Source of the DNA: an uncultured Gammaproteobacteria bacterium
GTDB taxonomy: Bacteria > Patescibacteriota > Patescibacteriia > SG8-24
Direction: 5' to 3'
Assembly: GCA_964626205.1 (NCBI GenBank)
Contig: CAZVED010000005.1
Location: 31,603-95,602, forward strand
Length of the DNA: 64,000 nucleotides
Shown here: piece by piece, positions 1 to 64,000 of the stretch
Layout: each line of letters starts with the position of its first letter
How positions within the stretch are numbered: position 1 is the stretch's first letter
The notes under the pieces: generated by a model
What the model saw: the letters and a program-made list of their open reading frames with translations, nothing else
Told to the model about the DNA's origin: nothing
The model's database searches: none
Position numbers and translations under genes: made by a program

Positions 1-1096
1 ACCGCCACTGATTGCAGCAAACCGATCATCACGAACTTCGTGAGCAGCGACGAACCTCCGTAACTCACGAACGGCAGCGTGACGCCGGTGACCGGCAACA
101 TGCGGAGGTTGCCGCCGAGGTTCGTGAACATCTCGACGGCAATGGCGATGGCGATGCCTATCGCGAAGAACAGCGTGAAGTCGTCATGTGCGCGCTTCGC
201 CAAGAGATAACATCGATGGAAAAGCGTCCCGAACAACACCATGAGCATGACGACGCCAAAGAAGCCGAGCTCCTCCGCGATGACCGCGAAGATGAAGTCC
301 GTCTGACGCTCCGGAAGGAAGCGCAGCTGGCTCTGTGAACCGAAGCCGAGGCCCCGCCCGATGACCTGCCCGGACCCGATGGCGATGACGGATTGCGTGA
401 CGTTATATCCTCTGCCGAGCGGGTCGGAGTCAGGATCCATGAAGACGGTGATGCGGTCCTTCTGGTACGGCTTCAGCACGAAGATCCACGCCACCGCAAT
501 CGCGACAACGGCAGCGGCGACCATGATGAGGAGGTACGACCGCTTCACGCCAGCGAGCAACACCATGCCTCCCCACACGGACATGAGCAGGAGCGCGGAA
601 CCGAGATCCGGCTGAAGCATGACGAGCCCGACCACTACAGCCAACGCAAGACCGGAGCCGACCACATGCTTGAGACCACCCGGATGCCGCGCGTAGTCGC
701 TGAAGAAGCGCGCGAAGTAGACAATCATGAACAGCTTCACGAGCTCCACCGGCTGGATACCGAGCCCCGCGATGACGAACCAGCTACGCGAACCGCGCAC
801 GGTCGCACCAAAAAGCAGGACGGCGAGAAGGAGCACGATGGAGACGACGAGAAGCGGACGCGCCAGACCAGAGAGCTGACGATAATTGAACATCGGCAAG
901 GCAAGCGCGATGGCCGTACCGAACGCGGCAAAGAGAATCTGCTTCCGGAAGTTCCCGAAGTCCCCTGTCACACCTTCCGCACCAGGCATACCGAGCGATG
1001 TGCTGTAGAGCGCTGCGAGCCCGAAAGCGACGAGCAACAAGCTCGTTCCCAAAAGCACCCAATCGTACCGACGGAGATATCCGATATTCAACGACA
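1..1096 (-). CDS. SEDS-family peptidoglycan glycosyltransferase (RodA/FtsW), C-terminal part runs off window start
   Basis: Minus-strand translation gives MSLNIGYLRRYDWVLLG... and the C-terminal SEDS motif GVTLPFVSYGGSSLL. ATG at 1094-1096. Not in the ORF track because the ORF leaves the window. Confidence 0.8.
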
Positions 1097-1191
1097 TGCC
1101 GTCATGCTACGGCATGGAACGATGTGGGACAAGATGCGAAAACGCGATGTATCAAAAAAGTATTCATATGAAAAAACGATACCTTCTCTCC

Positions 1192-1236
1192 TGTCATTGC
1201 GAGGGTCGACGTACTCGTCGGTCCGCGGCAATGACA
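1192..1236. repeat. Palindromic element E1: TGTCATTGC-GAG-[GTCGACGTACTCGTCGG hairpin]-TCCGCG-GCAATGACA. Short member of the TGTCATTGCGAG family
   Basis: 9-bp terminal inverted repeat tgtcattgc/gcaatgaca enclosing an inner cgacg-tact-cgtcg hairpin. Shares the TGTCATTGCGAG end and the tcg-tact-cg hairpin with E3 (63485-63578). Confidence 0.55.
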
Positions 1237-1249
1237 AAATGGGTATCGT

Positions 1250-2143
1250 TTATCGTCCGGGAGCGATGTACACCGACAGGTCGAGGATGTTGATATCCGG
1301 CATGACTTCGATGCGCGTCACGGTCGGCAGCGGCGTGAACCAAGACGCCTCCACGGCACGACGTTCTCCTGCCATGAGACGGCTGATGGTGACATACTGC
1401 ACGCCAACGGCCTGCTGACCGGCGTAGGCGGTGACAAAAAACCCGGCGGAGTAGTAGCTGAAGGCCGTACGATTCACGACCGTGAACGACGCGCGCCCGA
1501 CCGACGACGCCGCGTCCACTGCTGGCGGAACAAAGACCGCGCCTTCGATGCCGATGTCGAGGCGGCGTGCGGCCCAGTCGCGGTATCCCGGAAAGACGAG
1601 ATGCGGATCGACACGTTCCCACCGCAGATTGCTGATGACGGTCCGCGCAGATGACGGACGCGCCTCCGCACGGACGCCGAGCGCATGGATGCGCTTGGTC
1701 TCTCCCGGAAGGAGGAAGCCGCGCTTCGCCGGAACGGTCATGCCGGGAGCGTCGAAGTGGTAGTCGAATGTCGCCATCCAGTTCTCGTTCGGATTCGTCG
1801 CGCGTGCGAAGAGATCGTAGCGCCCATCACCGGACGGCAGGATTGTCGCGTCCTCGAACAGGAGAGCCGTCTTGGCGCCGTACTGACGGAACGTCTCGAC
1901 CGGCACGCCGATGTGGCGGATGGTCGCGGCATCACGACGCTCCTGCACGCCGGAGACGAAGAACCAGTCGATGAACCCCCACGACGCGTACGCGAAGAGC
2001 GAGCCCGCGACGATACCGAGCAGGACGGTACCGACCTTCCTGACCAGCACCTGATGGGTCACCCACCAGTACCCCAATGACAGCTGTCCTTCATCAAGCT
2101 TTTCTCCTGTCGGATCGAATGCCATATAAAGGAAGTGTAGCAT
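1250..2143 (-). CDS. hypothetical protein with N-terminal transmembrane segment (start possibly at internal Met ~2125)
   Basis: 297-aa ORF. Hydrophobic segment VGTVLLGIVAGSLFAYASWGFIDWFFV near the N-terminus. No recognisable family. Confidence 0.45.
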   Translation of the reverse strand: MLHFLYMAFDPTGEKLDEGQLSLGYWWVTHQVLVRKVGTVLLGIVAGSLFAYASWGFIDWFFVSGVQERRDAATIRHIGVPVETFRQYGAKTALLFEDATILPSGDGRYDLFARATNPNENWMATFDYHFDAPGMTVPAKRGFLLPGETKRIHALGVRAEARPSSARTVISNLRWERVDPHLVFPGYRDWAARRLDIGIEGAVFVPPAVDAASSVGRASFTVVNRTAFSYYSAGFFVTAYAGQQAVGVQYVTISRLMAGERRAVEASWFTPLPTVTRIEVMPDINILDLSVYIAPGR

Positions 2144-2240
2144 TTTTTAAGGTCGTCGGCAACGCGCATCTTCCGACATTGTGAGCATTGACGAGTCGCT
2201 TCCTTCGTGCTAGGTTCGCCTCACGAAAGGAGTTGTTCCT

Positions 2241-2720
2241 ATGACGACCACTCCGACCGTTCCTTCCGAAACCGCGACACAGCTCTCCTTCGGCAAGTAC
2301 GTCCTGCACGCATTGCTCCCACTCCTCTTCACGTTGGGTGGAGCATGGGTCCTGAGCTTCTGCATCACGTACGTCACCGATGCGCCCCTGCAGCAGATCG
2401 ACCGCATCCAGGTCCTCGCGTTGACTGCGCTCCTCCTGTTCACGCAGGTGCTCATGAACGCGCATATCTATCGCGGTGTGCCGGCGGAGCAGGATGTCGC
2501 GATGTATGGCAGCCTCATCGCCCTCATAGGGGCGCTCGCGCTGTTCATCATCCTTGCCGGCGAGACAATTTTGCTGCTCTTCGCGCTCATCATCACGTAC
2601 GGCATACTAACCTTCGTGTCCGCGAGTCGCCCAAGAGTCTCTGTGAGGTATCTCCTCCTGCAGGGCGGCGCCGTGATGCTCCCAATCCTGCTTCTCCTCC
2701 CCCGCATCCTCGGCCTCTGA
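2241..2720 (+). CDS. hypothetical polytopic membrane protein
   Basis: 159 aa, 4-5 hydrophobic helices. RBS aaaggag upstream. Followed by a terminator. Confidence 0.5.
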   Translation: MTTTPTVPSETATQLSFGKYVLHALLPLLFTLGGAWVLSFCITYVTDAPLQQIDRIQVLALTALLLFTQVLMNAHIYRGVPAEQDVAMYGSLIALIGALALFIILAGETILLLFALIITYGILTFVSASRPRVSVRYLLLQGGAVMLPILLLLPRILGL

Positions 2721-2728
2721 GCCGCAGA

Positions 2729-2758
2729 CCGCCCTCCTCTGGGGGCGGTTTTCTTTTT
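2729..2758 (+). terminator. rho-independent terminator (CCGCCC-loop-GGGCGG + T-run)
   Basis: ccgccctcctctgggggcgg followed by ttttcttttt directly after the stop at 2718-2720. Confidence 0.7.
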
Positions 2759-2804
2759 AAGGACCCCATGCTACGGTCGAACCGTCACCGAAAAGGAGGC
2801 GCCA

Positions 2805-3235
2805 TGGACCATGACGGACCGTTTGCGCGCGCAATTCGCCGTTCGTTCATCCTGTACTCGTTCGTCTTGCCCGTCGCGCTCGGCCTCGTCGGTGCACTCT
2901 CTCCGAATGGACGAACGCTCATCATGAGCGGTGCGGACCTGCTCATCGGCATCCTCATCATCATCCTGCCGATGCTCCAGCGGAGCCGGTGCCCAGAGTG
3001 CTTCTCGGCGCTGTTCCATGTCGGCAACATGGGCTACGTGGCATTGCTCTTCTCGCGTTCACTCATTCTGGACCAGCCGAGAGCCTTCCTCCTCGCCTTC
3101 CTCTGGTCTGTCGTGACCATCGTCATCTCCCTGCGGAACGGCTTGGACCGCTACGTCCATCTCTACGCCCTGATCGGACAGATGATCGCCTTCGTCGCGA
3201 CGGTCCACCTGATCCTTCTCTGGATCCATGGCTGA
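2805..3235 (+). CDS. hypothetical membrane protein (143 aa)
   Basis: ATG at 2805 preceded by aaaaggagg. Several hydrophobic helices. The longer 2207-start ORF in the track is a GC-rich N-terminal extension. Confidence 0.5.
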
Positions 3236-3240
3236 CTCCT

Positions 3241-3272
3241 GCCCTCCGGCTTTTCGGAGGGCGTTTTCTTTC
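3241..3272 (+). terminator. rho-independent terminator
   Basis: gccctccggcttttcggagggc followed by gttttctttcc after the stop at 3233-3235. Confidence 0.65.
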
Positions 3273-3318
3273 CCGCGCTGTCCATCTCCCGCTCCCCTGC
3301 TTTTTCCGTTGCTCATAG

Positions 3319-5394
<2,076 letters not shown>

Positions 5395-5396
5395 CA

Positions 5397-5433
5397 AAAG
5401 AAAAAACGCCACCTCAACCGAGGTGGCGTTTCG
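5397..5433. terminator. bidirectional terminator (A-run, GCCACCTC-loop-GAGGTGGC, T-run)
   Basis: aaaagaaaaaacgccacctcaaccgaggtggcgttt lies between convergent gyrB (+) and the 5444-5920 gene (-). Confidence 0.7.
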
Positions 5434-5443
5434 TTCGTGGCGT

Positions 5444-5920
5444 TCACCAGCGGACCGGCGAAGCCTTGAAGCAGCGTTCGATGAACAATTCCGTGACGCG
5501 ATACTTGCCGTCGTCGCCACGACGAACGAGCAAGCCTTCTTCGGGGCTCAGCCAGTAGAACCGGAACGTGTCGGGAGCGGTCACCGACCACGTCGGCGCT
5601 TCACGATCCGACATGAACAGCCCATAGGCATCGATCGTCTTTGTTCCGACGCGTCCACCCGGACCAACAGGGCCGAGAAGATCCCATGCCTGGTACGGAA
5701 ATGTCCGTCCGGCGGCGCGTGCCGCACGGAAATGTCCCGTCAATTCAGCCTCGGTGAACGTTGCCCACTCGCCCTTGTCCTGACAGAACAGGACGAGACC
5801 GAGCGCGACCTGCTCCACTTCCGCCTGTCCGAATGCGGAGAGGAACTTCTTCGTCGCATCGATGTCCGACGGCATGATGCGGTACGACCCAACGACCGTC
5901 GGCGTTTCCAAAGAGCTCAT
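5444..5920 (-). CDS. hypothetical protein (159 aa)
   Basis: Start MSSLETPTVVGSYRIM preceded by GGAGG. The longer 211-aa ORF in the track is an N-terminal extension. No family recognised. Confidence 0.45.
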   Translation of the reverse strand: MSSLETPTVVGSYRIMPSDIDATKKFLSAFGQAEVEQVALGLVLFCQDKGEWATFTEAELTGHFRAARAAGRTFPYQAWDLLGPVGPGGRVGTKTIDAYGLFMSDREAPTWSVTAPDTFRFYWLSPEEGLLVRRGDDGKYRVTELFIERCFKASPVRW

Positions 5921-6024
5921 GGGAACCTCCTGTTGCTCCCCCACCCTACTATGCCTAGACAGCTCTTTCAACCGGAATAAAAATGGGGGTCGGCAAGCTG
6001 CCGACCCCGCTACTCGTTTTCTCG

Positions 6025-6540
6025 TCATGCGCTCGGCAACTCCGCAGGAAGCCCACCGAACGCACCAAGGTGTTCGCATGCCTGCCCTGCAAGCTCTGGC
6101 ACCCGCGCCACAATAAGTCCAAGCTCGTCATCCTTGGGAGCGTCCGCGAGAAGCCGCGTCGCGGCCTCATGCGCGTGCCCGTTCGAATACGTGATGATCT
6201 TCACGAGAGCCTTGCGTGACGGCGGGTCCTTTCGTACCAGAATCTGCCGCGCGGCTTCATCCGCATGCTCAGGCACGAATGCGAGGATGCACCGAAGCGT
6301 CGTCTCGCTCAGGTACGCCCTCGGATCCGTGAGCAAGCGCTCCGCGGCGATGCGCGCATGCGCGTCGGACGCGTAGATGATGACCATGCAGAGATCGTCC
6401 TCCGACGCATCTTCAGCGAACAAACGTCCGAGCAGTGCGTCGCAGAGCTTGATGGCGACCGGAAGCGCCTCACGGACGTGGTCGTTCGAGAACTCGCCAT
6501 TTTCGACCGCATCGAGAAAGAACTGCAATCGTGCGTGCAT
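6025..6540 (-). CDS. hypothetical protein, helical-repeat like
   Basis: 171 aa. GGAGG RBS before ATG at 6540. Composition is repeat/helix-like. No family recognised. Confidence 0.4.
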   Translation of the reverse strand: MHARLQFFLDAVENGEFSNDHVREALPVAIKLCDALLGRLFAEDASEDDLCMVIIYASDAHARIAAERLLTDPRAYLSETTLRCILAFVPEHADEAARQILVRKDPPSRKALVKIITYSNGHAHEAATRLLADAPKDDELGLIVARVPELAGQACEHLGAFGGLPAELPSA

Positions 6541-6659
6541 GACGTCCTCCGAAGTACTCCGTCACCGGAATGTGACACTTCAGCCTTACCGCATCCGAAG
6601 CCGTTTGTCAACGGTCGCGACATGAAAAAAACAGGGCCATCAAAGGCCCTGGTACGGAA

Positions 6660-7244
6660 CTACGCCTTGTCGCCTTCGACGGCGCCAGTCGCGCGAGCGC
6701 GGTACATGCTATGAATGAGATCGACCGCCTTGTGGCAGGTCATCGCGAGCGAGTCACAGAACTCCGGCGGCGCGGCACCGATGGCGCGCGCCTCTTCCGT
6801 CATGTCGTGCTTGAGGTAGCGCTGGCCCGAGAACGCAGTGTCGAATCCCGCGACCATCCTCCCGCCGAGCAACACGAACCGCATGGCCTGCTTGCCGAGC
6901 TCGTAGCGAGTGGTCTGCGCGAACGGTCGTCCGCAGTGGTGCGTTTCCTCGTTCGCGCACCAGAACAGCGTGACGCCGTACTTCGCGGCGTAGGCGAGAT
7001 ACCGACGCTCCCAGTCGTATTGCACGACGCGCTCCTCGTCCGTCAGGTCGACGAACCCACCAAGTCGGCGCGGTGACGCGATGTGGATGTCGCCATCGAT
7101 GGCACGGATGAGGTCGCGAGCTTCCGCCTGCCAATCCGGCGCGCCTTGGATGGGGCCGGCCAGGAAGATGAGCGGATCGTTCGGCCATGTCGGGCCACCG
7201 ATGTTCAAGCGTGTCGGAGGGGTGAAAAACGTACCTGGGAACAT
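6660..7244 (-). CDS. nucleoside 2-deoxyribosyltransferase / DNPH1(Rcl)-like Rossmann protein
   Basis: N-terminal IFLAGPIQG motif and the catalytic-Glu motif TRYELG (D/T-x-[FY]-E-x-G), both typical of the PF05014 family. RBS gaggagg before ATG at 7244. The 221-aa track ORF has an N-terminal extension. Confidence 0.5.
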   Translation of the reverse strand: MFPGTFFTPPTRLNIGGPTWPNDPLIFLAGPIQGAPDWQAEARDLIRAIDGDIHIASPRRLGGFVDLTDEERVVQYDWERRYLAYAAKYGVTLFWCANEETHHCGRPFAQTTRYELGKQAMRFVLLGGRMVAGFDTAFSGQRYLKHDMTEEARAIGAAPPEFCDSLAMTCHKAVDLIHSMYRARATGAVEGDKA

Positions 7245-7319
7245 GCTGCCTCCTCGAAAAGAGCGTTGTCGGGTCGCGCCGAGCTTGTCACGGAAAAAGC
7301 TCCGTGTCAAGGCGCGTAT

Positions 7320-7348
7320 TGACAACGGCGAGACAGTGCTGTACAGTC
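7320..7348 (+). promoter_or_regulatory. sigma70-like promoter TTGACA-17-TACAGT upstream of secE-nusG
   Basis: ttgaca at 7320-7325, a 17-nt spacer, tacagt at 7343-7348. Followed by a leader hairpin cccccgcctccgggcgg + T7 at 7365-7390, then secE. Confidence 0.5.
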
Positions 7349-7409
7349 ATCTCAGTCAGTTCCCCCGCCTCCGGGCGGTTTTTTGAAACCATTAAAACTC
7401 GGCCCCACT

Positions 7410-7622
7410 ATGGCCAACTTCTCTCTCTCGGACAACGCACTCGTCAACTATATCCGCGCCTCGCGCGAGGAACTCGGCAAGGTCGTCTGGCCGCCGCGCG
7501 CCAAGGTCGTGAAGCATACCGCGATCGTCGTCGCGCTCTCGCTCCTCGTCGGTGCGTTCTTCGGCGCGTTGGACTTCGGCTTCAGCACCGGCCTGCAGCG
7601 TGTCATCGAACTCGCGCAGTAA
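7410..7622 (+). CDS. secE: preprotein translocase subunit SecE
   Basis: MANFSLSDNALVNYIRASREELGKVVWP followed by a single C-terminal TM helix. Immediately upstream of nusG. Confidence 0.85.
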   Translation: MANFSLSDNALVNYIRASREELGKVVWPPRAKVVKHTAIVVALSLLVGAFFGALDFGFSTGLQRVIELAQ

Positions 7623-7633
7623 CCTTCGGAACT

Positions 7634-8179
7634 ATGGCCAAACAGACAGCCCAACTCGGCCGCCGTTGGTACGCCATCCATACGTACTCCGGCTACGAGG
7701 AGAACGTGAAGTACAACCTCGAGCAGCGTATCGAGTCGCTCGACATGAAAGAAAAGATCTTCGCCGTCCTCGTCCCGAAGGAGAAGAAGATCAAGATCAA
7801 GAACGGCAAGCGCAAGGTCGTCGAAGAGAAGATCTTCCCCGGCTACGTGCTCGTGGAGATGGTCGTGGATGACGCGTCCTGGTACGTCGTGCGCAACACG
7901 CCGAACGTCACCGGATTCATCGGCACAGGGACCATCCCGACACCGGTCTCCGACACGGAAATCAAGTCGCTCCAGAAGCGCATGGGTGTGGACGAGCCGG
8001 AATACAAGATCGACGTGGAGGTCAACTCCGCGGTCACCATCAGCGACGGTCCGTTCAAGAACTTCGAAGGCAAGGTCGCCGAGATCGACGAGGCTCGCGG
8101 AAAGATCAAGGTCCTCGTCAACATGTTCGGTCGCGAAACGCCGGTGGAGCTGGACTTCTTGCAGGTCAAGAAAGTCTAA
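7634..8179 (+). CDS. nusG: transcription termination/antitermination factor NusG
   Basis: MAKQTAQLGRRWYAIHTYSGYEENV (NGN domain) and a C-terminal KOW (GPFKNFEGKVAEIDEARGKIKVLVNMFGRETPVELDF). Confidence 0.92.
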   Translation: MAKQTAQLGRRWYAIHTYSGYEENVKYNLEQRIESLDMKEKIFAVLVPKEKKIKIKNGKRKVVEEKIFPGYVLVEMVVDDASWYVVRNTPNVTGFIGTGTIPTPVSDTEIKSLQKRMGVDEPEYKIDVEVNSAVTISDGPFKNFEGKVAEIDEARGKIKVLVNMFGRETPVELDFLQVKKV

Positions 8180-8196
8180 ATGACGGAATAGCGGCC

Positions 8197-8255
8197 ATCT
8201 CGGGGTACAACTTTTTGTCGAGCCATAGTCTCGCCAAAAAGTGTACCCGTCGTGC
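8197..8255. repeat. 59-bp palindromic element, copy A (inverted partner at 16307-16365, 58/59 identical)
   Basis: atctcggggtacaactttttgtcgagccatagtctcgccaaaaagtgtacccgtcgtgc. Itself an imperfect hairpin (ggggtacaactttttg / caaaaagtgtaccc) with inner stem cgag-ccatagt-ctcg. Confidence 0.85.
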
Positions 8256-8413
8256 CCGCCCCTATCCGTCACACTTCTACCTCAACGTCACCTGAGCACG
8301 TCGAACCGAAAGCGACCGATATCGAAAAGCGCATCCATGCGGGTGCGCTTTTCGCATTGACGGAAAACGCTTCTCATGCCCAAGATACGCACGCACCGCA
8401 AGGAGGTCTTTCC

Positions 8414-9832
8414 ATGACACATGTCCAGCAGGTCCGTTCCCCTATCGACGGGGAAGTCTGTTTCGAGCAGCAAAAGACGTACACCGCGACAGCCACCGGC
8501 ATGGGCACCCTCGCCGAGCGTACGTTCCGCGACTGGCGGCTCGTTCCCGCGCCTGTGCGCGGCGAGCTCGTCCGTCGCTTCGGTGAAAAGCTGCGCGCGC
8601 ACGAAGACGTGCTCGCGGCGGTCATCACCCGCGAGTCCGGCAAGCTCCTTTCGGAGGCGCACATCGAAGTCCGTAAGATGGCCGACATGTGTGACTTCGC
8701 AGCCGGACTCTCGCGACAGCTCCACGGCATCACCATGCCGTCGGAACGCGCACGTCACCGGCTCATGGAGCAGTGGCATCCGTTGGGGCCCGTACTCGTC
8801 ATCACGTCATTCAACTTCCCGGCAGCGGTCTTCGTCTGGAACGCCGCGCTCGCACTCGTCTGCGGCAACCCGGTCATCTGGAAGCCGTCGGAGAAATGCC
8901 TCGGTACTGCCGACCTCTGCACGCGCCTCTTCCGCGAGGCCGCGACGGAAGTCCCCGGCTGCATTGGGCACCGTCTCCTGCAAGTCGCCGTCGGCGGCGC
9001 GGACGTCGCGAAAGCGCTCGTCGCGCTCCCGTATGTCCGGCTCGTCTCCGCCACGGGCAGCTGCGCCATGGGTCGCGATATCGCGGCACGGTGCGCACCG
9101 GACCTCGGCAAGCGCATGCTCCTCGAACTCGGCGGCAACAACGCAAGCATCGTGACACCGTCCGCCGACCTCGCCTCAGCGGTTCCGGCGATCGTCGCTG
9201 CCGCGACCGGCATGGCCGGGCAACGCTGTACGTCGCTGCGACGCCTCATCGTGCATGAGTCCGTCCGTGACGCGCTCGTCGAGCGCCTCGAAGCCGCGTA
9301 CGCCGCACTCGTCGTCGGCGACCCGCGCATCGCGGGAACGCACGTCGGCCCGATGATCGACGCCGCAGCATCGCTCCGTATGACGATCGCGCTCCAGCGC
9401 GCCGCCAAGGAAGACGGCACGGTCGTCTATGGCGGCAAACGCGTGGCCGTGCCTGGATGCGACGGCGGCTACTACCGCCACCCCGCGCTCATTACGATGC
9501 CGAGCCAGACGGAGATCGTCCGCGAAGAAACGTTCGCACCGATTCTTTACGTCATGACGTATCGGTACTTCGACGACGCCATCGCGATGCAGAACGGCGT
9601 CGCGCAAGGGCTTGCTTCCTCCATCTTCACGAACGACGTGCGCGAGGCGGAAGCGTTCCTCTCGGCGGCTGGCTCCGACTGCGGCGTCGCTGCAGTGAAC
9701 ACCGGCCCCGCGCTCGGCGACATCGGTGGCGCGTTCGGCGGTGAAAAGGACACGGGCGGCGGCCGCGAGTGCGGCTCCGATGCCTGGCGGCAGTACATGC
9801 GACGGTCCACACAGGTCGTGAACTTCGGTTAG
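8414..9832 (+). CDS. aldehyde dehydrogenase, ALDH7/AASADH (piperideine-6-carboxylate dehydrogenase)-like
   Basis: ALDH motifs (SFNFPAAV, ELGGNNASIV, catalytic-Cys region GQRCTS, EETFAPILYV) and the ALDH7-specific C-terminus IGGAFGGEKDTGGGRECGSDAWRQYMRRST. RBS aaggagg before ATG at 8414. The track ORF from 8252 starts inside repeat A. Confidence 0.8.
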   Translation: MTHVQQVRSPIDGEVCFEQQKTYTATATGMGTLAERTFRDWRLVPAPVRGELVRRFGEKLRAHEDVLAAVITRESGKLLSEAHIEVRKMADMCDFAAGLSRQLHGITMPSERARHRLMEQWHPLGPVLVITSFNFPAAVFVWNAALALVCGNPVIWKPSEKCLGTADLCTRLFREAATEVPGCIGHRLLQVAVGGADVAKALVALPYVRLVSATGSCAMGRDIAARCAPDLGKRMLLELGGNNASIVTPSADLASAVPAIVAAATGMAGQRCTSLRRLIVHESVRDALVERLEAAYAALVVGDPRIAGTHVGPMIDAAASLRMTIALQRAAKEDGTVVYGGKRVAVPGCDGGYYRHPALITMPSQTEIVREETFAPILYVMTYRYFDDAIAMQNGVAQGLASSIFTNDVREAEAFLSAAGSDCGVAAVNTGPALGDIGGAFGGEKDTGGGRECGSDAWRQYMRRSTQVVNFG

Positions 9833-9838
9833 GCTCTC

Positions 9839-9870
9839 TGACGACCCTCTCTTCTGGGGGTCATTTTTTG
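9839..9870 (+). terminator. rho-independent terminator after the ALDH gene
   Basis: tgacgaccctctcttctgggggtca followed by ttttttg. Confidence 0.6.
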
Positions 9871-9900
9871 TATGAAAAAACCGACAGCAGATGCCGTCGG
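9871..9900 (-). terminator. rho-independent terminator for the convergent minus gene
   Basis: The minus strand reads ccgacggcatctgctgtcgg followed by ttttttcat. Confidence 0.6.
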
Positions 9901-9902
9901 CT

Positions 9903-10469
9903 TCACGTAGGAAAGAAGAGAATCGTCATCCCGAACACTGCACGTGACGCACGGAGGAACTGCCCCCATGAACGGACCTGTACCTCGCTCTGTGCCGGAT
10001 CGAGATACCACACCCTACGATGCGATGCCGCCACAAGAACGACGTAATGTGGCTCTGGTGACGACTCCTCGTTACCATGCAGGACGTTCACGTCGACGCT
10101 GGCAATAACCGGTCTGCGCGCGGAAAGCTCTCGCATGACCATCGGACGCGTGAGCGTTCCGGATACGACCGTGCCGCCGACATCGACGTACGCGGACGAA
10201 AGCGCTTTAACGATGCTATATGCATCCTTCGACGCCTGCAGACGCACCTCGGTCTTCACGCCACAGCTCGCAAGCCACGCGGCGATGTCGAACGGAGAGC
10301 ACCCCTGCCAACCGGTCGACGTCGTGTTCCAAGAGAACTCCTTCGCGATATCCGCAAGCGGAACCTCCGCTCCGGTCAGGTAAGCATTCACCATGCCTGC
10401 GCACGCAGGCCCACACCACCGCGAGCTTTCTGGCTGCATGAGCAAAGGGATAGAAAGGAACGTCGGCAT
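9903..10469 (-). CDS. papain-like cysteine peptidase, C39-like (Peptidase_C39_2) domain protein
   Basis: Candidate catalytic Cys in SRWCGPACAGMVNAY and His in EPHYVVLVAAS, with the spacing and context typical of C39-like peptidases. Confidence 0.5.
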   Translation of the reverse strand: MPTFLSIPLLMQPESSRWCGPACAGMVNAYLTGAEVPLADIAKEFSWNTTSTGWQGCSPFDIAAWLASCGVKTEVRLQASKDAYSIVKALSSAYVDVGGTVVSGTLTRPMVMRELSARRPVIASVDVNVLHGNEESSPEPHYVVLVAASHRRVWYLDPAQSEVQVRSWGQFLRASRAVFGMTILFFPT

Positions 10470-10644
10470 TCACCACCTCCTTCAAGGGTCGAGTGAAATG
10501 ACTGCCTTTTTTATCATGAAAGGAGCTTATCGTCAAGCTCAAGACCACCTCTTTACAACCTCCAACCCATACGGTAAGGTGTCGCGGTAACGGTGGACCC
10601 CATTTAAGCCGGGGCGCTTCTCTCCGTTGCCTAACGACGGTTCT

Positions 10645-11070
10645 ATGGCAAAGGCTATCAAGGCCCTTATCAAACTCCAGATCCCGGCAGGCAAGGCGAA
10701 TCCTGCGCCGCCAGTGGGTCCCGCGCTCGGCCAACACGGCCTCAACATCGCGGAATTCTGTCAGAAGTTCAACGCCGCGACGCAACAGCTCGGCGGCGAC
10801 ATCACCCCGGTGGTGATCACGGTGTACGATGATCGCACCTACGACTTCATCCTCAAGACCCCTCCGGCCTCCGTCCTCATCAAGAAGGTCGCAGGCATCG
10901 AGAGCGGCGCGAAGAATCAACTCACGGACACGGCTGGCAGCCTCACGAAGGCGCAGGTCCGCGAGATCGCCGAGAAGAAGCTCCCGGATCTCAACACCAC
11001 GAACATCGAGTCCGCCATGCGCATCATCGAAGGCACGGCTCGGCAAATGGGCGTGAAGATCAAACCGTAA
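10645..11070 (+). CDS. rplK: 50S ribosomal protein L11
   Basis: [35 protein letters not shown]... Confidence 0.95.
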
Positions 11071-11136
11071 GGATTACGAAACTATTCATGTGGGAGGTCC
11101 GCACGCGGACCGCAAACACCACGTAAACCGAATACT

Positions 11137-11817
11137 ATGGCACACGGAAAGCGCTACAACGAACTCGCGAAACTTGTCGACCGGACCAAGACCTACTCCG
11201 TCGAAGAGGCGGTCGCTCTCGTGAAGAAGACCTCCACCACCAAGTTTGATGGCTCCGTCGAAGTCCACGTCCGTCTCGGTATCGACCCGAAGAAGTCCGA
11301 CCAGCAGGTCCGCTCCACAGTGAGCCTTCCGCACGGTACGGGTAAGACGAAGAAGATTGCCGTCTTCACGGGCGGTGACAAGGAAAAGGAAGCGACGGAT
11401 GCGGGTGCGGACATTGTCGGCGGCGAAGAACTTATCGGCGAAATCGCCAAGTCCGGCAAGATCGACTTCGATGTCGCAATCGCAACGCCGGACATGATGC
11501 CGAAGCTCGCAAAGGTCGCAAAAATCCTCGGTCCGCGCGGCCTCATGCCGTCCCCGAAGAACGACACGGTCACCACGAACCTGACGAAGACCATCGAAGA
11601 GCTCAAGAAGGGTAAGGTCGCTTTCAAGACCGATGACACCGCCAACGTCCACCAGATCGTCGGCAAGGCATCGTTCTCGGAGGCCCAGCTCATCGAGAAC
11701 CTCACCGCGTTCATGGACGCGCTGAAGCGCAACAAGCCGTCGTCCTCCAAGGGCGTCTTCATCAAGAGCGTCACCCTGACCTCCACGATGGGCCCTGGTA
11801 TCAAGGTCGCAGCATAA
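11137..11817 (+). CDS. rplA: 50S ribosomal protein L1
   Basis: MAHGKRYNELAKLVDRTKTYSVEEAVALVKK... The intergenic hairpin ggtccgcacgcggacc at about 11089-11110 may be an L1 autoregulatory site. Confidence 0.95.
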   Translation: MAHGKRYNELAKLVDRTKTYSVEEAVALVKKTSTTKFDGSVEVHVRLGIDPKKSDQQVRSTVSLPHGTGKTKKIAVFTGGDKEKEATDAGADIVGGEELIGEIAKSGKIDFDVAIATPDMMPKLAKVAKILGPRGLMPSPKNDTVTTNLTKTIEELKKGKVAFKTDDTANVHQIVGKASFSEAQLIENLTAFMDALKRNKPSSSKGVFIKSVTLTSTMGPGIKVAA

Positions 11818-11834
11818 GCGAACAGACCCGGAAA

Positions 11835-11865
11835 GACCGCCCTGCAACGGGCGGTCTTTCGTTCC
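11835..11865 (+). terminator. rho-independent terminator after rplA
   Basis: gaccgccctgcaacgggcggtc followed by tttcgttcc. Confidence 0.65.
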
Positions 11866-11902
11866 TTGAAACGGCTTCCCTTTTCCGCTACGCTTCCGCC
11901 AT

Positions 11903-12481
11903 ATGATTCTCTCCGACAAGGACATCAAGCAAGCGCTCGCCGATGGACGGATTTCCATTGATCCGTACGACCCGTCATACGTGCAGCCGGCCTCCGTGGA
12001 CCTCCGCCTGGACCGGACGTTCCTTATCTTCGACACGGTGAATCACTACGTCATCGACGTCCGCAAACCGGCGGACGACCTTATGCGCAAAGTAGTCATC
12101 AAAGATGATGAGCCGTTCATCCTCCATCCGGGCGAGTTCGCGCTCGGCGCCACCTTCGAAGAGGTCGGTGTGGGCAACGACATGGTCGGCCGCTTGGAGG
12201 GAAAAAGTTCGCTCGGCCGGCTCGGCATCATCATCCACGCCACCGCCGGCTACCTCGACCCAGGCAACAAACTCAAGATGACGCTCGAACTCTCCAACAT
12301 CGGCTCGCTTCCGGTGAAGCTCTATTACAAGATGCCGATCGCGCAGATGTCCTACTCCCCGCTTTCGAGCGTCTGTGAAAATCCGTACGGCAGCGGAAAA
12401 CTGCACTCCAAGTACTACGGCGCCCAGGAACCGCAAGCATCGCAGATGTGGAAAAATTTTGAAAAAAAGGATACTGAATGA
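11903..12481 (+). CDS. dcd: dCTP deaminase
   Basis: MILSDKDIKQALADGRISIDPYDPSYVQPASVDLRLDRTF... typical Dcd N-terminus and length. Its stop overlaps the next start (ATGA). Confidence 0.85.
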   Translation: MILSDKDIKQALADGRISIDPYDPSYVQPASVDLRLDRTFLIFDTVNHYVIDVRKPADDLMRKVVIKDDEPFILHPGEFALGATFEEVGVGNDMVGRLEGKSSLGRLGIIIHATAGYLDPGNKLKMTLELSNIGSLPVKLYYKMPIAQMSYSPLSSVCENPYGSGKLHSKYYGAQEPQASQMWKNFEKKDTE

Positions 12482-12879
12482 TCCGTATGGTGCTCCGCTC
12501 CCGCAACTCCATGGCCGCAACCGTCGCAGCAATCGCTGTCGGCGTGTTCGGCGCGCTACCAACGTTCGCGCAAACAACGATGGATTACGGCATGGACTAC
12601 GCTGAGGGTATCGGCCTCCCATCCGCACCGTTGCAGACCATCATCACCGGCTTTCTCCGCGCAACCCTCGGCTTCGTCGGCTTCGCCATGGTGCTCCAGA
12701 TCATGTACGCCGGCTACCTCATGATGACCCACGGCGACAAGGAAGAAGCGCGCGAGAAGGCCGTCGCCGCGCTTACGCAGAGCGTCGTCGGCTTTCTCAT
12801 CATCGCCACCGCCACCTCTACCGCGAAGTTCGTCGTGAATGCGGTGGTGAACGCGCAGAACGGCGGCTTCTACTCCTAG
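12478..12879 (+). CDS. TrbC/VirB2-like T4SS pilin family protein (signal peptide + two hydrophobic helices)
   Basis: Signal peptide ending ALPTFAQ, then helices LQTIITGFLRATLGFVGFAMVLQIMYAGYLMM and SVVGFLIIATATSTAKFVVNAV. RBS aagga. ATGA overlap with the dcd stop, and dut starts 5 nt after its stop. Confidence 0.65.
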   Translation: MIRMVLRSRNSMAATVAAIAVGVFGALPTFAQTTMDYGMDYAEGIGLPSAPLQTIITGFLRATLGFVGFAMVLQIMYAGYLMMTHGDKEEAREKAVAALTQSVVGFLIIATATSTAKFVVNAVVNAQNGGFYS

Positions 12880-12883
12880 CACC

Positions 12884-13318
12884 ATGAACCTCCGCATCAC
12901 CCGCATCGACAAGGGGCTCCCGCTGCCGAAATACGAAACGTCCGGCGCCTGCGCGTTCGATGTCTTCGCGCGTGAAGAGGTGGTCGTGGCGCCAAAGTCC
13001 CTCGGCATGATTCCGACCGGCCTCGTGGTCTGCGTACCTAGCGGCCACACACTTCTCCTCGCCTCGCGCTCCTCCACCCCAAAAAAGAAAGGCTTGCTCA
13101 TCCCCCACGGCATCGGCATCGTGGATCAAGACTACTGCGGCCCGGAGGACGAGATGAAAGTGCAAGTCTGGAACTTCACCGATGAGCCAGTTACCGTCAC
13201 ACGTGGCGAACGCATCGCTCAAGCCATGCTCGTCCCCATCGTCCGTGCAGAGCTCGTCGAGACAGAGGCTGGCACACTGCAAGAAAAAAGTCGTGGCGGA
13301 TTCGGAAGTACAGGATGA
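12884..13318 (+). CDS. dut: dUTP diphosphatase
   Basis: dUTPase motifs GIGIVDQDYCG and the C-terminal RGGFGSTG. Confidence 0.9.
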   Translation: MNLRITRIDKGLPLPKYETSGACAFDVFAREEVVVAPKSLGMIPTGLVVCVPSGHTLLLASRSSTPKKKGLLIPHGIGIVDQDYCGPEDEMKVQVWNFTDEPVTVTRGERIAQAMLVPIVRAELVETEAGTLQEKSRGGFGSTG

Positions 13319-13350
13319 AAAAATGACCCTCTGCTGAGAGGGTCATTTGC
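13319..13350. terminator. bidirectional terminator between dut (+) and gmk (-)
   Basis: gaaaaaatgaccctctgctgagagggtcatttgcg (A-run, hairpin, T-run). Confidence 0.7.
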
Positions 13351-13360
13351 GTTGGAGAAG

Positions 13361-13957
13361 CTACTCCTTATCTGCAACCGGCGGAATGTCGTCACGTCGC
13401 TCCACGATGGCAAGCAGTTCCTCGACCGTTGCCTTGAGCATTCCGTCGCGGTTCGTAATGACGCTGCCGAACTCGTGTGCCGCGGCGACCTCCTCACGTG
13501 CGCGCTGCATGCGCCACTCGACGTCCTCCTTGGACCGCTGACGCGCTTCATGCCGCTTGCGAAGCTGCTCCAGCGACTCCGGCCGGATGAAGATGGACCG
13601 TGATTCAGGGAACGCAGCAAGAGCCTTGCGTGCGCCATTCACGTCGATGACCGCGAAAACGACATCGTAGTCGTGCAGCATCTGTTCGATGACGACACGG
13701 GAAGAACCGTACAGGTTCCCGTCGAACTCGTTGTACTCAAGGAACTCTCCGCGCTCGATCCTGCGCTCGAACTCCTCACGATCAATGAAGTGATAGTCTT
13801 CTCCATCGACCTCTCGGTCCCCTTTCGGACGCGTCGTCGTCGTGACCAGGCGCGCAGCAGAAGGCAGGCGCGCGATCGCCTCTTCGACAATGGTCGTCTT
13901 TCCGCCCGCGGACGGACCGATGACGACGACCAATTCACCGTGCTTGCCATGCTCCAT
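13361..13957 (-). CDS. gmk: guanylate kinase
   Basis: MEHGKHGELVVVIGPSAGGKTT (P-loop), TTTRPKGDREVDGEDYHFI. Alternative upstream start at 13996 (MVATMEL...). The 276-aa track ORF is over-extended. Confidence 0.85.
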   Translation of the reverse strand: MEHGKHGELVVVIGPSAGGKTTIVEEAIARLPSAARLVTTTTRPKGDREVDGEDYHFIDREEFERRIERGEFLEYNEFDGNLYGSSRVVIEQMLHDYDVVFAVIDVNGARKALAAFPESRSIFIRPESLEQLRKRHEARQRSKEDVEWRMQRAREEVAAAHEFGSVITNRDGMLKATVEELLAIVERRDDIPPVADKE

Positions 13958-14051
13958 AGGATCTCCATTGGATGGAAGCTCCATGGTAGCAACCATCCCC
14001 GTGGCGGGCAAGTACGAAAAGCCGGCCCGAAACATCGGGCCGGTACGGGAA

Positions 14052-14837
14052 TCAGACCTTGCGGTATGCGGGAACGTACGACGGAATGCCGTTGATGTCC
14101 TGGATGTCGTACCCTTGGAAGAAGTTCGGGTACCGTTCTGAGACCGTCGCAGCGACCTCCGCGAAGACGAGACGGATCTCCTCCTCTGCACCCTCGGACG
14201 TGCGCATCTCGATCACGTGCCGCAGCGCGCGGGCGTTGGCAGACCAGCCAATGGTCGTCGCGAGCCCTTCGGGCGCGAGACGGCGCATCGCCGACGTGAC
14301 CTCCTTCTTCTTGGCGAACGGCAGCGCGCCCTCGTCGAGCTTGAAGTGCGCGGCCAGCGTGCGCTGCATGTCCTCCAAGATCTCGACGGTCGAAGTGACG
14401 AGCTCGCAGACGACCTCATCTTCCGCGAAGCAGACCGGGAGCCAGAAGCCGATGTCCGTGAGACGCACGTACCGGAGGCTCTCCTGGGAGATGGCCGTGC
14501 CGGCACGGTGCCGGACGAGCTCGTGCGTGAACACGCGCGAGACGTCCGCGAAGACGAAGTTGAACTGGGGATGCTCGAGCACGGAGCCGTGCGCCGACTT
14601 CAGGATGTTCTCGAGGTACAGCGCATTGCCCTCGCGGATCTTCGTCACGTTCGGATTCAATCCGACTTCGAAGCTCCGGTAACACAGGCGACCGTAGAAC
14701 TCAGCGAGCTTCTCGGCGTCAGAGCCTGCATCCGTCGACCAGTGCGGGATGCCGAGATGCTTAAGATACGCCTGCAGGCCGTCGGGGACGATTCGTGTCT
14801 CCCCGATAAGGAAAACACGTGGAGTGACTGAACGCAT
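14052..14837 (-). CDS. thyX: FAD-dependent thymidylate synthase ThyX
   Basis: ThyX motif ELVRHRAGTAISQESLRYV (RHR...S). RBS aaggagg before ATG at 14837. Confidence 0.9.
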   Translation of the reverse strand: MRSVTPRVFLIGETRIVPDGLQAYLKHLGIPHWSTDAGSDAEKLAEFYGRLCYRSFEVGLNPNVTKIREGNALYLENILKSAHGSVLEHPQFNFVFADVSRVFTHELVRHRAGTAISQESLRYVRLTDIGFWLPVCFAEDEVVCELVTSTVEILEDMQRTLAAHFKLDEGALPFAKKKEVTSAMRRLAPEGLATTIGWSANARALRHVIEMRTSEGAEEEIRLVFAEVAATVSERYPNFFQGYDIQDINGIPSYVPAYRKV

Positions 14838-14962
14838 CGGATACCTCCTTGCTTGAACGCTGCTGCAGTATACACGTAGGCCAACTCCGGTCAACCGCAC
14901 CGTCCACCTGGCCCGCTTGCGATGAGATTCTCGGCATGGCAAGCTCCTTGCGGGAGGATCTT

Positions 14963-15691
14963 ATGACCCACGGCAAACTCATCGTCATCGAAGGTTCCGA
15001 CGGATCCGGCAAGGCCACGCAGACGAAGCTGCTTGCCGAACGAATCGGCCAAGACGTCGCGACCTTCGCCTTCCCCCGCTACGGCATGCCCGCAGCACAC
15101 CTGCTGCAGCGCTACCTCGGACGGAACATGGACCGCTACGCGCGGACCCTCACGCCGTACCAGGCCTCGTTCACCTACGCCGCAGACCGGCTCGACTGGG
15201 CTGTCACGGAAGGTTACGCGCTGCTGGAAAGCGGTGCGAACGTTCTCCTGGACCGGTACGTCCTGTCAAACCTGGCGCACCAAGGCGCCCGCATCCCGAA
15301 CTTCGAGATGCGACGCCTGTTCTACGACTGGTGCCTCGGGTTCGAATTCATGGACCTTCAGCTCCCTCGCCCGGACCTCACCGTCCTGCTCCACGTCGCA
15401 TCGGAAGTGAGCATCGCGCTCATCGAGAAACGCGGCGCAACGACGGACGCGCATGAGGCCGACCATAGCCACCTGCGCGCAGCGGAAGCCGCCTACCTCG
15501 AGCTCGCAGACCTCCTCCCCGGCCTCGGCCACAAAGTGCGCGTCGTGGAATGCATGCGCAATCCCGACATGTCCCCCGAGGACATCCGCACAGCACTCGC
15601 GGATGGCGGCATCGGAGCCGTCCTCCTCACGGAAGCGGAAATCCACGAGTGCGTCTGGGAGGCTGTCCAGCCGACCATCCTCGCCTCATGA
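14963..15691 (+). CDS. tmk: thymidylate kinase
   Basis: MTHGKLIVIEGSDGSGKATQTKLLAERIG. RBS gggagg before ATG at 14963. Track ORF extended from 14849. Confidence 0.88.
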   Translation: MTHGKLIVIEGSDGSGKATQTKLLAERIGQDVATFAFPRYGMPAAHLLQRYLGRNMDRYARTLTPYQASFTYAADRLDWAVTEGYALLESGANVLLDRYVLSNLAHQGARIPNFEMRRLFYDWCLGFEFMDLQLPRPDLTVLLHVASEVSIALIEKRGATTDAHEADHSHLRAAEAAYLELADLLPGLGHKVRVVECMRNPDMSPEDIRTALADGGIGAVLLTEAEIHECVWEAVQPTILAS

Positions 15692-15699
15692 ACCGCACG

Positions 15700-15730
15700 C
15701 CCCGCATCATCACGATGCGGGGTTTTTCTT
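15700..15730 (+). terminator. rho-independent terminator after tmk
   Basis: ccccgcatcatcacgatgcgggg followed by tttttcttg. Confidence 0.7.
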
Positions 15731-15816
15731 GTCCATAGACTTGACCGTACCGGCAAGCCATGCTACCCTCATCGGTCCGCCTCACTGCCAAACCGAGAGC
15801 GGAAGAGGGGTACGTC

Positions 15817-16197
15817 ATGAAGGACATGTACCAACAACCGGAATTCGAAGAACGGAAGTACGGATGGAACAGCGCCCTGCAACTCGGCTATCGGAAGACC
15901 GCGGCACTCATCGCGGACCGGAGTCATTGCTACACGGAGATCATGAACGCGCTTGCCGAAGAGGCAGGCATCGAGACCGCATTGGCGCACCTTGAGACGA
16001 TTGGCTATGCCCGATGGGCCTACCGTTTCGCGCGCCACGTCGCAGGACTCACCCCAGCGCAGCACAACCGCCTCATCGCCATCGTCACGGCCTCTGGCAG
16101 CATCGAGTACGCAACCTGGTACTTCGAAGATGTCGCTGACCTCACAGAAGATCATCTGTCACAGCTCCGTGCCGCCGCGTTACGGAAAGCCGCCTGA
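15817..16197 (+). CDS. hypothetical protein (126 aa)
   Basis: MKDMYQQPEFEERKYGWNS... Followed by a strong terminator. No family recognised. Confidence 0.4.
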   Translation: MKDMYQQPEFEERKYGWNSALQLGYRKTAALIADRSHCYTEIMNALAEEAGIETALAHLETIGYARWAYRFARHVAGLTPAQHNRLIAIVTASGSIEYATWYFEDVADLTEDHLSQLRAAALRKAA

Positions 16198-16204
16198 ATC
16201 GACC

Positions 16205-16245
16205 CCGGCACGACGTGTGCCGGGGTTTTTCTTTAAACATCAGCC
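16205..16245 (+). terminator. rho-independent terminator
   Basis: accccggcacgacgtgtgccggggt followed by ttttctttaaa. Confidence 0.7.
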
Positions 16246-16306
16246 AGCAAAACAAGTTCGGGAGTTCTCGTAGAATATGGCACGCGCGTCCGATATGAGG
16301 AGGTGA

Positions 16307-16365
16307 GCACGACGGGTACACTTTTTGGCGAGACTATGGCTCGACAAAAAGTCGTACCCCGAGAT
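16307..16365. repeat. 59-bp palindromic element, copy B (reverse complement of copy A at 8197-8255, one mismatch)
   Basis: gcacgacgggtacactttttggcgagactatggctcgacaaaaagtcgtaccccgagat is the reverse complement of copy A except for a T/C at one position. Confidence 0.85.
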
Positions 16366-16411
16366 GCTCACCATTCCTCCCCAAAAGACACTCGTGCTAT
16401 ACTATTTCCAT

Positions 16412-17167
16412 ATGCGTGAACTCATGAGCGCCACGGACCTCATCGTCGGGTCGTGGGAAAACCTCAAAAAGCACCTTTCTTCTTACCTCGGTTACGTGGT
16501 CTGGTTCATGGCGCTCGCGTTGGTGCAGTGGATCCTGCTCATCGTGACGCGCAACCTCATCGACGACGCCATCGTACGGACCATGGTCCACGCCCTGATA
16601 ACGCTCCCCGTCACGCTGATGGCCGCCGTCGTGAGCGTCGGCGTGACCCATATGACCGCCGAAACGCTTCAAGGCCGTCGTCCGGATCCTCGCGCGTCGT
16701 TCACGGTCGGCATCCACAAGCTCGTCTCCTTCATCTGGGTCTCGTTCCTCGTTGGCCTCATCCTCTTCTTTGGCGCGATTCTCCTCGTCGTTCCGTTCAT
16801 CCATTTCTTCGTCGCCTTGAATTTCGCAACGCTCTACCTCATCGTCGATGACGTCCGTGGAACTGCCGCACTCCGCGCGAGCCGCGACCTCGTCGCCGGA
16901 CGCTGGTGGCCGGCCATGTGGCGCATCGCGATTCCGCTCCTCTTCTTCAACGTCGCCGCCGCGCTCGCTATTTCGTTGCTCTACCTCGTCATCGGCGCCT
17001 TCTTCGGCGATCCCCGCATCTTCTTCCAGGATGTCACCAGCGTCTACGACATCTCCAACGCGCAACTCCTCGTGACCACCGTCCTTCCCCAGGTCATCGC
17101 CGGCTTCATGCTTCCGCTCTACGCTGCCGCGGAGCTACTGCTCTGGTTCGACATGAAACGGGGGTAA
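16412..17167 (+). CDS. hypothetical polytopic membrane protein
   Basis: MRELMSATDLIVGSW... with six or more hydrophobic helices. TATACT -10-like hexamer 12 nt upstream. The track ORF from 16325 starts inside repeat B. Confidence 0.5.
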   Translation: MRELMSATDLIVGSWENLKKHLSSYLGYVVWFMALALVQWILLIVTRNLIDDAIVRTMVHALITLPVTLMAAVVSVGVTHMTAETLQGRRPDPRASFTVGIHKLVSFIWVSFLVGLILFFGAILLVVPFIHFFVALNFATLYLIVDDVRGTAALRASRDLVAGRWWPAMWRIAIPLLFFNVAAALAISLLYLVIGAFFGDPRIFFQDVTSVYDISNAQLLVTTVLPQVIAGFMLPLYAAAELLLWFDMKRG

Positions 17168-17193
17168 CCGTGCCTTGAACGGAACCCTCCCGT

Positions 17194-18741
17194 ATGGGAG
17201 ACTACAGGGGTCATCAACCCCTTTTTATGCGCCTCGAACCCGTCATCGGGCTGGAGATCCACGTCCAGCTCAAGACCAAGTCCAAAATGTTCTGCTCCTG
17301 TTCCAACAGGGGCGAATTCGAGTCGCCCAACGTCACGGTCTGCGAGATCTGCCTCGGCCACCCCGGCACCCTCCCGGTCGTGAACGCTCAGGCAGTCCGG
17401 TTCGGCGTGCTTGCCGGCCTCGCCTTTGGCGGCACCATCGCCGGACACTCCAAGTTCGACCGCAAGAACTACTTCTACCCAGACCTCCCGAAGGGGTACC
17501 AAATCTCCCAGTTCGACCTGCCCATCGTCTCCGGTGGCGTCTTGCAGTTCACCGTGAAAGACGAGAATGGGAACGAGATCGTCCGCGAATGTCGCATCAC
17601 CCGCCTGCACCTCGAAGAGGACGCGGCGAAGCTCTCCCATTCCCCGGACGGCGGCTCTTCCTTGGTGGATTACAATCGCGCCGGCACCCCGCTCGCGGAG
17701 ATCGTCACGGAGCCCGACCTACGCTCTCCTGCCGAAGCCAAAGCGTTTCTGCAGGAGCTCCGTCTCCTCATGCGCTACGTCGGCGTTTCGGATGCAGACA
17801 TGGAAAAAGGCCACCTCCGTTGCGACGCCAACGTCTCCTTGCGCGAGGCGGGCAGCGACCGCCTGTACCCCAAGACTGAGGTAAAGAACATCAACTCGTT
17901 CCGCTCAGTGGAGCGCGCCTTGGATTATGAGATCAAGCGCCAAACCAAGCTCTGGCTCGACGACAAGCCGCCGATGGACCTCACGACACGCGGCTGGGAC
18001 GACACCAAGGGCATCACGGTCGAGCAGCGCACCAAGGAGGGCGCGAGCGACTACCGCTACTTCCCGGAGCCCGACCTCCCTCCCCTGCACCTCACCGAGC
18101 TCGGCGAAGAGCTCCGCGCAAAGGTTCCTGAGCTTCCCACAGCACGGCGGGCGCGTTTCATGGACGAATACGGCTTCTCCAAGGACGATGCCGCGACCAT
18201 CTGTGACGACCTCGCCCTTGCCGCCTATGCCGAGAAGGTCTTCAGCGAGCTCCAGGAGTGGGCCTCGACGCAAGCAAAGGCTGACGGCAAGGCGTTCGAT
18301 TGGGATACTGAGCGTCCCGCATACAGTCGCCTCGTTGCTGGCTGGCTCCTCACCAAGCTCCGCGGCGTCATGGCCGAGCACAAAATCGACATCCGTACGC
18401 TGAAAATCCTCCCTGAGAACTTTGCTGAGCTCATCGTCATGATCGCGCAAAAGAAGGTCACGGGTGCAAACGGCCTCGTCATCCTCACTGAGATGGCCAT
18501 GTCCGGTGCAGATCCGTCCATTATCATGGAAGAAAAGAACCTCGGCGCCATCGAGGACTCCGGCGAATTGGAGCTAGCCGTGAAGAACGCCATCGTCGCT
18601 AACGAGAAGTCCGTCGCGGACTACAAGGCTGGCAAAGAAGCCGCCATCATGTTCTTGGTCGGCCAAGTCATGCGCCTTACCAAGGGCAAGGCGGATCCGG
18701 AGACCGCGAAGGAACTGCTCAAAAAAGAGCTCGCAGGGTAA
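17194..18741 (+). CDS. gatB: aspartyl/glutamyl-tRNA(Asn/Gln) amidotransferase subunit B
   Basis: EPVIGLEIHVQLKTKSKMFCSC, the GatB/YqeY C-terminal domain. The start may be the Met at 17227. No gatA/gatC adjacent. Confidence 0.9.
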   Translation: MGDYRGHQPLFMRLEPVIGLEIHVQLKTKSKMFCSCSNRGEFESPNVTVCEICLGHPGTLPVVNAQAVRFGVLAGLAFGGTIAGHSKFDRKNYFYPDLPKGYQISQFDLPIVSGGVLQFTVKDENGNEIVRECRITRLHLEEDAAKLSHSPDGGSSLVDYNRAGTPLAEIVTEPDLRSPAEAKAFLQELRLLMRYVGVSDADMEKGHLRCDANVSLREAGSDRLYPKTEVKNINSFRSVERALDYEIKRQTKLWLDDKPPMDLTTRGWDDTKGITVEQRTKEGASDYRYFPEPDLPPLHLTELGEELRAKVPELPTARRARFMDEYGFSKDDAATICDDLALAAYAEKVFSELQEWASTQAKADGKAFDWDTERPAYSRLVAGWLLTKLRGVMAEHKIDIRTLKILPENFAELIVMIAQKKVTGANGLVILTEMAMSGADPSIIMEEKNLGAIEDSGELELAVKNAIVANEKSVADYKAGKEAAIMFLVGQVMRLTKGKADPETAKELLKKELAG

Positions 18742-18743
18742 CG

Positions 18744-18775
18744 AAAAATCCCGCCGAACGGCGGGATTTTTCTTA
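18744..18775. terminator. bidirectional terminator (gatB + / small zinc-ribbon gene -)
   Basis: aaaaatcccgccgaacggcgggatttttc. Confidence 0.7.
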
Positions 18776-18789
18776 GACCTTTTACGGTC

Positions 18790-18960
18790 TTATGCCTTCT
18801 TGCTCGGCAGGATCTTGAACATGCCCGTTCCGCAGACAGAGCAGACGCCTTTCATGGCCGGGCGCGTTCCGCCGCCCTTGGCCGGCATCGCAACTTCGGC
18901 AGCGTCCTTCATGGCACGCTTGTCCTTGCACTTTACGCAATAGCCGATGACCTCTTCCAT
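18790..18960 (-). CDS. small zinc-ribbon protein, 56 aa (CxxC...CxxC). Below the 60-aa cutoff of the ORF track
   Basis: Minus-strand translation MEEVIGYCVKCKDKRAMKDAAEVAMPAKGGGTRPAMKGVCSVCGTGMFKILPSKKA. Sits in a protein-free gap flanked by a terminator. Resembles small Cys4 ribbon proteins (DUF5679-like) from memory only. Confidence 0.45.
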   Translation of the reverse strand: MEEVIGYCVKCKDKRAMKDAAEVAMPAKGGGTRPAMKGVCSVCGTGMFKILPSKKA

Positions 18961-19048
18961 AGTAGGATGAAGCTTAAGAGTTCTGCATACAGTTTAGCAT
19001 AAATAAGGCTGGCTGGCTAGGACGTGCACCCTTATTGTGAAGCATAAA

Positions 19049-19063
19049 TGGCTTATTTTGGCT
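19049..19063 (+). repeat. 15-mer TGGCTTATTTTGGCT, copy 1 (AT-rich island downstream of miaA)
   Basis: Exact 15/15 match to 20079-20093. Tandem TGGCT half-sites. Nearby ggctggctggct at about 19025. Confidence 0.6.
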
Positions 19064-19114
19064 CAATAGAGCAAAAATAAGGTTATGCAAAAGAGCGTAA
19101 AAAATGAGCCTATT

Positions 19115-20038
19115 TCAAGCAAGGAACCTTTGTACGTCTCGCGTCGCTTGCCCGACCGTCCGCACCCACACGATGCGCTTATCGCGCCGAAACCAAGTCA
19201 TTTGCCGCTTCGCATACCTCCGCGTTTCGCGCTTGATGCGCTCGACCGCTTCCTCAAACGATACTTCTCCGCGCAAAAACTGCCCCAACTGCCGATGACC
19301 GAGCGAGGAAAGCACCGGATGCTCCCATCCGTACCGCTTACCGAGCCGCTCCGACTCCTTAAGGAGACCGGCGCGCAGCATAAGGTCGACCCGTCGGTCG
19401 ATTCGCCGGACAAGCTCGCTGCGTTCACGCGTGACACCAAGCTTCAAGGCGTCATATCGTGGCGTTCCTCGGCGCTGCAGTTCGGAAAACGGCTTCCCTG
19501 TCGCATGAATGACCTCCAACGCCCGCGTGATGAACCGCCGGTTCTGCGGAGTGATACGCGCGGCATACACCGGGTCCAACCGGACAAGCTCTGCGAACAA
19601 GTCATACGTTTCACGACGCTCTAATCCCTTTCGCACAGCCGGATTCGCCACAACCTTGGGAATGGAGAAGTTCTCCACGACCGCATCGACATATAAGCCT
19701 GTTCCGCCGACAAGGATCGGTACATGCCCGCGTTTCACGATTTCCCGCACCTTGCGAGTGACCATGCGCTGAAACTGCGCGGCTGTCACCTGCGCAGACG
19801 GCGCACGGAACGCCATTAGATGATGCGCGATGCCGTCGACCCAATAGGCGCGGACACCGCGCTTCGTCGCCCATTCCCCCTCCGGTACTGCCGCCCCGAT
19901 GCTCATACCGCGATAGAACTGCCGCGAGTCCGCAGAAATGACCTCGCCCTTAAACCGCTTCGCCAACGCCAAAGAAAGATCCGTCTTTCCGGACGCTGTA
20001 GGACCGACAATGACGATAAGTTTAGGCAGCTTCTGCAT
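19115..20038 (-). CDS. miaA: tRNA dimethylallyltransferase
   Basis: P-loop IVIVGPTASGKTDLSLALA. A TTGTCA-17-TATCGT promoter-like sequence lies immediately upstream on the minus strand. Confidence 0.9.
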   Translation of the reverse strand: MQKLPKLIVIVGPTASGKTDLSLALAKRFKGEVISADSRQFYRGMSIGAAVPEGEWATKRGVRAYWVDGIAHHLMAFRAPSAQVTAAQFQRMVTRKVREIVKRGHVPILVGGTGLYVDAVVENFSIPKVVANPAVRKGLERRETYDLFAELVRLDPVYAARITPQNRRFITRALEVIHATGKPFSELQRRGTPRYDALKLGVTRERSELVRRIDRRVDLMLRAGLLKESERLGKRYGWEHPVLSSLGHRQLGQFLRGEVSFEEAVERIKRETRRYAKRQMTWFRRDKRIVWVRTVGQATRDVQRFLA

Positions 20039-20069
20039 ATACGACGCACGATAGCATCATGCTTTCACG

Positions 20070-20098
20070 TTGACAATTTGGCTTATTTTGGCTATGGT
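20070..20098 (+). promoter_or_regulatory. sigma70-like promoter TTGACA-17-TATGGT. Its spacer is the TGGCTTATTTTGGCT motif (copy 2, 20079-20093)
   Basis: ttgaca at 20070-20075, 17-nt spacer atttggcttattttggc, tatggt at 20093-20098. Drives the 20118-20657 gene and is divergent from the miaA promoter. Confidence 0.6.
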
Positions 20099-20117
20099 TC
20101 ATCCATACCTTACGCAT

Positions 20118-20657
20118 ATGGCACTCGGAGAAATGAACCCATCCAACGAGCAATGGACTGAACGCGCTCAACGAGAAACCGTCGCTGCGCGCGAAGTACG
20201 TCGTCAGGAATCCCCCGAGCGCGCGGCAGCCGCCAATGCTCCAGAGCAAACAGAGGATGAAAGGCTCGAGGAATTCGTCGCGACACTCACGCCGGAACGT
20301 CTGCGCGCGGAAGAAGCTCGGCTCGAAGACTTCATCAAGGCATTCCAAAAGGATCTTGGCGACCTCATGGATCTTGCTCCGGAATCTACCGCGCTCGCGC
20401 AAGAGCTTGTCGCCGGAGACATGAAAATGCTCCAGGCCATCCAGCTGCAGCGTGGGCGCCTTGGCGACGGCCGCATGGAGATTCCGCGTGCACCGAAGGT
20501 TGCTGCGGAATACGCACAAACCATGCGCCCGGAAGAATTCACGGAAGCGCAAAAAGGCTCATCCGCGACCGTTCCACCTCCGGCGCGACGGAAACGGCCA
20601 GCGCAGGACATCAGCAACGCCCCGACGGAATTCCCCAAATCCGACCTTCCAAACTGA
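20118..20657 (+). CDS. hypothetical acidic protein (179 aa)
   Basis: MALGEMNPSNEQWTERAQRE... downstream of a consensus-like promoter and followed by a terminator. Alternative start at 20133. Confidence 0.45.
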   Translation: MALGEMNPSNEQWTERAQRETVAAREVRRQESPERAAAANAPEQTEDERLEEFVATLTPERLRAEEARLEDFIKAFQKDLGDLMDLAPESTALAQELVAGDMKMLQAIQLQRGRLGDGRMEIPRAPKVAAEYAQTMRPEEFTEAQKGSSATVPPPARRKRPAQDISNAPTEFPKSDLPN

Positions 20658-20670
20658 CTATTCGACAACA

Positions 20671-20698
20671 ACGACCGGCTGCCACCGGTCGTTTTGCA
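20671..20698 (+). terminator. rho-independent terminator
   Basis: acgaccggctgccaccggtcgt followed by tttgcatt. Confidence 0.6.
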
Positions 20699-20822
20699 TT
20701 CCCTGCCATACGACGCGGCCCCATTGACAAACCGCCGGAAATCCCCTATAGTCACGTGTTCGTCAAAAGACGAAAGATGCCTTGGTTTTTCCACGGCATC
20801 TCAAACACAAGGAGCTTGCCGT

Positions 20823-21225
20823 GGGAAACCACAACGTTATCGATCTTTTCGCAGGAAAGCGCGCACAGCAGCGCCTTCGTCATCTGTTCGGAAGCTTCGT
20901 GGGGACCTACGACAACCCGGCGATTCGTGGAGGAAGGCTCGCCTTCGTGCTCTACGCGCCCGGCAGCGCCGCCGACCCGTCCTTGCTCCGTTCCCTCATC
21001 GCCAAAGTCACGCTGCCCGGCAGCGACATGGTGCACGAAGCGCGCATCACGGAGGTCGAGCACGACCCCGAGCGCGGCCTCTACTGGCTCTACACCGCAC
21101 CTGGCTCCCTGCCCGTTCCGGATACCACCGGAGCGATGCAGCTGGCGCTCCGAAGTTCGTGCGGCAAGCACTGTTTCGAAGGCGTCCCAACGATTCCATC
21201 GAAGCGAGCCACCGAAAAATCCTGA
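20823..21225 (+). CDS. hypothetical protein (GTG start, 134 aa)
   Basis: aaggag 6 nt before GTG at 20823. Terminator directly after the stop. No homology recognised. The overlapping minus ORF looks like a GC artefact. Confidence 0.35.
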
Positions 21226-21229
21226 CTCC

Positions 21230-21257
21230 AGCTCCTGTCATACGGGAGCTTTTTTTA
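21230..21257 (+). terminator. rho-independent terminator
   Basis: agctcctgtcatacgggagct followed by ttttttt. Confidence 0.7.
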
Positions 21258-21273
21258 TCCATCCAAGTGTCCA

Positions 21274-21777
21274 TTGCGATTGACAAAACCGCTCATTTCT
21301 GCTATATTTCTTGGTAGCAACCTAACCATGAACAGTATGGGGAAACCCGAAATGCTGTGGGGAAACGCGCCGGACGCACCCGAGCTCCACGACGACGAGT
21401 CGCCGGAAGCCAAGCTGCAGCGCGAAGAAAATGAGCGCGCCAAGGACCGCCTGAACGCGGCGTCGTTCACGGAAGAGCTCGAGAAGACACCAAGCGAGCG
21501 CATGCACGAAAAGCTCGACGCAGAATCCTTCACTCAGGCATTGGAGATCGCACAAGCCGCAACACTCAACGACATCGACCCGCTCATCCGCGAACTCAAC
21601 AAGAAAGCCAGCGATCTCGACACCTACCGTAAAGGTATGGATGACGACTCGGAGCTCGCAAGCGAACTCGACAAGGATCTCGCGCGCCTCACCTCCTTGC
21701 TCGAGGCCGCAACAAACCGACGCCGGGATCTCCTCAAGACTATGCCGGTCAGCGACGACGAAATCGAGTCCATCTAA
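21274..21777 (+). CDS. hypothetical acidic coiled-coil protein (start possibly 21328)
   Basis: Rich in E/D/K/L: EAKLQREENERAKDRLNAASFTEELEK... No family recognised. Confidence 0.4.
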   Translation: MRLTKPLISAIFLGSNLTMNSMGKPEMLWGNAPDAPELHDDESPEAKLQREENERAKDRLNAASFTEELEKTPSERMHEKLDAESFTQALEIAQAATLNDIDPLIRELNKKASDLDTYRKGMDDDSELASELDKDLARLTSLLEAATNRRRDLLKTMPVSDDEIESI

Positions 21778-21792
21778 CCTCACGCCACGCAT

Positions 21793-22677
21793 ATGCCACG
21801 ACACGAAACACTCAGGCCATCCGGAATGGAACATCCTGAGGACTCGCACTCCGGTGCCCCGGAACTCGGTGCAGGAGACGCCCCTGCAAAAAAGATCGAC
21901 TCCAAGGAAACACGCGATTCCGGTATTTGGAAGAAAGGCGAGGACTCTGACGAACTCATCTCCCCTGAGGAAGAGGCGCGCTTGGAAATGAAGCGCGCGG
22001 AAACGAAGCAGGCCGTGCAGGACGAAGCTGCCATTGCGCAGGCCCGCATGGAGGCCAAAATGGCCGATCGCGGCCCAGGCAGCCTTGAGACGTCCGCGGC
22101 GATGCATGAAGCCGTCGGCGCTTCTGCGGAAGCCTTGCAGCGCAAAGAGAGCGAGGCGGTTGCCAAGGGAGTCGAATACCGCAGCACGCTTCTCCCCGAG
22201 AACGCCGGTAGCTTCGAGGGTGAAGAAGAGATCGAGGTAACAGACGACATGCTCACGGAGATTCAGACCGGAGCGCATGTCGACGCGGAAGCAGCAAAGA
22301 CCCGCCTCGTCGCGGCCGAAGCCCGTCTTGCAGAGCTGAACGGCGCCGGTGGCGTTGATGCGCTCGAGAAGTCCCTCAAGGACAAGTACGGCTACGATGT
22401 CACGAACGTCGTCGGACGCTCCGGCATCATGGGCAAAATGAAGATGGGCTTCAAATCCCTGCTCAGCCCTGGTTTCAGTGCCATGAAGAAGACCTACGAG
22501 ATGCGCCTCACCGAAAAGAACGCGCTCCAGGAGCAAGTCGCCATGGACAAGGCCATCGTCGCGGATCCGGAAGGGTTCGCCGCGCGCTCCAAGGCGAAGG
22601 CATCCGAACGCCGCATGAGCCGCCCGACAAAGGGCTCCTCTGGCAGCATGGGTATCGGCCGCAAGGGTCCGCAGTAA
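21793..22677 (+). CDS. hypothetical acidic protein (294 aa)
   Basis: A long ORF in the only protein-free frame region, followed by a terminator. No family recognised. Confidence 0.4.
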   Translation: MPRHETLRPSGMEHPEDSHSGAPELGAGDAPAKKIDSKETRDSGIWKKGEDSDELISPEEEARLEMKRAETKQAVQDEAAIAQARMEAKMADRGPGSLETSAAMHEAVGASAEALQRKESEAVAKGVEYRSTLLPENAGSFEGEEEIEVTDDMLTEIQTGAHVDAEAAKTRLVAAEARLAELNGAGGVDALEKSLKDKYGYDVTNVVGRSGIMGKMKMGFKSLLSPGFSAMKKTYEMRLTEKNALQEQVAMDKAIVADPEGFAARSKAKASERRMSRPTKGSSGSMGIGRKGPQ

Positions 22678-22692
22678 CCCGCCAGCAATACG

Positions 22693-22726
22693 AAAACCGC
22701 CCCTTACGGGGCGGTTTTCTGTTTTC
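22693..22726. terminator. bidirectional terminator between the hypothetical gene (+) and thrS (-)
   Basis: aaaaccgccccttacggggcggtttt. Confidence 0.7.
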
Positions 22727-22737
22727 AGAACACGTGT

Positions 22738-24561
22738 CTACAGTTCCATCTTGCGCTCCCGAATACCGGTCGCGACGTGGACAATGAAGTCTTCAAGCTT
22801 CATAGGGACCTCTTCCTCCTTGCCACGGATGCGAATCATCATGTCGTCGAGCGCAGCTTCCTTTTCGCCGACCACGATCATGTACGGCACCTTGAGCTTC
22901 GCGGCGTTGCGAATCTTCTTACCGACCGTGTCGTCGGAGGCGTCCACGGCGGAACGGATACCTGCGGCAAGAAGCTTCGCATGAAGCCGTTCAGCAATCT
23001 CCACATGGTCGCGACCGACCGGCACTACTTGCACCTGCGTCGGTGCGAGCCAGACCGGGAACGCGCCAGCAAAGTGCTCGATGAGGATGGAGAGGAAACG
23101 CTCCACGGAGCCGAGGATGGCGCGGTGAATCATGACTGGGCGGTGCTTCACGCCGTCGTCGCCCATATAGGAAAGATTAAAGCGCTCCGGAAGGTTGAAG
23201 TCGAGCTGGATGGTGGCAAGCTGCCATTCACGGCCGATGGCATCCGTCGCGATGAAGTCGATCTTCGGGCCGTAGAACGCGGCTTCCCCAACGCCCTCGA
23301 CATACTGCTTCTCCCGCTTCTCGAGCAGCGCCGCGAGTGCGGATTCGGCTTTCTCCCACACCTCGTCGGAACCGAGGTAGGCACCGGGGTTCTTCGGGTC
23401 GCGAACAGAAAGACGAATGCGGAGTGGCATACCGAAACCAGCATAGAACTTCTCGATGACGTCCAAGACGCCGTTGGCTTCGTGCTCGATCTGGTCCGGT
23501 CGGCAGAAGACATGCGCGTCATCTTGCGTAATGGCACGGACGCGAGAGAGGCCTTGCAACTGCCCGGTGTTCTCGTCGCGGTAGACGGACGTGACTTCCG
23601 AGAAGCGCAGTGGAAGGTCGCGGTAGCTACGCGGCTGGGAGTCGTAAATCTGCGTGTGGTGCGGGCAGTTCATCGGCTTCATCACGAAACGCTCGTCCGT
23701 CTTCTTGCTGGAGACGTAGAACAGGTCGTCCTCGAACTTCTCCAAGTGGCCGGAGGTGGCGTAGAGGTCGGTCTTGGTGATGTGCGGAATCCACACCGGC
23801 GTGTAGCCGAGCGGAACCTGCAACGCCTGCACGAACGCTTCGAGCTCGCGGCGGAGTAACGTGCCGCGCGGGGTAAACATCGGGAGCCCCGGACCGACGA
23901 GATTGGAGAACGTGAAGAGGTCGAGCTCTTGGCCCAGCTTGCGATGATCGCGCTTCTCGGCTTCCTCCAACATCTTGAGGTGCGCTTCGAGTTCGTCCTT
24001 GGTAGGGAAAGCGAAGCCGTACACGCGCTGCAGCTGCGCGTTCTCCTGGTTGCCGCGCCAATACGCACCAGCGACGGACTTGAGCTTCACCGCGCCGATG
24101 AGCTTGGACGACTCCACGTGCGGGCCACGACAGAGGTCCACAAACTCGCCGGTGCGGTAGATGCTCGCGATGTCCGGCTTGGCAGTATCGAACTCCCCTT
24201 CCTCTTCCTCGCTCACGACCGCGGTCGTACCGCGCGTCTTCAAGTCGGTAAGGAGCTCCACCTTGAAGTCCTGTCCCTTCTCCTTGAAGAACGCGATGGC
24301 ATCATCGATCGGCATCTCTTCGCGGACGAACGGAAGGTCACGCTGCATGATCTTCTCCATGCGCTTCTCGATCTTGGCGAGGTCGAGCGGCGTGAGCTTG
24401 TGCTCCATCGCGATGTCGTAAAAGAAGCCGTGCTCGATGACCGGGCCGACGCCGAGCTTTGCATCCGGCCACAACTCCAAGACCGCGGCTGCCATCACGT
24501 GGGCTGCGGAGTGGCGCATGCTGTCGGTTTGGGTGAAATCTTGGGGCTTGATTGCTGCCAT
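22738..24561 (-). CDS. thrS: threonine--tRNA ligase lacking the N-terminal TGS domain
   Basis: Begins at the editing-domain HxxxH region (RHSAAHVMAAAVLELWPDAKLGVGPVIEHGFFYD). Class II motifs, RDHRKLGQELDLF and an anticodon-binding domain are present. 607 aa against about 640 for full-length enzymes. Confidence 0.92.
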   Translation of the reverse strand: MAAIKPQDFTQTDSMRHSAAHVMAAAVLELWPDAKLGVGPVIEHGFFYDIAMEHKLTPLDLAKIEKRMEKIMQRDLPFVREEMPIDDAIAFFKEKGQDFKVELLTDLKTRGTTAVVSEEEEGEFDTAKPDIASIYRTGEFVDLCRGPHVESSKLIGAVKLKSVAGAYWRGNQENAQLQRVYGFAFPTKDELEAHLKMLEEAEKRDHRKLGQELDLFTFSNLVGPGLPMFTPRGTLLRRELEAFVQALQVPLGYTPVWIPHITKTDLYATSGHLEKFEDDLFYVSSKKTDERFVMKPMNCPHHTQIYDSQPRSYRDLPLRFSEVTSVYRDENTGQLQGLSRVRAITQDDAHVFCRPDQIEHEANGVLDVIEKFYAGFGMPLRIRLSVRDPKNPGAYLGSDEVWEKAESALAALLEKREKQYVEGVGEAAFYGPKIDFIATDAIGREWQLATIQLDFNLPERFNLSYMGDDGVKHRPVMIHRAILGSVERFLSILIEHFAGAFPVWLAPTQVQVVPVGRDHVEIAERLHAKLLAAGIRSAVDASDDTVGKKIRNAAKLKVPYMIVVGEKEAALDDMMIRIRGKEEEVPMKLEDFIVHVATGIRERKMEL

Positions 24562-24733
24562 ATGCTGCTGACTACAGGCTTAAAACCGCTTTCCATGGTA
24601 CGCCGTCTACCATTGGACGGCAAGGGCCGAAAGAGTGCCAGTGACCACTTGACCGAAACGGGTATATACGGTAAGAAGCGCTGGCAACGTCCCTTCACAA
24701 CCCACATCGGATCACCATGAAAGGGGGCGAACA

Positions 24734-25456
24734 ATGCCCATCCTAGAGTACCTGCTCGCCTTCGAGAACTTCCCTTTCCTCTTTGCCTTGCTGATGGGCA
24801 TCATCTTCACCGTCGGCTCGGCCATCGGCATCGGACATACGGACGTCGACGTGGATGCGGACGCACACGCCGACATCGACACCGACCACTCCGTCGCGCA
24901 TACCCACGAGATCCCGGGGCATGACCAACACGGCGGGAACCCGCTCGACACGCAACCGGACCAGCACCTTCGCTCGCGAACGATGCGGGTGCTGTCCTTC
25001 TTCGGCATCGGGAAGGTCCCCTTCTCCGTCATCCTGACCACCGCGTGCTTCCTCTTCGGCATCACCGGCATGGTCGCAAACCAGTTCTTGGCGCCCGTCT
25101 TCAAGATCGGCGCCATCTACGGATGGATGTCGCTGGGCGCCGCGCTGTTCGTCACGATCGCGCTCACTGGCCGCTTCGCGCGGCTCGTAAACCGCATCAT
25201 GCCGAGCACCGAAACGTACCCCACGCACGAAACCGACCTCGTCGGCTGCGTGGGTACCACCGAACTAACGACGACCGAGACGTTCGGCCGCGCGAACGTG
25301 CGGAGCCCCAACGGGGACCTCCACACGATCGCCTGCCGTACGGAAAGCGGTTCGATCCCTTCGGGGGCCGAAGTGTATGTCGCCGGCTACGACGCGGCGA
25401 CGCGGACCTACCTCGTCTCGACGGAAAACGCAACCCTTCGCTTGCTTGCAGACTGA
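24734..25456 (+). CDS. NfeD-like membrane protein (membrane N-terminus + C-terminal OB-fold)
   Basis: Hydrophobic N-terminal half, His/Asp-rich loop, C-terminal beta-rich GRANVRSPNGDLHTIACRTESG...VYVAGYD. Directly upstream of a flotillin gene, the classic NfeD-SPFH pairing. Confidence 0.55.
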   Translation: MPILEYLLAFENFPFLFALLMGIIFTVGSAIGIGHTDVDVDADAHADIDTDHSVAHTHEIPGHDQHGGNPLDTQPDQHLRSRTMRVLSFFGIGKVPFSVILTTACFLFGITGMVANQFLAPVFKIGAIYGWMSLGAALFVTIALTGRFARLVNRIMPSTETYPTHETDLVGCVGTTELTTTETFGRANVRSPNGDLHTIACRTESGSIPSGAEVYVAGYDAATRTYLVSTENATLRLLAD

Positions 25457-25492
25457 ACCATCACACGGAACGAAAGGTACAGGTACGAAACA

Positions 25493-27370
25493 ATGGCCAT
25501 CATTCTCGGATTACTCCTCTTCGGCATCGCGATGATCGTCGCGGGTGTCGGCATGAACGCCGCCGGCATGGAGATCGGGGCACTCGCCACGAGCTTCCTG
25601 CTCGGCGGCGGAGGCCTCTTCGCCATCGGCAGCTCGACGCTGCTCATCTTCCAGAAGCTGTACGTGAAAACGACCGCCAACATGGCCTTCGTGCGTACTG
25701 GCACAGGCGGCTTCAAGGTCGTCATGGACGGCGGTGCGATTGTCATCCCCTTCCTGCACGAAATCATCTTCATCTCGCTCAGCACGCACAAGATCGAGGT
25801 CAGGCGCGAAGGAAAGGACGCATTCCTCACGAAGGATTTCCTTCGCGCAGACGTTCGTGCCGAATTCTACGTAAAGGTACCCGCAACGAGCGAGACCATT
25901 CGAGATGCAGCACGTTCGTTCACGGGCGGCATGCGGACCAGCGCTGACCTGCAAGTCCTCGTCGAGGAAAAGGTCGGATCCGCACTGCGTACGGTGGCAA
26001 ACGGCCTCACGCTCAACGAGCTGAACTCGAATCGCGAGCAGTTTAGGAAGACGGTGATGGAAGAGCTCACGGAGACCCTAACGAAGAACGGCCTCACTCT
26101 CGAAGACACGACCATCTCCAAGCTCGACCAGACCTCGCCGGAATTCCTGAGCATGGACAACATCTTCGATGCTCAAGGTCGTCGCGCCATCACGGTGCTC
26201 ACCGAAGCGGAGATGACGAAGACGAACGAGGCTCAAAGGAACGGCGAGCTTGCACGCAAGCAGCGCGACGTCGAGACCAGGAAGCTCCTGCTCGCGCAGG
26301 AGCAGGACCAGCAGATCGCCGAAGCCGAGCAGTCAGCGGCAATCACGCGCGCGAAGGCTGAACGCGAAGCCGAGGTGAAGAAGTCCGCAGCTGAACAGGA
26401 GCGCATCGCACGCGAGAAGCAGATCGAGACGCAGCGTCTCGTCCAACTTGCGGACGTGAAACGGCAGCAGGAGATCGAAGTCGCGGAACAGACGCGCCAG
26501 CAAGCCGTCGCCGTCGCGGCAGAGGCCCAGAAACAAGCCGTCGTCGCGGCGCAACAGCAGGTGGAAGTCGCCGAGCGCGCCAAGGAGCAGGCCATCGCGG
26601 TAGCTGAGACCCAGCGTACCCAGGCGGAGACCGAGCGCGCGGAGGCGGAAGCCAAGCGTGAAGAGGCCCGCCAGGCCATCACCACCGTCGAACAGGTCGC
26701 AGCAGCGGAGCGCGAGAAGAAGCGCGCCGTCATCGCAGCAGAAGGCGAGGCGGAGAAGCGCTACATCGAACAGAAGCGTACCGCGGACGCCAACGCCTAC
26801 GCCAAGACGGCCGAAGCCGACGCCGACAAGGCGGCGGCACAAGCCAGCGCGGCAGCGACCGTCGCCAAGGCGAACGCCGACCGTGACGCGCAGATCGCGC
26901 GCGCGGAAGGTCTCAAGGCCGAGGCCATGGTCCCCGTCGAGGTCAAGCGCAGCGAGGTCGAAGTCGACCGCGACCGCGTCGAGACCGTGCTCAAGCCCGA
27001 GCTCGCCGCGCGCGAGCAATCCGGCAAAATCGCCCAGGAGTTCGAGCTGGAGAAGCTGCGCATCGCCGCGATGCAGGTGGTCAAGACCGCCGTCGCCGAG
27101 CACTCCAGCAAGATCTTCCACGGCATGAACGCCAAGCTCTTCGGCACCCCCGACGACGTGGCGCGCGCCTACAAGAGCTTCCAGGACGGCAATGCCGGCA
27201 TGGAAGTCCTGAACGGCGTCATGGCCGCGCTGCCTCCGGCGGCGCAGGCGCAGGTCCAAGCGACGATCGCCGCCCTCGCGAAGAAGATCGGTGTCGAGCT
27301 GCCCGAGGCGACGCAAGCGCCCACCAAGGACGCCAGCGAAGACGCGGGAACCACCGAGAACGCCTCCTGA
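25493..27370 (+). CDS. SPFH/band-7 flotillin-like protein
   Basis: N-terminal TM helices, an SPFH domain, then a long Ala/Glu/Gln-rich coiled coil (EAEQSAAITRAKAEREAEVKK...), the typical flotillin (FloT/YuaG) architecture. Confidence 0.8.
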   Translation: MAIILGLLLFGIAMIVAGVGMNAAGMEIGALATSFLLGGGGLFAIGSSTLLIFQKLYVKTTANMAFVRTGTGGFKVVMDGGAIVIPFLHEIIFISLSTHKIEVRREGKDAFLTKDFLRADVRAEFYVKVPATSETIRDAARSFTGGMRTSADLQVLVEEKVGSALRTVANGLTLNELNSNREQFRKTVMEELTETLTKNGLTLEDTTISKLDQTSPEFLSMDNIFDAQGRRAITVLTEAEMTKTNEAQRNGELARKQRDVETRKLLLAQEQDQQIAEAEQSAAITRAKAEREAEVKKSAAEQERIAREKQIETQRLVQLADVKRQQEIEVAEQTRQQAVAVAAEAQKQAVVAAQQQVEVAERAKEQAIAVAETQRTQAETERAEAEAKREEARQAITTVEQVAAAEREKKRAVIAAEGEAEKRYIEQKRTADANAYAKTAEADADKAAAQASAAATVAKANADRDAQIARAEGLKAEAMVPVEVKRSEVEVDRDRVETVLKPELAAREQSGKIAQEFELEKLRIAAMQVVKTAVAEHSSKIFHGMNAKLFGTPDDVARAYKSFQDGNAGMEVLNGVMAALPPAAQAQVQATIAALAKKIGVELPEATQAPTKDASEDAGTTENAS

Positions 27371-27396
27371 TCCGAGTGCGGAAGTAACTGACGTAC

Positions 27397-27427
27397 CGCT
27401 CCCCGAGCTTTCGGGGGGCGGTTTTTT
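27397..27427 (+). terminator. rho-independent terminator after the flotillin gene
   Basis: ccgctccccgagctttcggggggcgg followed by ttttttc. Confidence 0.65.
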
Positions 27428-27437
27428 CATGCTCAAC

Positions 27438-27467
27438 AAAAAAAGACCGCCCTAGAAGGGCGGCCGC
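27438..27467 (-). terminator. rho-independent terminator for the minus-strand gene ending at 27471
   Basis: The minus strand reads gccgcccttctagggcggtc followed by tttttttg. Confidence 0.65.
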
Positions 27468-27470
27468 AAC

Positions 27471-28166
27471 TCATTCGTCATCCGACAGGACGGCATGCAG
27501 TCGCTTGAGGCGTTCCTCGCCGCCGAAGAACATGGCGGTGACCTCGTCGGTCGTGGCGAGCGCGGCATACTCCTTGAGACGCGGCTCGAACTCCTTGTCC
27601 GTACCGCTGCGGCGATACGCGACTTCGTGGACCATACGGCGCACGATGCGTGTGCCGTCGCTCGGCATCACCGCGTTGGTGCCCGAGTGGTCGGCATCGT
27701 ATGCGGTACGGCCGCAGACCACGCACCCGGCCTTGCCAGGGTAGCCTTCGTCGTCCGGACTGTTCCGTCCGTCGTAGCCGTCGGTGCGAAGCACGAACGG
27801 GTGCGGACACTCGCCCTGGAACTTCTCCCGCTCCGTCGCAAGACGTTTCCGCAACGCTTCGGCCTTGGCGACGGTGATGTTCCGCTTCGCAGCATCGCGT
27901 TCTAGGCGCTGCACGGCGGCGCGCGCCTTGCGCAAAGGCGCGTCGATTGCGGATCGGATGAACGCTGCTTCGTTCAGAACCTTGGCATAGCGCTCGAGCT
28001 CCCTCGCTTCTTCCTGCAGCTCGTTGATGCGCGTCTGACGTGGTCGCACGAAATCATCGATCTCTGTCTGCAGCAACGCTGCTTCGTCCTTGCAGCGGGA
28101 AACTTCTTGGTCACGCGTCATGCACGCGTCGATAAGCTGCTTTGCCGTGAAATCCAGGAACCGCAT
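27471..28166 (-). CDS. hypothetical protein: coiled-coil N-terminus + Cys/His zinc-ribbon-like C-terminal region
   Basis: Start MRFLDFTAKQ... with RBS aggaggg. ECPHPFV...GCVVCGRTAYDADHSG Cys/His cluster. The 344-aa track ORF is over-extended. Confidence 0.4.
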   Translation of the reverse strand: MRFLDFTAKQLIDACMTRDQEVSRCKDEAALLQTEIDDFVRPRQTRINELQEEARELERYAKVLNEAAFIRSAIDAPLRKARAAVQRLERDAAKRNITVAKAEALRKRLATEREKFQGECPHPFVLRTDGYDGRNSPDDEGYPGKAGCVVCGRTAYDADHSGTNAVMPSDGTRIVRRMVHEVAYRRSGTDKEFEPRLKEYAALATTDEVTAMFFGGEERLKRLHAVLSDDE

Positions 28167-28257
28167 ACGCCCTCCTCTGCCGGTACGAAAAAGACCAGGC
28201 TGCGGACAGCCTAGCAGAAACGGCCTTCCTCGGCAACCCTCCCCTCTTCTACCGGAC

Positions 28258-29406
28258 TCAGCGTACCTCCACCGTAATATGATCCGCCACGGTCGGCATG
28301 CGATTGGACCAGAACGGCGAGGTGGAAACGGACGACGACGAGACGCCGTCGATGCTCTCCAAATAGGTCTCCGCGGCGGAGACCGAAATGCCGACGAGCT
28401 TCTGCGGGGAAAGCGCCGGGGCTTCCGCCGACAGGATGGCGACGCCGCGGACCTCCACGCGCATGTTCGCTCGACCGACGGAAACGTCACGCTTCTCAAT
28501 GACACGCGCTTCTGGGTCTTCCGTCACGGACACGAGCGCCTGATCGAATCCGATGAGGTCCTTCAGCCGCGCAGCGACACGAGCGCTGAACTGTGTCTCG
28601 TCGAAATACGTGCCAGTCGCACGGACCGTCACTGTCATGTCGAATTCCGCGATCTCGGTACCGACCTTCGCAGACGACGTCTGCGAAGTCACATCGATTG
28701 TCACCGCACGTGCAACGCTTTCGGGATCAAGACCGCGTTCACGGACCTTTGCATCGAGCGCGACTTCCAGCTTGGGAGCGAGCTCCTTCCGCACCTCAGC
28801 GACCGCACCATCGACGTCTTCCTGCGTGACCGCCTGTACCATGCGCTCGCCGCCAGTGAACGGTGCGACCGTCGTGACCGTGAAGAACGGCTGCGATGAC
28901 GGATTGAGTCCGGGGATGATGAACGTTGCGTCGGCGGTCTCCCCTACCGCACCGAGCACATCGGCATAGGCCTCGACCTCCACCGACCCGTTAGCAGGGA
29001 CGGTCACCGATTCGCTGATGCGGTACAGCGCTCCGTCCGACGTCTGCAGGCGCGTCGTGGCGACGAGCGGTTGTGCACGGGACAGCGTGCTCGTGATGCG
29101 TACCGTACCGGTCGCGCGCGCCTCCACGGTCGCCGACGAGGTCGCGGGGAACGACCGCGTCACGGTCTCCGACACCTCCGCGACATCGCCGCGAATCTCG
29201 CCCGGACCTGGATCGCGAGCGATATCAACGAGGAAATCCGACCGGACATCCTCCTGGTGCGAGAGCACGACGACCTTCGCGCGAGCGAAGACGATGTATG
29301 CCACAAGGACGGCGACGACCGCCGTGAGCACCAAGAACACCACCGCGATACGGCGATACACGGAAAGCGAGTGCTGAACGGCCTGTTGATCCTGAGGGAG
29401 TGCCAT
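28258..29406 (-). CDS. hypothetical secreted/membrane-anchored protein (382 aa), downstream of dnaE in the same orientation
   Basis: N-terminal TM helix RRIAVVFLVLTAVVAVLVAYIVF, then a T/V/S-rich beta-type sequence. No family recognised. Confidence 0.45.
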   Translation of the reverse strand: MALPQDQQAVQHSLSVYRRIAVVFLVLTAVVAVLVAYIVFARAKVVVLSHQEDVRSDFLVDIARDPGPGEIRGDVAEVSETVTRSFPATSSATVEARATGTVRITSTLSRAQPLVATTRLQTSDGALYRISESVTVPANGSVEVEAYADVLGAVGETADATFIIPGLNPSSQPFFTVTTVAPFTGGERMVQAVTQEDVDGAVAEVRKELAPKLEVALDAKVRERGLDPESVARAVTIDVTSQTSSAKVGTEIAEFDMTVTVRATGTYFDETQFSARVAARLKDLIGFDQALVSVTEDPEARVIEKRDVSVGRANMRVEVRGVAILSAEAPALSPQKLVGISVSAAETYLESIDGVSSSSVSTSPFWSNRMPTVADHITVEVR

Positions 29407-29444
29407 AGTGTGGTCAGTATACCACAGCCTTCAGCGAGCCTCTG

Positions 29445-32400
29445 TTACGCCAACACCGCGCCCTTTCCCACCACCTTCTCGATGGCCGCGATGGTGTCAC
29501 CGTCGCAGGAAACGGAGAATTTCGTGGAAATGCGCTTACCGGAACCATCGTTCACGACGAGGAAAACGCGGCGCGTGCCCGGATTCTCGCTGAAGACGCG
29601 CTGGAGTTCCGTGACGAAAGACTTCGGTAGGACAGGCGGGACGCTCACGCAGAGAATCTCGTCATTCAGGGAAACGGCACGTGCCACGCTGGCAGCCGGA
29701 CGGTTCGCACCAGAACCGCCGCCAGCATACGCGAGCATGCTCCGTAGCTGCTCGATGTTCTCCGCCGTGATCTCCTGCCCCTTTTCGCACAGCACGTTTA
29801 ATTCACCTTCACGCTCCTGGAGCTTTCCTTCGATCATGACGAGGCGGTCCTTGGTCCAAAGGTCCGGCGACTGCTCATAGACAGACGGAAACACCACGAC
29901 CTCGATGCCGCCAGAGACGTCCTCTACCTTGGCGAACGCCATGGGCTGCCCTTTCTTGGTGATGATCTTCCGCAGATCCATGATGACACCGCCCATGCGC
30001 ACGAGGCCGGAGTGCCCACGCTTCGTCGGCAAGGAGGCGACGTCCGTCAGTGCGCCGTCAAAATACTCCGCGAACTCCTTGTAGGGATGCTCGGAGACGT
30101 AGAGGCCGAGGAGCTCTCGCTCCCATGCGAGCTTCTCGCGCTTCGTTGCTGGCGGAACTTCCCGCAATACGATCTCTGAGGTCTTCGTGGCCAACCCCTT
30201 GCCGAGCACCGGAATCGCCGCGAAGAGCGAGTCCTGGCCCATGGAACGGTCCTTGGACGCCTTCTTGTGATGCGCGAGGATGGCATCGAGGTTGCCGAGC
30301 AGCTGATTGCGCTCGCCGAGCGAATCCATCGCTCCGGACTTCACAAGCGCTTCCAGCGACTTCTTGTTGAAGTTCTTGGAATCGATACGGTCGGCGAGGT
30401 CCGTTACGGAGACGTACGGACCGTTCTTCTCACGCTCCTCGATGAGCGCGGTGATGATGTCCGCGCCGAGGTTCTTGATGGCGAGCAAGCCGAAACGGAT
30501 CGTCTTGTCGTCGATGTACGTAAAATTGAGCCGCGACTCATTAATATCCGGCGGAAGCACTTCGATACCGAGGTGCGCACACTCCCCGACCGCGACCGCG
30601 ATACGGTCCGCGTCACCCGCATCCGCCGTGAGGACGGCCGTCATGAACTCGCAGAGATAGTTCGCCTTGAGATAGGCCGTCTGGTACGCGACCATGCCGT
30701 AGCTCGCCGCGTGCGCCTTGTTGAAGCCGTATGCCGCGAACGGCTCGATAAGCGCCCAGAGCTGGTTCACCACCGCCGGTTTCATTCCGCCCTTGATGCA
30801 GCCGCTGATGAACTTATCCTTCTGCTTTGCCATCTCCTCCGGAATCTTCTTGCCCATCGCCTTACGGAACTTGTCGGCTTCCTCCCAGTTGTAGCCCGCC
30901 AGGTCGATGGCGGCGAGCATGATGTCATCCTGGTACGTCAAAATGCCGTACGACTCCGAAAGGATGCTCTTGAGTCGCGGGTCGAGGTACGTCACGAGCG
31001 ACGGGTCGTGCTTGCGCCGAATGAACTCAGGAATGGATTCCATCGGCCCCGGACGATACAGCGCCACCATGGCCATGATGTCCGTGATCTTGGACGGCTT
31101 CAGTTCCTTGAGATAACGCGTCATGCCGTCGCCGGACAGCTGGAAGACACCCGTCGTATCGCCTTCGCCGAGCATCTTGTACGTCTTGGCGTCATCGAGC
31201 GGGATGTCGTAGACATCGATGTCCACGCCTTTGGTGAGCTTGATGGTCTCGATAGCGCGACCGAGAATGGAAAGGTTCTTGAGGCCCAAGAAGTCCATCT
31301 TCAAGATACCAGCGTTCTCGATGGCCTTCATTTCGTACTGCGTGATGAGCTTGCCGCCGCCAGCTTCGGGCTGCAGCGCGGTGTACTCCACGAGTGGCCG
31401 CGGCGCGATGACGACGCCGGCCGCATGCACGGAGACGTGGCGCGCGGAGCCTTCCACCTTGCGGGAGAGGTCCAGGAGGCGCTTCACCTTTGGATCCTCG
31501 TCAGCGAGCTTCTTGAGCTCTGGAGTCTCGTTGACCGCACGTTCGATGGTCATCGGGAAACCTTGAGCACCCATGGGGATGAGCTTCGCCACACGGTCAC
31601 AAAAGGCATATGGATAATCGAGCACGCGCCCGACGTCACGGACAGCGCCGCGCGCCTGCAGGGTGCCGAACGTACCAATCTGGGCCACCTTGTCCTTACC
31701 GTATTTCTCCGTCACGTAGGCAATAACCTCGTCGCGACGGGAATCTTCGATGTCCGCGTCGACGTCGGGAGGGCTCGGACGAAACGGGTTCAGGAAGCGC
31801 TCGAACGGTAGCTTGTACGTGAGCGGGTTCACCGGAACGATGCCGATGGAATACGAAACGAGCGAGCCGGCTGCGGAGCCTCGCGTCGTGGTGACGATTT
31901 TCTGCCTTCGACACCAACGAAGATAGTCCGCGACGACCAAGAAGTACGGCGCATAGCCCTTCGCGTTGATGACACTGAGCTCGTACTCGATGCGCTCGCG
32001 CATTTCGTCGGTCACCTCCTTTTCGCGCTTCGCGATGCCGGTGTACACCTCATCACGCAACTCAGTTTCGTAGGTCTTCCCTTCCGGAATCTTGTAGTCC
32101 GCGAAATACCATTTACCGAGCTCGATACCCGCATCGCACCGCGCGGCGATCTTGGCGGTGTTCTCGATAGCTTCCGGACAATCTGCGAATGCCTTCTCCA
32201 TGTGCTCGCCAGAGACGAACGAATAATCCGCATCCGTCATGCGAAGACGGTTCTCCTGGTGCACGACCTTGCCTTCACCGATACACAGCAGGATATCGTG
32301 AGCTTCGGCGTCTTCGGAGTTGAGATAATGGATATCCTTCGTTGCCACGAGCGGAATACCCGTCTCCTTGGACAGTTTTTTTAAGTCTGCGTTGCGTGCC

Positions 32401-32957
32401 TTCCACTCGTCGAGTTCCGGATGGTCCTGCATCTCGAGGAAGAAATTCCCCTCGCCGAAGATATCGCGATATTCCAACGCGAGCTCCTTTGCCTTGGCGT
32501 AGTCGTCCATGGTGAGCGCACGACAAATGTCACCACGCAAACCGCCAGAGAGGCCAATGAGCCCTTTCGCGTGTATACGCAACACCTCCTTGTCCATGCG
32601 CGGCTTGTAGTAGAAACCCTCGCAATGCGCGACGGTCGTGAGCTGTAGGAGATTCTTGTAGCCTTCATTCGTCTCCGCGAGTAGGACGAGCTGGTTCTGT
32701 CGGTTGTCGATGCGAGCGCGCTTGTCCGTCAGCTTGTCGACGGCCATGTACGCACACTGCCCGATGATAGGGCGGACGCCTTCCTTGAGACACGCTTCGG
32801 TGAATTCCACGGCACCATACATGGCACCGTAGTCCGTCAGTGCCAACGACGTCATGCCGAGCGACTTCGCGCGCTTCACCAGCTGCTTAACCTGAGGCAA
32901 CCCCCCGAGCAGGGAGTAATGGCTGTGCGTATGGAGGTGGACGAAGTTGGATGGCAT
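29445..32957 (-). CDS. dnaE: DNA polymerase III subunit alpha
   Basis: MPSNFVHLHTHSHYSLLGG (PHP domain) and polymerase core motifs. 1170 aa. RBS GGAG before ATG at 32957. Confidence 0.95.
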   Translation of the reverse strand: MPSNFVHLHTHSHYSLLGGLPQVKQLVKRAKSLGMTSLALTDYGAMYGAVEFTEACLKEGVRPIIGQCAYMAVDKLTDKRARIDNRQNQLVLLAETNEGYKNLLQLTTVAHCEGFYYKPRMDKEVLRIHAKGLIGLSGGLRGDICRALTMDDYAKAKELALEYRDIFGEGNFFLEMQDHPELDEWKARNADLKKLSKETGIPLVATKDIHYLNSEDAEAHDILLCIGEGKVVHQENRLRMTDADYSFVSGEHMEKAFADCPEAIENTAKIAARCDAGIELGKWYFADYKIPEGKTYETELRDEVYTGIAKREKEVTDEMRERIEYELSVINAKGYAPYFLVVADYLRWCRRQKIVTTTRGSAAGSLVSYSIGIVPVNPLTYKLPFERFLNPFRPSPPDVDADIEDSRRDEVIAYVTEKYGKDKVAQIGTFGTLQARGAVRDVGRVLDYPYAFCDRVAKLIPMGAQGFPMTIERAVNETPELKKLADEDPKVKRLLDLSRKVEGSARHVSVHAAGVVIAPRPLVEYTALQPEAGGGKLITQYEMKAIENAGILKMDFLGLKNLSILGRAIETIKLTKGVDIDVYDIPLDDAKTYKMLGEGDTTGVFQLSGDGMTRYLKELKPSKITDIMAMVALYRPGPMESIPEFIRRKHDPSLVTYLDPRLKSILSESYGILTYQDDIMLAAIDLAGYNWEEADKFRKAMGKKIPEEMAKQKDKFISGCIKGGMKPAVVNQLWALIEPFAAYGFNKAHAASYGMVAYQTAYLKANYLCEFMTAVLTADAGDADRIAVAVGECAHLGIEVLPPDINESRLNFTYIDDKTIRFGLLAIKNLGADIITALIEEREKNGPYVSVTDLADRIDSKNFNKKSLEALVKSGAMDSLGERNQLLGNLDAILAHHKKASKDRSMGQDSLFAAIPVLGKGLATKTSEIVLREVPPATKREKLAWERELLGLYVSEHPYKEFAEYFDGALTDVASLPTKRGHSGLVRMGGVIMDLRKIITKKGQPMAFAKVEDVSGGIEVVVFPSVYEQSPDLWTKDRLVMIEGKLQEREGELNVLCEKGQEITAENIEQLRSMLAYAGGGSGANRPAASVARAVSLNDEILCVSVPPVLPKSFVTELQRVFSENPGTRRVFLVVNDGSGKRISTKFSVSCDGDTIAAIEKVVGKGAVLA

Positions 32958-33097
32958 GGGCTCTTTTTCTCCCCAAAGTGTACCTCGGCGCACCCCCTCG
33001 GAAAAGGCCGTTTTTCCTTGATTTTCCTGTCTCCGCCGACCCCCTTGTACCCATGGCCTGTGTCGTGAGCATCTCAGTGGATACCGTCAACACCGGC

Positions 33098-33130
33098 ATG
33101 AAAAAACCGCCCTCCGAGGGAGGGCGGCGT
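33098..33130 (-). terminator. rho-independent terminator after the HslV-like gene
   Basis: The minus strand reads acgccgccctccctcggagggcgg followed by ttttttcatg. Confidence 0.7.
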
Positions 33131-33138
33131 ACGTACGG

Positions 33139-33870
33139 TCACCGGGAACGTCGGCGATGGACAGGAACCTTGCGGCGTGCCTTGTGAGAGACCGACTGTT
33201 TCGTCGTCTGCCGCTTGGCCGCCTTCTTTGCCGGCGGATCCTTCAGCGATTCCGAGTCCCCCATCAGCAGGTACGGGCCCTGCACGGAGGAAGAGAACGT
33301 CGCCGCAGCCTCGAGCGCGATGAGCGCCCTTTTCGGGGCAGGGACCTGGTCGTCGATGCCCGCGAGCTCGAGCGCGGCGAGCGCGCCGTACGCGAACATC
33401 TGTCCGGAACCGATGGCGATGTAGTTTCGCGCCACCTCGACGACCGCGCCATCGAAGCTGACGACGAAGATCTTGCCACGATACGCGACGATGAGCGTCA
33501 TGTTCGGATCGTCATCGCGGTCATGATCGTGATGATCGTGCACGTCGCAGTTGCGGTGACGCTTGCGCTTTCCGCCACGGGAACGCTCCCCGCGTGACGG
33601 TCCGTTGAAGAACCTCGAGAGCGCGGGAACCATCTCCTGGACCATGAAGACGTAGGCGTCCTTCTGTGCCGGCTTCTGCCTTGGCGGCCGAAAGCCCGTC
33701 AAGATTCGCTGAATAGGCAGGAGCTCACCGGCACCGCCGATGAGCATCTCACCGACCTGTACGATTTTCGGGACCGCGAGCTGCTGAACCATGTCGCCAG
33801 CGGAGACGGCGCTATCCGCGCCCATCACCACGCCGCCGTGACCGTCCTTGATGGCTACGATGCAGGTCAT
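33139..33870 (-). CDS. HslV/ClpQ-like proteasome-type Ntn hydrolase with a His/Asp-rich insertion and a basic C-terminal tail
   Basis: MT(C)IVAIKDGHGGVVMGADS (Thr1 after Met), Lys33 in VPKIVQV, GSGQ. Insertion GPSRGERSRGGKRKRHRNCDVHDHHDHDRDDDP and tail KKAAKRQTTKQSVSHKARRKVPVHRRRSR. RBS taggagg. No hslU adjacent. Confidence 0.6.
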   Translation of the reverse strand: MTCIVAIKDGHGGVVMGADSAVSAGDMVQQLAVPKIVQVGEMLIGGAGELLPIQRILTGFRPPRQKPAQKDAYVFMVQEMVPALSRFFNGPSRGERSRGGKRKRHRNCDVHDHHDHDRDDDPNMTLIVAYRGKIFVVSFDGAVVEVARNYIAIGSGQMFAYGALAALELAGIDDQVPAPKRALIALEAAATFSSSVQGPYLLMGDSESLKDPPAKKAAKRQTTKQSVSHKARRKVPVHRRRSR

Positions 33871-33967
33871 AAAGAACCTCCTATCCACTGGACCGTAGCA
33901 TGGATGAACATCCTGTCAAGGTATCGAGGCAACGAAAAACGCCACCGGGTTCCGATGGCGTTCCGAC

Positions 33968-34348
33968 CTACTTCTTCTTGCTTTTGGAGGCCGCCGGCTT
34001 CTTCCCTGCCCGCTCCTTGATGCCCCAGACCACGAGCTCCTTCACCGCCTGCGCGATGAGGGTGAACGACGCGGCCGAGCGTTCCATCTTCTCGTGCGCG
34101 GCGTTGGCCAGCTCGTCAATCTTCATCACTGCATTCTTGATCTGGCGGATGAGCATTTCCGTGTCGCGGACGATGGCGATGAGATAGTACAACAGCCACG
34201 ACAGAAAAATCGTGAGCCACAGCACACTGAAGGCCAATACCACGAACAGGACGTCTTTGCTGGTCTCGAAGAAAGGCATGGCAATGATGGCTTCGCGCAA
34301 GGATAGCTCTGTGCCCCTCGCACCTTGATTACGCCCCCAGTATAGCAC
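33968..34348 (-). CDS. small membrane protein (start possibly Met at about 34279)
   Basis: One TM helix (VLFVVLAFSVLWLTIFLSWLLYYLIAIV), then a helical region and a lysine-rich tail. Confidence 0.4.
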   Translation of the reverse strand: MLYWGRNQGARGTELSLREAIIAMPFFETSKDVLFVVLAFSVLWLTIFLSWLLYYLIAIVRDTEMLIRQIKNAVMKIDELANAAHEKMERSAASFTLIAQAVKELVVWGIKERAGKKPAASKSKKK

Positions 34349-34378
34349 GGGGGTGACAGGGGTGCCTAGGGTGCCGCC

Positions 34379-36790
34379 TCAACCGCGCACTGTCGCGCCG
34401 ACAACAGCAGCGAGTTCGGCGGTGACCTTGGTCATTTCGACATCCACGTCTTCGGAACGCAGCGTCCGGTCCGAAGCGCTGAATGCAAGATGGACAGCGA
34501 CGGACTTCTTCCCTTCCGGGAGTCCCGTGCCGTGATAGACATCGAACAATGTAACATCAGTCAACAACGGCGATGCGGAACGGGCCGCTTCTTCGATGCG
34601 CCCGTATTCCGTGCCCATGTCCACCACGACGGCAAGGTCGCGGAAGATGGACGGGAATTGCGGCACCGGCGCATACACATGGCTGCGGCGACCAGCTGCG
34701 AGCACGTTCGCAAGAAGAAGCTGGCAGACCACCACACGACTACGGATACCGAACGCCGAGACGATATCTGGGTGTACCTCGCCGAGCTTGCCGAGCACCG
34801 TGCCACCGAACGAAACCTCCACCGTGCGTCCTGGGTGCCACTTCGCGTCATCCGTGACGCGACGGTATACCAACCCATGCATACCCTCCCCTGCGGCGTA
34901 CGTCTCCAACACGCCTTTCAGTTTGCGGAAATACCGATCTCCGTCCTCTGGTCCGTAAGCCACGGCAATCATGCGCGGCTGTTCTTCCGGAAGGCCGTCC
35001 GTTCGTTTCTTGTATGCGTTCCCGATCTCGAAACATTCCCCCTCCGGGAACAAGCCCTCGTTCTCCGCAACGGCCGTAAGAACGCCCGGAACGAGACAGT
35101 TGCGCATCACTTCGAAATCCTTGGAAAGCGGGTTCGCGACGGCGAGCACCTCATCACCCATGCGAAGCGACTTCTCGAGCGTCTCACGTGCGACGAACGC
35201 GTACGTCATAAGCTCGGTGAAACCGGCGCCTTTGAGCATGGAGCGAACGCGGCCTTCGGCCTCGAAAAGCGGGTCCGGCGCGACCGCAGGAAGCGTGCCG
35301 GTCGGCAAAACGGCTGGAAGGTTGTGGTAGCCGTAAATACGCGCGATTTCTTCCGCGAAGTCGCGTTCATCTTCGATATCGTTCGCGCGCCAGAACGGCA
35401 CGGTCACCTCGTAGGCACCCTTCTTCCCTTCGAGCGTGAAGCCGAGCGCTTCCAAAATTGCGACCATGCGCTTCTCCGGGATGGTGACGCCGATGATTTC
35501 CTCGGCCTTTGCCGTACGGAACGGGAAACGGAGCGGCGCGCGCCCTGTCGCATGGTCGTCGATACCCTCGCTCACGACTTCGGCGCCGCAGATTTCCTGA
35601 GCAAGTTCGACAGCACGAGCGAGCGCGAAAGCCGTCTGCTCTTCAGGAAGCCCTTTCTCGAAGCGAAGGGAGGAATCGCTGTGGAGATTCAAAGCGCGGC
35701 CTGTGCGGCGCACGGAAACCGCATCGAACGTGGCGGACTCGAAGACGACGGTCGTCGTCGATGCCGTCACACCGGTCTCCTCGCCGCCCATGATGCCAGC
35801 AACGGCAATCGGGCGTTCCGCGTCGGCGATGATGAGCTGACCGGAAGAGAGCTCGTACTCCTTGCCATCCAAAGCGAGGAGCTTCTCGCCGTCAGCAGCC
35901 ATGCGGATGACGATGCCGTTGCCGCGAAGCTTGTCGTAGTCGAAGGCGTGCATCGGCTGGCCGAGTTCGAGCATGACATAGTTCGTGATGTCGACGAGCG
36001 CGTTGATGGGGCGGATACCGGCCATGCGTAAACGGTTCTTGATGTGCCACGGCGACTCCCCGACCGGATGCGAAAGCGACATAACGACGGCCTGATATCG
36101 GGTACACAGTTCCGGAGAGCGGTTGTCGAAGGACACGTCCTTGCGATCGCCTTTCGGCTTACCTGGCTCCTTGGACGGCTTCCAGATGAACTTGGCGTCC
36201 AGAATGGCGGCTGCTTCGCGTGCGAGACCGACCATGGAGAACGCATCTGGGCGGTTCGTCGTCACCTCGATGTCGATGACCGTATCCTCCAGCTGCAACG
36301 CCTCTGCGATGCTCGTGCCTGGTTTCGCCTTAGTCCACGAAAGGTCGAGGATCTCTTTCTCCGCGTGCGGAAAGACCTCGCCAAGACCGATCTCGTTGGC
36401 GCCGCAGACCATACCCGCGGACTTCACGCCCTGAATCTCTGCCTCCGCGAGTTCAATAAGGTCGCCCTCACCATGCCAGCGCACCTTGGAACCCACGAGC
36501 GCAACGGCAACGAGCATTTCCGGCTCGAGGTTGGAACCGCCGCAGACAAGCTCAAGACTCCCCTGCGCGCCAAGGTCCAGCGCCACGATGCGGAGCTTCG
36601 TAACCTTCGGATTCGGATGCGCCTTCACCTCGACGATACGGCCGACGACCATCTTGTCGAACAGCGGCGCCTGCGGATACAGACGTTCGGCACCCGGGCC
36701 GCACAACGCGATGCGCTTCGCGAACTCACGAGCATCGAGGTCCGTGGCGACGAATTCCTTGATCCAGTTGTAAGAGGCTTGGATGTTCAT
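34379..36790 (-). CDS. pheT: phenylalanine--tRNA ligase beta subunit
   Basis: 803 aa. N-terminal tRNA-binding domain (MNIQASYNWIKEF...), B3/4, B5 and FDX-ACB domains. Downstream of pheS. Confidence 0.95.
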   Translation of the reverse strand: MNIQASYNWIKEFVATDLDAREFAKRIALCGPGAERLYPQAPLFDKMVVGRIVEVKAHPNPKVTKLRIVALDLGAQGSLELVCGGSNLEPEMLVAVALVGSKVRWHGEGDLIELAEAEIQGVKSAGMVCGANEIGLGEVFPHAEKEILDLSWTKAKPGTSIAEALQLEDTVIDIEVTTNRPDAFSMVGLAREAAAILDAKFIWKPSKEPGKPKGDRKDVSFDNRSPELCTRYQAVVMSLSHPVGESPWHIKNRLRMAGIRPINALVDITNYVMLELGQPMHAFDYDKLRGNGIVIRMAADGEKLLALDGKEYELSSGQLIIADAERPIAVAGIMGGEETGVTASTTTVVFESATFDAVSVRRTGRALNLHSDSSLRFEKGLPEEQTAFALARAVELAQEICGAEVVSEGIDDHATGRAPLRFPFRTAKAEEIIGVTIPEKRMVAILEALGFTLEGKKGAYEVTVPFWRANDIEDERDFAEEIARIYGYHNLPAVLPTGTLPAVAPDPLFEAEGRVRSMLKGAGFTELMTYAFVARETLEKSLRMGDEVLAVANPLSKDFEVMRNCLVPGVLTAVAENEGLFPEGECFEIGNAYKKRTDGLPEEQPRMIAVAYGPEDGDRYFRKLKGVLETYAAGEGMHGLVYRRVTDDAKWHPGRTVEVSFGGTVLGKLGEVHPDIVSAFGIRSRVVVCQLLLANVLAAGRRSHVYAPVPQFPSIFRDLAVVVDMGTEYGRIEEAARSASPLLTDVTLFDVYHGTGLPEGKKSVAVHLAFSASDRTLRSEDVDVEMTKVTAELAAVVGATVRG

Positions 36791-36892
36791 AGGGGTGTCA
36801 TTGCGAGGGCCTTTAGGCCCGAAGGCCGGGCCACTATCTTTTTTCTAACGTAGCCCGGCACCCCGCCCTTAGGCGGGTCAATCCCGTTGGTA
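36791..36892. repeat. Structured element E2 of the TGTCATTGCGAG family, filling the pheS-pheT intergenic spacer
   Basis: tgtcattgcgag + gggcctttaggccc hairpin + gccgggc...gcccggc hairpin + cccgcccttaggcggg hairpin. About 24 nt (ttgcgagg-gcctttaggcc-cgaagg) nearly identical to E3. Confidence 0.55.
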
Positions 36893-37951
36893 TCAGAATT
36901 GTTTCAAAAACCGGAAGTCGTTCTTATAGAGGTCGCGGATGTCGTCGATCTTGAGACCGGACTTCATCATCATCGTGCGCTCCACACCCCAACCGAACGC
37001 GAACCCGCCCCACTCCTCCGGATCGATGCCGCCGGCCTTGAGGACGTTCGGGTGCACCATGCCGGCGCCACCAAGCTCCAACCAACCGTCCTTGCAGAGG
37101 CGGCACGCACCGGAGTCGGTCGCACCCGTGCCATTACACACACCGCAGGAAATATCGACCTCGAAACTCGGTTCCGTGAACCGGAAGTGGTACGGCCGCA
37201 GGCGCGTCACGCGTCCTTTGCCGAAGAACGATTCCGCGAAATAGTCGAGCACGCCCTTGAGGTGCGTGACGGAGACGCCCTTATCGATGAGCAGCCCTTC
37301 GAACTGGTGGAACATCGGCACGTGCGAAACGTCGATCTGGCGGCGGTAGCACTTGGAAACGTTCACCATGCGGATGGGAAGTTTCCCCTTCTCCATTTCG
37401 CGCACCTGACCGGAACTCGTGTGCGGGGTCAGTACCATGCGGCCGTACTTCTCGGACGCCGGAGCATCCATGAAGAACGTCTCCCATTCGTCACGAGCCG
37501 GATGATCTGATGGCATGTTGAGCCCCTCGAACGCATACCATTCCCACTCGACCTCCGGATGCCGCACGCGGTTGAATCCGATACGCGAAAGGATGCCGAC
37601 GATTTCCTCGACAGCCTGATTGACGAGATGAACGCTCCCTTCCGGCGGACGCGCACCCGGAAGCGTGACGTCAATCCACTCGGTCTCCGCAAGCGCACCA
37701 CGCGCGGCACTCTTAAGCGCGCGGGTCTTTTCCGCGACCGCAGCGTCGAGCTCTTCCTTGATGGCATTGGCATGCGCACCGGCCTCTTTGCGCTCCTCCG
37801 GCGCCAAAGCTCCGAGGCCCTTGAGCGCGACGTTGAGCTCGCTCTTGCGGCTCAGGTGCTCCAAAGAGAACGCGTCGAGCGCATCCAAAGAATCCACGCC
37901 GGCAAGCGCGTCGAGAATCTGCTGTTTGATGGCATCAAGTCGGTCTTTCAT
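36893..37951 (-). CDS. pheS: phenylalanine--tRNA ligase alpha subunit
   Basis: 352 aa. Class II core (FRPSYFPFTEPS, GWGFGIERL-type motifs). Confidence 0.95.
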   Translation of the reverse strand: MKDRLDAIKQQILDALAGVDSLDALDAFSLEHLSRKSELNVALKGLGALAPEERKEAGAHANAIKEELDAAVAEKTRALKSAARGALAETEWIDVTLPGARPPEGSVHLVNQAVEEIVGILSRIGFNRVRHPEVEWEWYAFEGLNMPSDHPARDEWETFFMDAPASEKYGRMVLTPHTSSGQVREMEKGKLPIRMVNVSKCYRRQIDVSHVPMFHQFEGLLIDKGVSVTHLKGVLDYFAESFFGKGRVTRLRPYHFRFTEPSFEVDISCGVCNGTGATDSGACRLCKDGWLELGGAGMVHPNVLKAGGIDPEEWGGFAFGWGVERTMMMKSGLKIDDIRDLYKNDFRFLKQF

Positions 37952-37956
37952 AGGTA

Positions 37957-39069
37957 TCAGGCGCCGATAGCGGTCATCATGGCGTTCCAGATGGCATCGC
38001 CGTAGCGGACGAAGTCCCTATAGGTAATCACGACGATGAGCAAAAGCAAGAGGCTGAACCCGATGTTGTGGGCGGCAATCTCGACCTTGCGGTTCACCTT
38101 GCCGCGACGGACCCACTCCATGAGGAGGAACGCGAATCGTCCGCCGTCGAGCGCGGGAATGGGCAGGATGTTGATGACCGCGAGATTGATGGACAGAAGC
38201 GCCGTGAACTGGAGAAGGTGGCGGAACCCCTGCGCTGCGACCTCGCCGGTGATGACCGCGATGCCGAGCGGTCCGGAGAATTCCACGCCGACCGGACGCG
38301 CGGAGAACAGGTTCACGATGATACCGGCGAACGCGGAAAGAATCTGCGTGGTGAGTCCGTAAACGGCATAGGCTCCTTGGATGGGTGCATACCAGATCGG
38401 GTACGACACCATGCCCGTCTGAACGAGCGCGATACCGATACCCGGCTGCGACAATCCTTCGAGCGATGCAGGGACGACATCGAACGACTGCCGCTCCCCC
38501 GCGCGATCCAACGTGACGTTGATAGGGACGTCGAGGTTCGCGGCCGTGTGCTCGCGGAACGCGTCCACTGACGCGATAGGAGCACCGTCGACCTCAAGAA
38601 CCGTATCGCCCGCTTGGAACCCTGCTTCCGCGGCAGGAGACTCCGGCAGCACTTGCATCACCTGCAGACGCGCATCGCGCACGCGCGCGACACCAGGCAA
38701 GTCTTCCGCTACCTGAGGAAGGCCGATGACGTACCCGAACGACAGGAGCATCCATGCGAACACGATGTTCATGACGACGCCCGCCGTGAGCACGATCGCG
38801 CGCACGCCGACACCTTTCGCCGCAAAGCTATCCTTGTCTTCCGCGTCGTTCCCCGACTCCCCCTTGATACGCACGAAGCCTCCGAGCGGAATCCAGTTGA
38901 TGGAATACAGCGTGTCGCCACGCTTCACGCCGAACAGGCGCGGCGGAAAACCGAACCCGAACTCGTCGACGCGAATGCCGTGCCGCTTCGCCGCGAAGAA
39001 ATGCCCGAACTCATGCACGAAGATGAGTAGGCCGATGACAATGATGAACGTGAGTGCTGTAGTGATCAT
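37957..39069 (-). CDS. rseP: RIP site-2 metalloprotease (RseP/M50 family)
   Basis: HEFGHFFAAK (HExxH in a TM helix), PDZ region, LDGG motif. Polytopic. Confidence 0.88.
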   Translation of the reverse strand: MITTALTFIIVIGLLIFVHEFGHFFAAKRHGIRVDEFGFGFPPRLFGVKRGDTLYSINWIPLGGFVRIKGESGNDAEDKDSFAAKGVGVRAIVLTAGVVMNIVFAWMLLSFGYVIGLPQVAEDLPGVARVRDARLQVMQVLPESPAAEAGFQAGDTVLEVDGAPIASVDAFREHTAANLDVPINVTLDRAGERQSFDVVPASLEGLSQPGIGIALVQTGMVSYPIWYAPIQGAYAVYGLTTQILSAFAGIIVNLFSARPVGVEFSGPLGIAVITGEVAAQGFRHLLQFTALLSINLAVINILPIPALDGGRFAFLLMEWVRRGKVNRKVEIAAHNIGFSLLLLLIVVITYRDFVRYGDAIWNAMMTAIGA

Positions 39070-39851
39070 TCGAGCCGTGTTTCGATGAGCGTTATGTCGT
39101 CGGAAAGCCAGCGCGCGGCGATGTCGGCGAAGGGGCCGCTGGCGTCGCTCACGACGTACCGTCGGGAACCATCGCCGCGGAGCCCGGCCTCTGCTTCAGG
39201 ATGCGCGAGAATCCATTGTCGGAACTCCGCGACCGTCTCCCGAGCCGGGTCGACGATAGTCACATCGGGCCCGACAATCTCGCGCAACAGGGGCTCTAGG
39301 AACGCATAGTGCGTGCAGCCCAAGATGAGCGTATCGATGTCCCGTAAGAGTAGCGGTTTAAGGTAGGTCGTGGCAATGGAGCGGGCTTCGGCGGAGTCGT
39401 GCCACCCCTCCTCCACGAGCGGGACGAACAGTGGGCATGCCTGCGCATGCACGGCAACTCCAGGGGCTTCCCGTTCCATAAGGCGGGCGTAGACACCGCT
39501 CCCCACAGTGCCGCGCGTTCCAATGATGCCGACAGAACCACGCGTGACCTCAGCAGCCTTTCGTACTGCTGGAGCGATGACGTCGAACACCGGCACTGAT
39601 GACGTCGCAGCGAGGTCCTCCCCCGCGAATGCCGAAGCGGTGTTACAGGCAACAACGACCGCCTGCGCACCTTGTTCGACGAGGAACTGCGTATTTTGCC
39701 GCGCAAACCGTTTTACCGTCTCTGCGCCCTTGGGACCATACGGTGTACGCGCGGTATCGCCGAAATACGTAAAACCGTAGCCCGGCATCTGCGCTAAGAC
39801 TTCACGCACGACGGTGAGGCCACCGAGGCCAGAGTCAAAAATGCCAATCAT
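39066..39851 (-). CDS. murI: glutamate racemase
   Basis: MIGIFDSGLGGLTVVREV, VVACNTASA, ILGCTHY motifs. ATGA start/stop overlap with the upstream PGM gene. The 302-aa track ORF is over-extended. Confidence 0.88.
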   Translation of the reverse strand: MIGIFDSGLGGLTVVREVLAQMPGYGFTYFGDTARTPYGPKGAETVKRFARQNTQFLVEQGAQAVVVACNTASAFAGEDLAATSSVPVFDVIAPAVRKAAEVTRGSVGIIGTRGTVGSGVYARLMEREAPGVAVHAQACPLFVPLVEEGWHDSAEARSIATTYLKPLLLRDIDTLILGCTHYAFLEPLLREIVGPDVTIVDPARETVAEFRQWILAHPEAEAGLRGDGSRRYVVSDASGPFADIAARWLSDDITLIETRLE

Positions 39852-41269
39852 ACCTTCGCACGGATGATCGCGAGCAGTTCCTCGCGCTTCTCCTCCATGA
39901 GCGCCAAGTCGCGCGCCTCGAGGCACAAGCGCAGCAACGGTTCGGTGTTGGACGCGCGCACACTGAACCACCACAGGAAGGATCCGTCGGCGTCGGGGAT
40001 GTCCACGCGCACGCCATCGATGTCGGAAACGGTCGCGCCAGGAAGCGCGCCATACGTTTCCCGCAGCGTCGCCATGACACCATCCTTATCCTCCACTTCG
40101 GAATTAATTTCTCCGGAGTGATGGTATCGGCGCAACGGCGCGACGAGCTCGGAGAGCGGTTTACCTGTCACGGACAACATTTCGAAAACGAGCAGGAGCA
40201 CGAGGTCCGTGGAGTCCGCATTGAAGACGTCACGGAAGTAGTAGTGCATGGAAAGCTCGCCACCGAGCACTGCGCCGTGCTTGCGCATGAACGGCTTAAT
40301 GAGCCCGTGCCCTACCTTATACATGAGCGGCTTACCACCGGCCTCCTCGATTGCCTCGGGCACCGCGTGCGAGCAGCGGACATCATACACTACTGCCGCG
40401 CCTGGAGCATCGCGGAGCAGTCGCGGCGCGAGCAGGGCAAGCAGGAGGTCGCCTGGAATCGGCTCACCCTTCTCATCGACGAAACCGACACGGTCGCCGT
40501 CGCCATCATAGGCAACTCCCACATCCGCACCGATCTCGCGCACCTTGGCGCATAACGTATCCAACGTCTCAACCTTAAGCGGGTTCGCTTCGTGATTCGG
40601 AAACCTGCCGTCCAGCTCCTTGAACAACGTCGTGAGTCGCATCATCGGCATGCGCGCAAAGATATCGTCCACGAGCGCACCCTCCATGCCGTTCGCCGTA
40701 TCCACCGCGACAGTGAGACCACGAAACGTCGACGTGTCAACGAGCGAGAATACCTTATCGAGATACGCGGTTTTGATGTTCAACTCACTCGCTCCCCCGC
40801 GTGCTTCTGCATCTGGCAGCCGCCCTGCGAGCACGATATCGCGAATCTCCTTCATGCCGGTCTCCGCGCCAATGGGCGACGCGTCGCCGTAGCAGAGCTT
40901 CATACCATTGTACTGCGACGGATTGTGCGATGCCGTCACCATGATACCGGCCTCGTGTTCCGAATACGCTCCGGTCGCGAAGTAGATCATCGGCGTCGTG
41001 AGCAGTCCGCCAACGAACACGGCGTCCGCGCCCTGCGAGCGCACGCCGTCCATCACTGCTTTCGCGAGCTCAGGCGACGTTTCACGCATGTCATGACCAA
41101 CGGCGACGGTCTTCGCCTTGGTGAGTCGCACCATTGCCTGCCCGACACGGAACGCCACCTCCTCGGTAACCTCCTGTGGCGCCAATCCGCGGATGTCATA
41201 TGCCTTGAAGATGCCTGGAGAAATAGTCATGATTTTCGCTTTAATTGAGTACTTACCCCCCTTTATCAT
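39848..41269 (-). CDS. phosphoglucomutase/phosphomannomutase family protein
   Basis: GIFKAYDIRG, active-site TASHNP, GDGDGDR metal-binding loop. The start may be the Met at 41230. Confidence 0.85.
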   Translation of the reverse strand: MIKGGKYSIKAKIMTISPGIFKAYDIRGLAPQEVTEEVAFRVGQAMVRLTKAKTVAVGHDMRETSPELAKAVMDGVRSQGADAVFVGGLLTTPMIYFATGAYSEHEAGIMVTASHNPSQYNGMKLCYGDASPIGAETGMKEIRDIVLAGRLPDAEARGGASELNIKTAYLDKVFSLVDTSTFRGLTVAVDTANGMEGALVDDIFARMPMMRLTTLFKELDGRFPNHEANPLKVETLDTLCAKVREIGADVGVAYDGDGDRVGFVDEKGEPIPGDLLLALLAPRLLRDAPGAAVVYDVRCSHAVPEAIEEAGGKPLMYKVGHGLIKPFMRKHGAVLGGELSMHYYFRDVFNADSTDLVLLLVFEMLSVTGKPLSELVAPLRRYHHSGEINSEVEDKDGVMATLRETYGALPGATVSDIDGVRVDIPDADGSFLWWFSVRASNTEPLLRLCLEARDLALMEEKREELLAIIRAKV

Positions 41270-41273
41270 TCCT

Positions 41274-41309
41274 CGAAAATCGGCTATACTTCAGTATAGA
41301 CGAAAATCG
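41274..41309. promoter_or_regulatory. operator-like element in the AT-rich divergent region between the PGM gene and lemA
   Basis: cgaaaatcg-g-CTATACttcaGTATAG-a-cgaaaatcg: direct repeats flanking a 6-bp-arm palindrome. The TATACT-like hexamers could double as -10 elements. Confidence 0.4.
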
Positions 41310-41339
41310 CCTCCACTAACTATCATCACTTCTCTTTTT

Positions 41340-41900
41340 ATGGAAGTCACCATGTTCCTCTGGGTCCTGCTCGGCGCCGTCATCGTTGCCGTGCTCTGGG
41401 TCGTCGCCCTCTATAACGGTCTCATCACGCTCCGAAACCGCGTGGACGAAGCCTGGTCTGACATCGACGTACAGCTCAAACGTCGCTACGACCTCATTCC
41501 GAACCTCGTCGAAACGGTCAAAGGCTACGCCACGCACGAATCAGCGACGATGGAGAAAGTCATTCAGGCGCGCGCTGCAGCCATGGGTGCCGGCAACGCG
41601 CACGACAAGGCTGCCGCGGAGAACATGCTCACCGGCGCGCTGAAGTCCCTCTTCGCCATCTCCGAAGCATACCCGGACCTCAAGGCATCGCAGAACTTCA
41701 TGCAGATGCAGGACGACCTCAAGGACGCGGAAGACAAGATCCAGGCCGCCCGCCGCTTCTACAACGCCAACGTCCGCGACTTCAACACGAAGATCCAGGT
41801 CTTCCCGAACAACGTCATCGCCGGCAACCTGAAGTTCTCCAAATACGAGTTCTTCGAGGCTGAGGAGGGCGAGCGCGCAAACGTGGCGGTGAAGTTCTAA
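41340..41900 (+). CDS. lemA: LemA family protein
   Basis: N-terminal TM helix, then LITLRNRVDEAWSDIDVQLKRRYDLIPNLVETVKGYATHE, typical LemA. Confidence 0.85.
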   Translation: MEVTMFLWVLLGAVIVAVLWVVALYNGLITLRNRVDEAWSDIDVQLKRRYDLIPNLVETVKGYATHESATMEKVIQARAAAMGAGNAHDKAAAENMLTGALKSLFAISEAYPDLKASQNFMQMQDDLKDAEDKIQAARRFYNANVRDFNTKIQVFPNNVIAGNLKFSKYEFFEAEEGERANVAVKF

Positions 41901-41915
41901 GCCGGTTGGGCACCT

Positions 41916-42341
41916 ATGCCCACAAACGACATTGCACCAGATACCGCAAGCGCGGCGCCATCGTTCCAGAAGCGTCGTAGTTGGGGCGCATACCGCAACA
42001 TCATCATCTGGGAGGCGCTCTTCATCGGCCCAATGCTCTACATCGGATTCCTCAGCGCAAGAATATCTTTTCTCTGGATCCAAGCGGATTCACCCGCAGG
42101 CGCTCCCATGCTGTATGATTTGCTCTTGAACTTCGCCATCCTTCCAATCGTCTGTGCCTTTGGAATCGCACGTCTATTCCCAGACGCGCTCCAAGAGGCG
42201 CTGGTACGCATGCCCGGCGCTGAACATGCGACGACACGCGCCAAGATCTTTAGCGGATTGGCGATTCTTGGGGCGAGCGTAGGTGTCGCAGCACTGATTG
42301 CATGCATTCCTACGAAACCACGGTCATACAGACCCTATTAG
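41916..42341 (+). CDS. hypothetical membrane protein (141 aa) between lemA and htpX
   Basis: Three or four hydrophobic helices. No family recognised. Confidence 0.4.
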   Translation: MPTNDIAPDTASAAPSFQKRRSWGAYRNIIIWEALFIGPMLYIGFLSARISFLWIQADSPAGAPMLYDLLLNFAILPIVCAFGIARLFPDALQEALVRMPGAEHATTRAKIFSGLAILGASVGVAALIACIPTKPRSYRPY

Positions 42342-42357
42342 GTAACGTATACAGACC

Positions 42358-43260
42358 ATGACTACCTACGACTTCGTTGCTGCCAACAAACGGAAGAGCG
42401 CGATGCTCATCGCGTTCTTTGTCGTATTCGTCGTCGGTCTTGGCTGGCTCATCGACGAAGCCTACGGCGCAGGCGGCAGCATCCTCACGATTGCCGTCAT
42501 CTACTCCCTCGTGACCGCGCTCGTGAGCTACTACTCCGGCGACAAGGTCGCGCTCGCCTCCACTGGCGCGCGTCCGGCAACCGCAGAGGCAGACAAGTAC
42601 GTCGTCCGCATGGTGGAAAACCTCTGCATCACGACCGGCACGCCGATGCCGAAGGTGTACATCATTGAGGACGACGCCATCAACGCCTTTGCCACGGGCC
42701 GTGACCCGGAGCACGCAAGCATCGCGGTCACGACCGGCGCTATCCGCAAGCTGGAGAACGAGGAGCTGGAGGGCGTCCTCGCCCATGAGCTCTCGCACGT
42801 GCGCAACTACGACATCCGCGTCATGACCATCGTCATCGTGCTCGTCGGCATCGTCGCCATCTTGGGCGATCTCGTCTTCCGCATGTCCTTCCACAGCCGC
42901 CGTGGGAACAGCGACAACAAGGGCCATGGCGCCATCATGATTGTCGGACTCGTGCTCCTCATCCTCGCACCCGTCGTCGCACAGCTCATCAAGCTCGCGG
43001 TCTCCCGCAAGCGCGAGTTCCTCGCGGACGCGTCGGGGGCGCTCATCACCCGCTACCCGGAAGGGCTCGCTCGCGCGCTCGAGAAGATCGCCGCGGATGC
43101 TCGTCCGATGACTCGCGCATCGGCAGCAACATCACACCTCTTCATCGCGAATCCATTCTCCGGCAAGGCGCTCGCTAGTATGTTCTCTACGCACCCGCCG
43201 GTCGAAGCACGCGTCGCCGCGCTCCGAAAGATGGGTGGCCTCGCACAGGAACAGGCCTGA
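42358..43260 (+). CDS. htpX: zinc metalloprotease HtpX (M48)
   Basis: HELSHVRNYD (HExxH), TM helices, FSTHPP C-terminal motif. Confidence 0.9.
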   Translation: MTTYDFVAANKRKSAMLIAFFVVFVVGLGWLIDEAYGAGGSILTIAVIYSLVTALVSYYSGDKVALASTGARPATAEADKYVVRMVENLCITTGTPMPKVYIIEDDAINAFATGRDPEHASIAVTTGAIRKLENEELEGVLAHELSHVRNYDIRVMTIVIVLVGIVAILGDLVFRMSFHSRRGNSDNKGHGAIMIVGLVLLILAPVVAQLIKLAVSRKREFLADASGALITRYPEGLARALEKIAADARPMTRASAATSHLFIANPFSGKALASMFSTHPPVEARVAALRKMGGLAQEQA

Positions 43261-43275
43261 GCTTATCCGCACCAA

Positions 43276-43305
43276 AGAAGGCGCCCAGAAAGGGCGCTTT
43301 TATGG
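43276..43305 (+). terminator. rho-independent terminator after htpX
   Basis: aaggcgcccagaaagggcgctttta. Confidence 0.6.
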
Positions 43306-43347
43306 TAGTCTTAAGCGAGAAGTTATCCCCCATTCACCTCGAAAAGC

Positions 43348-45948
43348 ATGTCCGCTGATATCCTCGACAAATTCACCTCGCATCTCAAGCAAGTCCTCGC
43401 CAAATCCTACTCCCTCGCCGCGGAGACGGATTCCGCCACCATCGAACCGGAGCACTTGCTTCTGGCATTGCTACTGCAAAAAGGCAGCATTGGCGGCGAA
43501 ATCTTGAGGAAGGCGAACATGAGTCACGAGGAAGTCCGCCGTACGCTCCGCATGACTGGCACCGGAACGACGATACCAAAGAAGAAAAGCGTCGGCTCGG
43601 CAGCAAAACTCTCCACGGACTCGAAGCGCGTCATCGAAAAGGCCGTCCTCACCGCAAACACCAACCGGCACAAGTACGTCGGCACCGAGCACCTGCTCTC
43701 CGGCCTGCTAAAGATCGACTCCCCTGTGATCTCCGCGCTCATGACGGAACAGCTCATGGATGTCGCGGACCTCAAGGTGCAGGTCGAGACCATCCTCAAG
43801 AGCACGTCGAAGTTCCCGGAAATTACCGAGACCTTTGAGGTCGGCAAAGTACCGAAAGGCGGCGTCACCGAAGAAGACGCCGCGGAAGTTGACCTCATGG
43901 CAGAAAAGAAGCCAGAGCGTGCACAGAGCAAAAACCCAAAGTCCCCTGCCCTCGACTTCTTCTCCGTCGACCTCACGGACCCGGAGGTACAGAAGAACAT
44001 CGACCCGGTCATCGGTCGCGACAAGGAGGTGGAGCGCATGATCCAGATCCTCTCCCGCCGCCAAAAGAACAACCCGGTGCTCTTGGGCGAGCCGGGCGTA
44101 GGAAAGACTGCCATCGTGGAAGGTCTCGCCAAGCGCATCGTGCAGGGCGACGTGCCGGAAGTGCTCAAAAAGAAGCGTATCGTTTCGCTCGACCTCGGAC
44201 TCATGCTTGCAGGCACTATCTACCGCGGTGAATTCGAAGGTCGCATCAAACAGGTCGTCGACGAGGTGAAGAACGACCCTGACCTCATCCTCTTCATCGA
44301 CGAGCTCCACAACATCATGGGTGCAGGCTCCACGTCGGGCTCGCTCGACGCCGCGAACCTCCTCAAGCCGGCGCTCGCGCGTGGCGACATGCGCTGCATC
44401 GGCGCAACGACGCTCGCGGAGTACAAGAAGGACATCGAAGGCGATGGCGCGCTCGAGCGCCGCTTCCAGCCGATTGCGGTGAATCCGCCGACCGCCGAGG
44501 TGGCGAAAATTATCCTTCGTGGCCTCCGCAAGAACTATGAGCAGTACCATGGCGTGGAAATCACCGACGAGGCGATCGATGCCGCGGTCACCATGTCCGA
44601 GCGCTATATCACCGACCGCTTCCTTCCGGACAAGGCTATCGACCTTATCGACGAAGCCGCAGCATGTCTGAAGGTCGCCACGACGACTGACGACGGTTCC
44701 CGCCGCCGCGCGGAAGCGGGCGCGGAACTCGCGGAGCTCCGCACGGAAAAAGAGAAGGCTGTCACCTCCGAGAACTTCATCCACGCACTGGAACTCAAGA
44801 CCCGTGAACGCCATCTCGAGGAAGAACTCGTGCGTCTGGACATCTCCGCTGGCGACGAAGAAAAGAAGGTTCTCGGCCGCATCGACAAGACCGACATCGC
44901 GAAGGTCGTCGCGCGTGCGACCGGCATTCCGGCGCTCGATCTCCTCGCCAAGGAAAAAACGCGCCTCCTTAAGCTCGAGAACGTGCTCAAGGAGCATGTC
45001 ATCGGCCAAGGTGATGTCGTTGCGTCCGTGTCAGAAATCGTCCGGCGCGCGAAGTCGGGCATCTCGAACCCGAACCGTCCGCTCGCCTCCATGCTCTTCT
45101 TGGGTCCGTCCGGCGTCGGCAAGACCGAGCTCGCCAAGAAGCTTGCCGAGATTGTCTTCCAGGATCCTGACGCCTTGGTCCGCATCGACATGTCCGAGTT
45201 CTCCGAAGGCTTCTCCATGACCAAGCTCGTGGGTGCACCCGCCGGCTACGTTGGCTACAAGGAATCCACCAAGCTCACCGACGTCGTGAAGCGCAAGCCA
45301 CACTGCCTCGTACTCTTTGACGAAATCGAGAAAGCGCACGGCGATGTGCACAATCTTCTCCTCCAAGTCCTCGACGATGGCCACATTACGGACGCCACGG
45401 GCCGCAAGATCGACTTCAAGAACACCATCATCATCATGACGTCGAATGTCGGCGGAGCGCACCTGTCTGCAGGCAAGGGTGGCGGCATCGGCTTCTCGAC
45501 CTCCGAAGGCGGCGACCTCACCGAGGAAGAACTCGCGGACCAGCGCGCGGCCATCATGCAGGACGTCGAGCAGTCGTTCCGTCCGGAGTTCATCAACCGC
45601 ATCGACAAGATCTCGGTCTTCCGCCCGCTCGCCAAGGCAGACCTCGCGTCCATCGCGGAGCTCCAGGTCGCCGAGCTCTCCAAGCGTACGGAAGCCGATT
45701 TCGGCGTGACGCTCGGCATCAACCAGAAGGCCGCGGAACTCATCGCGGAAAAGAGCTACGACCCGCGCTACGGTGCGCGTGGCGTGCGGCGGCAGATCCA
45801 GGAACTCATCGAGACCCCGCTCGCCAAGGAGCTGCTGGAGGACCGCTTCGCTCCAGGTGAAACGGTAATGGTCGGCGTCATGGACGACTCCATCGCGTTC
45901 GCTAAACGCAGGACGAATGCCCGCACAAAGCACAAGCAGCAAGCCTAG
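43348..45948 (+). CDS. Clp-family AAA+ chaperone ATPase (ClpC/ClpB-like)
   Basis: Clp N domain repeats (EPEHLLLALL, GTEHLLSGLL), two AAA modules (GEPGVGKTA, GPSGVGKTELAK), sensor-2 GARGVRR. Confidence 0.88.
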   Translation: MSADILDKFTSHLKQVLAKSYSLAAETDSATIEPEHLLLALLLQKGSIGGEILRKANMSHEEVRRTLRMTGTGTTIPKKKSVGSAAKLSTDSKRVIEKAVLTANTNRHKYVGTEHLLSGLLKIDSPVISALMTEQLMDVADLKVQVETILKSTSKFPEITETFEVGKVPKGGVTEEDAAEVDLMAEKKPERAQSKNPKSPALDFFSVDLTDPEVQKNIDPVIGRDKEVERMIQILSRRQKNNPVLLGEPGVGKTAIVEGLAKRIVQGDVPEVLKKKRIVSLDLGLMLAGTIYRGEFEGRIKQVVDEVKNDPDLILFIDELHNIMGAGSTSGSLDAANLLKPALARGDMRCIGATTLAEYKKDIEGDGALERRFQPIAVNPPTAEVAKIILRGLRKNYEQYHGVEITDEAIDAAVTMSERYITDRFLPDKAIDLIDEAAACLKVATTTDDGSRRRAEAGAELAELRTEKEKAVTSENFIHALELKTRERHLEEELVRLDISAGDEEKKVLGRIDKTDIAKVVARATGIPALDLLAKEKTRLLKLENVLKEHVIGQGDVVASVSEIVRRAKSGISNPNRPLASMLFLGPSGVGKTELAKKLAEIVFQDPDALVRIDMSEFSEGFSMTKLVGAPAGYVGYKESTKLTDVVKRKPHCLVLFDEIEKAHGDVHNLLLQVLDDGHITDATGRKIDFKNTIIIMTSNVGGAHLSAGKGGGIGFSTSEGGDLTEEELADQRAAIMQDVEQSFRPEFINRIDKISVFRPLAKADLASIAELQVAELSKRTEADFGVTLGINQKAAELIAEKSYDPRYGARGVRRQIQELIETPLAKELLEDRFAPGETVMVGVMDDSIAFAKRRTNARTKHKQQA

Positions 45949-46054
45949 TGGCGGAAACAACGAGGCGGCATGGTCGCGCCAGCTTCAGCGTGACCGGAAG
46001 CAAGCAAAGCCGTCGGTAAACGCGACGGCCTTCCAAGGAGCACCGTTGCCCGCG

Positions 46055-46549
46055 ATGTCGAGCATGCCGTCATCGACAGAAGACCAAGATGGTCAGCAAG
46101 ACGCCGGTGGTGCGAAACGACGCTCTAGCGGACCCGTCACTGGCGCGCAGGTAAAGGCTGCTGCGGCAGCCTCCGGCGGAACTGCAAAACTAGCGACCAA
46201 AGCCATCGGCGAAGAACGCGTTGCCGCGGTTGCGAATGCCACCATCGGCGAGCTCACCGACCCCATCGGTCGTCAGATCTACTGGCTGCCGATGGCATGG
46301 ATGTGGGGCACGCTCTTCCTCGGCGGTTTCGTCGTCATTCCGCTGCATTGGATCTATATGATCCTCGGCCTCATCGGCGTCCCCCGTTTCAACGCATCGA
46401 TGGTCAAATGGTTCATGTTCATCGTGAACAACTGCATCTTCTTCAGTTTGCTTACCATCGCCTACATCATGATCATGGGGCTCCTCGAAATCACCCGTTG
46501 CGCATCCGACTTCTTCTGCGTCGTCGGCCTCATTCGCGAAGCGATCTGA
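46055..46549 (+). CDS. hypothetical membrane protein (start uncertain; the ORF runs from 45917, overlapping clpC)
   Basis: Hydrophobic helices WGTLFLGGFVVIPLHWIYMILGLIGV and FMFIVNNCIFFSLLTIAYIMIMGLL. First gene of a four-gene plus-strand cluster. Confidence 0.35.
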   Translation: MSSMPSSTEDQDGQQDAGGAKRRSSGPVTGAQVKAAAAASGGTAKLATKAIGEERVAAVANATIGELTDPIGRQIYWLPMAWMWGTLFLGGFVVIPLHWIYMILGLIGVPRFNASMVKWFMFIVNNCIFFSLLTIAYIMIMGLLEITRCASDFFCVVGLIREAI

Positions 46550-46590
46550 CGGCGTTCCGGATACGTCCGGCATAGGCTATACTTCCTCAT

Positions 46591-47817
46591 ATGGACTTCA
46601 AGCGTATCCTCCTCTTTATCGGCTTCACCCTTGCCGTCGGCGGCATGGGTTTTGCGCTCTATTTCTTCTTCTTCCGGACCGCTCCGACCGAGACCGTTCC
46701 GACCCCTCCAGGACAAGAACTCCCTGGCGGCGGAGATGGTCTGCCGAGTGCTGGCGAAGGTCCCGGCACCGGCGTCACACCGACTCCGACACAGCCCCCG
46801 GTCATCGAGCAACCAGGCGGCGCTGCCCAGTTCGCGGACGGCGGCCTGACCCAGGTCCGTACCGTCGCGACATCGTCCACGACTGGTGCCAGCGTCGGAA
46901 CGGACGGCAGCTTGAGCTTCTACAACCGTGGCGACGGTCGCTTCTACCGTATGAGTCCGGACGGCTCCATGATGCAGCTCTCTCCCCAGCAGTTCACGAA
47001 CGTTTCGGACGCCACGTTCTCTCCGCTCGGTACAGACGCCATCCTGGAATACCCCGACGGATCGAATATCTACTACGACTTCCGAACCAACCGACAAGTC
47101 ACGCTACCGAAACACTGGGAGGATTTCGCGTTCAGCGCGGATGGCGACAAGATCGCCGCGAAGAGCATCGGCCTCGACGAGACGAACCGCTTCCTCGTCG
47201 TCTCCGCTCCGGACGGTTCCGGTGCCCGTGCGGTACAGGAACTCGGTAACAACGCGGACAAGGTCACTGTCGCCTACTCTCCCACCGGACAATCCATCGC
47301 CATCTCCGAGACCGGGCGTGCACTCGGCCCGACGTCGCGCGAGGTCTTCTTCATCGGCCAGAACTCGGAAAACCTCCGCTCGATGACCATCGAAGGCGTG
47401 GACTTCCGCCCGTCGTGGTCGCCGGACGGCAGGCAGCTCATGTACAGCACCGCCAGCGCGAACAACGAGTACAAGCCGACACTCTGGATCGTCGATGCCT
47501 ACGGCGACGATATCGGCAGGAACCGCAAAACGCTGAACGTTTCGACATGGGCGGATAAATGCACGTTCGCTGACGCGGCGACGCTCTACTGCGGCGTTCC
47601 ACGCTCGCTCCCGCGAGCTGCCGGTCTGCAACCGTCCTTGTTCGAAGACATTCCGGATGACATCTTCCGTATCGACCTCGCTACAGGGCTCCAGACCCGC
47701 GTCGCGGTTCCGGAAGGGTCCCGTACCGTCGGCAGCATCATGGTCACACCGGACCAAAGCAGCCTCTACTTCACGGACAAAACGACCGGCATCCTGAACG
47801 AGATCCAGCTCCGCTAA
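46591..47817 (+). CDS. TolB-like beta-propeller (PD40 repeat) protein with an N-terminal membrane anchor
   Basis: N-terminal TM helix, Pro/Gly/Thr linker, repeated SPDGS / SPTGQ / SWSPDGRQ PD40 motifs. Confidence 0.6.
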   Translation: MDFKRILLFIGFTLAVGGMGFALYFFFFRTAPTETVPTPPGQELPGGGDGLPSAGEGPGTGVTPTPTQPPVIEQPGGAAQFADGGLTQVRTVATSSTTGASVGTDGSLSFYNRGDGRFYRMSPDGSMMQLSPQQFTNVSDATFSPLGTDAILEYPDGSNIYYDFRTNRQVTLPKHWEDFAFSADGDKIAAKSIGLDETNRFLVVSAPDGSGARAVQELGNNADKVTVAYSPTGQSIAISETGRALGPTSREVFFIGQNSENLRSMTIEGVDFRPSWSPDGRQLMYSTASANNEYKPTLWIVDAYGDDIGRNRKTLNVSTWADKCTFADAATLYCGVPRSLPRAAGLQPSLFEDIPDDIFRIDLATGLQTRVAVPEGSRTVGSIMVTPDQSSLYFTDKTTGILNEIQLR

Positions 47818-47829
47818 CCCTGAACCGTC

Positions 47830-48498
47830 ATGCGGCAATCCTGGCTCGCTCTCGCTTTCCTCATCCTCATCAGCGCGCTCGTGCTGGCGGCATTCGCCAT
47901 CCGCACGCTCCCCGCTCCGCAGCGCGATACCGCGGAAGACGCCTCCGACCTTCCTGCCATCGACGTGCCGAGCGTCGATTTCGCAAACCCGTCCAAAGGC
48001 GCGCTCGATGCCGTTGTGCGCATCGTCCAGTACGGCGACTTCCTCTGCGCCTCCTGCGCACAGCTTGCACCAGACCTCGACCGACTCCTCGAAGACTACG
48101 CCGGCTCCGTCCGCGTCGTCTGGAAGGACTTCCCCAACACCTCCGCACACCCGGGTACGGATACGGCTTCCATCGCCGCACGGTGCGCACAACGCCAAGG
48201 CGCGTTCTGGGAGTATCATGACCTGCTCCTCATCGACCGCATCGCGGTAACGGAAGCATCTCTTGTTTCCGCAGCAGAAGCGCTCGGCTTGGACGCGGAG
48301 AGCTTCCGTACCTGCCTCATCACGAAAGAAACCGTCCCCATGATCGACCGCGACTTCGTGGAGGGGCAGATTCTCCGCGTGGACGGTACGCCGTATCTCT
48401 TCGTGAACGACCGCCGTGTGTCCGGCTCCATCTCCTACGACCAGCTTGCCCAGATCGTGGAGGCGCTTGGTGCGGTTCCTGTCACTCCATCCAACTGA
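47830..48498 (+). CDS. DsbA-like thiol:disulfide oxidoreductase (thioredoxin fold, CxxC = CASC)
   Basis: N-terminal TM anchor, VVRIVQYGDFLCASCAQ, DsbA-like length and C-terminal pattern. Confidence 0.65.
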   Translation: MRQSWLALAFLILISALVLAAFAIRTLPAPQRDTAEDASDLPAIDVPSVDFANPSKGALDAVVRIVQYGDFLCASCAQLAPDLDRLLEDYAGSVRVVWKDFPNTSAHPGTDTASIAARCAQRQGAFWEYHDLLLIDRIAVTEASLVSAAEALGLDAESFRTCLITKETVPMIDRDFVEGQILRVDGTPYLFVNDRRVSGSISYDQLAQIVEALGAVPVTPSN

Positions 48499-48505
48499 TG
48501 CCCGT

Positions 48506-49630
48506 ATGCCGCTCTTCCGCCGCGCTATCGCGACCCTTGCCCTCGCTGTCGTCCTCATGACGGCAGCGTTCGGCGTGCTCGTGCCCACCACACTCGCGCA
48601 GGTGCAGGTCATCGAGCCGACACTCAGCATTCCGATACCAAATCTGAAATTCAGCGACGCCGAGGTCATCGACGCAGCATCCGGAAACGCCGAAGGTCTC
48701 GGCATCTCATGGATTGCAGACTACGTCCAAGCTGTCTACGACTACGCCATCGCCATCGCGGGCGTGCTCGCTGCCACCATGATGATGATTGGCGGGTTCC
48801 AGTATCTCACCGCCGGCGGCGACGGCGGAAAGGTTAGCGGTGCCAAGAAGCGCATCGGTGACGCACTCGTCGGTCTCATCCTCGCGCTCGGAACGTATGT
48901 CATTCTCACGACGGTCAGCGACCGGCTCGTAGCACTCCAGCGCATCGACGTCGAGATGGTTGAGCGGCAAATGTTCGCCGTCACGGACCTGCACGATGCG
49001 GGAGCGATTGCGCCCGATACGGGTGGCGGGGCTGCAGCGAAAGGCAGTCCGGTGTGTACCAACACGGAAACCTGTACCCCGATCTGCAACTTGCCGCGAA
49101 GTCAATGGCCAAAGACGGGAGGGAACGTCTTGCCCGTGGAGCAGACCGTCATCATCGGTCGCTTGCCAGGCATCAGCTCCGGGCATTCCTTGCGTGTCGC
49201 GCCAGAAATGCAGACCGCACTCGAACGCGCTGGAAGAATCGCTCAGCAGCGGGGGTATACGATCAATATCGGATCTGCATACCGCCCGCTGGAAAACCAG
49301 ATAGCAGCGGCGTGCGAAAAGATCAAGCAGGGCTTGGGGGATCAAATCGGTAGCATCGTCGCCCGCCCAGGAACGTCCAATCACGGACATGGTAAGGCGG
49401 TCGATGTCGTGCTCATGCGGGATGGAAAAAAGGTGACGACATCTGCATCCAGCCAGCAATACGACGAGGTCTGGCGTGACCATGCGATGGTTCTCGCGGA
49501 GATCATGGCCGAAGCCGGACTTGTCCGATATAGCCGAGAAATCTGGCATTTCGAGATCCCGACCGGTGAAGCGTGCCGCTGCAAAGGAGCCGCTTGCGCA
49601 TTCCCTCCTCCCAAAGCCCCTAGTTGTTGA
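48506..49630 (+). CDS. fusion protein: TrbC/VirB2-like pilin N-terminal domain + C-terminal M15 (VanY-like) zinc D,D-peptidase domain
   Basis: Signal peptide ...TTLAQ, two pilin-type helices (YAIAIAGVLAATMMMIGGF / ALVGLILALGTYVILTTVS), then the M15 motif SNHGHGKAVDV (SxHxxGxAxD). Eight Cys in the extracytoplasmic part. The track ORF from 48416 has an N-terminal extension. Confidence 0.6.
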   Translation: MPLFRRAIATLALAVVLMTAAFGVLVPTTLAQVQVIEPTLSIPIPNLKFSDAEVIDAASGNAEGLGISWIADYVQAVYDYAIAIAGVLAATMMMIGGFQYLTAGGDGGKVSGAKKRIGDALVGLILALGTYVILTTVSDRLVALQRIDVEMVERQMFAVTDLHDAGAIAPDTGGGAAAKGSPVCTNTETCTPICNLPRSQWPKTGGNVLPVEQTVIIGRLPGISSGHSLRVAPEMQTALERAGRIAQQRGYTINIGSAYRPLENQIAAACEKIKQGLGDQIGSIVARPGTSNHGHGKAVDVVLMRDGKKVTTSASSQQYDEVWRDHAMVLAEIMAEAGLVRYSREIWHFEIPTGEACRCKGAACAFPPPKAPSC

Positions 49631-49672
49631 CGCGCTCTGGATCATTCCAAAAGTTCCTGCTAGCTTTGCGCC

Positions 49673-51085
49673 ATGAAAAACTCCCACCTCTTCGTCTGTT
49701 CCAACTGCGATGCTCAGTCCCCCAAATGGACCGGGCAGTGTCTTGAGTGCGGCAAATGGGGCACCGTGACGGATGCCATGGAAAGCGGCGCGGCGGCGGC
49801 TCCCAAGGCCCATGCCATCGCGGCGGCAACCACGCGCCCGGCGGCCCTGGAGACGCTCAAAGGAAAGACGGCTGGCAACGCTCCCCGCGTCGCCACCGGC
49901 ATCGGCGAGCTTGACCGCGTCTTCGGGGGCGGTGTCATCGCAGGCTCCGTCACGCTCTTGGGTGGCGAGCCGGGCATCGGCAAATCCACTATCTCGCTCT
50001 CTCTCGCCTCACGCTTCGGTGCGCAAGGTAAGGACGTCGTTTACGTCTCCGGCGAAGAGTCCGCCGCGCAGATTGGAATGCGTGCGGACCGTCTTAAGCT
50101 CCCCACGGACCGTGTCTCGTTTCTTTCCCATACCGACACCGACACCGTCATCGCAACGCTCGCCAAGCACAAGCCCGCGCTCGCCATCATCGACTCCATC
50201 CAGACCATGACGGACTCCTCCGTCCCTTCGGCTGGCGGGTCCACTGCGCAGATCCGTACCGTCACCGCCAAGCTCGTCGGTTTCGCCAAGGAAACCGGTA
50301 CCGCACTCATGATCATCGGCCACGTCACCAAGGACGGAACGGTCGCCGGGCCAAAGACCTTGGAGCACCTCGTAGACACAGTCTTCTCTTTCGAAGGCGA
50401 GCGCACGCACGGCCTCCGCGTGCTCCGCGTGCTCAAGAATCGCTTCGGTGCCACAGACGAAGCCGGCATGTTCGAAATGACGGAGGAAGGTCTACGTGAG
50501 GTGAAGAACCCTTCCGCCTACCTCCTGGACGAACGCCAAGGAACAGTCCCCGGCTCCGTCATCACGGCGGTATTGGAAGGTAGCCGTCCGGTACTCGTAG
50601 AGGTGCAGGCATTGGTGCAGAAAACCGGCTTCGGCTTCCCCACACGCCGCGCCAACGGTATCGAGCAGGCGCGCCTCGAGATGCTCCTCGCGGTCTTGAG
50701 CCGTCGTGGCGGCGTCGACCTCTCGCAGTATGATGTCTTCGTGAACGTCGTCGGCGGCATCCGCATCAAGGAGCCTGCGGCGGATCTCGCGGTCGCGGCA
50801 GCACTCGTCTCCGCCTATGCCAACGTCCCCATTCCTGCAGACTCCGCGGCATGGGGTGAAATCGGCCTCGGCGGCGAAGTGCGCGCCGCAGTGGGAGCGG
50901 ACCGGCGTCTCGCGGAAGCCGGCAACCTCGGCATGAAGGACGTCCTCACCTCCCTCCCCCGCAAGGTTCAGCCGAGGCTTCCGAAAGGCATTGGCATCAC
51001 GGACATTCGCTCCGTCGCCGACCTCGCACAGCACATCACCGCAACAACGAAAGCATCCATGGAAAAAAAGAAAGCCGCTGCATGA
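49673..51085 (+). CDS. radA: DNA repair protein RadA
   Basis: N-terminal zinc finger (CSNCDAQSPKWTGQCLECGKWGT), Walker A GEPGIGKST, KNRFG motif, Lon-like C-terminal domain. Confidence 0.93.
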   Translation: MKNSHLFVCSNCDAQSPKWTGQCLECGKWGTVTDAMESGAAAAPKAHAIAAATTRPAALETLKGKTAGNAPRVATGIGELDRVFGGGVIAGSVTLLGGEPGIGKSTISLSLASRFGAQGKDVVYVSGEESAAQIGMRADRLKLPTDRVSFLSHTDTDTVIATLAKHKPALAIIDSIQTMTDSSVPSAGGSTAQIRTVTAKLVGFAKETGTALMIIGHVTKDGTVAGPKTLEHLVDTVFSFEGERTHGLRVLRVLKNRFGATDEAGMFEMTEEGLREVKNPSAYLLDERQGTVPGSVITAVLEGSRPVLVEVQALVQKTGFGFPTRRANGIEQARLEMLLAVLSRRGGVDLSQYDVFVNVVGGIRIKEPAADLAVAAALVSAYANVPIPADSAAWGEIGLGGEVRAAVGADRRLAEAGNLGMKDVLTSLPRKVQPRLPKGIGITDIRSVADLAQHITATTKASMEKKKAAA

Positions 51086-51102
51086 TGCAGCGGCTTTTGC
51101 GT
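51068..51102. terminator. bidirectional terminator between radA and the convergent minus gene
   Basis: aaagccgctgcatgatgcagcggctttt. Confidence 0.65.
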
Positions 51103-51120
51103 ATCAGATGAGCGCGTCGA

Positions 51121-51537
51121 TCAGTCGACCGCTTCGAGCGTGACCTCCGTGAGGCCTGCCTTCTTCGCAAGGCGCCCGATGACGAACTTGTCGGCTCGCA
51201 GCGGAATTGTCGCGAGGAAGAACTCACCGATGGACGCACGGAACATCGCACGCTTCTTCGCGCCACGAGAACCGTCGTCCGCGAGCACGTCGGCGATGAC
51301 CTGTACGAGGTCGCGATGACTGGAATGGACCGTGGTGGCGAGACGCGAGAACCGCTTCGCCGCGATGGCATTCCCGGACGCATCGAGGAACGCCTGCACC
51401 CGTGCAATGACCTCCTTCTTACGGGTCTTCATCATGCACGTCATGTGCCCCACCGTTCCGTCCGGCGATGAGCACCGGTCCGGCGCCTCGCCGGCAACCG
51501 TACGGAAACACCCTGGGCAATACCCTTTCGTGACCAT
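51121..51537 (-). CDS. hypothetical protein with N-terminal Cys-rich zinc-ribbon-like motif
   Basis: MVTKGYCPGCF...C..H.TC. RBS aaggagg before ATG at 51537. Confidence 0.4.
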   Translation of the reverse strand: MVTKGYCPGCFRTVAGEAPDRCSSPDGTVGHMTCMMKTRKKEVIARVQAFLDASGNAIAAKRFSRLATTVHSSHRDLVQVIADVLADDGSRGAKKRAMFRASIGEFFLATIPLRADKFVIGRLAKKAGLTEVTLEAVD

Positions 51538-51647
51538 GTAAGCCTCCTTCAAGCCGACCACCCTGATCGGCCACGCTCCGCACATAGCGGAAGCGCCTCC
51601 ACCGTAGCGGATAGGGCGAAAAAGGTCAATGGTGGCGCTGGGGTGCC

Positions 51648-53312
51648 TTACGCGCTTTTTACCGTCGGAAGCACCACGTGGAAGGTCGTCCCCTTTCCCT
51701 CCTCGGAATCAAACCATACGCGACCATCATGCTTCTCCACGATGGATTTCACGATATACAGACCAAGGCCGGTCCCTTCGACCCCTTCCGCGGCGTTCGA
51801 TGCACGGAAGAACTTACTGAACATCTTCGGCTGCTCGTCCTTAGGAATCCCCATTCCAGCGTCCTTCACGAAGAGCTGCAGCACTCCATCGACCGTCTCC
51901 AATCCGACCTCCACCTTGCCGCCGTCCCGCGAGTATTTCACCGCATTGCCAATCAGGTTCGAGAACACCTCCCTGAACTTGTCGGTATCCACATCGAGCA
52001 TGAGCGAGGCAGGAAGCGTCGGCGATGCCAGCACGACCTTCTTTTGTGTCGCTGCGGGCACGAAGTCCGTGAGGATCGACGCGAGCACCGGAACGACATC
52101 GGTAGGCTTGCGGACCAAGTTGAACTTCTTGCCAGTCTCGATACGCGACACGCTCAGCAAGTCGCCCACCAAGCGCAATAGCCGATCCGCGATGGATTCG
52201 ACCTGCGACACGGGCTGATGCTGCTCTGCCGAAATCTTGCCGAAATCGCCGCCAAGGAGCGCTTCTACCGTCCACTTGATGCTGGTGAGCGGAGTCTTGA
52301 GCTGATGACTGGCGAGCGAGACAAATTCCGTCTTCATCTGGTCGATCTCGTGCTCTTTCGTCATATCCTCATATACGGAAACCGCACCGTTCACGCTGCC
52401 ATCCGCGCCTCGCACCGGCGCCGCAACAACACGGAGAACGATACGTCCGCCATCAGGACGATTCACAAAGATATCGGACTTGGTGACCGTCTCCCCCGAC
52501 TTGAGTGCCATCGATGTCGGAAGCTCTTCCGGCGGATAGGGTGATCCGTTCTCTTTGCTGACATGAAATCGAGCCGTATACTTGGCAATGTTCAGCATGG
52601 ACTCCGGTTCACGGCCAGCGATACGTATCGCGGCGCCGTTCACCGCAAGTGTCTCACCTTGCGCATTGACCATGATCGCGCCGACCGGAAGGTTCTCAAG
52701 CAATACACGCAAACGCTCACGCTGCTCGACGACGACACGCCGCGCCTTGTCCCAACCGCTTTCTGCGACGTACCCAAGCAAGTTCAACAGGAGCAGCGAC
52801 GACCATACTTGCCTCAATTGATCGTATTCGTAATAGGACGCCACGGCACCCTGTCGCACAGCAAGCGCATAGGCAACGTGCGAGACGAAAAATGCGGCAT
52901 TGTACCAGTTACCGAGCCTCACCCCTTGGAACAGGTACGTCGTGCTCGGGAATACGAGTGACCAATAGATGCCTGTGCCATTAATGCCACCGCTCTCGAG
53001 AATGACGAGCAAAAGCACACCCGAACAAATAGTGATTGCTGGTTTGGCGAGCGCAATCCGCTTGTGCCACTTATACAGGAACCAGTTCACGACTTCGATG
53101 ACACCGAGCCCGATTTCCAGAAGCCCGAGGCCGATGTCACCCTGACTCAACCGGTACGCGCCATACGCAAGCAAGTAGGGCGCCAGTAGCCACGTAAAAA
53201 GGTTCAGCATCCGTTGCTGACGCCTCTCTTCTGCGGCCTCGGCGGTCGTTTGCTCGAAAAACAAGCTCGTATTCACAGCATTTTTTTGGTCCATATCCTC
53301 ATATTTTAGCAA
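51648..53312 (-). CDS. sensor histidine kinase (polytopic membrane N-terminus, PAS, HisKA, HATPase_c); no response regulator adjacent
   Basis: H-box LASHQLKTPLTSI, N-box NLIGNAVKYS, G-boxes DAGMGI and GTGLGL, PAS-like segment. Confidence 0.85.
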   Translation of the reverse strand: MLKYEDMDQKNAVNTSLFFEQTTAEAAEERRQQRMLNLFTWLLAPYLLAYGAYRLSQGDIGLGLLEIGLGVIEVVNWFLYKWHKRIALAKPAITICSGVLLLVILESGGINGTGIYWSLVFPSTTYLFQGVRLGNWYNAAFFVSHVAYALAVRQGAVASYYEYDQLRQVWSSLLLLNLLGYVAESGWDKARRVVVEQRERLRVLLENLPVGAIMVNAQGETLAVNGAAIRIAGREPESMLNIAKYTARFHVSKENGSPYPPEELPTSMALKSGETVTKSDIFVNRPDGGRIVLRVVAAPVRGADGSVNGAVSVYEDMTKEHEIDQMKTEFVSLASHQLKTPLTSIKWTVEALLGGDFGKISAEQHQPVSQVESIADRLLRLVGDLLSVSRIETGKKFNLVRKPTDVVPVLASILTDFVPAATQKKVVLASPTLPASLMLDVDTDKFREVFSNLIGNAVKYSRDGGKVEVGLETVDGVLQLFVKDAGMGIPKDEQPKMFSKFFRASNAAEGVEGTGLGLYIVKSIVEKHDGRVWFDSEEGKGTTFHVVLPTVKSA

Positions 53313-53339
53313 AAAAATGACCCGCTGTATAGCGAGTCA

Positions 53340-55472
53340 TTACTCCACATGCGCCGACTCCACGGCGACACGAACCTGCTCGGCAAGGAGCGGGTACCCG
53401 GCGAGCGTGGGGTCTTCCGCAAGGATGCGCTGAGCGGCTTCTTTGGCAGTGCGGACGAGGCTCATGTCCGCAATACTCGCGAATCGGAGCTCCGGGAACC
53501 CGGACTGAGCGTCACCCAGCAGGTCGCCGGGACCGCGCAGCTCTAGGTCTTTTTCCGCGAGCGTGAACCCGTCCTTGTGCTGCACTACCGCCTTGAGCCG
53601 CGCCTTTTCGCCGTCCGTATCCTTCGTGGGGAACAGGAAGCAATACGACGCATGCGCTCCCCTACCGATACGCCCACGGAACTGATGGAGCTGCGCGAGA
53701 CCGAACCGCTCCGCACCCTCGATGCACATCACGCTGGCATTCGGCACGTCCACGCCGACTTCCACGACAGAGGTCGCCACAAGCACCTGCGTCTCGCCCG
53801 CAACGAACCGTCGCATGACCTCTTCTTTCTCCGCAGAGGAGAGCTTCCCGTGAAGCATGCCGACCGTATACCCCTTCAACTCCCCCTTAGCGAGTTTCTC
53901 AAAAAGTTCGGTCACGGATGCTGCCTCCACCATGTCGGAACGGTCGATGAGCGGACAGACTACGAACGCCTGCCGTCCTTGGTCGAGCTGACCGCGCACG
54001 AACGCGAATGCCCTCTTGCGGCCGACCGGCATGACCAGTTTCGTTTCGATATCCTTGCGCGCTGCCGGTTTCTCCTTGAGGAGCGAGAGGTCGAGGTCGC
54101 CGTATGCCGTGAGCGCCAACGAGCGCGGAATCGGCGTTGCAGTCATAGAGAGCAAGTGCGGCTCCGTCCCAACATCACCGCTCTTGGCACGGAGGAGCTT
54201 GCGCGTCCGTACGCCGAACCGATGCTGTTCGTCCACCACGGCGAAAGCAAGGTCGTGGAAACTGAGCGCGTCATAGACGAGCGCATGCGTGCCGATGATG
54301 ATATCCACGCGTCCTTTGGCGATTTCCTCGCCGAGCGCAGCAACCTCCTTTTTCCCTTTCGCTTCGATCTCTTTGCCACCCCGCACCGAACGACGATGCG
54401 CATTGGTCCAGAGCACGATGGTCACATTCTTCTCGCTGGCGAACGTGCGTGCGAACGTGCCGAAGTGCTGCTGCGCGAGAATCTCCGTCGGTGCCATGAC
54501 CGCAACCTGACGACCTGCCGCAACGACGTTCCGTGCGGCAATCATCGCGACCGCGGTCTTGCCAGTACCTACGTCCCCGTCCAAAAGCCGCGCCATGGGA
54601 ATATTCCTGCCCATGTCCTGCATCGCCTCCCACGCTGCGACACGCTGATCCTTGGTGAGGGGGAACGGCAACGACGCCACGAACGCTTTCACGATGTCCT
54701 CGGCAAACGGCACTGGCGCCGCAGTCGCCTTCTCGCGATATGCGCGCATCCTACCGACGGCGATTTGCAGCCGCAGAAGCTCGTCAAACGCCAGGCGGTG
54801 ACGAGCGCGGTCCGCACTGCCCTCAGCTGTCGGAAAATGCGCCTCGCGGAGAGCGGCGGCGAGAGGAAGGAGCCCATACTCCGTGAGTAGCGGCTCCGGG
54901 AGCGGGTCCGGTAAAAGGTCGATGACCGACGCGCACTTTGCCACCGATACCCGCACCGCGCGCTGCGTCAGCCCGATGGTGAGCGGATACACTGGCATGA
55001 CCTCGCGTACGGAGGTGTCGTTTGCCGCGCTCGCAGCAGGCGTCACGACATCCAGAGAACCGACGCGTTCGAACTGCGGATTGATGAGCTTCTTCCCGAA
55101 CTTGGACAGCTTCACCTTTCCCGCGAACCGATATGCATTTCCCACGACGAGCGTCTTCACGAGGTATGGTTGGTTGAACCAGATCGCGCCAATCTCGTCC
55201 GTGCCATCGGAGAGTACAGCCTCGGTCATGGTCATGCGCTTGCGGAAGCTGCGCTTGTTCTGGAGCGCTGTCACCTGCAACGTGAGTGCGACGTTCGTTT
55301 CTGGTATCGCCTCCACCAACCCGCCGCTACCGTACGTTTCGTAGCGAAACGGAAGGTGCAGAAGCAAGTCCCGCACGGTCACAAGGCCGATACCCGAAAA
55401 AACCGGGCATAGCCGTTTGACGATGCCAGGAACATCTTCGAGCCGCGTATCCGGCGTGATCTGCCGTTTCAT
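53340..55472 (-). CDS. recG: ATP-dependent DNA helicase RecG
   Basis: Wedge domain, helicase motifs DVGTGKTAVAM, DEQHRFG, SMTATPIPRS, QFRGRIGRG. Confidence 0.93.
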   Translation of the reverse strand: MKRQITPDTRLEDVPGIVKRLCPVFSGIGLVTVRDLLLHLPFRYETYGSGGLVEAIPETNVALTLQVTALQNKRSFRKRMTMTEAVLSDGTDEIGAIWFNQPYLVKTLVVGNAYRFAGKVKLSKFGKKLINPQFERVGSLDVVTPAASAANDTSVREVMPVYPLTIGLTQRAVRVSVAKCASVIDLLPDPLPEPLLTEYGLLPLAAALREAHFPTAEGSADRARHRLAFDELLRLQIAVGRMRAYREKATAAPVPFAEDIVKAFVASLPFPLTKDQRVAAWEAMQDMGRNIPMARLLDGDVGTGKTAVAMIAARNVVAAGRQVAVMAPTEILAQQHFGTFARTFASEKNVTIVLWTNAHRRSVRGGKEIEAKGKKEVAALGEEIAKGRVDIIIGTHALVYDALSFHDLAFAVVDEQHRFGVRTRKLLRAKSGDVGTEPHLLSMTATPIPRSLALTAYGDLDLSLLKEKPAARKDIETKLVMPVGRKRAFAFVRGQLDQGRQAFVVCPLIDRSDMVEAASVTELFEKLAKGELKGYTVGMLHGKLSSAEKEEVMRRFVAGETQVLVATSVVEVGVDVPNASVMCIEGAERFGLAQLHQFRGRIGRGAHASYCFLFPTKDTDGEKARLKAVVQHKDGFTLAEKDLELRGPGDLLGDAQSGFPELRFASIADMSLVRTAKEAAQRILAEDPTLAGYPLLAEQVRVAVESAHVE

Positions 55473-55517
55473 TCGATAAGGATAGCAAAAATCCCCGCTT
55501 TGGGCGGGGATCTCTGA

Positions 55518-55594
55518 TGGTGCACCCGGCAGGAGTCGAACCTGCGACCTTCAGCTCCGCAAGCTGACGCTCTATCCAGCTGAGCTACGAGTGC
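55518..55594 (-). tRNA. tRNA-Arg (anticodon GCG as read)
   Basis: The minus strand gcactcgtagctcagctggatagagcgtcagcttgcggagctgaaggtcgcaggttcgactcctgccgggtgcacca folds as a canonical cloverleaf. Anticodon loop tt-GCG-ga; encoded CCA. Confidence 0.8.
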
Positions 55595-55603
55595 GTATGC
55601 GGT

Positions 55604-56113
55604 TTACAGTTTGAGGACGCGACCAATGGCGTCGAGCAGGGGCTCTTCGTCTTTGGTGAGATCTTCGACGACGAACGCGGCCAAGACTTCGCGGACTTCG
55701 TTGGGGTTTTGATCGCCCAAGCCGATGATGACACGCGGCTTCCACGGCTCCTTGAAGTCGAGGTACAGCTGCTTCACGACCGGTGGTTCGTAGACGAACC
55801 AGAAGTGGCTGATTTCCTGGTAGCCGTAGAACGCACCTCCGACCTGGATGCCCCGGTCATCGATGGTTACGACGGATTCCGTGACAGCCTGGATCGACGA
55901 GAGGTAGATCACGAGGCCGAACATGATGATAATCAGCGCAAAGAGGAAGTTACCAGAAGCCAGCGCATAAAGCAAGAGTCCAAGGCCCACGGCCCCCATG
56001 GCGAAATACCACCGCCCGCCCCGGTCATACCGGTCGGCCTCGGAGTACTCCCAGCTCACAATCATGTCGCGTTCGTCTTCCATAGGTGATTCCTCCCCGC
56101 TACTATAGCGCAT
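55604..56113 (-). CDS. hypothetical membrane protein (169 aa)
   Basis: Two adjacent TM helices (WYFAMGAVGLGLLLYALASGNFLFALIIIMFGLVIYL). No family recognised. Confidence 0.4.
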   Translation of the reverse strand: MRYSSGEESPMEDERDMIVSWEYSEADRYDRGGRWYFAMGAVGLGLLLYALASGNFLFALIIIMFGLVIYLSSIQAVTESVVTIDDRGIQVGGAFYGYQEISHFWFVYEPPVVKQLYLDFKEPWKPRVIIGLGDQNPNEVREVLAAFVVEDLTKDEEPLLDAIGRVLKL

Positions 56114-56356
56114 TTAAGGCCAGGGGGCCAATAGGGGTATTCACAAACCCGGGGGTTTCCTATACTGTAACGGGGTTCGGAAATGAACCGACCGGATGGC
56201 CATAGGGAGCCGTCGGAGTATGAGAAGGCCTTTCAGACGGGATGCGATTCGGGATGCTGGCGTGGACCGCAGCCGTGAGGCCTACTCCCTGTAGGCCGGA
56301 ACGGGGCGGGCCGCGTCAGTGCCCGAAGCGCGCCCGGCTGTAAGGCCGAACCGTAA

Positions 56357-56445
56357 GGAGGGCTGCGCCGAATGGTAAGGCACCAGTTTGCTAAACTGTG
56401 ACGCCGCAAGGTGTCTTCTGGGTTCGATCCCCAGGCCCTCCGCCA
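56357..56445 (+). tRNA. tRNA-Ser (anticodon GCU), class II with long variable arm
   Basis: ggagggc acceptor, anticodon loop tt-GCT-aa, variable arm tgacgccgcaaggtgtcttc, T-arm ctgggttcgatccccag, 3-prime gccctcc-g-cca. The spurious antisense ORF translates to the classic GIEPRR artefact. Confidence 0.8.
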
Positions 56446-56528
56446 TGAATCGCTCACCCCGCAAGGGGTGGGCGCTTTCATATGAGGTCATGGCCCGAAG
56501 GGGTCGGGAATGGTATTTTAATGGACAT

Positions 56529-56616
56529 GGAGGGGTGGCCGAGCGGTTGAAGGCACCGGTCTTGAAAACCGGCAGGGCGCAAGTCCTCGTGAGTTCGAAT
56601 CTCACCCCCTCCGCCA
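56529..56616 (+). tRNA. tRNA-Ser (anticodon UGA), class II
   Basis: ggaggggtggccgagcggttgaaggcaccggtcttgaaaaccggcagggcgcaagtcctcgtgagttcgaatctcaccccctccgcca. The antisense ORF gives the GVRFELT artefact. Confidence 0.88.
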
Positions 56617-56656
56617 CGACAATTTCTTATCGGATGAGACTCACGAACCTCAAATA

Positions 56657-56684
56657 GTAGGTGCTTGTCGCAACAACAAAACGC
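56657..56684 (+). terminator. rho-independent terminator after the tRNA-Ser pair
   Basis: aaaacgccccggaaggggcgtttt followed by gttg. Confidence 0.7.
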
Positions 56685-56739
56685 CCCGGAAGGGGCGTTT
56701 TGTTGTAAGATTAAAGCACTATTCTGAAGCAAGTCATCT

Positions 56740-57294
56740 ATGAGAAAAATGATTGTGTGGAATGTAATTACACTCGACGGTCGTTTTGAGGGCGAGAAAC
56801 CATGGGACCTATCCTTCCATAATCTCGTCTGGGGGCCAGAACTACAGTCGCTAAGCCTCAATCAGTTACAGGAAGCGGACATGCTCGTTTTTGGAGAAAA
56901 TACCTACAAGGGCATGGCAGACTATTGGCCGAACGCAAAAGAGCAAGAAGCTGCTCTCATGAACGGTATCGCGAAGGTGGTATGTTCCTCCTCACGTAAA
57001 AATGCGGAATGGAATAACACAACCATTGTCCGCGACGCAGTACCTGCTCTGACGCAGCTTAAAGAACAAGGAGATAGACCGATGTATATCTTTGGGAGCG
57101 GAAACCTCATCCAATCTCTCATGAATGCCGGAATGATCGATGAGATCCGCTTGTGCGTTGCGCCAATTATCTTAGGGAAAGGTCGTCGATTGTTCACCGA
57201 AGAACATTCGACGCGCAACCTCAAGTTGCTGGAATCTCGGTCGCTTCAAAGCGGTGGCGTCATTCTTCGATATGAAGTAAATAACGCGCTATAA
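56740..57294 (+). CDS. RibD C-terminal / dihydrofolate-reductase-family protein, in a low-GC islet
   Basis: MRKMIVWNVITLDGRFEG...ADMLVFGENTYKGM...MYIFGSGNLIQSLMNAGMIDEIRLCVAPIILGKGRRLF, the RibD_C (YwjB/YyaP-type) pattern. Local GC is about 47 % against more than 60 % elsewhere. Confidence 0.75.
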   Translation: MRKMIVWNVITLDGRFEGEKPWDLSFHNLVWGPELQSLSLNQLQEADMLVFGENTYKGMADYWPNAKEQEAALMNGIAKVVCSSSRKNAEWNNTTIVRDAVPALTQLKEQGDRPMYIFGSGNLIQSLMNAGMIDEIRLCVAPIILGKGRRLFTEEHSTRNLKLLESRSLQSGGVILRYEVNNAL

Positions 57295-57402
57295 GGGTCA
57301 CCACGATGACATCCGTCGTCCTCTAGTACGACTAAGAGGCACCTCTCGACATCTGAAGAGAGCATTTGACATAATGAAGGCACTAATCACCTTTCCTCAC
57401 CT

Positions 57403-57822
57403 ATGGAGCTCAATTACGTCACTATTCTTCTCGCCGCAATAGCCCAGTTCATCGTCGGAGCCATCTGGTACACCCCAGTTTTCGGTCCGCTCTGGGGCAA
57501 GATTCACGGGTTCGACATGGTCGCCCCGGAACGGCAGAAGGAGATGATGAAAGAGATGATGCCGATGCTGGGCATCCAGTTCCTACTCGGCCTCCTTACG
57601 GCCGGTGTGCTCGGCATGTTCGTCGCTACGATGCCAGAGGGCTGGCACGCGTTCGGCATCGCTGGCTGGATGTGGCTCGGTTTCATGCTGCCGACCAACG
57701 TGAGCGCTGTTATCTTCGGTGGTACCAAGCCGGAATGGGTGAAGGCGAAGATTCTCGTCTCCGCTGGCGGCTCGCTCGCCTGCATGATGGCTGCGGCAGC
57801 GGTGTTCTTCTTCATGGGGTGA
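57403..57822 (+). CDS. DUF1761-like small membrane protein
   Basis: MELNYVTILLAAIAQFIVGAIWYTPVFGPLWGK... Four hydrophobic helices. The pattern resembles DUF1761 proteins (from memory). Confidence 0.45.
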   Translation: MELNYVTILLAAIAQFIVGAIWYTPVFGPLWGKIHGFDMVAPERQKEMMKEMMPMLGIQFLLGLLTAGVLGMFVATMPEGWHAFGIAGWMWLGFMLPTNVSAVIFGGTKPEWVKAKILVSAGGSLACMMAAAAVFFFMG

Positions 57823-57826
57823 ATCC

Positions 57827-58147
57827 ATGCCTCAGCAGCCCCTCTTCAGCCAGCGCGTCGTGAAGCTCGCGCTCTCCATCCCACCCGGTAAGGTGACGAC
57901 GTATGGCCGCCTCGCGCGCGCCGCAGGCGGCGGCGCCATGGCCTCGCAAAGCATCACCGCAATTCTCTGGAAAGCGGAGCAGCGCGGCGTCACCGGCATC
58001 CCCTACCACCGCATCGTCTACGCCGACGGCAGGGTCTGGATCGACGCCACGCATCGCAAACAACGCCTCGCGCTCTACAAAAAGGAAGGAATCGCCTTGG
58101 ACAAGGACGACTACGTCATCGATTTCAAAAAGAAGTTGGTGGGGTAA
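57827..58147 (+). CDS. alkyltransferase-like (ATL) protein: MGMT/Ogt DNA-binding domain with Tyr in place of the catalytic Cys
   Basis: VVKLALSIPPGKVTTYGRLA...GIPYHRIVYADGRV aligns to the Ogt C-terminal domain, where the motif is PCHRV. Here it reads PYHRIV. Confidence 0.65.
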   Translation: MPQQPLFSQRVVKLALSIPPGKVTTYGRLARAAGGGAMASQSITAILWKAEQRGVTGIPYHRIVYADGRVWIDATHRKQRLALYKKEGIALDKDDYVIDFKKKLVG

Positions 58148-58217
58148 CCTCCGGCTAGACCATACTCTCACCCGATGGTATGGTTTTTTCGTCATCCTTG
58201 CAGAAAAGGAGGAGACG

Positions 58218-58829
58218 ATGTCCTTCAAGAGTTGGTACTACACGCATCTTTCCTGGCGGATCTGGCGACTGCGCTACCGCGTCCGTGGCGTCCGCGACAA
58301 GCTCGACCTCGCCCGACGCATGGGTCTGCGAAGTGCTCTCCGGGGATGGCGGGCGCACCGAGCTGCCTACACCCATGCTCGCGCGCAGTACGGCGACCGC
58401 GCAAAACGCGGCAGGCTCGAAGCCTTCGCGGAGACCGGAACCGAAGGGTTCTGCTGGATGGTCCTCGAGGACGGCAAGACCGGCTACGAAAGCCTCATCG
58501 ACCTCGCGAACGGCGACCATCTCATCATCTTCTTCCATGACGGTACCGTCGCCTTCGATGGTATCATCGACCACGACCGCGAAGCCGGCTACCAGTCCTA
58601 TCCCCTGAACCCTGCATACGGTCAACCCTGCGCGTTCGGCTGTTGGATCCACTGGACCCAACGCGGCTGGACCCCAGAGGACTGGGCCGCGTTCTTCTTC
58701 CACAGTATCTTCACCCGACGCAAAGACAAACCTCCCATCCACCCGCTCCTCGACTGGGGTACTGATCGCGTCCCCTATCGCGCGGTCGTCGTGAAATCCG
58801 ACCGCCCCGAGACGGATGAGGACGACTAA
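58218..58829 (+). CDS. hypothetical protein (203 aa)
   Basis: RBS aaaggaggag before ATG at 58218. Trp/His-rich. No family recognised. The track ORF from 57903 is an extension. Confidence 0.4.
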   Translation: MSFKSWYYTHLSWRIWRLRYRVRGVRDKLDLARRMGLRSALRGWRAHRAAYTHARAQYGDRAKRGRLEAFAETGTEGFCWMVLEDGKTGYESLIDLANGDHLIIFFHDGTVAFDGIIDHDREAGYQSYPLNPAYGQPCAFGCWIHWTQRGWTPEDWAAFFFHSIFTRRKDKPPIHPLLDWGTDRVPYRAVVVKSDRPETDEDD

Positions 58830-58835
58830 CAACGT

Positions 58836-58862
58836 AAAAACCGGCATCTGCCGGTCTTTTTT
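58836..58862. terminator. bidirectional terminator (hypothetical gene + / comF -)
   Basis: aaaaaccggcatctgccggtctttttt. Confidence 0.75.
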
Positions 58863-59674
58863 CATCCCCGCAACACCGTCACGGCCGTCACACGAAGCGC
58901 TCCGGCATCCCGGAGCGCTTTTGCGCATGCCGCGAGCGTCGACCCTGTCGTCATCACATCGTCCACGATGACGCACGACTCCGGCGCCGCGCGCAGGGAC
59001 GTGACCGCGCCACGGACGTTCTCCGACCGCAACACGCTCTCCCCCATCTCTACCTGCGTCTTGCTCGAGTACGCACGCCGGAGCAATGTGCGGTCCACAG
59101 CATGGCCGGTCGCGGCAGCAAGCGTCTCCGCGAACACGTCCGCCTGATTGAACCCACGCATCCGAAGCCTCAATGGATGCAACGGTGACGGCACAATGAC
59201 CGCCTCTGTGTCTCCCAACGTGCGAAGCTCCTCACCACGCCCGGCAAGGAACGCGGCGAACAGGTCCGCAAGCGCCGTCCCAGCCTCCTCGATGCCCTCA
59301 TACTTGTAGGCCTGTAGCAGTTCGCGTAGCAGCGGGTCGTTGTAAGGAGCCATGCAAAGGACACCATCTAGGCCTTCCACGTGAACAAGAAATGGTGTCG
59401 CGTTGCGTTCCAGGCCAGGCCCCTCCGGGGAGGCTAAAGTCGGAGCCGCCTCCCCGGAGGGGCCTGGCCTGGGGCGTAAGGCACCGTCAAGAGATAACGA
59501 AAAGCCTCCGATGGTGGAGGCTTTTTTTATCTCGAGACACGCAGCGCAGAGCAGAGATCCTTCCATGCGGCACCCCAGGCAAAAATGCGGAAATAGCACC
59601 GGACCGGCGGATGCAACCGCCGTCCGTACGATCCTTATTGCCGTGGTTGCCACTCCGCGGAATCCGCCATCCAT
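58862..59674 (-). CDS. comF: ComF family phosphoribosyltransferase-domain protein carrying an in-frame palindromic insertion
   Basis: N-terminal LFPHFCLGCRMEGSLLCAACLEI (ComF zinc finger), LDGVLCMAPYNDPLLRELLQAYKYEG, PRT motif VIVDDVMTTGSTL. The start codon is uncertain and overlaps the upstream gene. Confidence 0.8.
   Translation of the reverse strand: MDGGFRGVATTAIRIVRTAVASAGPVLFPHFCLGCRMEGSLLCAACLEIKKASTIGGFSLSLDGALRPRPGPSGEAAPTLASPEGPGLERNATPFLVHVEGLDGVLCMAPYNDPLLRELLQAYKYEGIEEAGTALADLFAAFLAGRGEELRTLGDTEAVIVPSPLHPLRLRMRGFNQADVFAETLAAATGHAVDRTLLRRAYSSKTQVEMGESVLRSENVRGAVTSLRAAPESCVIVDDVMTTGSTLAACAKALRDAGALRVTAVTVLRG
59410..59472. repeat. perfect inverted repeat (24-bp arms, 15-nt spacer) embedded in frame inside comF
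   Basis: ccaggccaggcccctccggggagg-ctaaagtcggagccg-cctccccggaggggcctggcctgg. Translated as ALRPRPGPSGEAAPTLASPEGPGLER in ComF. Confidence 0.8.
59498..59528. other. terminator-like hairpin (A-run, GCCTCC-gatggt-GGAGGC, T7) located inside the comF reading frame
   Basis: aaaagcctccgatggtggaggcttttttt on the plus strand. The minus strand also has an A7-hairpin-TTTTCGTT. It encodes KKASTIGGFS of ComF. Confidence 0.6.
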
Positions 59675-60267
59675 TCGCCGTTCGTCTTGATGAGTTCGAG
59701 GATGATGTCCTGATAATACACCTCGGCGGCCGTGGTGCCGGACGCATCCTGGCGGCGCTGGGTGCTGACGCGCACCGTAGCAGTCCCCGCATCTTCGTCA
59801 AATGTCACGATGGTCGGAGCAAGCGCGCGGGTCGTGACACCGTAATGGACTGTAGTGTCGCCGGAGGCGGCCCGTGCGTCCGCCACATACTGGTCGGCCC
59901 ACGCCTGCATGGACGGGGTCATGACCGTCCGTAAATCCGTGATGTTCACGAAGTCCGTCTGGTTGGAGAAGCTGCCGAACCGTTCGGTGAATGCCGCCGC
60001 GAAACGCAGGATGGCTGATGTGTCGTCCGGCGGCGCCGTCGGCGCCGTTTCGGTCGGGGCTGGCTGCACCGGAGCCGGAGTCGCTCCGCGATTAGGATCG
60101 TTGGCTTCCGGAAGCCCTGTCGTCGACTGCCCGTTCCCCTGCGCCGTGACATCCACGACCGGAACCGTCGGAGCAGGACGCTGCATCAGGAAGAACAGGG
60201 CGATAGCCAACAAGAGGAGGATGAGCGCGATGGCGATACCAAGAAGGACTTTCTGTCGTCGTGTCAT
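59635..60267 (-). CDS. membrane-anchored protein downstream of VirB4 (possible VirB8/TcpC-like periplasmic domain)
   Basis: N-terminal TM helix (LLGIAIALILLLLAIALFFL), Pro/Thr/Ala-rich linker, C-terminal domain of about 120 aa. Position in the T4SS-like operon. Confidence 0.4.
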   Translation of the reverse strand: MTRRQKVLLGIAIALILLLLAIALFFLMQRPAPTVPVVDVTAQGNGQSTTGLPEANDPNRGATPAPVQPAPTETAPTAPPDDTSAILRFAAAFTERFGSFSNQTDFVNITDLRTVMTPSMQAWADQYVADARAASGDTTVHYGVTTRALAPTIVTFDEDAGTATVRVSTQRRQDASGTTAAEVYYQDIILELIKTNGEWMADSAEWQPRQ

Positions 60268-60276
60268 AGGCGTCGG

Positions 60277-62226
60277 TTATGCGGTAGGTGGTGTTCCGGC
60301 TGGGGCAGCTCCTTTAGCAGCGGCGTTCGCAGCATCCTGCCGTGCGATCTCGGCTTCGTACTCCTTCTTTGCCTCCGCGATCTCGATGAGCTGTTGCGGG
60401 TTCGTGGTGACGATCTGGTCTTCGGTGTAGCTCGCCACGACCTTGATGGCCGCGTGCTTATTGCCAGCGAAGAAGATACCTTCGCCGACACCACCCTCGA
60501 GGAGAAGGAACTTCTCGCCCTCCGTGAGAAGGAACGTCTTGGCGACGTTGTCGATGGCCGCCGGCGACTGCTTGAGCAGCATCTGCATGGCGGAGTTCGT
60601 CACGATGGCCTGGCCGTAGGGCGAACGCAGGAAGTCGTTCACGTCCTGGGTGATCGTCGTGACACCGAGGAAGTACTTACGGCAGCGCTTCACGAGCGCG
60701 AAGATGAACTTCGCCGAGTCCTCGTGCTGCATGAGCCACCATGCCTCGTCGATGACGAGAATGCGCTTCTTCTTCTCCGAACGGACGACGTTCCAGATGT
60801 AGTTGACGACCGCGTAGATGGCGAGTGGGCGAAGTTCGTCTTCCAAGTCACGGACGCAGAACGTGACGAGCAGGTTATTCATCTGCACGGTCGTCGGCGA
60901 GTTGAAGAGACCGGCGAACGTACCTTCCGTGAACTTCTTCAGCTTGATGACGATGTCCTTGGTGCCTTCCATGCCATCGAGCACTTCCACGAAGTCCTGC
61001 ATGACCGGCGCTTCGACCTGCGAAAGATCGGCATCGGCAGTGATGTCCTTCTTGGCGTAGGTTTCAAGCAGCGCACGGTCGAGGACGGAGTCTTCCTGCG
61101 GCGTGACGGTGCCGAGCATGATGCGGAGCAAACCCTTGGTCGTGATGACCGCCGAGCGGATGATGTCTTCGGTGGATACCTCCTCGCCCACCGCGCGCGG
61201 CAGGTCGAACGGGTTGATCTTAGCGTCCGACGCGAGCGAGAGGTTCACGTACGTGCCGCCGACGGCATCCGAGAGGTGCTTGTATTCCTGTTCCGGGTCG
61301 ATGACGATAACGTCGGTCCCCAGCATGAGCGACCGCAAAATCTCGAGCTTCACAGTGTACGACTTACCCGCACCGGAGGTCGCGAACACGATGTAGTTCG
61401 CGTTCTGCATGGAGAAGCGGTCGAAGAGGATGAGGCTGTTGTTGTGGCGGTTGATGCCGAACAAGATGCCGTTCTCGGACGTAAGGTCCGCGGAGATGAA
61501 CGGGAACGACGACGCAATCGGGCTCGAGTTCATGTTGAACGTCGTCATGAGCTCGTCGTTACCGATCGGTAGCGTGGAATTGAAGCCCTGCTCCGCCTGA
61601 TAGAATACGCGCTTCGTGTAGATGAGCTTTGACCCGAAGACGGACTCCACTTCCTCGCTGAACTTATCGAGGTCTTCCTTGGTCTTTGCGTACATCGTGA
61701 CGTACAACGCAAACTGGAAAAAGTGCTCCGTCCCCTGGGAGAGCGTGTCACGCAGCCATTCGATGTCCTGGAGCGCCTGTTCACGGATGGGGTCGCGTGG
61801 CTTTCCGGACTCCGAATCCGAAACGATCTGCGCTTCGAGCGTACCGACCTTCTTCTGCAACTGCTTCAGGATGACATTAGCCTTGACCGGGTAGAAGAAC
61901 ATCGCCACGTCGATGGTCTTGTTCATGTTGATGACCGGCGTGAACCAGCCGAGCGACAGGTGGCGCGGATAGGACACGACGAACACCGTCCGAACGAAGC
62001 TCTCACCGAGCTGCAAGAACGTCGGCTGGATCTGCATCCCTGCGGGCGAGATGAGATCCTTGATGGAGACGACGCCTTTGCGATAGATGCGCTCCTCTTC
62101 GAGCAACGTCTTCTGTTCCGCGAGCTTTGTCTGCTCTTCTGCCTGCTTCTTCCCCTTCCCCGAAAGGTCCTTCGGGTCTTTGGGGACGCTGACCTGTGTG
62201 CCGAGTTGTTGCGGTGTGAACGCCAT
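60277..62226 (-). CDS. virB4: VirB4/TraC/CagE-family T4SS ATPase, C-terminal 650-aa portion (linker + ATPase)
   Basis: LISPAGMQIQP...VRTVFVVSYPRHLSLGWF, Walker A FATSGAGKSYT, Walker B RILVIDEAWWLM. Start MAFTPQQ at 62226; the 703-aa track ORF is over-extended. Confidence 0.88.
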   Translation of the reverse strand: MAFTPQQLGTQVSVPKDPKDLSGKGKKQAEEQTKLAEQKTLLEEERIYRKGVVSIKDLISPAGMQIQPTFLQLGESFVRTVFVVSYPRHLSLGWFTPVINMNKTIDVAMFFYPVKANVILKQLQKKVGTLEAQIVSDSESGKPRDPIREQALQDIEWLRDTLSQGTEHFFQFALYVTMYAKTKEDLDKFSEEVESVFGSKLIYTKRVFYQAEQGFNSTLPIGNDELMTTFNMNSSPIASSFPFISADLTSENGILFGINRHNNSLILFDRFSMQNANYIVFATSGAGKSYTVKLEILRSLMLGTDVIVIDPEQEYKHLSDAVGGTYVNLSLASDAKINPFDLPRAVGEEVSTEDIIRSAVITTKGLLRIMLGTVTPQEDSVLDRALLETYAKKDITADADLSQVEAPVMQDFVEVLDGMEGTKDIVIKLKKFTEGTFAGLFNSPTTVQMNNLLVTFCVRDLEDELRPLAIYAVVNYIWNVVRSEKKKRILVIDEAWWLMQHEDSAKFIFALVKRCRKYFLGVTTITQDVNDFLRSPYGQAIVTNSAMQMLLKQSPAAIDNVAKTFLLTEGEKFLLLEGGVGEGIFFAGNKHAAIKVVASYTEDQIVTTNPQQLIEIAEAKKEYEAEIARQDAANAAAKGAAPAGTPPTA

Positions 62227-62227
62227 A

Positions 62228-62923
62228 CTAGATGCTGTTCTGGTTATCCGACACGCGCAAGTCGCCGACGTCGCGCATCTTCTGCGAGTCGAGGAGTTCC
62301 GGGTTGTACGCGCGATAGTAGAGCTCGATGAGGCTCTGCGTGTCGAGCATGACAGACTTGAGTCCCATGGACTGAAGATTGCCAGCAATGCCGTTCACAC
62401 GCGACAGCAGCTGTTCCTTGCGGTCACGGAAACGCTTCTCCGCGAGCTTCACGATAGCGGCCGGCTGGAACGCCTCGCTCAGACGCGCCCAGAAACCCTT
62501 GGACTTGTCCGACAGCGGATTATACGGCACGACGACGAAGAACTGCTTCTGCATGATCTGTCCGATATCAACGAGTTCCGAGACGAACCCACGATAATCC
62601 GCGATCTGCAGCTTGAGCAGTTCGTTCTTCTGGTTCTTCTGCGCCTCAGCAAGCCGCTCCATATACGCCTCGATGTTGAGACGGCGTGACTGAATGACGA
62701 TCTGCAACGGGAACTCGAGCGAGTTCATGAAGCTGATGTACTGCTGGATAATGGCATTCTGCTCGTCTTCGGACTTGAGCGCAAAATTGATGGATGCCAC
62801 GAGCAAAACCGCGCGAAGCGTGCCGTCTTTCATGACGACGACGTCTTCGCGGACTTCCGCGATGTCGAGATACCGTTGTGTCGCAGGTCCCGGTTTCGGT
62901 CCCGCAAGTTTCTTCGACTGCAT
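62228..62923 (-). CDS. VirB4 N-terminal domain encoded as a separate 231-aa ORF (split gene or frameshift)
   Basis: DIAEVREDVVVMKDGTLRAVLLVASINFALKSEDEQNAIIQQYISFMNSLEFPLQIVIQS matches the N-terminus of Gram-positive VirB4 homologs (PrgJ/TraE type). Stop TAG, 1 nt, then the ATG of the ATPase ORF in the +1 frame. Confidence 0.7.
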   Translation of the reverse strand: MQSKKLAGPKPGPATQRYLDIAEVREDVVVMKDGTLRAVLLVASINFALKSEDEQNAIIQQYISFMNSLEFPLQIVIQSRRLNIEAYMERLAEAQKNQKNELLKLQIADYRGFVSELVDIGQIMQKQFFVVVPYNPLSDKSKGFWARLSEAFQPAAIVKLAEKRFRDRKEQLLSRVNGIAGNLQSMGLKSVMLDTQSLIELYYRAYNPELLDSQKMRDVGDLRVSDNQNSI

Positions 62924-62925
62924 GG

Positions 62926-63357
62926 CTATGCTTCAGGGTTATAGACGCCGCCCGTGTTGACGATCATCGTCAGCTCGGAGAGCTTGGAGGCTTCCACGCG
63001 CGCCTTGAGCTTTCGCGTGGGTGGGGGCGGAGGCGGGGGCTCATTGAGAATCGCCTTGAGCTCCGCGTCGGTAAGGTCCTTGTCCCAAACGCGGCGTGGC
63101 GGCTTCCTCCATGTCTGGATGAGGTTCAGCAGGAAAAAATGGAACGGCTGACCGTTGATCTTCGTGAACGCGAGAATACCGCCGAGCGCGAGCTCGATGA
63201 CGCCGACCGTGATAAACAGCGCGAAATCGAAAAGCTGAAACGCGATAAACATGAACATCGCCGTGACGAGCAGAATGACGAACTGCCGCGTCGTGATAGG
63301 ACCGATGATCTTATCTTCGACGTCGATGAATTGCGGAACAACGTATTTCTGCGCCAT
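62926..63357 (-). CDS. PrgI family (VirB3-like) small membrane protein
   Basis: MAQKYVVPQFIDVEDKIIGPITTRQFVILLV matches the PrgI-family N-terminal signature. Two TM helices, poly-Pro C-terminal part. Its stop is 2 nt before the VirB4 N-domain start. Confidence 0.7.
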   Translation of the reverse strand: MAQKYVVPQFIDVEDKIIGPITTRQFVILLVTAMFMFIAFQLFDFALFITVGVIELALGGILAFTKINGQPFHFFLLNLIQTWRKPPRRVWDKDLTDAELKAILNEPPPPPPPTRKLKARVEASKLSELTMIVNTGGVYNPEA

Positions 63358-63371
63358 ACATCAGTGTTTCC

Positions 63372-63410
63372 AGTATAGCACAGAAATAAGCTCAGCATGC
63401 TGAGCTTATT
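63372..63410 (-). promoter_or_regulatory. TATACT -10-like hexamer plus a perfect 26-bp palindrome AATAAGCTCAGCATGCTGAGCTTATT (operator-like) upstream of the T4SS-like operon
   Basis: The minus strand reads ...aataagctcagcatgctgagcttatt-tctgtgc-TATACT-ggaaacactg-ATG (PrgI-like gene). The palindrome spans 63385-63410. Confidence 0.5.
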
Positions 63411-63484
63411 GCCGTTCAAATCCACCCATCCCAGAAAGGCGGAAAATCTTATCCACAACCGTCCAGGAAACCACGGAGCGAGCT

Positions 63485-63578
63485 GTTTTTTGCGAGGCCT
63501 TTAGGCCGAAGCAATCCCGTGCGATTTCAAGACGGGATTGCTTCGGGGGTCGAGTACGACCCCACTCGCAATGACAAA
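63485..63578. repeat. Structured element E3 of the TGTCATTGCGAG family: a four-way junction closed by TTGCGAG/CTCGCAA and ending in CTCGCAATGACA
   Basis: ttgcgag-[gcctttaggc]-c-[gaagcaatcccgt gcgatttcaag acgggattgcttc]-g-[ggggtcg agta cgacccc]-a-ctcgcaatgaca. Confidence 0.6.
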
Positions 63579-63625
63579 GTCAGAACAGTCGCGCCTACCC
63601 TCCCCACGATGACACGATAGTGCAA

Positions 63626-63988
63626 TTACCCGAAACGCAAGTCCCTATTCAGTTCCATAATCGCGTCGAACTCTTCCTTGGTCAGCACAGGCTGATTGGC
63701 ATTCTGTAACTTCGCGATGACCTGCGGAAGCGGTTCGCCTTCGAGACTCGTGCGAAGCATGGAAAGATACGTCCTGTTGGCTTCCGATGCCTGCCATGCC
63801 TTGATGCCTTCGGTCTTTCGTTCGAACGATTCCTCGGCAAGAAGATCGATCTTGTCCTTGATCTTCAGCGTCGCTTCCTTTGGTGTCTTGGAAAGGCGGC
63901 GGAAATCGACGATGGACATGGACCGCAATGCATCTGTTGGACCGGTGAGTTTCGGTGCAGTGGTGACATCAGAGACTACCGGCTTCAC
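63626..63988 (-). CDS. hypothetical protein (120 aa; the 5-prime end may extend beyond the window)
   Basis: ORF on the strand of the downstream T4SS-like genes. No family recognised. Confidence 0.3.
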   Translation of the reverse strand: MKPVVSDVTTAPKLTGPTDALRSMSIVDFRRLSKTPKEATLKIKDKIDLLAEESFERKTEGIKAWQASEANRTYLSMLRTSLEGEPLPQVIAKLQNANQPVLTKEEFDAIMELNRDLRFG

Positions 63989-64000
63989 CGGAGCTGGTGG

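What the first reader, a model, noticed from the sequence alone, without database searches (positions are those of the whole stretch)
36791..36892. pheS-pheT intergenic spacer is occupied by a member of the same structured-repeat family, with no SD before pheT
In most bacteria pheS and pheT are separated by a few nucleotides. Here a 102-bp spacer contains tgtcattgcgag followed by three hairpins, read in mRNA sense as ...ctcgcaatgacacccct-AUG(pheT), with no Shine-Dalgarno sequence. The element is co-transcribed with pheST. It could act as an mRNA processing or stability element, or as a translational coupler or regulator of pheT.
Basis: partly seen in the sequence, partly recalled or inferred. 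Interest (0 to 1): 0.5.

Follow-up and report, generated by a model that had tools for sequence, protein, structure and literature searches.

The report
Palindromic repeat fragment between pheS and pheT
The 102-base gap between the two phenylalanyl-tRNA synthetase genes of this candidate-phyla-radiation bacterium is a recent insertion of a broken copy of a very widespread hairpin-forming repeat, and the missing ribosome-binding site is normal for this lineage, so the finding is real but largely ordinary.

Summary
pheS (36893-37951, minus strand) and pheT (34379-36790, minus strand) are separated by exactly 102 nt. The gap holds TGTCATTGCGAG, three stable hairpins and no Shine-Dalgarno sequence.

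- **Missing SD is the norm here.** 50 of 53 ORF starts in the window lack one. So do 68/72 pheS and 70/72 pheT starts in related Patescibacteria.
- **The spacer is not conserved.** Five of the six closest relatives (87-73% PheS identity) have pheS-pheT gaps of 1-13 nt, and the sixth has a small ORF. The 102 nt are therefore a lineage-specific insertion.
- **The spacer is one split repeat unit.** It has the form GTCATTGCGAG / mini-hairpin / CGAAG...CAATC, interrupted by a unique 54-nt, two-hairpin insert, and it lacks an inverted partner.
- **The unit is extremely common.** In metagenomes, 82 of the 120 matches listed lie inside 121-191-bp MITEs with IS66-like ends and 8-bp target duplications. 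In related CPR genomes it flanks GIY-YIG genes, three times within the pheS-pheT gap.

No Rfam family, promoter or sense-strand terminator matches. The most likely reading is a co-transcribed selfish-repeat relic. It leaves the pheT AUG unpaired and has no dedicated regulatory role.

The parts
36893..37951 (-). pheS, phenylalanine--tRNA ligase alpha subunit; its TGA stop is 36893-36895
   Evidence: TIGR00468 at 262.6 bits, above the cutoff. It is 100% identical to protein P0001 from NCBI.
34379..36790 (-). pheT, phenylalanine--tRNA ligase beta subunit; its ATG is 36788-36790
   Evidence: TIGR00472 at 652.5 bits. The N-terminus MNIQASYNW aligns from residue 1 with 72 relatives.
36791..36892 (-). 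102-nt pheS-pheT spacer, a lineage-specific insertion
   Evidence: Sequence read directly. The closest relatives have 1-13 nt at this junction.
36797..36807 (+). Left box GTCATTGCGAG of the repeat unit (CTCGCAAUGAC in the mRNA); it ends 6 nt before the pheT AUG
   Evidence: Exact matches at three sites in the window. The same box occurs in L026, L031, L035 and L042 and in more than 120 viral-contig stretches.
36808..36819 (+). Mini-hairpin GGCC-TTTA-GGCC, the variable inner hairpin of the unit (hairpin 3 of the mRNA)
   Evidence: The window copy at 63496-63507 has the same hairpin. The variant GCC-TTTA-GGC is in more than 120 metagenome stretches. Pairing probability is about 1.
36820..36824 (+). 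CGAAG, first half of the right box CGAAGCAATC
   Evidence: The pattern GTCATTGCGAG-N(3-33)-CGAAG has 2 hits in the window and 0 in 100 shuffles.
36825..36878 (+). Unique 54-nt insert that splits the right box. It holds two hairpins: GCCGGGCCAC-15 nt-GTAGCCCGGC at 36825-36859 and CCCGCC-CTTA-GGCGGG at 36862-36877
   Evidence: Folds. No significant match in 2.6 Mb of fetched loci or elsewhere in the window.
36879..36887 (+). CAATCCCGT, second half of the right box plus 4 nt; identical to the continuation CGAAG|CAATCCCGT in the copy at 63487-63576
   Evidence: Read. The two copies are colinear. A 9-mer match alone has a chance of about 0.05 (my estimate).
63487..63576 (-). Complete long-form copy of the family. 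It folds as a four-way junction: closing stem, mini-hairpin, 14-bp central stem, mini-hairpin
   Evidence: As DNA it folds at -31.5 kcal/mol with z = -7.6. nhmmer E = 1e-11, from a profile this copy helped to build.
1192..1236 (+). Short-form copy, TGTCATTGC...GCAATGACA, inside a longer palindrome (1174-1251)
   Evidence: Fold z = -5.6.

Best explanation
The spacer is a decayed, solo copy of a mobile palindromic repeat unit, GTCATTGCGAG / variable mini-hairpin / CGAAGCAATC.

**Origin.** The unit landed in an ancestrally tight TGA-N-ATG junction between pheS and pheT in this Patescibacteria lineage. It later gained, or arrived with, a 54-nt insert of two further hairpins inside its right box.

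**Present state.** It is most likely transcribed as part of the pheST mRNA, where it forms three independent stable hairpins. None is followed by a U-tract, so transcription should read through.

**pheT translation.** pheT starts without an SD, as almost every gene in this genome does. That is feasible because the last hairpin ends 16 nt before the AUG, which leaves the start region single-stranded. The insertion probably replaced stop-start coupling with independent initiation.

**Function.** It has no dedicated regulatory function. Any effect on mRNA stability or processing would be a by-product.

**Shown:** the anatomy, the shared family boxes, the lineage-specific presence, the SD-less norm and the predicted open AUG.

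**Inferred:** mobility of this particular copy, co-transcription and neutrality.
For: **Anatomy**
- The spacer reads box, mini-hairpin, CGAAG, 54 nt, CAATCCCGT.
- It is colinear with the complete copy at 63487-63576.

**The unit is widespread and structured**
- More than 120 metagenome stretches carry the spacer's own GCCTTTAGGC hairpin variant.
- 82 of those 120 lie in 121-191-bp MITEs with GTAA(C/G)CGTTCAC terminal repeats, and 51 of the 82 have exact 8-bp target duplications.
- The inner segment is a hairpin of varying sequence: 17 of 50 unique segments have a terminal stem of at least 4 bp, against 1.1 in shuffles.

**Extra nested hairpins are a family habit**
- MITE lengths range from 121 to 191 bp. 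L209, L225, L227, L244 and L254 carry extra hairpins in one arm.

**Recent insertion**
- The closest relatives have gaps of 1, 1, 1, 2 and 13 nt, or a small ORF.

**The same family entered this junction independently in other lineages**
- It is in the gap in L026, L031 and L035.
- L024, at 90% PheS identity to L026, has a 3-nt gap.

**SD-less norm**
-.

**No competing signal**
- No sigma-70 promoter or sense-strand terminator is predicted in the spacer.
- The genome does use canonical hairpin-plus-T-run terminators elsewhere (I16).
- Rfam gives nothing.

**Open start codon**
- Positions -12 to +6 around the AUG are mostly unpaired (probability 0.4-0.99, about 0.8 on average).
Against: - A profile built from five long-form copies scores the spacer at only E = 7 over 19 nt. 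Membership therefore rests on an exact 11-mer, a 22-of-24 match with one other copy, and a 9-mer.
- The spacer has no inverted partner, no terminal repeats and no target-site duplication, so mobility of this copy cannot be shown.
- The 54-nt insert has no relative anywhere in the data searched. Its origin is unknown.
- Six other relatives carry unrelated long palindromes at the same junction. That could mean hairpins there are selected rather than neutral.
- No expression data exist.
Confidence: 0.68

Rival explanations
1. The spacer is the relic of a GIY-YIG nuclease cassette that prefers the pheS flanks. A free-standing GIY-YIG gene bracketed by these palindromic units inserted at the pheS-pheT junction. 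The gene was later deleted, leaving one unit and some hairpins. This concerns origin and is compatible with the best explanation.
For: - L026 and L035 carry the order pheS, long unit, GIY-YIG (PF01541, E = 1e-12 and 6e-17), long unit, small membrane ORF, pheT.
- L026 ends with a solo half-unit in the same orientation 11 nt before the pheT ATG. The window's half-unit ends 6 nt before it.
- In L013 and L014 a GIY-YIG gene lies immediately upstream of pheS. In L013 it is flanked by inverted hairpin copies.
- In L288 the unit lies about 55 nt upstream of a GIY-YIG start. In L298 a sister unit does.
- All 11 exact box hits in L026, L031 and L035 fall inside the pheS-pheT gap.
Against: - The 64-kb window has no GIY-YIG gene.
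- None of the 80 viral loci has a GIY-YIG homologue at tblastn E <= 1e-3, although they hold 125 units.
- In metagenomes the unit mostly rides in IS66-like MITEs with no GIY-YIG gene.
- The six closest relatives show no cassette.
- No target-sequence preference was demonstrated.
Confidence: 0.2
2. The hairpins are a selected mRNA element. They would act as a 3' stabiliser for the pheS segment, a processing site, or an insulator that uncouples pheS and pheT translation and keeps the SD-less pheT start open.
For: - The hairpins are stable, with z = -3.8.
- The AUG region is predicted to be open.
- Six relatives have unrelated palindromes at this junction. That is consistent with convergent benefit.
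- From general knowledge, REP/BIME and Correia elements have such effects on flanking genes.
Against: - The spacer is not conserved. Five of the six closest relatives have a tight junction and the sixth has a small ORF, and 33 of 73 more distant relatives are tight.
- No orthologous copy exists on which to test covariation.
- pheS and pheT need 1:1 stoichiometry, so a differential-expression device has no obvious use.
- No Rfam family matches.
Confidence: 0.12
3. The resemblance to the family is chance. The spacer would be a locally grown set of GC-rich hairpins, for example from slippage or palindrome expansion, with no descent from the repeat family.
For: - The nhmmer profile gives only E = 7.
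- The 54-nt core is unique.
- A 9-mer match has a chance of about 0.05.
Against: - The exact 28-nt pattern GTCATTGCGAG-N12-CGAAG has 0 hits in 100 shuffles.
- The inner hairpin has the same loop, and a stem one pair longer, as a variant found in more than 120 metagenome stretches.
- The order of elements is colinear with the copy at 63487-63576.
Confidence: 0.05
4. The spacer is an intrinsic terminator or attenuator between pheS and pheT, or a terminator for antisense transcription.
For: One terminator-like site is called on the + (antisense) strand at 36816-36832, GGCCCGAAGGCCGGGCC followed by ACTATCTTTT.
Against: - None of the three sense-strand hairpins is followed by a U-run.
- Terminator-like calls in the region are fewer than in shuffles: 2 against a mean of 5.6.
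- The known pheST attenuators and T-boxes lie upstream of pheS, and Rfam finds none.
- pheT is essential and has no predicted promoter of its own.
Confidence: 0.03

Closest known systems
REP/BIME elements of enterobacteria and pseudomonads (repetitive extragenic palindromes, mobilised by RAYT transposases)
   Same: Both are short GC-rich imperfect palindromes. Both have many copies per genome and sit in intergenic sites, including inside operons. Both are co-transcribed and occur as single, inverted-pair or tandem arrangements (L128, L102 and L103 hold tandem arrays).
   Different: The spacer has no GTAG/GTGG head tetranucleotide, and no RAYT gene was seen. The conserved boxes are different (GTCATTGCGAG and CGAAGCAATC). 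The unit also occurs in phage-like contigs and inside MITEs.
MITEs derived from IS66-family insertion sequences (terminal repeats that start GTAAGCG, 8-bp direct repeats; PMC11946415, citing TnCentral)
   Same: The exact inner unit of the spacer, GTCATTGCGAG-GCCTTTAGGC-CGAAGCAATC, is the core of 121-191-bp metagenome elements. These have GTAA(C/G)CGTTCAC termini, and 51 of 82 have exact 8-bp target duplications.
   Different: The spacer and the two other window copies lack these outer terminal repeats and show no target duplication. Only the internal palindromic core is present.
Correia elements (CREE/NEMIS) of Neisseria
   Same: Both are palindromic repeats inserted between co-transcribed genes. 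Both form long hairpins in the mRNA and can change the expression of the downstream gene.
   Different: The sequences are unrelated. Correia elements have 26-bp terminal repeats, a TA duplication, an IHF site and built-in promoters. None of these is present here.
Free-standing GIY-YIG homing-endonuclease cassettes (for example the T4 seg genes)
   Same: In related CPR genomes, small GIY-YIG genes flanked by these units sit next to, or between, conserved essential genes (pheS and pheT). Close relatives lack them.
   Different: The window has no GIY-YIG gene. Endonuclease activity and target specificity are unknown. The proteins resemble the small YhbQ/COG2827 type (from my own knowledge, not tested here).

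Membership tests
GTCATTGCGAG / CGAAGCAATC palindromic repeat unit (unnamed; defined here) | Left box GTCATTGCGAG | tested here: met
   Exact at 36797-36807.
GTCATTGCGAG / CGAAGCAATC palindromic repeat unit | A variable segment directly after the left box; when it is 9 nt or longer it is usually a mini-hairpin | tested here: met
   The spacer has GGCC-TTTA-GGCC at 36808-36819. This is the widespread GCC-TTTA-GGC variant with one extra pair added on both sides.
GTCATTGCGAG / CGAAGCAATC palindromic repeat unit | Contiguous right box CGAAGCAATC | tested here: not met
   CGAAG (36820-36824) and CAATC (36879-36883) are separated by 54 nt. No contiguous box lies in the spacer. I read this as a split box, because the continuation CAATCCCGT is identical to that of the copy at 63487-63576.
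GTCATTGCGAG / CGAAGCAATC palindromic repeat unit | Significant match to a sequence profile of long-form copies | tested here: not met
   nhmmer gives E = 7.1 and 5.8 bits, over the terminal 19 nt only.
GTCATTGCGAG / CGAAGCAATC palindromic repeat unit | Inverted partner half (GATTGCTTCG ... CTCGCAATGAC); optional, present for 43 of 125 units | tested here: not met
   The partner is absent; the pheS stop codon follows directly. Solo units are the majority in viral contigs.
IS66-type MITE | Terminal inverted repeats that start GTAAGCG or GTAACCG | tested here: not met
   None lies near the spacer. The window has a single 1-mismatch hit, at 10380, which is within chance.
IS66-type MITE | 8-bp target-site duplication | tested here: not met
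   The flanks AGGGGT and CCGTTGGTA share no direct repeat.
REP/BIME | GTAG-type head next to the palindrome, and a RAYT gene in the genome | tested here: inconclusive
   No GTAG head precedes the first or third hairpin. A GTAG does occur, but inside the 3' arm of the long hairpin (GTAGCCCGGC on the + strand). No search for RAYT was made, and only 64 kb of the genome is available.
Intrinsic terminator | GC-rich hairpin followed by a U-run on the transcribed strand | tested here: not met
   No sense-strand site was called. The sequences after the hairpins are GUGCCG, CUUCGG and UCGCAA.
Known cis-regulatory RNAs (T-box, Phe leader, riboswitches; Rfam 15) | Covariance-model match | tested here: not met
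   Only tRNAs reach the gathering score in the window. The best permissive hit in the spacer is BSnc120 at 18 bits against a threshold of 114.

The most novel reading that the evidence does not exclude
GTCATTGCGAG / mini-hairpin / CGAAGCAATC, with sister units such as GTCATTTCGAG...TCGAGAAATC and GTCATCCCCGC-GAAA-GCGGGGATC, may form an undescribed, cross-phylum superfamily of hairpin units of the shape GTC-AT[stem]...[stem']AT-C.

These units would be recognised by a dedicated enzyme, possibly the small GIY-YIG nucleases they flank. They would insert preferentially at the pheS/pheT junction of CPR bacteria. On that reading the window's spacer is a footprint of targeted, repeated invasion of an essential operon, not a random repeat.
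Probability: 0.15. Interest if true: 0.6.

Novelty: new member of a known kind. Interest (0 to 1): 0.27.

Why it matters
For this locus it matters little. The spacer is a lineage-specific repeat relic, and the missing SD is a property of the whole lineage. It is not a pheT-specific regulatory device.

Three by-products are more useful:
- In this group of Patescibacteria nearly all anchored gene starts lack an SD. Insertions that break stop-start coupling are therefore tolerated.
- The pheS-pheT junction is unusually plastic in the clade. Different lineages hold small membrane-protein genes, GIY-YIG cassettes or several unrelated palindromes there.
- The repeat unit is very abundant in public metagenomes and phage-like contigs. 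It rides in IS66-like MITEs. Yet it matches no Rfam family, and I found no paper that prints it. Its translated forms probably contaminate many hypothetical-protein annotations.

Tried and rejected
- **Rfam.** I searched the whole window at gathering score, then the spacer, the L026 cassette and a canonical viral copy permissively. Nothing real came up, only generic hairpin (miRNA-precursor) hits.
- **Literature.**
  - A search for the box sequences returned only unrelated PCR primers.
  - Searches combining GIY-YIG, palindromic and intergenic, or CPR and repetitive, returned nothing relevant.
- **Own contig.** Exact look-up of the window's PheS and of its 100% match P0001 found no record. The rest of this genome could not be examined.
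- **The 54-nt insert.** Pattern searches and blastn-short against 2.6 Mb of loci found no relative.
- **GIY-YIG in the window.** tblastn found none.
- **A protein partner.** Clustering 413 ORFs next to units in viral loci gave only phage structural genes, with no nuclease or transposase.
- **Promoter supplied by the element.** No sigma-70-type site is predicted, and I saw no TANNNT box at leaderless distance by reading the sequence.
- **Small ORF in the spacer.** Only ORFs of 21-24 aa, with no support.
- **Decay of a small membrane-protein gene.** I considered this but judged it unlikely, because five of the six closest relatives have tight junctions and only the 74% relative has a small ORF.

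Full report
**Observation**

On the minus strand the window encodes murI (39066-39974), rseP (37957-39069), pheS (36893-37951, TIGR00468) and pheT (34379-36790, TIGR00472). pheS ends with TGA at 36893-36895 and pheT starts with ATG at 36788-36790. The spacer is therefore exactly 36791-36892, 102 nt.

Both gene ends are secure.
- PheT residue 1 aligns with residue 1 of PheT in 72 related loci, and there is no in-frame start further upstream.
- Relatives end pheS at the same ...RFLKQF position with TAA, TAG or TGA. UGA is therefore a stop codon here.

In mRNA sense the spacer folds into three clean hairpins:
- CCCGCC-UAAG-GGCGGG
- GCCGGGCUAC-15 nt-GUGGCCCGGC
- GGGCC-UAAA-GGCCC

These are followed by UCGCAAUGACACCCCU-AUG. 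The minimum free energy is -51 kcal/mol, z = -3.8, and none of 200 shuffles folds as well. TGTCATTGCGAG occurs exactly three times in the window, at 1192 (+), 36796 (+) and 63576 (-). No SD motif precedes pheT.

**Organism**

The best PheS relatives are MAGs labelled Patescibacteria, Parcubacteria or Uhrbacteria (some records carry other, probably erroneous, labels). A 100% identical PheS exists in NCBI (P0001), but its contig could not be retrieved. The next relatives are 87, 80 and 75% identical.

**The missing SD is the rule in this lineage**
- In the window, 50 of 53 greedily chosen ORF starts have no GGAG, GAGG or AGGA in the 20 nt upstream. This set includes pheS and rseP.
- In the 80 related loci I anchored starts by alignment to residue 1. 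There, 68 of 72 pheS starts and 70 of 72 pheT starts lack an SD.

An SD-less pheT is therefore not a feature of this spacer.

**The spacer is not conserved**

The closest relatives keep the murI-rseP-pheS-pheT order. Their pheS-pheT junctions are:

| PheS identity | Relative | pheS-pheT junction |
|---|---|---|
| 87% | L081 | TGAtATG, 1 nt |
| 80% | P0003 | 1 nt |
| 75% | L082 | TAGcATG, 1 nt |
| 74% | P0010 | a 121-aa ORF |
| 73% | P0005 | 2 nt |
| 73% | P0011 | 13 nt |

The 102 nt are therefore an insertion specific to this lineage, into an ancestrally tight junction.

More widely the junction is very plastic. Of 73 related loci:
- 33 have gaps of 20 nt or less;
- 7 have 21-120 nt;
- 22 have 121-500 nt, mostly small membrane-protein ORFs, one type EamA-like;
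- 11 have more than 500 nt.

Six relatives carry long palindromes there. Five are unrelated to this family (L021, L038, L065, L070, L077) and one belongs to it (L031).

**Anatomy of the spacer, + strand**

| Coordinates | Sequence or feature |
|---|---|
| 36791-36796 | AGGGGT |
| 36797-36807 | GTCATTGCGAG |
| 36808-36819 | GGCC-TTTA-GGCC |
| 36820-36824 | CGAAG |
| 36825-36878 | 54-nt insert with two hairpins |
| 36879-36887 | CAATCCCGT |
| 36888-36892 | TGGTA |
| 36893-36895 | TCA, the pheS stop codon |

The complete copy at 63487-63576 has this order: GTCATTGCGAG, mini-hairpin, CGAAGCAATCCCGT, loop, ACGGGATTGCTTCG, GCC-TAAA-GGC, CTCGCAA. It folds as a four-way junction with z = -7.6.

Read on its other strand, that copy gives TTGCGAG-GCCTTTAGGC-CGAAG-CAATCCCGT. 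This is colinear with the spacer apart from the 54-nt insert and one extra G-C pair in the mini-hairpin. The spacer is therefore one half-unit with its right box split.

GTCATTGCGAG-N(3-33)-CGAAG occurs only at these two sites in the window and never in 100 shuffles.

There are caveats.
- A profile of five long-form copies scores the spacer at only E = 7.
- The 54-nt insert has no relative in 2.6 Mb of fetched sequence.

**What the family is**
- **In related CPR loci.** The long form (about 85 nt) and short form (about 32-45 nt) occur in L026, L031 and L035, always inside the pheS-pheT gap. They also occur just downstream of pheT in L042.
  - In L026 and L035 two long units bracket a GIY-YIG gene (PF01541), which is followed by a small membrane ORF.
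  - L024, at 90% PheS identity to L026, has a 3-nt gap. These insertions are therefore recent and independent of the one in the window.
  - Of 125 units, 43 have an inverted partner. The rest are solo, often just upstream of phage genes, and some form tandem arrays.
  - The inner segment is a hairpin of varying sequence: 17 of 50 unique segments have a stem of at least 4 bp, against 1.1 in shuffles.
  - No recurrent nuclease or transposase lies next to the units.
  - 82 of the 120 matches lie in complete 121-191-bp MITEs with termini GTAA(C/G)CGTTCAC...GTGAACG(G/C)TTAC.
  - 51 of those 82 have an exact 8-bp target duplication.
  - These are the hallmarks given for IS66-family ends (PMC11946415).
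  - The longer MITE variants carry extra nested hairpins in one arm, for example L209, L225, L227, L244 and L254. This is the same kind of growth as the 54-nt insert.
- **In the window.** The window's copies lack these outer termini.
- **In databases.** No Rfam family matches and no paper prints the box.

**How it most likely works**

No sigma-70 promoter and no sense-strand terminator are predicted in the spacer. The genome does have canonical hairpin-plus-T-run terminators elsewhere (I16). I therefore infer read-through transcription.

Partition-function folding of the mRNA gives pairing probabilities near 1 for the three hairpins. Positions -12 to +6 around the AUG are mostly unpaired, with unpaired probabilities of 0.4-0.99. 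That is the condition SD-less initiation needs, on general knowledge.

The simplest account is a selfish palindromic unit that survived in the only non-lethal position between two essential genes. It replaced stop-start coupling with independent SD-less initiation and persists as a passenger. I put this at about 0.68.

The rivals are:
- a relic of a GIY-YIG cassette with a preference for the pheS flanks (0.2; this concerns origin and is compatible with the main account);
- a selected stabiliser, processing site or insulator (0.12);
- chance resemblance (0.05);
- a terminator or attenuator (0.03).

**Verdict**

The finding is real and the family assignment is essentially right, as a degenerate member. 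The SD argument and the regulator hypothesis are not supported.

It is a new member of a known kind, the intergenic palindromic repeats and MITE cores. Interest is low to moderate. It is raised somewhat by the abundance and apparent anonymity of the unit, and by the repeated colonisation of the pheS-pheT junction in CPR bacteria.

Noticed in passing
window 8185-8260 (+) and 16302-16377 (-): A 76-nt inverted pair, 91% identical, of a different repeat family (hairpin GGGTACA...TGTACCC). Both copies lie in intergenic positions.
   Followed up: no
window 59400-59482: A palindrome with 35-nt arms, 89% complementary, separated by 13 nt (I2).
   Followed up: no
window 1174-1251: The short-form copy at 1192-1236 sits inside a longer palindrome (AACGATACC.../...GGTATCGTT). 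An A-run precedes it and a T-rich tail follows. It looks like a bidirectional terminator.
   Followed up: partly
L009-L014, L019, L020, L022, L027: about 20 nt upstream of pheS: A conserved TTAAAGT-type -10-like box ends about 6 nt before the pheS ATG, and there is no SD. This suggests leaderless or near-leaderless transcripts in this CPR clade.
   Followed up: no
pheS-pheT gap of L001, L005, L006, L008, L012, L057 and of L009-L011, L013, L014, L061: Two families of small membrane proteins (about 110-125 aa) are inserted between pheS and pheT, usually with overlapping or adjacent stop and start codons. One has a WVLMLVDC...GLHWLSALLYY motif and no Pfam match above the cutoff. The other is EamA-like (PF00892).
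   Followed up: partly
L013 3560-3910 (also L014): A GIY-YIG gene lies immediately upstream of pheS on the opposite strand. In L013 it is flanked on both sides by inverted copies of the hairpin CCACCCCGGCGGAGGCCGGGG, an architecture that looks like a mobile cassette.
   Followed up: partly
L203-L322 (JGI sediment metagenomes Ga0315xxx and Ga0307xxx): A high-copy 139-bp MITE with IS66-like ends and 8-bp target duplications. Dozens of near-identical copies sit in different flanking sequence, and the core is the GTCATTGCGAG unit.
   Followed up: partly
L081 3916-3963: The contig of the closest relative with DNA available (87% PheS identity) ends about 30 nt into pheT, inside a sister hairpin unit (GTCATCCCCGCGAAAGC). 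This is either an assembly break at a repeat or an insertion in the pheT start.
   Followed up: no
L298 3904-3943: A sister unit, GTCATTTCGAG...TCGAGAAATC, lies upstream of a GIY-YIG gene. Its closing stem covaries with the family studied here (ATTGC/GCAAT against ATTTC/GAAAT), which hints at a superfamily of units.
   Followed up: no
L128 2695-2818; L102 28-101; L103 5117-5172: Tandem arrays of the 25-31-nt unit with a period of 30-43 nt in viral contigs. The spacing is too short for CRISPR.
   Followed up: no

Follow-up and report, generated by a model that had tools for sequence, protein, structure and literature searches.

The stretch of DNA that we analysed (64 kb, hereafter the window) carries a gene, here called gene 4 (48506..49630 on the + strand, stop codon included), whose 374-aa product joins a VirB2-like pilin module to a Cys-rich VanY/M15 peptidase domain. 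Judged by its sequence, it belongs to a large family of Patescibacteria proteins in which one pilin module is combined with interchangeable wall hydrolases. We give about an even chance to the reading that gene 4 encodes a peptidoglycan hydrolase, anchored by its pilin module and stabilised by disulfides, which serves a type IV secretion system (T4SS) in a VirB1-like role. The family may show how Patescibacteria, which are ultrasmall, open cell walls.

Gene 4 is the last of four genes that had been described in the original prediction as co-directional and 7-41 nt apart. ORF calling confirmed this arrangement: gene 1 (45917 or 46055..46549), gene 2 (46591..47817), gene 3 (47830..48498) and gene 4 are all on the + strand, separated by 41, 12 and 7 nt. 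Their products are, in this order, a small membrane protein, a PD40 beta-propeller with a membrane anchor, an oxidoreductase of the DsbA type and the fusion. However, the run does not end with these four genes. The co-directional, tightly spaced series extends from the gene of a ClpC-like AAA+ chaperone (43348..45948, +) to that of RadA/Sms (49673..51085, +), which are the conserved left and right borders of the module. No strong terminator-like hairpin was found inside the clpC-to-radA run, and the only strong one in the region (51071-51097) follows radA.

Gene 1 may start at ATG 45917, which would place its first 32 nt within the end of clpC, or at ATG 46055. Its product consists of a long hydrophilic N-terminal part followed by a hydrophobic C-terminal part and matched no family in Pfam or NCBIfam. 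A tblastn search against the related loci gave no match at E<=1e-5; the slot between clpC and the PD40 gene is nevertheless filled in these loci by an ORF (166-330 aa) whose product is likewise hydrophilic first and hydrophobic towards its end, with htpX instead of clpC as its left neighbour in L014. The gene 2 protein has an N-terminal membrane anchor, a Pro-rich linker and PD40 repeats (Pfam PD40, 6e-7), and is 39-56% identical to the products of the syntenic genes (L002-L005, L013, L014, L016, L019). It had been called a TolB-like propeller; the propeller stands, but orthology with TolB is ruled out by TIGR02800, for which the protein reaches 36.5 bits and the cut-off is 343.

The start of gene 4 was set at ATG 48506, which gives a product identical (100%) to a database protein (P0001); GTG 48416 was rejected for this reason. 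On the + strand, the first 31 residues (48506..48598) form a signal peptide, with an AF2 helix at aa 3-24 and cleavage presumed after an LAQ motif, and are followed by the T4SS_pilin-type module (aa 32-157, 48599..48976; HMM envelope 32-157 at 2e-53). Its N-flank bears the motif IPIPN.KFS and is followed by helix 1 (aa 68-102, 48707-48811), which the basic loop TAGGDGGKVSGAKKR connects to helix 2 (aa 107-136, 48824-48913); a C-flank completes the module. It is supported by alignment A1 and by the hairpin in the AF2 model, where pLDDT reaches 94. The match to Pfam T4SS_pilin (PF18895) covered aa 69-128 at 2.3e-4 and 21.6 bits, below the cut-off of 26.6; an HMM built from stand-alone PF18895 pilins matched the module at 8e-35. 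The pilin-type hairpin proposed for the N-terminal region was confirmed. A disordered low-complexity linker (aa 138-178, 48917..49039, pLDDT < 50) leads to the enzyme.

The C-terminal domain (aa 179-374, 49040..49627, +) is a Cys-rich VanY/LdcB-like M15 zinc peptidase, as predicted. The Pfam VanY region (aa 230-349, 49193-49552) scored 38.8 bits (9.9e-10; cut-off 25), and Peptidase_M15 was matched at 7e-7. In PDB, phmmer found DacB/LdcB at 2.4e-4, and Foldseek matched the domain (pLDDT 80-97 in the AF2 model) to VanXYc, VanX, LdcB and VanY with E of 9e-6 to 1e-3 and a probability of 1.0. The zinc motif is S291-N-H293-G-H-G-K-A-V-D300-V (49376-49408), and E345-I-W-H348 lies at 49538-49549; H293 and D300 do not vary among the 10 homologues in alignment A2, and conservation is at least 90% for E345 and H348. 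All three motifs named in the original prediction (SNHGHGKAVDV, CTNTETCTPICN and CRCKGAACAF) are present in the protein. Gene 4 shares with LdcB/DacB and VanY/VanXY (MEROPS M15B) the fold, the zinc ligands H-x6-D and H, the catalytic Glu in ExxH and, according to its predicted topology, the extracytoplasmic, membrane-tethered location. It differs from them in sequence, with identities of only 18-27% and scores that fall well short of the NCBIfam equivalog thresholds (LdcB 25 bits vs 275), in eight added Cys and in the pilin-module anchor.

These Cys are located at aa 184, 190, 194, 270, 357, 359, 364 and 374, all within the C-terminal domain, in agreement with the predicted number of about eight extracytoplasmic ones. 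The protein encoded directly upstream, a membrane-anchored DsbA-like thiol:disulfide oxidoreductase, matched Pfam Thioredoxin_4 (1.7e-21) and DSBA (1.2e-17), both over their cut-offs, and its CxxC is C73-A-S-C76 (48046-48057). The proposed link between the two genes was strengthened by comparison. A DsbA gene lies directly upstream of a pilin-fusion gene in 15/30 related loci, and DsbA-fusion pairs are found without PD40, ClpC or RadA in L010, L011, L017, L025, L026 and L030. Across the family the pilin module is nearly Cys-free (10 Cys in 16,936 residues, 0.06%), whereas Cys make up about 4% of the flanks outside it, and the C-flank contains a median of 9.

The fusion itself is supported by its domains and by many other genomes in which architecture and synteny are conserved. 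The pilin-module profile retrieved 417 cluster representatives at E<=1e-30, and nearly all of the best 150 of these 417 are fusions of 350-900 aa. We carried out a census of fused domains on the 102 closest family members, 100 of which were matched by PF18895 and two by TrbC (1.5e-13): papain-like C39_2 was found in 12, VanY in 10, SLT and C70 in 7 each, NlpC/P60 in 5, glucosaminidase and M23 in 3 each and Amidase_2 in one. With E-values down to 4e-28, the profile also retrieved PF18895 pilins that stand alone, and some of these match TrbC/VirB2 (PF04956) as well. Like the PF18895 pilins described in Patescibacteria, gene 4 has a signal peptide, a helix, a short basic loop and a second helix; unlike them, described as stand-alone proteins of ~100-190 aa, it adds a 217-aa enzymatic C-terminal extension, and two further flanks, IPIP..FS and INPxLV, are conserved in its subfamily, which often bears a large N-terminal ectodomain too. 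In the literature searched, no pilin was described to which a wall hydrolase is covalently joined, in line with the original prediction; such proteins are not unique to this genome, however, but common in sequence databases.

Synteny showed the predicted co-occurrence of fusion, DsbA and propeller in related genomes. The order ClpC, small membrane protein, PD40, DsbA, fusion(s), RadA is kept in six loci (L002, L003, L004, L013, L016, L019) and varied in L001, L005 and L014, with the syntenic ClpC 46-54% identical in L002, L003, L004, L013 and L019. The enzyme in the fusion slot changes from genome to genome (VanY, M23, SLT, glucosaminidase-like and unassigned Cys-rich C-terminal domains).

The T4SS core genes of the window lie 10 kb downstream of the module on the opposite strand (59635..63357, -). 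They encode a PrgI/VirB3-like protein (62926-63357; Pfam PrgI 4.6e-8), a TrsD-like protein corresponding to the VirB4 N-domain (62228-62923; NCBIfam TrsD 1.6e-7), the VirB4 ATPase (60277-62388, exact start uncertain; Pfam P-loop_TraG 1.4e-25) and a membrane protein of 210 aa that weakly matched an NTF2/SnoaL-type domain (59635-60267; SnoaL_4 2e-3). The distance from virB4 to the four-gene module is 10.6 kb. Flanked by clpC and radA, both housekeeping genes, the module stands apart from this cluster, which we counted against a T4SS role. In other lineages, virB4 is 1-2 kb away from pilin-NlpC/P60 (L022) and pilin-CHAP (L023) fusions, and virB4, a pilin fusion and a PD40 gene related to gene 2 form one co-directional run in L006, which also has a pilin-VanY fusion, and in L020. 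Patescibacteria T4SS are of the monoderm MPF-FATA type (PMC12102498), and their pilins occur in arrays and near virB4 (PMC12102498, PMC10633639), the array of Southlakia epibionticum being essential. Genes beside virB4 in this organism, with lysozyme-like/cysteine-peptidase and M15B-fold products, are essential as well (PMC10633639 supplement, PMC12102498). Patescibacteria are thought to be epibionts, and the T4SS was essential in the one case tested (PMC11665869, PMC10633639). Together, the evidence linking the pilin fusions to T4SS is circumstantial.

In the reading that we prefer, gene 4 would encode a VanY/LdcB-type (M15) zinc peptidase that works at the cell surface on the stem peptides of peptidoglycan. 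Once the protein is exported by Sec and freed of its signal peptide, the VirB2-like hairpin would hold it in the membrane with the N-flank outside, the basic loop inside and the C-terminus outside, the flexible linker of ~40 aa would place the enzyme domain in the wall, and the membrane-anchored DsbA, encoded 7 nt upstream, would oxidise the eight Cys to disulfides. The pilin module would be more than an anchor and recruit the enzyme to the type IV secretion/pilus machinery, and the fusions would open peptidoglycan locally where the machine or pilus crosses the wall. The propeller and the gene 1 product would be co-inherited partners in the role of scaffold or regulator. The closest known counterparts would be the VirB1-type hydrolases of Gram-positive conjugation, PrgK (pCF10), TraG (pIP501), CwlT (ICEBs1) and TcpG (pCW3), likewise peptidoglycan hydrolases that are anchored in the membrane, act outside the cytoplasm and accompany a VirB4-type T4SS; relatives of gene 4 carry SLT, NlpC/P60, CHAP and M23 domains and adjoin virB4. 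Where these have a single generic TM helix, gene 4 has a conserved VirB2-like pilin hairpin, and a VanY/LdcB-type M15 peptidase takes the place of the lytic transglycosylase or CHAP domain. The gene 4 protein is also Cys-rich, DsbA-paired and encoded away from virB4.

A less probable reading, which we nevertheless take seriously, is that the fusions are housekeeping autolysins, i.e., ordinary wall-maturation or division hydrolases, here an LD- or DD-carboxypeptidase like LdcB/DacB or VanY, with the pilin-derived hairpin co-opted as the standard membrane anchor of the lineage and the T4SS uninvolved. VanY/LdcB-type enzymes trim stem peptides and do not cut the sacculus open, and thus fit wall maturation better than hole-making; the nearest solved relatives are the wall-maturation enzymes LdcB/DacB, and VanY and pneumococcal DacB are membrane- or lipid-anchored themselves. 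The conserved chromosomal clpC-radA position, in a run lacking strong internal terminator-like hairpins, points in the same direction, as do the several fusion paralogues per genome with different bond specificities, as expected of an autolysin set, and the absence of any immunity-like gene between tandem fusions in the related loci. However, the module retains a mean column identity of 48% in alignment A1 across proteins whose other domains are entirely different, which exceeds the need of a passive anchor. The embedding of fusions and the PD40 gene in virB4 clusters of other lineages and the proteins with 2-8 tandem pilin modules that occur in the family also argue against this reading.

We consider it unlikely that gene 4 contributes to an enzyme-armed pilus or contact-dependent effector, where VirB4 would extract the module from the membrane for putative polymerisation with stand-alone pilins and the C-terminal enzymes on the outside or tip of the VirB2-like filament would digest the wall of a host or neighbour. 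The original prediction had likewise suggested a filament tip or anchor, or a contact-dependent lytic effector. As in polymorphic effectors (T6SS/T7SS wall-targeting effectors, Xanthomonas T4SS X-Tfes), a constant N-terminal module is combined with interchangeable peptidoglycan-degrading domains, of classes that are used as antibacterial effectors, and the enzyme found in one syntenic slot is not the same in all genomes. The fusions near virB4 in several lineages, the presumed epibiont lifestyle and the T4SS essential in one case are consistent with this too, and both pilin termini face outward in solved conjugative pili, which makes C-terminal cargo geometrically conceivable. In contrast to polymorphic effectors, the pilin fusions of the related loci have no adjacent immunity genes, their constant module is an integral-membrane hairpin and not a soluble secretion signal, and their locus, also in this genome, is a housekeeping one. 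Furthermore, the ectodomains of 200-300 aa at one or both ends of the module in family members may clash sterically with tight pilus packing, a carboxypeptidase-type M15 enzyme is not obviously lytic, and the module was not found in sequenced plasmids and phages. Finally, a mis-assembly or frameshift that merged separate pilin and VanY genes, only an a priori possibility for a metagenome-assembled genome, is refuted for all practical purposes by the unbroken reading frame (48506-49630), by continuous architecture in pilin-VanY homologues from independent assemblies (P0002-P0009, P0011; 31-52% identity) and by the occurrence of the fusion in at least 10 of the 102 family representatives and in the six syntenic loci.

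The window also encodes a stand-alone T4SS_pilin-family protein of 133 aa (12478..12879, +), located between the dCTP deaminase and dUTPase genes. It matched PF18895 over the cut-off (1.3e-6, 28.8 bits), NCBIfam Mbov_0395 pilin-like at 38.3 bits (cut-off 40) and the stand-alone-pilin HMM at 2e-9. The high similarity to gene 4 that had been proposed holds for the layout but not for the sequence, as BLASTP gave no alignment between the two proteins and hhalign a weak match in the same register; the profile matches place this protein and the gene 4 module in the same broad family.

The last gene of a four-gene module, referred to here as gene 4 (48506-49630, plus strand), starts with the ATG at 48506, and the resulting 374-aa product is 100% identical to a database protein. 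The original prediction described this protein as a VirB2-like pilin fused to a Cys-rich M15 peptidase. Indeed, the Pfam family VanY (PF02557) matched aa 230-349 with 38.8 bits (cut-off 25; E 9.9e-10), and Peptidase_M15 matched at 7e-7. The zinc ligands are found in S-N-H293-G-H-G-K-A-V-D300 and at the distal H348, and the catalytic Glu is E345 in E345-I-W-H348; in an alignment of ten gene 4 homologues, no sequence departs from H293 or D300, and conservation is at least 90% at E345 and H348. These motifs align with SEH..D and EEWH of DacB/LdcB, and the C-terminal domain as a whole matches pneumococcal DacB/LdcB by sequence. The score with the LdcB/DacB LD-carboxypeptidase model NF041194 (NCBIfam) was 25.2 bits, below its cut-off of 275. 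Judged from these comparisons, the gene 4 product is a relative of the LdcB/DacB LD-carboxypeptidase and not an equivalog.

An AlphaFold (AF2) model built on ten homologues consisted of a signal-peptide helix (aa 3-24), a long hairpin of two helices (aa 68-102 and 107-136) joined by the basic loop TAGGDGGKVSGAKKR, a disordered linker (aa 138-178) and a confidently modelled C-terminal domain (pLDDT 80-97). This domain has the LAS/Hedgehog-DD-peptidase fold: Foldseek retrieved 4mut, 1r44, 4mph and 5hnm, which are VanXYc, VanX, LdcB and VanY structures, with a probability of 1.0 and E values of 9e-6 to 2e-3. All eight cysteines of the protein are located in the C-terminal domain. Pfam, the model, the fold matches and the placement of the cysteines bear out the original prediction in its structural particulars.

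The N-terminal half has the VirB2/TrbC layout of a signal peptide and two hydrophobic helices with a short basic loop. T4SS_pilin (PF18895) matched aa 69-128 with 21.6 bits (E 2.3e-4), slightly under the gathering score of 26.6. We therefore refer to aa 32-157, i.e., this hairpin plus its conserved flanks, as the pilin module, and to proteins combining the module with another domain as pilin fusions. The mature gene 4 protein is not a hairpin-only small pilin: of its ~343 aa, linker and enzyme extension make up 217. A profile made from 16 homologues of the module retrieved stand-alone PF18895 pilins down to 4e-28, several of which also match TrbC/VirB2 (PF04956). Among the nearest 102 representatives, 100 matched PF18895 and two matched TrbC at 1.5e-13. 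In the reverse direction, an HMM built from short pilins alone found gene 4 at 8e-35 and the stand-alone 133-aa T4SS_pilin protein of the window (12478-12879) at 2e-9. The original prediction had called the layouts of these two proteins highly similar. They do share a family, but BLASTP gave no alignment between them and the hhalign match was weak, so that "highly similar" had to give way to "same family through intermediates". Searching PDB sequences with a profile of the module gave no pilin, and the fold is too simple for an informative comparison with solved structures. The family-level profile evidence is strong and places the module in the VirB2-like pilin family of Patescibacteria, where it forms a distinct subfamily with additional conserved segments on either side of the hairpin (P.L.IPIP..FS ahead of helix 1, INPxLV behind helix 2).

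The stand-alone pilin gene at 12478-12879 lies between genes for dCTP deaminase (11903-12481, 4-nt overlap) and dUTPase (12884-13318), i.e., in a nucleotide-metabolism context distant from the T4SS. Its product scored 38.3 against a cut-off of 40 with the Mycoplasma ICE "Mbov_0395 pilin-like" family (NCBIfam).

Gene 4 belongs to a co-directional run on the plus strand, in which real genes were separated from antisense ORFs by the G+C content per codon position (G+C of the window, ~60%). The run comprises a ClpC-like gene (43348-45948), gene 1 for a small membrane protein (45917 or 46055 to 46549), gene 2 (46591-47817), gene 3 (47830-48498), gene 4 and radA (49673-51085). Genes 1-4 follow one another at distances of 41, 12 and 7 nt, in agreement with the 7-41 nt noted originally, and gene 4 lies 42 nt from radA. 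Since the gaps are short and the only strong terminator-like hairpin (12-bp stem; 51071-51097) lies directly 3' of radA, genes 1-4 are probably co-transcribed with the flanking clpC and radA. These two genes adjoin in many Firmicutes. Within 43348-51085 the four-gene module stands between them, as if inserted into an originally contiguous clpC-radA pair.

Gene 1 had no family match in Pfam or NCBIfam and is poorly conserved, leaving a role as a DsbB/VKOR-type partner of DsbA unsupported. The label "TolB-like" proposed for gene 2 needs narrowing: its product scored 36.5 bits with the TolB equivalog TIGR02800 (cut-off 343.15), and the match spans just 2-3 blades. It is a membrane-anchored PD40 propeller (Pfam PD40 repeat, 6e-7) and not TolB. 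Gene 3, directly upstream of gene 4, was correctly recognised as DsbA-like: it has an N-terminal anchor and the CxxC motif C73-A-S-C76, and it matched Thioredoxin_4 (77.6 bits, 1.7e-21) and DSBA (64.7 bits, 1.2e-17) above the Pfam cut-offs.

To compare the module between genomes, we scanned species-representative genomes and searched the resulting 30 related loci (L001-L030), most of them under Patescibacteria or Parcubacteria labels, by tblastn with the window's proteins; the closest genome was Parcubacteria SG8_24, with a VirB4 89% identical. ClpC is followed by a small membrane protein, PD40, DsbA, one or more pilin fusions and RadA in L002, L003, L004, L013, L016 and L019. L001, L005 and L014 have variants of this arrangement, L014 with HtpX at the left end. 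Conservation of the small membrane protein is in its place and general layout; tblastn gave no match to it at E≤1e-5. The fusion slot holds 1-3 genes per locus, with differing enzymes: alpha/beta-hydrolase-like-pilin-VanY, GDSL-pilin-SLT, fusions with unassigned Cys-rich C-terminal domains, a pilin-glucosaminidase type whose match is weak and below Pfam's cut-off and, in one slot, pilin-M23 and pilin-VanY together with a third fusion without a recognised enzyme domain. In 15 of the 30 loci, a DsbA gene immediately precedes a pilin fusion gene; six of these 15 lack PD40, ClpC and RadA. Because the pairing persists there, gene order supports a specific partnership of DsbA with the fusions, and the co-occurrence with DsbA and propeller genes that the original prediction suggested looking for is indeed seen. 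A classical toxin-immunity arrangement was rejected: tandem fusions follow each other too closely for immunity genes to fit between them, and the same holds for the stretch ahead of radA.

Some of the records carry other labels, namely "uncultured Gammaproteobacteria" (L001, L003, L007, L013, L014, L017 and L019), Acutalibacteraceae (L005) and Vicinamibacterales (L011). All have pilin fusions of the Patescibacteria type, most with DsbA and several with the full ClpC-to-RadA synteny; these labels are probably mistaken, as a result of automatic naming or of mis-binning.

The fusion is not confined to these loci. An exhaustive profile search with the pilin module returned 68,614 cluster representatives up to E≤1e-3, of which 417 reach E≤1e-30; nearly all of the best 150 have lengths of 350-900 aa, and fusions dominate among them. 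A C-terminal extension of at least 150 aa was present in 131 of 139 single-module proteins, and in 39 the module is also preceded by 100 aa or more. A Pfam census of 102 members gave Peptidase_C39_2 (12), VanY (10), SLT (7), Peptidase_C70 (7), NlpC/P60 (5), glucosaminidase (3), M23 (3) and Amidase_2 (1), the remainder including many Cys-rich domains without an assigned type. Cysteine accounts for 4% of the extensions (median of nine in the C-terminal flank); the modules contain 10 in 16,936 residues. Since independent homologues are many, an assembly artefact is ruled out. A plasmid or phage origin was rejected, as tblastn of plasmids and phages gave weak ddpX-type M15 matches only and no pilin module.

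Eighteen further proteins carry 2-8 tandem modules (P0054-P0063, P0079 and others), some ending in a hydrolase; P0059 has eight modules in 820 aa, and P0054 has four modules plus SLT in 618 aa. In "double-headed" fusions (L002, L003, with fusion genes at ~5090-7040, P0007 and L019:5341-7125), a second enzyme-like domain precedes the module, so that ectodomains flank the hairpin on both sides. One such domain has ~300 aa and a GHSxG-type motif, and that of L019 is a GDSL/SGNH acylhydrolase (2e-9).

Taken together, it is well supported that gene 4 encodes a putative M15 peptidoglycan peptidase, extracytoplasmic and disulfide-containing, with a hairpin of the pilin family as its tether, and that its partnership with DsbA and the PD40 propeller is conserved. 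In the window, virB4 (60277-62388, minus strand) lies 10.6 kb from gene 4, which is outside the virB4 cluster, and no hydrolase gene adjoins virB4 in the T4SS core. Relatives are encoded in the virB4 cluster in L006, L020 and L022-L024. L006 has virB4, two small genes, a pilin-Cys-rich fusion, PD40 and pilin-VanY in one co-directional run; the order in L020 is PrgI, TrsD-like, VirB4, small membrane protein, pilin fusion and PD40. The fusions following virB4 in L022 and L023 carry NlpC/P60 and CHAP, respectively, which are classes of the VirB1-type hydrolases in Gram-positive conjugation systems. Like these (PrgK/TraG/CwlT-like) proteins, gene 4 combines an N-terminal membrane anchor with a predicted extracytoplasmic hydrolase domain; unlike them, it has M15 only and lacks an SLT/muramidase and/or CHAP/NlpC domain, whereas members of its family do carry SLT, NlpC/P60 and CHAP. 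In Southlakia epibionticum, essential genes adjoining virB4 encode lysozyme-like/cysteine-peptidase and M15B-fold proteins (PMC10633639 supplement; PMC12102498).

With evenly balanced confidence, we propose that the pilin module recruits the fusion enzymes to the T4SS/pilus machinery for local opening of the wall, a VirB1-like role. The main rival, rather unlikely in our view, is that the module is merely this lineage's standard anchor for housekeeping autolysins, which would fit both the clpC-radA location and the carboxypeptidase-like enzyme. It appears improbable that the module is a T4SS handle by which VirB4 extracts the fusions from the membrane and builds a VirB2-like filament, displaying wall hydrolases on the pilus against the host; were it so, Patescibacteria would have "enzyme-armed" pili with interchangeable disulfide-hardened hydrolases drilling the host's (and their own) peptidoglycan, and this would explain the essential role of T4SS and pilins in epibiotic growth.

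The function of the Patescibacteria T4SS has been called "completely unknown", yet the system is essential in the one species tested (PMC11665869; PMC10633639), and the VirB2-like pilins are regarded as anomalous for a single-membrane bacterium (PMC12857230). Papers on the system cover stand-alone VirB2-like pilins, pilin arrays and separate VirB1-like hydrolases. The original prediction knew of no described pilin with an attached peptidoglycan hydrolase, and the searchable text of the Patescibacteria T4SS literature likewise holds no description of pilin-hydrolase fusions, which is not proof of absence. The architecture is implicit in databases, where one homologue is named just "D-alanyl-D-alanine carboxypeptidase family protein". 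The fusions form a large conserved branch of the pilin family, in which wall hydrolases of at least seven classes are covalently attached to the module. The branch travels with DsbA and the PD40 propeller and in some lineages lies inside virB4 clusters. This offers a concrete link, open to testing, from the pilin module to cell-wall breaching, and makes the fusions, PD40 and DsbA a candidate gene set for genetic work in cultivable Saccharibacteria. When "VirB2" genes of Patescibacteria genomes are counted by profile, the numbers may take in many multidomain enzymes.

Some further features were noted around the T4SS genes. The T4SS core of the window (59635-63357, minus strand) encodes a PrgI/VirB3-like protein, a separate TrsD-like protein (VirB4 N-domain), the VirB4 ATPase and a 210-aa membrane protein beside VirB4, which has a weak SnoaL/NTF2 match and may be VirB8-like. 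In Patescibacteria bacterium AH-259-L07, virB4 (L020:2190-4180) contains an in-frame insertion of ~660 aa right after the Walker A lysine (GSGK|S...VHN|SFFAKLE). The insertion has LAGLIDADG-like motifs and resembles an intein carrying a homing endonuclease; it is absent from the window's VirB4. Genes for tRNA-Arg(gcg) on the minus strand and an adjacent tRNA-Ser pair (gct, tga) on the plus strand (55518-55594 and 56357-56616) sit between a recG-like helicase gene and the T4SS region. A typical NfeD-SPFH pair, consisting of a YqiJ/NfeD-like membrane protein and, after it, a 625-aa SPFH/Band-7 protein, is encoded elsewhere in the window, at 24734-27370.

What the first reader, a model, noticed from the sequence alone, without database searches (positions are those of the whole stretch)
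58862..63410. Gram-positive-type T4SS / DNA-uptake-like module: operator-promoter, PrgI(VirB3)-like, VirB4, membrane-anchored protein, ComF
The minus-strand operon-like array has 1-4 nt gene spacings and is preceded by a TATACT hexamer and a perfect 26-bp palindrome. In reduced genomes VirB4 plus TrbC-like pilins plus ComF/ComEC are thought to form a DNA-uptake or attachment apparatus. No VirD4, VirB6 or VirB11 is in this window, so the machine may be a minimal non-conjugative derivative. The membrane-anchored 210-aa protein downstream of VirB4 is uncharacterised and could be a VirB8/TcpC-like channel component.
Basis: partly seen in the sequence, partly recalled or inferred. Interest (0 to 1): 0.55.

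Follow-up and report, generated by a model that had tools for sequence, protein, structure and literature searches.

The report
Known CPR type IV secretion core operon
This is the chromosomal type IV secretion core operon (PrgI/VirB3, a split VirB4 ATPase, a VirB8-like protein) with comF attached; it is typical of one class of ultrasmall CPR/Patescibacteria bacteria and was described in 2025, so it is real but ordinary.

Summary
On the minus strand at 58862-63357 lie five tightly packed genes: prgI/virB3-like, a trsD/TraC-family gene (the detached VirB4 N-domain), virB4, a 210-aa membrane-anchored protein and comF. Spacings are 2, 1 and 9 nt, then a 40-nt overlap. A TGTGCTATACT extended -10 motif and a perfect 26-bp palindrome precede the array, and a bidirectional terminator follows it.

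The window is a chromosomal piece of an Uhrbacteria-like (ABY1 class) CPR genome. The same gene order recurs in 64-80 of 80 related species genomes, with VirB4 at 70-83% identity.

In relatives a candidate VirB6-type polytopic membrane gene lies just past the window end, so the machine need not lack VirB6. The palindrome is private to this genome, whereas the -10 motif is conserved in close relatives.

This system, including TrsD, PrgI, VirB8 in ABY1 and the comF/recG/radA neighbourhood, was published by Quinonero-Coronel et al. 2025 (PMC12102498). Its substrate is unknown. DNA uptake is plausible but unproven.

The parts
63626..64000 (-). 3' end (C-terminal ~120 aa) of a conserved unannotated gene that precedes prgI. 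It is 474-685 aa in relatives, with a Pro/Ala-rich middle. It runs off the window end.
   Evidence: tblastn finds it upstream of prgI in 69 of 80 related loci. The full length is seen in L005 and L014. No Pfam or NCBIfam hit.
63385..63410 (.). Perfect 26-bp palindrome AATAAGCTCAGCATGCTGAGCTTATT, ending 7 nt upstream of the -10 hexamer. As RNA it forms an 11-bp hairpin followed by UUAUUUCU. Its function is unsettled.
   Evidence: Unique in the window and not expected by chance. Predicted as a hairpin. Not present in any related locus. The only exact core matches in metagenomes are in unrelated contigs.
63372..63382 (-). Extended -10 promoter-like motif TGTGCTATACT, 14 nt upstream of the prgI ATG. 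There is no recognisable -35.
   Evidence: Sequence read. A TGnTAxxxT motif occurs within 80 nt of prgI in 12 of 34 related loci that have a spacer of at least 20 nt, against 4% of shuffles, and in 7 of the 8 closest relatives. The two-hexamer consensus scan found no promoter.
62926..63357 (-). PrgI family / VirB3-like small membrane protein (143 aa).
   Evidence: Pfam PrgI E 4.6e-8, 33.9 bits against a gathering score of 27. Conserved in 73 of 80 loci.
62228..62923 (-). TrsD / 'TraC family' protein (231 aa): the VirB4 N-terminal domain encoded as a separate gene.
   Evidence: NCBIfam hits: TrsD/TraD E 1.6e-7; VirB4_plasma positions 112-220, E 9.2e-10; TIGR00929 positions 18-178. These are complementary to the VirB4 body, which matches TIGR00929 237-725 and CD1110 171-730. 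6445 homologues, many named TraC family or VirB4 component. tblastn hits both stand-alone genes next to virB4 and the N-termini of unsplit TraC-family ATPases on Firmicutes plasmids. Present in 79 of 80 loci.
60277..62226 (-). VirB4 ATPase body (649 aa), with Walker A (GAGKS) and Walker B (VIDEAW) motifs.
   Evidence: NF045971 CD1110 VirB4 family, 331.9 bits against a cut-off of 325. Pfam P-loop_TraG 1.4e-25. PDB 4ag5 VirB4 7e-47. 422 relatives in CPR genomes; the best 80 are 68-83% identical. Motifs read from the translation.
59635..60267 (-). VirB8-like bitopic membrane protein (210 aa): TM helix 3-28, disordered linker 29-80, NTF2-like domain 82-206.
58862..59674 (-). ComF/ComFC-like protein (270 aa): an N-terminal CxxC...CxxC zinc ribbon plus a phosphoribosyltransferase domain. 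Its start overlaps the preceding gene by 40 nt.
   Evidence: TIGR00201 comF 3.1e-20, GntX 1e-18, Pfam Pribosyltran above the gathering score. Found downstream of the VirB8-like gene in 64 of 80 loci. The median gap is 2 nt, and 24 of 54 pairs overlap. Alignment with relatives.
59400..59538 (.). In-frame palindromic insert inside comF. It has two hairpins: 35-nt arms at 89% complementarity, and a perfect 10-bp terminator-like stem. It occupies the place of the second zinc ribbon seen in relatives.
   Evidence: No copy in related loci or elsewhere in the window.
58836..58861 (.). Bidirectional intrinsic terminator (AAAAAG-ACCGGC-AGAT-GCCGGT-TTTT) immediately after the comF stop codon. It marks the 3' end of the operon.
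   Evidence: Sequence read. The plus-strand version is listed by the terminator scan.
48506..49630 (+). Possible accessory component about 9 kb away: a secreted protein with a VirB2-type 'T4SS_pilin' two-helix domain fused to a VanY/M15 cell-wall peptidase, directly upstream of radA.
   Evidence: Pfam VanY 1.2e-9. T4SS_pilin 2.5e-4, at 21.5 bits, which is below the 26.6 gathering score. A homologue sits in the same neighbourhood in L014 and in 10 loci. Translation.
53340..55472 (-). recG. This is syntenic context, not part of the operon.
   Evidence: Pfam RecG_wedge, DEAD and Helicase_C. Same neighbourhood in L014. The 2025 paper reports comF, recG and radA near the T4SS in ABY1.
49673..51085 (+). 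radA. This is syntenic context, not part of the operon.
   Evidence: Pfam KaiC-type ATPase, zinc ribbon and Lon_C. 47% identical to the L014 RadA.

Best explanation
Shown here:
- The region is the cytoplasmic-membrane core operon of the chromosomal, vertically inherited 'Patescibacteria-clade' type IV secretion system. That system derives from the monoderm MPF-FATA conjugation machinery. This copy sits in an ABY1-class (Uhrbacteria-like) CPR bacterium.
- Gene identities, the split of VirB4 into two genes, the VirB8-like fold, conserved synteny, and the chromosomal non-mobile context.

Inferred working model, by analogy with solved T4SS structures:
- PrgI/VirB3 and the detached N-domain protein TrsD dock a VirB4 ATPase hexamer onto the membrane.
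- The bitopic VirB8-like protein scaffolds the channel on the outer face.
- A polytopic membrane protein encoded just upstream, outside the window and seen only in relatives, may supply a VirB6-type channel subunit.
- VirB4 ATP hydrolysis drives assembly of a VirB2-type pilus and/or passage of a macromolecule between the epibiont and its host cell. No relaxase or coupling protein is needed.

Also inferred:
- comFC is the last gene of the transcript and is translationally coupled to the virB8-like gene.
- Transcription can start at an extended -10 promoter 14 nt upstream of prgI and ends at a bidirectional terminator after comF.

Not determined: the substrate.
For: - Family assignments: PrgI above Pfam's gathering score. 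VirB4 above the CD1110 curated cut-off, and TrsD/VirB4 N-terminal hits that are complementary to the VirB4 body. PDB VirB4 4ag5 at 7e-47.
- VirB8-like fold with the right topology.
- 422 CPR relatives. The same gene order occurs in 64-80 of 80 species genomes with VirB4 at 68-83% identity. Intergenic gaps are mostly 30 nt or less.
- The rest of the window is housekeeping: gyrB, nusG, thyX, gatB, thrS, dnaE, pheST, clpB, radA, recG and tRNAs. Base composition is even.
- A stand-alone TrsD-like gene lies between a PrgI-sized gene and a CD1110 VirB4 on a Pontibacillus plasmid.
- Literature: the same component set, the absence of a relaxase, and the ABY1 comF/recG/radA neighbourhood are described in PMC12102498. 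The T4SS is essential for epibiotic growth of Southlakia (PMC10633639; PMC12857230).
- Promoter motif conservation. Terminator.
Against: - No experiment exists for any ABY1 organism.
- The upstream polytopic protein gave no Pfam or NCBIfam hit here. Only a few of its homologues carry a precomputed faint PF19590 hit. I recall that family as TrbL/VirB6-like but could not verify it.
- The TrsD structure model was too poor to use (pLDDT 46). The TrsD family cut-off score was not reached (31 bits against 200).
- The two-hexamer promoter scan found nothing, and the promoter call rests on a consensus motif only.
- comF carries an odd in-frame hairpin insert with a terminator-like stem. Its expression or function in this genome is therefore not certain.
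Confidence: 0.88

Rival explanations
1. The operon is a dedicated nucleic-acid import machine. The T4SS core takes up DNA (or RNA) from the host or the environment, and ComFC receives the single strand on the cytoplasmic side and passes it to recombination or salvage. The analogies are Helicobacter pylori ComB + ComEC + ComFC and the archaeal Ced system. This is a more specific version of the best explanation, not an alternative identity.
For: - comF is as tightly coupled to the T4SS genes as they are to each other: median gap 2 nt, 24 of 54 pairs overlapping, present in 64 of 80 loci.
- recG and radA are syntenic here and in L014, and this is reported for ABY1.
- VirB4 also hits the archaeal DNA-import ATPase CedB at 6.3e-15.
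- No relaxase or coupling protein, so DNA export by conjugation is unlikely.
- CPR bacteria lack nucleotide synthesis.
Against: - In Southlakia the T4SS is essential, while comEC, comF and dprA are dispensable, and comEC deletion abolishes transformation without loss of viability.
- The comF linkage is reported as a feature of ABY1 only.
- The CedB hit reflects general VirB4/HerA ATPase similarity.
- comF in this genome has lost the second zinc ribbon to a hairpin insert.
Confidence: 0.25
2. comF is a passenger. It shares the operon only for co-expression or by historical accident in a compact genome, and it works with ComEC and type IV pili in ordinary competence, independently of the T4SS. 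The T4SS itself exports proteins or builds an attachment pilus.
For: - Published genetics separate the Com and T4SS functions in Saccharibacteria.
- Outside ABY1 the T4SS sits in other contexts, for example next to dnaA/dnaN.
- A pilin-like protein and tubular structures at the host interface are reported for CPR.
- A pilin-domain/peptidase fusion is present in this window.
Against: The linkage and the overlap of reading frames persist across lineages whose other operon proteins are only 25-45% identical. That is longer than neutral gene order usually lasts.
Confidence: 0.45
3. The array is a remnant of a conjugative plasmid or ICE of Gram-positive type that recently entered this genome.
For: The component set is of MPF-FATA type, and similar modules sit on Firmicutes and haloarchaeal plasmids.
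Against: - No relaxase, coupling protein, integrase or composition shift.
- Conserved position among housekeeping genes in 80 species.
- VirB4 at 68-83% identity across CPR lineages, which implies long vertical inheritance.
Confidence: 0.03
4. On the regulatory element: the 26-bp palindrome is an operator for a dimeric repressor that shuts the prgI promoter.
For: It is a perfect dyad that ends 7 nt upstream of the -10 hexamer and covers the -35 position.
Against: - It is absent from every related locus, including those that keep the -10 motif.
- No second copy exists in the window.
- It lies in a 268-nt, unusually structured spacer (z = -5.9) that also holds a repeat-family element. Relatives lack most of that spacer.
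- This genome also has a private hairpin insert inside comF.
- It folds as a hairpin followed by UUAUUUCU, so it could equally be a terminator or insulator for the upstream gene, or a selfish palindromic insertion.
Confidence: 0.15

Closest known systems
Patescibacteria-clade T4SS, ABY1 arrangement (Quinonero-Coronel et al. 2025, PMC12102498; experimentally the SEML1_0006-0019 cluster of Southlakia epibionticum, Wang et al. 2023, PMC10633639)
   Same: The VirB4 is most similar to CPR homologues. TrsD and PrgI/VirB3 lie next to virB4, and VirB8-like proteins are reported mainly in ABY1. There is no relaxase or coupling protein nearby. The location is chromosomal, with comF, recG and radA in the neighbourhood.
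   Different: Nothing essential differs. Here the VirB8-like gene is shown by structure and found in 66 of 80 loci, whereas the paper's HMM searches found only about 50 VirB8 homologues in all. Private features of this genome are the palindrome, the structured spacer and the comF insert.
MPF-FATA conjugation systems of the pGO1/pSK41 (TrsC-TrsD-TrsE) and pIP501 (TraC-TraD-TraE, TraM/TraH) type
   Different: Those systems are plasmid-borne and conjugative, with a relaxase and a coupling protein. The TrsD family score here is far below the curated cut-off (31 bits against 200). comF is not part of those operons.
Firmicutes megaplasmid T4SS-like clusters (e.g. Pontibacillus sp. NZ_CP062975: pilin-like, large membrane protein, small PrgI-sized protein, TrsD-like, CD1110 VirB4, peptidoglycan hydrolase)
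   Same: The closest non-CPR stand-alone TrsD-like protein (28.5% identity, E 1e-23) sits directly upstream of a CD1110-family VirB4.
   Different: The gene after VirB4 is a cell-wall hydrolase, not VirB8-like plus comF. The cluster is on a plasmid.
Helicobacter pylori ComB T4SS with ComEC and ComFC; archaeal Ced DNA-import system
   Same: These are T4SS-type ATPase machines used for DNA import without a relaxase. ComFC handles incoming single-stranded DNA (from established knowledge and the citation of Damke et al. 2022 seen). VirB4 shows sub-threshold similarity to CedB.
   Different: ComB is a diderm VirB2-10 system, and its comFC is not in the T4SS operon. No functional evidence ties the CPR system to import. 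This is a functional analogy only, not membership.

Membership tests
VirB4 / CD1110-family T4SS ATPase | Profile score above the curated family cut-off | tested here: met
   NF045971 331.9 bits against a cut-off of 325. Pfam P-loop_TraG 90.2 bits against 25.8.
VirB4 / CD1110-family T4SS ATPase | Intact Walker A and Walker B motifs | tested here: met
   GAGKS and VIDEAW read in the translation. Aligns to the solved VirB4 C-terminal domain 4ag5 at 7e-47.
VirB4 / CD1110-family T4SS ATPase | N-terminal domain and ATPase domain in one polypeptide | tested here: not met
   The 649-aa protein covers only profile positions 171-730 of 752. The N-terminal part is in the separate 231-aa gene 1 nt upstream.
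PrgI / VirB3 | Pfam PrgI above the gathering score; small protein with a hydrophobic hairpin, encoded next to virB4 | tested here: met
   33.9 bits against 27. Hydrophobic stretch at residues about 24-75 in the translation. Lies two genes upstream of virB4 in 73 of 80 loci.
TrsD/TraD family (VirB4 N-domain-like stand-alone protein) | Family profile above the curated cut-off | tested here: not met
   NF041427 E 1.6e-7, but 31.3 bits against a cut-off of 200. It is therefore a remote relative, not an NCBI-defined member.
TrsD/TraD family (VirB4 N-domain-like stand-alone protein) | Homology to the VirB4 N-terminus and a position immediately upstream of virB4 | tested here: met
   VirB4_plasma positions 112-220 at 9.2e-10; TIGR00929 positions 18-178. 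tblastn matches the N-termini of TraC-family ATPases and stand-alone genes next to virB4. Present in 79 of 80 loci. The structure test failed for lack of a confident model.
VirB8 family | NTF2-like periplasmic/extracytoplasmic domain most similar to VirB8 structures | tested here: met
VirB8 family | Bitopic topology with one N-terminal TM helix; gene inside the T4SS cluster | tested here: met
   Helix 3-28, then a disordered linker. The gene follows virB4 in 66 of 80 loci.
VirB8 family | Sequence-profile match to VirB8, PrgL or TcpC families | tested here: not met
   No such Pfam or NCBIfam hit. Only SnoaL_4 at E 0.002 and Rv0361_Cterm at 0.086.
ComF / ComFC | N-terminal Cys4 zinc ribbon plus a C-terminal phosphoribosyltransferase domain with the PRPP loop | tested here: met
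   CxxC...CxxC and VDDVMTTGST in the translation. Pribosyltran above the gathering score.
ComF / ComFC | Family profile above the curated cut-off | tested here: not met
   TIGR00201 E 3.1e-20, but 72.9 bits against a cut-off of 233.6. GntX 67.7 bits against 304.
Conjugative MPF-FATA element | Relaxase and VirD4/TcpA coupling protein associated with the T4SS genes | tested here: not met
   None among roughly 50 window ORFs scanned, nor in the 10-kb flanks examined in L005 and L014. The whole genome could not be checked.
Patescibacteria-clade T4SS (ABY1 arrangement) | VirB4 groups with Patescibacteria VirB4s | tested here: inconclusive
   The best 80 of 422 relatives are nearly all labelled as Patescibacteria or its candidate phyla, or carry generic or doubtful bin labels, at 68-83% identity. 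No phylogeny against MPF reference sets was built.
Patescibacteria-clade T4SS (ABY1 arrangement) | Chromosomal locus with TrsD, VirB3 and (ABY1) VirB8, plus comF, recG and radA nearby | tested here: met
   matched against the description in PMC12102498.
DNA-uptake T4SS (ComB/Ced-like) | Demonstrated or genetically inferred dependence of DNA import on the T4SS; presence of a ComEC partner | not testable with these tools
   comEC is not in the window, and the source genome could not be retrieved. The only genetics available, in Saccharibacteria, argue against dependence.

The most novel reading that the evidence does not exclude
In ABY1-class CPR bacteria, ComFC has become an integral cytoplasmic subunit of the T4SS: it is translationally coupled to the VirB8-like gene and syntenic with recG and radA. 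The conjugation-derived machine would then run as a nucleic-acid importer feeding recombination or nucleotide salvage. That would be a third, independent T4SS-to-uptake conversion after H. pylori ComB and archaeal Ced.
Probability: 0.2. Interest if true: 0.7.

Novelty: already known. Interest (0 to 1): 0.25.

Why it matters
The T4SS is one of the few machines shown to be essential for the epibiotic life of CPR bacteria, and its substrate is unknown. This locus adds no new kind of system.

It does give three small, usable points:
- The gene after virB4 in ABY1 is a confident structural VirB8 homologue and is near-universal in this clade, which fills a gap left by HMM-based surveys.
- comF is coupled to the T4SS genes as tightly as they are to each other. 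That makes the ABY1 class the natural place to test whether the CPR T4SS handles nucleic acids.
- An unannotated gene conserved in 69 of 80 loci sits between the candidate VirB6-type gene and prgI, and it deserves a structure.

Tried and rejected
- **Source contig.** Exact-sequence look-ups for PrgI and for the 210-aa protein found nothing. The continuation beyond the window could therefore only be read in relatives.
- **Is the 231-aa protein a duplicate of the VirB4 N-domain?** BLASTP against the VirB4 body showed no similarity (E 20). Profile coordinates are complementary. I concluded split, not duplication.
- **Structure of the 231-aa protein.** The AlphaFold2 model had pLDDT 46 and is unusable, so no fold search was run on it. 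PDB sequence and profile searches gave nothing meaningful.
- **VirB6 identity of the upstream polytopic protein in relatives.** No Pfam or NCBIfam hit, even at E up to 10. Only faint precomputed PF19590 marks appear on 3 of 19 homologues.
- **Conserved upstream gene and its C-terminal domain.** No family hit.
- **Known RNA in the structured spacer.** Rfam gave only chance-level miRNA hits.
- **Palindrome as a recurring operator.** No other copy in the window or in the related loci. The three exact core matches in metagenomes are in unrelated sequence.
- **Classical two-hexamer promoter scan.** Nothing in the region.
- **Mobile-element reading.** Rejected on context and conservation.


Full report
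**What is in the sequence**

The minus strand between 58862 and 63357 carries five ORFs:
- 143 aa, 62926-63357.
- 231 aa, 62228-62923.
- VirB4, 60277-62226.
- 210 aa, 59635-60267.
- 270 aa, 58862-59674.

The ORF tool extends VirB4 to a TTG at 62388. The ATG at 62226, 1 nt after the preceding stop, is the sensible start, which gives 649 aa.

The junctions were read directly. They are 2 nt, 1 nt, 9 nt, and a 40-nt overlap between the 210-aa gene and comF.

Upstream of prgI there is a 268-nt spacer (63358-63625). It contains TGTGCTATACT (63372-63382), an extended -10-type motif 14 nt from the ATG. Seven nt further upstream is the perfect 26-bp palindrome at 63385-63410.

Right after the comF stop lies a textbook bidirectional terminator at 58836-58861.

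**What the genes are**

- **143 aa.** PrgI family: 33.9 bits against a gathering score of 27.
- **649 aa.** It passes the curated cut-off of the CD1110 VirB4 family (331.9 against 325). It matches the solved VirB4 ATPase domain 4ag5 at 7e-47. It has GAGKS and VIDEAW motifs. It covers only profile positions 171-730 of 752.
- **231 aa.** No hit in the Pfam copy used here. It matches the N-terminal parts of VirB4 profiles (VirB4_plasma 112-220 at 9.2e-10; TIGR00929 18-178) and the TrsD/TraD family at 1.6e-7, which is below that family's cut-off. It is not similar to the VirB4 body. So VirB4 is split, not duplicated. The protein has 6445 database relatives, many named 'TraC family protein' or 'VirB4 component'. 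In plasmids it matches two kinds of target: stand-alone genes directly upstream of CD1110 VirB4 genes (Pontibacillus, 28.5% identity, E 1e-23), and the N-termini of unsplit TraC-family ATPases. An AlphaFold2 model of it was too poor to use.
- **270 aa.** ComF/ComFC-like: comF 3.1e-20, GntX 1e-18, a Cys4 ribbon and a PRT domain.

**The 210-aa protein**

By sequence it gives only a weak SnoaL_4 hit. With an 18-sequence alignment, AlphaFold2 gives a model with mean pLDDT 82.9. The model has a TM helix at 3-28, a disordered linker at 29-80, and a three-helix plus four-strand domain at 82-206 that is mostly above pLDDT 90.

Foldseek agrees in ranking but with weak E-values of about 2e-3.

Fold, bitopic topology and position after virB4 all fit VirB8.

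**Whose genome, and is it mobile?**

A scan of one genome per species found 422 relatives of the VirB4. Among the best 80, those with informative labels are Uhrbacteria, Magasanikbacteria, Falkowbacteria or generic Patescibacteria; many carry only generic or doubtful bin labels. They are 68-83% identical.

tblastn of the window proteins on these 80 loci shows the order upstream gene, prgI, trsD-like, virB4, VirB8-like, comF. Where flanks suffice, the counts are 69, 73, 79, 80, 66 and 64 loci respectively.

Gaps are mostly 30 nt or less. The VirB8-like/comF junction has a median gap of 2 nt and overlaps in 24 of 54 cases (starts were taken as the first start codon in the ORF, so overlaps are somewhat overcounted).

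The rest of the window is housekeeping: gyrB, nusG, thyX, gatB, miaA, thrS, dnaE, pheS/T, rseP, clpB, radA, recG and three tRNAs. GC is even at about 0.60. No relaxase, coupling protein, VirB11 or integrase was seen.

This is a vertically inherited chromosomal system, not a mobile element.

**Beyond the window end**

The gene at 63626-64000 is the tail of a conserved protein of 474-685 aa, with no family assignment.

In L005 and L014 it is preceded by a protein of about 1080 aa. That protein's polytopic membrane region (residues 129-381) is conserved in 47 loci.

No HMM named this protein here. Three of its 19 database relatives carry a precomputed PF19590 mark, which I recall as a TrbL/VirB6-like family but could not verify.

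L014 also has an M23 peptidase further upstream.

So the 'minimal machine without VirB6' may be an effect of where the window ends. This is inferred from relatives only, and the protein's VirB6 identity is unconfirmed.

**Regulatory elements**

The spacer between the upstream gene and prgI ranges from -7 to 473 nt in relatives. About half have 10 nt or less, which implies one long operon there.

Among the 34 loci with at least 20 nt, 12 have a TGnTAxxxT motif within 80 nt of prgI, against 4% of shuffles. These include 7 of the 8 closest relatives. An internal promoter in this subclade is therefore plausible, though the evidence is consensus-based only, and the two-hexamer scan finds none.

The palindrome has no counterpart in any related locus. 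It has no second copy in the window. Its only exact matches in metagenomes are unrelated.

It sits in a spacer that folds far better than shuffles (z = -5.9). The spacer also contains a CATTGCGAG...GAAGCAATC element that occurs in several copies in three related loci. Rfam has nothing for it.

The same genome has a second private hairpin insertion inside comF.

I therefore rate 'operator' as possible but less likely than a terminator or insulator hairpin, or a private palindromic insertion.

**Comparison with what is known**

Quinonero-Coronel et al. 2025 (PMC12102498) surveyed the T4SS of Patescibacteria. They describe:
- A monophyletic VirB4 clade related to MPF-FATA.
- TrsD as the most abundant accessory component, with remote homology to the VirB4 N-terminus.
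- PrgI/VirB3 next to virB4.
- VirB6 homologues.
- Few VirB8 homologues, nearly all in class ABY1.
- VirB2-like pilins.
- Absence of relaxases.
- In ABY1, co-location with comF, recG and radA.

All of these are what this window shows.

Wang et al. 2023 (PMC10633639) showed by Tn-seq that the T4SS of Southlakia is essential for epibiotic growth. In that study comEC, comF and dprA are dispensable, and comEC is needed only for transformation. A 2025 review repeats this (PMC12857230). A 2026 preprint reports tubular structures at a CPR-host interface that may be T4SS pili, and discusses RNA feeding.

The finding is therefore an instance of a published system.

**Mechanism and open points**

Shown here: identities, the split VirB4, the VirB8-like fold, synteny and the non-mobile context.

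Inferred:
- Assembly of PrgI, TrsD, a VirB4 hexamer, VirB8-like and possibly a VirB6-type subunit into a membrane translocon that powers pilus assembly and/or macromolecule passage.
- Co-transcription with comF.

Undetermined: the substrate. The tight and ancient coupling of comF, and the synteny with recG and radA, keep a nucleic-acid import role alive for ABY1. I put it at about 0.2-0.25. The Saccharibacteria genetics argue against a general dependence on the Com system.

**Verdict**

Novelty: already known. Interest is low to moderate.

Noticed in passing
window 48506-49630 (+): A secreted protein with a VirB2-type T4SS_pilin two-helix domain fused to a VanY/Peptidase_M15 cell-wall hydrolase, directly upstream of radA. 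The pilin hit is sub-threshold (E 2.5e-4); the VanY hit is E 1.2e-9. A homologue lies in the same neighbourhood in L014 and in 10 related loci. A pilin-hydrolase fusion could combine VirB2 and VirB1 roles.
   Followed up: partly
window 59400-59538 (inside comF): An in-frame insert of about 140 nt made of two hairpins: 35-nt arms at 89% complementarity, and a perfect 10-bp terminator-like stem, AAAAGCCTCC/GGAGGCTTTT. It replaces the second zinc ribbon present in close relatives. Both strands translate to similar peptides. There is no copy elsewhere in the window or in related loci. It could be a tolerated palindromic insertion or an assembly artefact.
   Followed up: partly
window 63358-63625: The spacer is unusually structured (MFE z = -5.9). 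A 7-bp closing stem encloses three hairpins, and a CATTGCGAG-N20-GAAGCAATC element lies at 63536-63573. The same motif pair occurs in 2-3 copies each in L009, L025 and L054, which suggests a small repeat family in CPR genomes. No Rfam family matches.
   Followed up: partly
window 63626-64000 (-), continuing past the window end; L005 6688-8745; L014 7335-8759: An unannotated gene conserved in 69 of 80 loci between the candidate VirB6-type gene and prgI. The N- and C-terminal regions are conserved and the middle is long and Pro/Ala-rich. No Pfam or NCBIfam hit. It is a likely lineage-specific T4SS component.
   Followed up: partly
window 55604-56113 (-): A 169-aa two-TM membrane protein, with only weak DUF6232 and LolA-like hits. 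It is syntenic downstream of comF in 26 related loci and directly adjacent to comF in L014. In the window it is separated from comF by an insertion of two tRNA-Ser genes and four small genes.
   Followed up: no
L005 13-3171: A large Cys-rich secreted protein of more than 1050 aa upstream of the candidate VirB6-type gene. It is found in only 6 of 80 loci and has no family hit. It is a variable surface or host-interaction candidate.
   Followed up: no
plasmid hits H76, H78 (Embleya NZ_CP108778, Vescimonas NZ_AP023417): The TrsD-like query matches inside genes annotated 'PrgI family protein', which suggests PrgI-TrsD fusions in some actinobacterial and clostridial plasmids.
   Followed up: no
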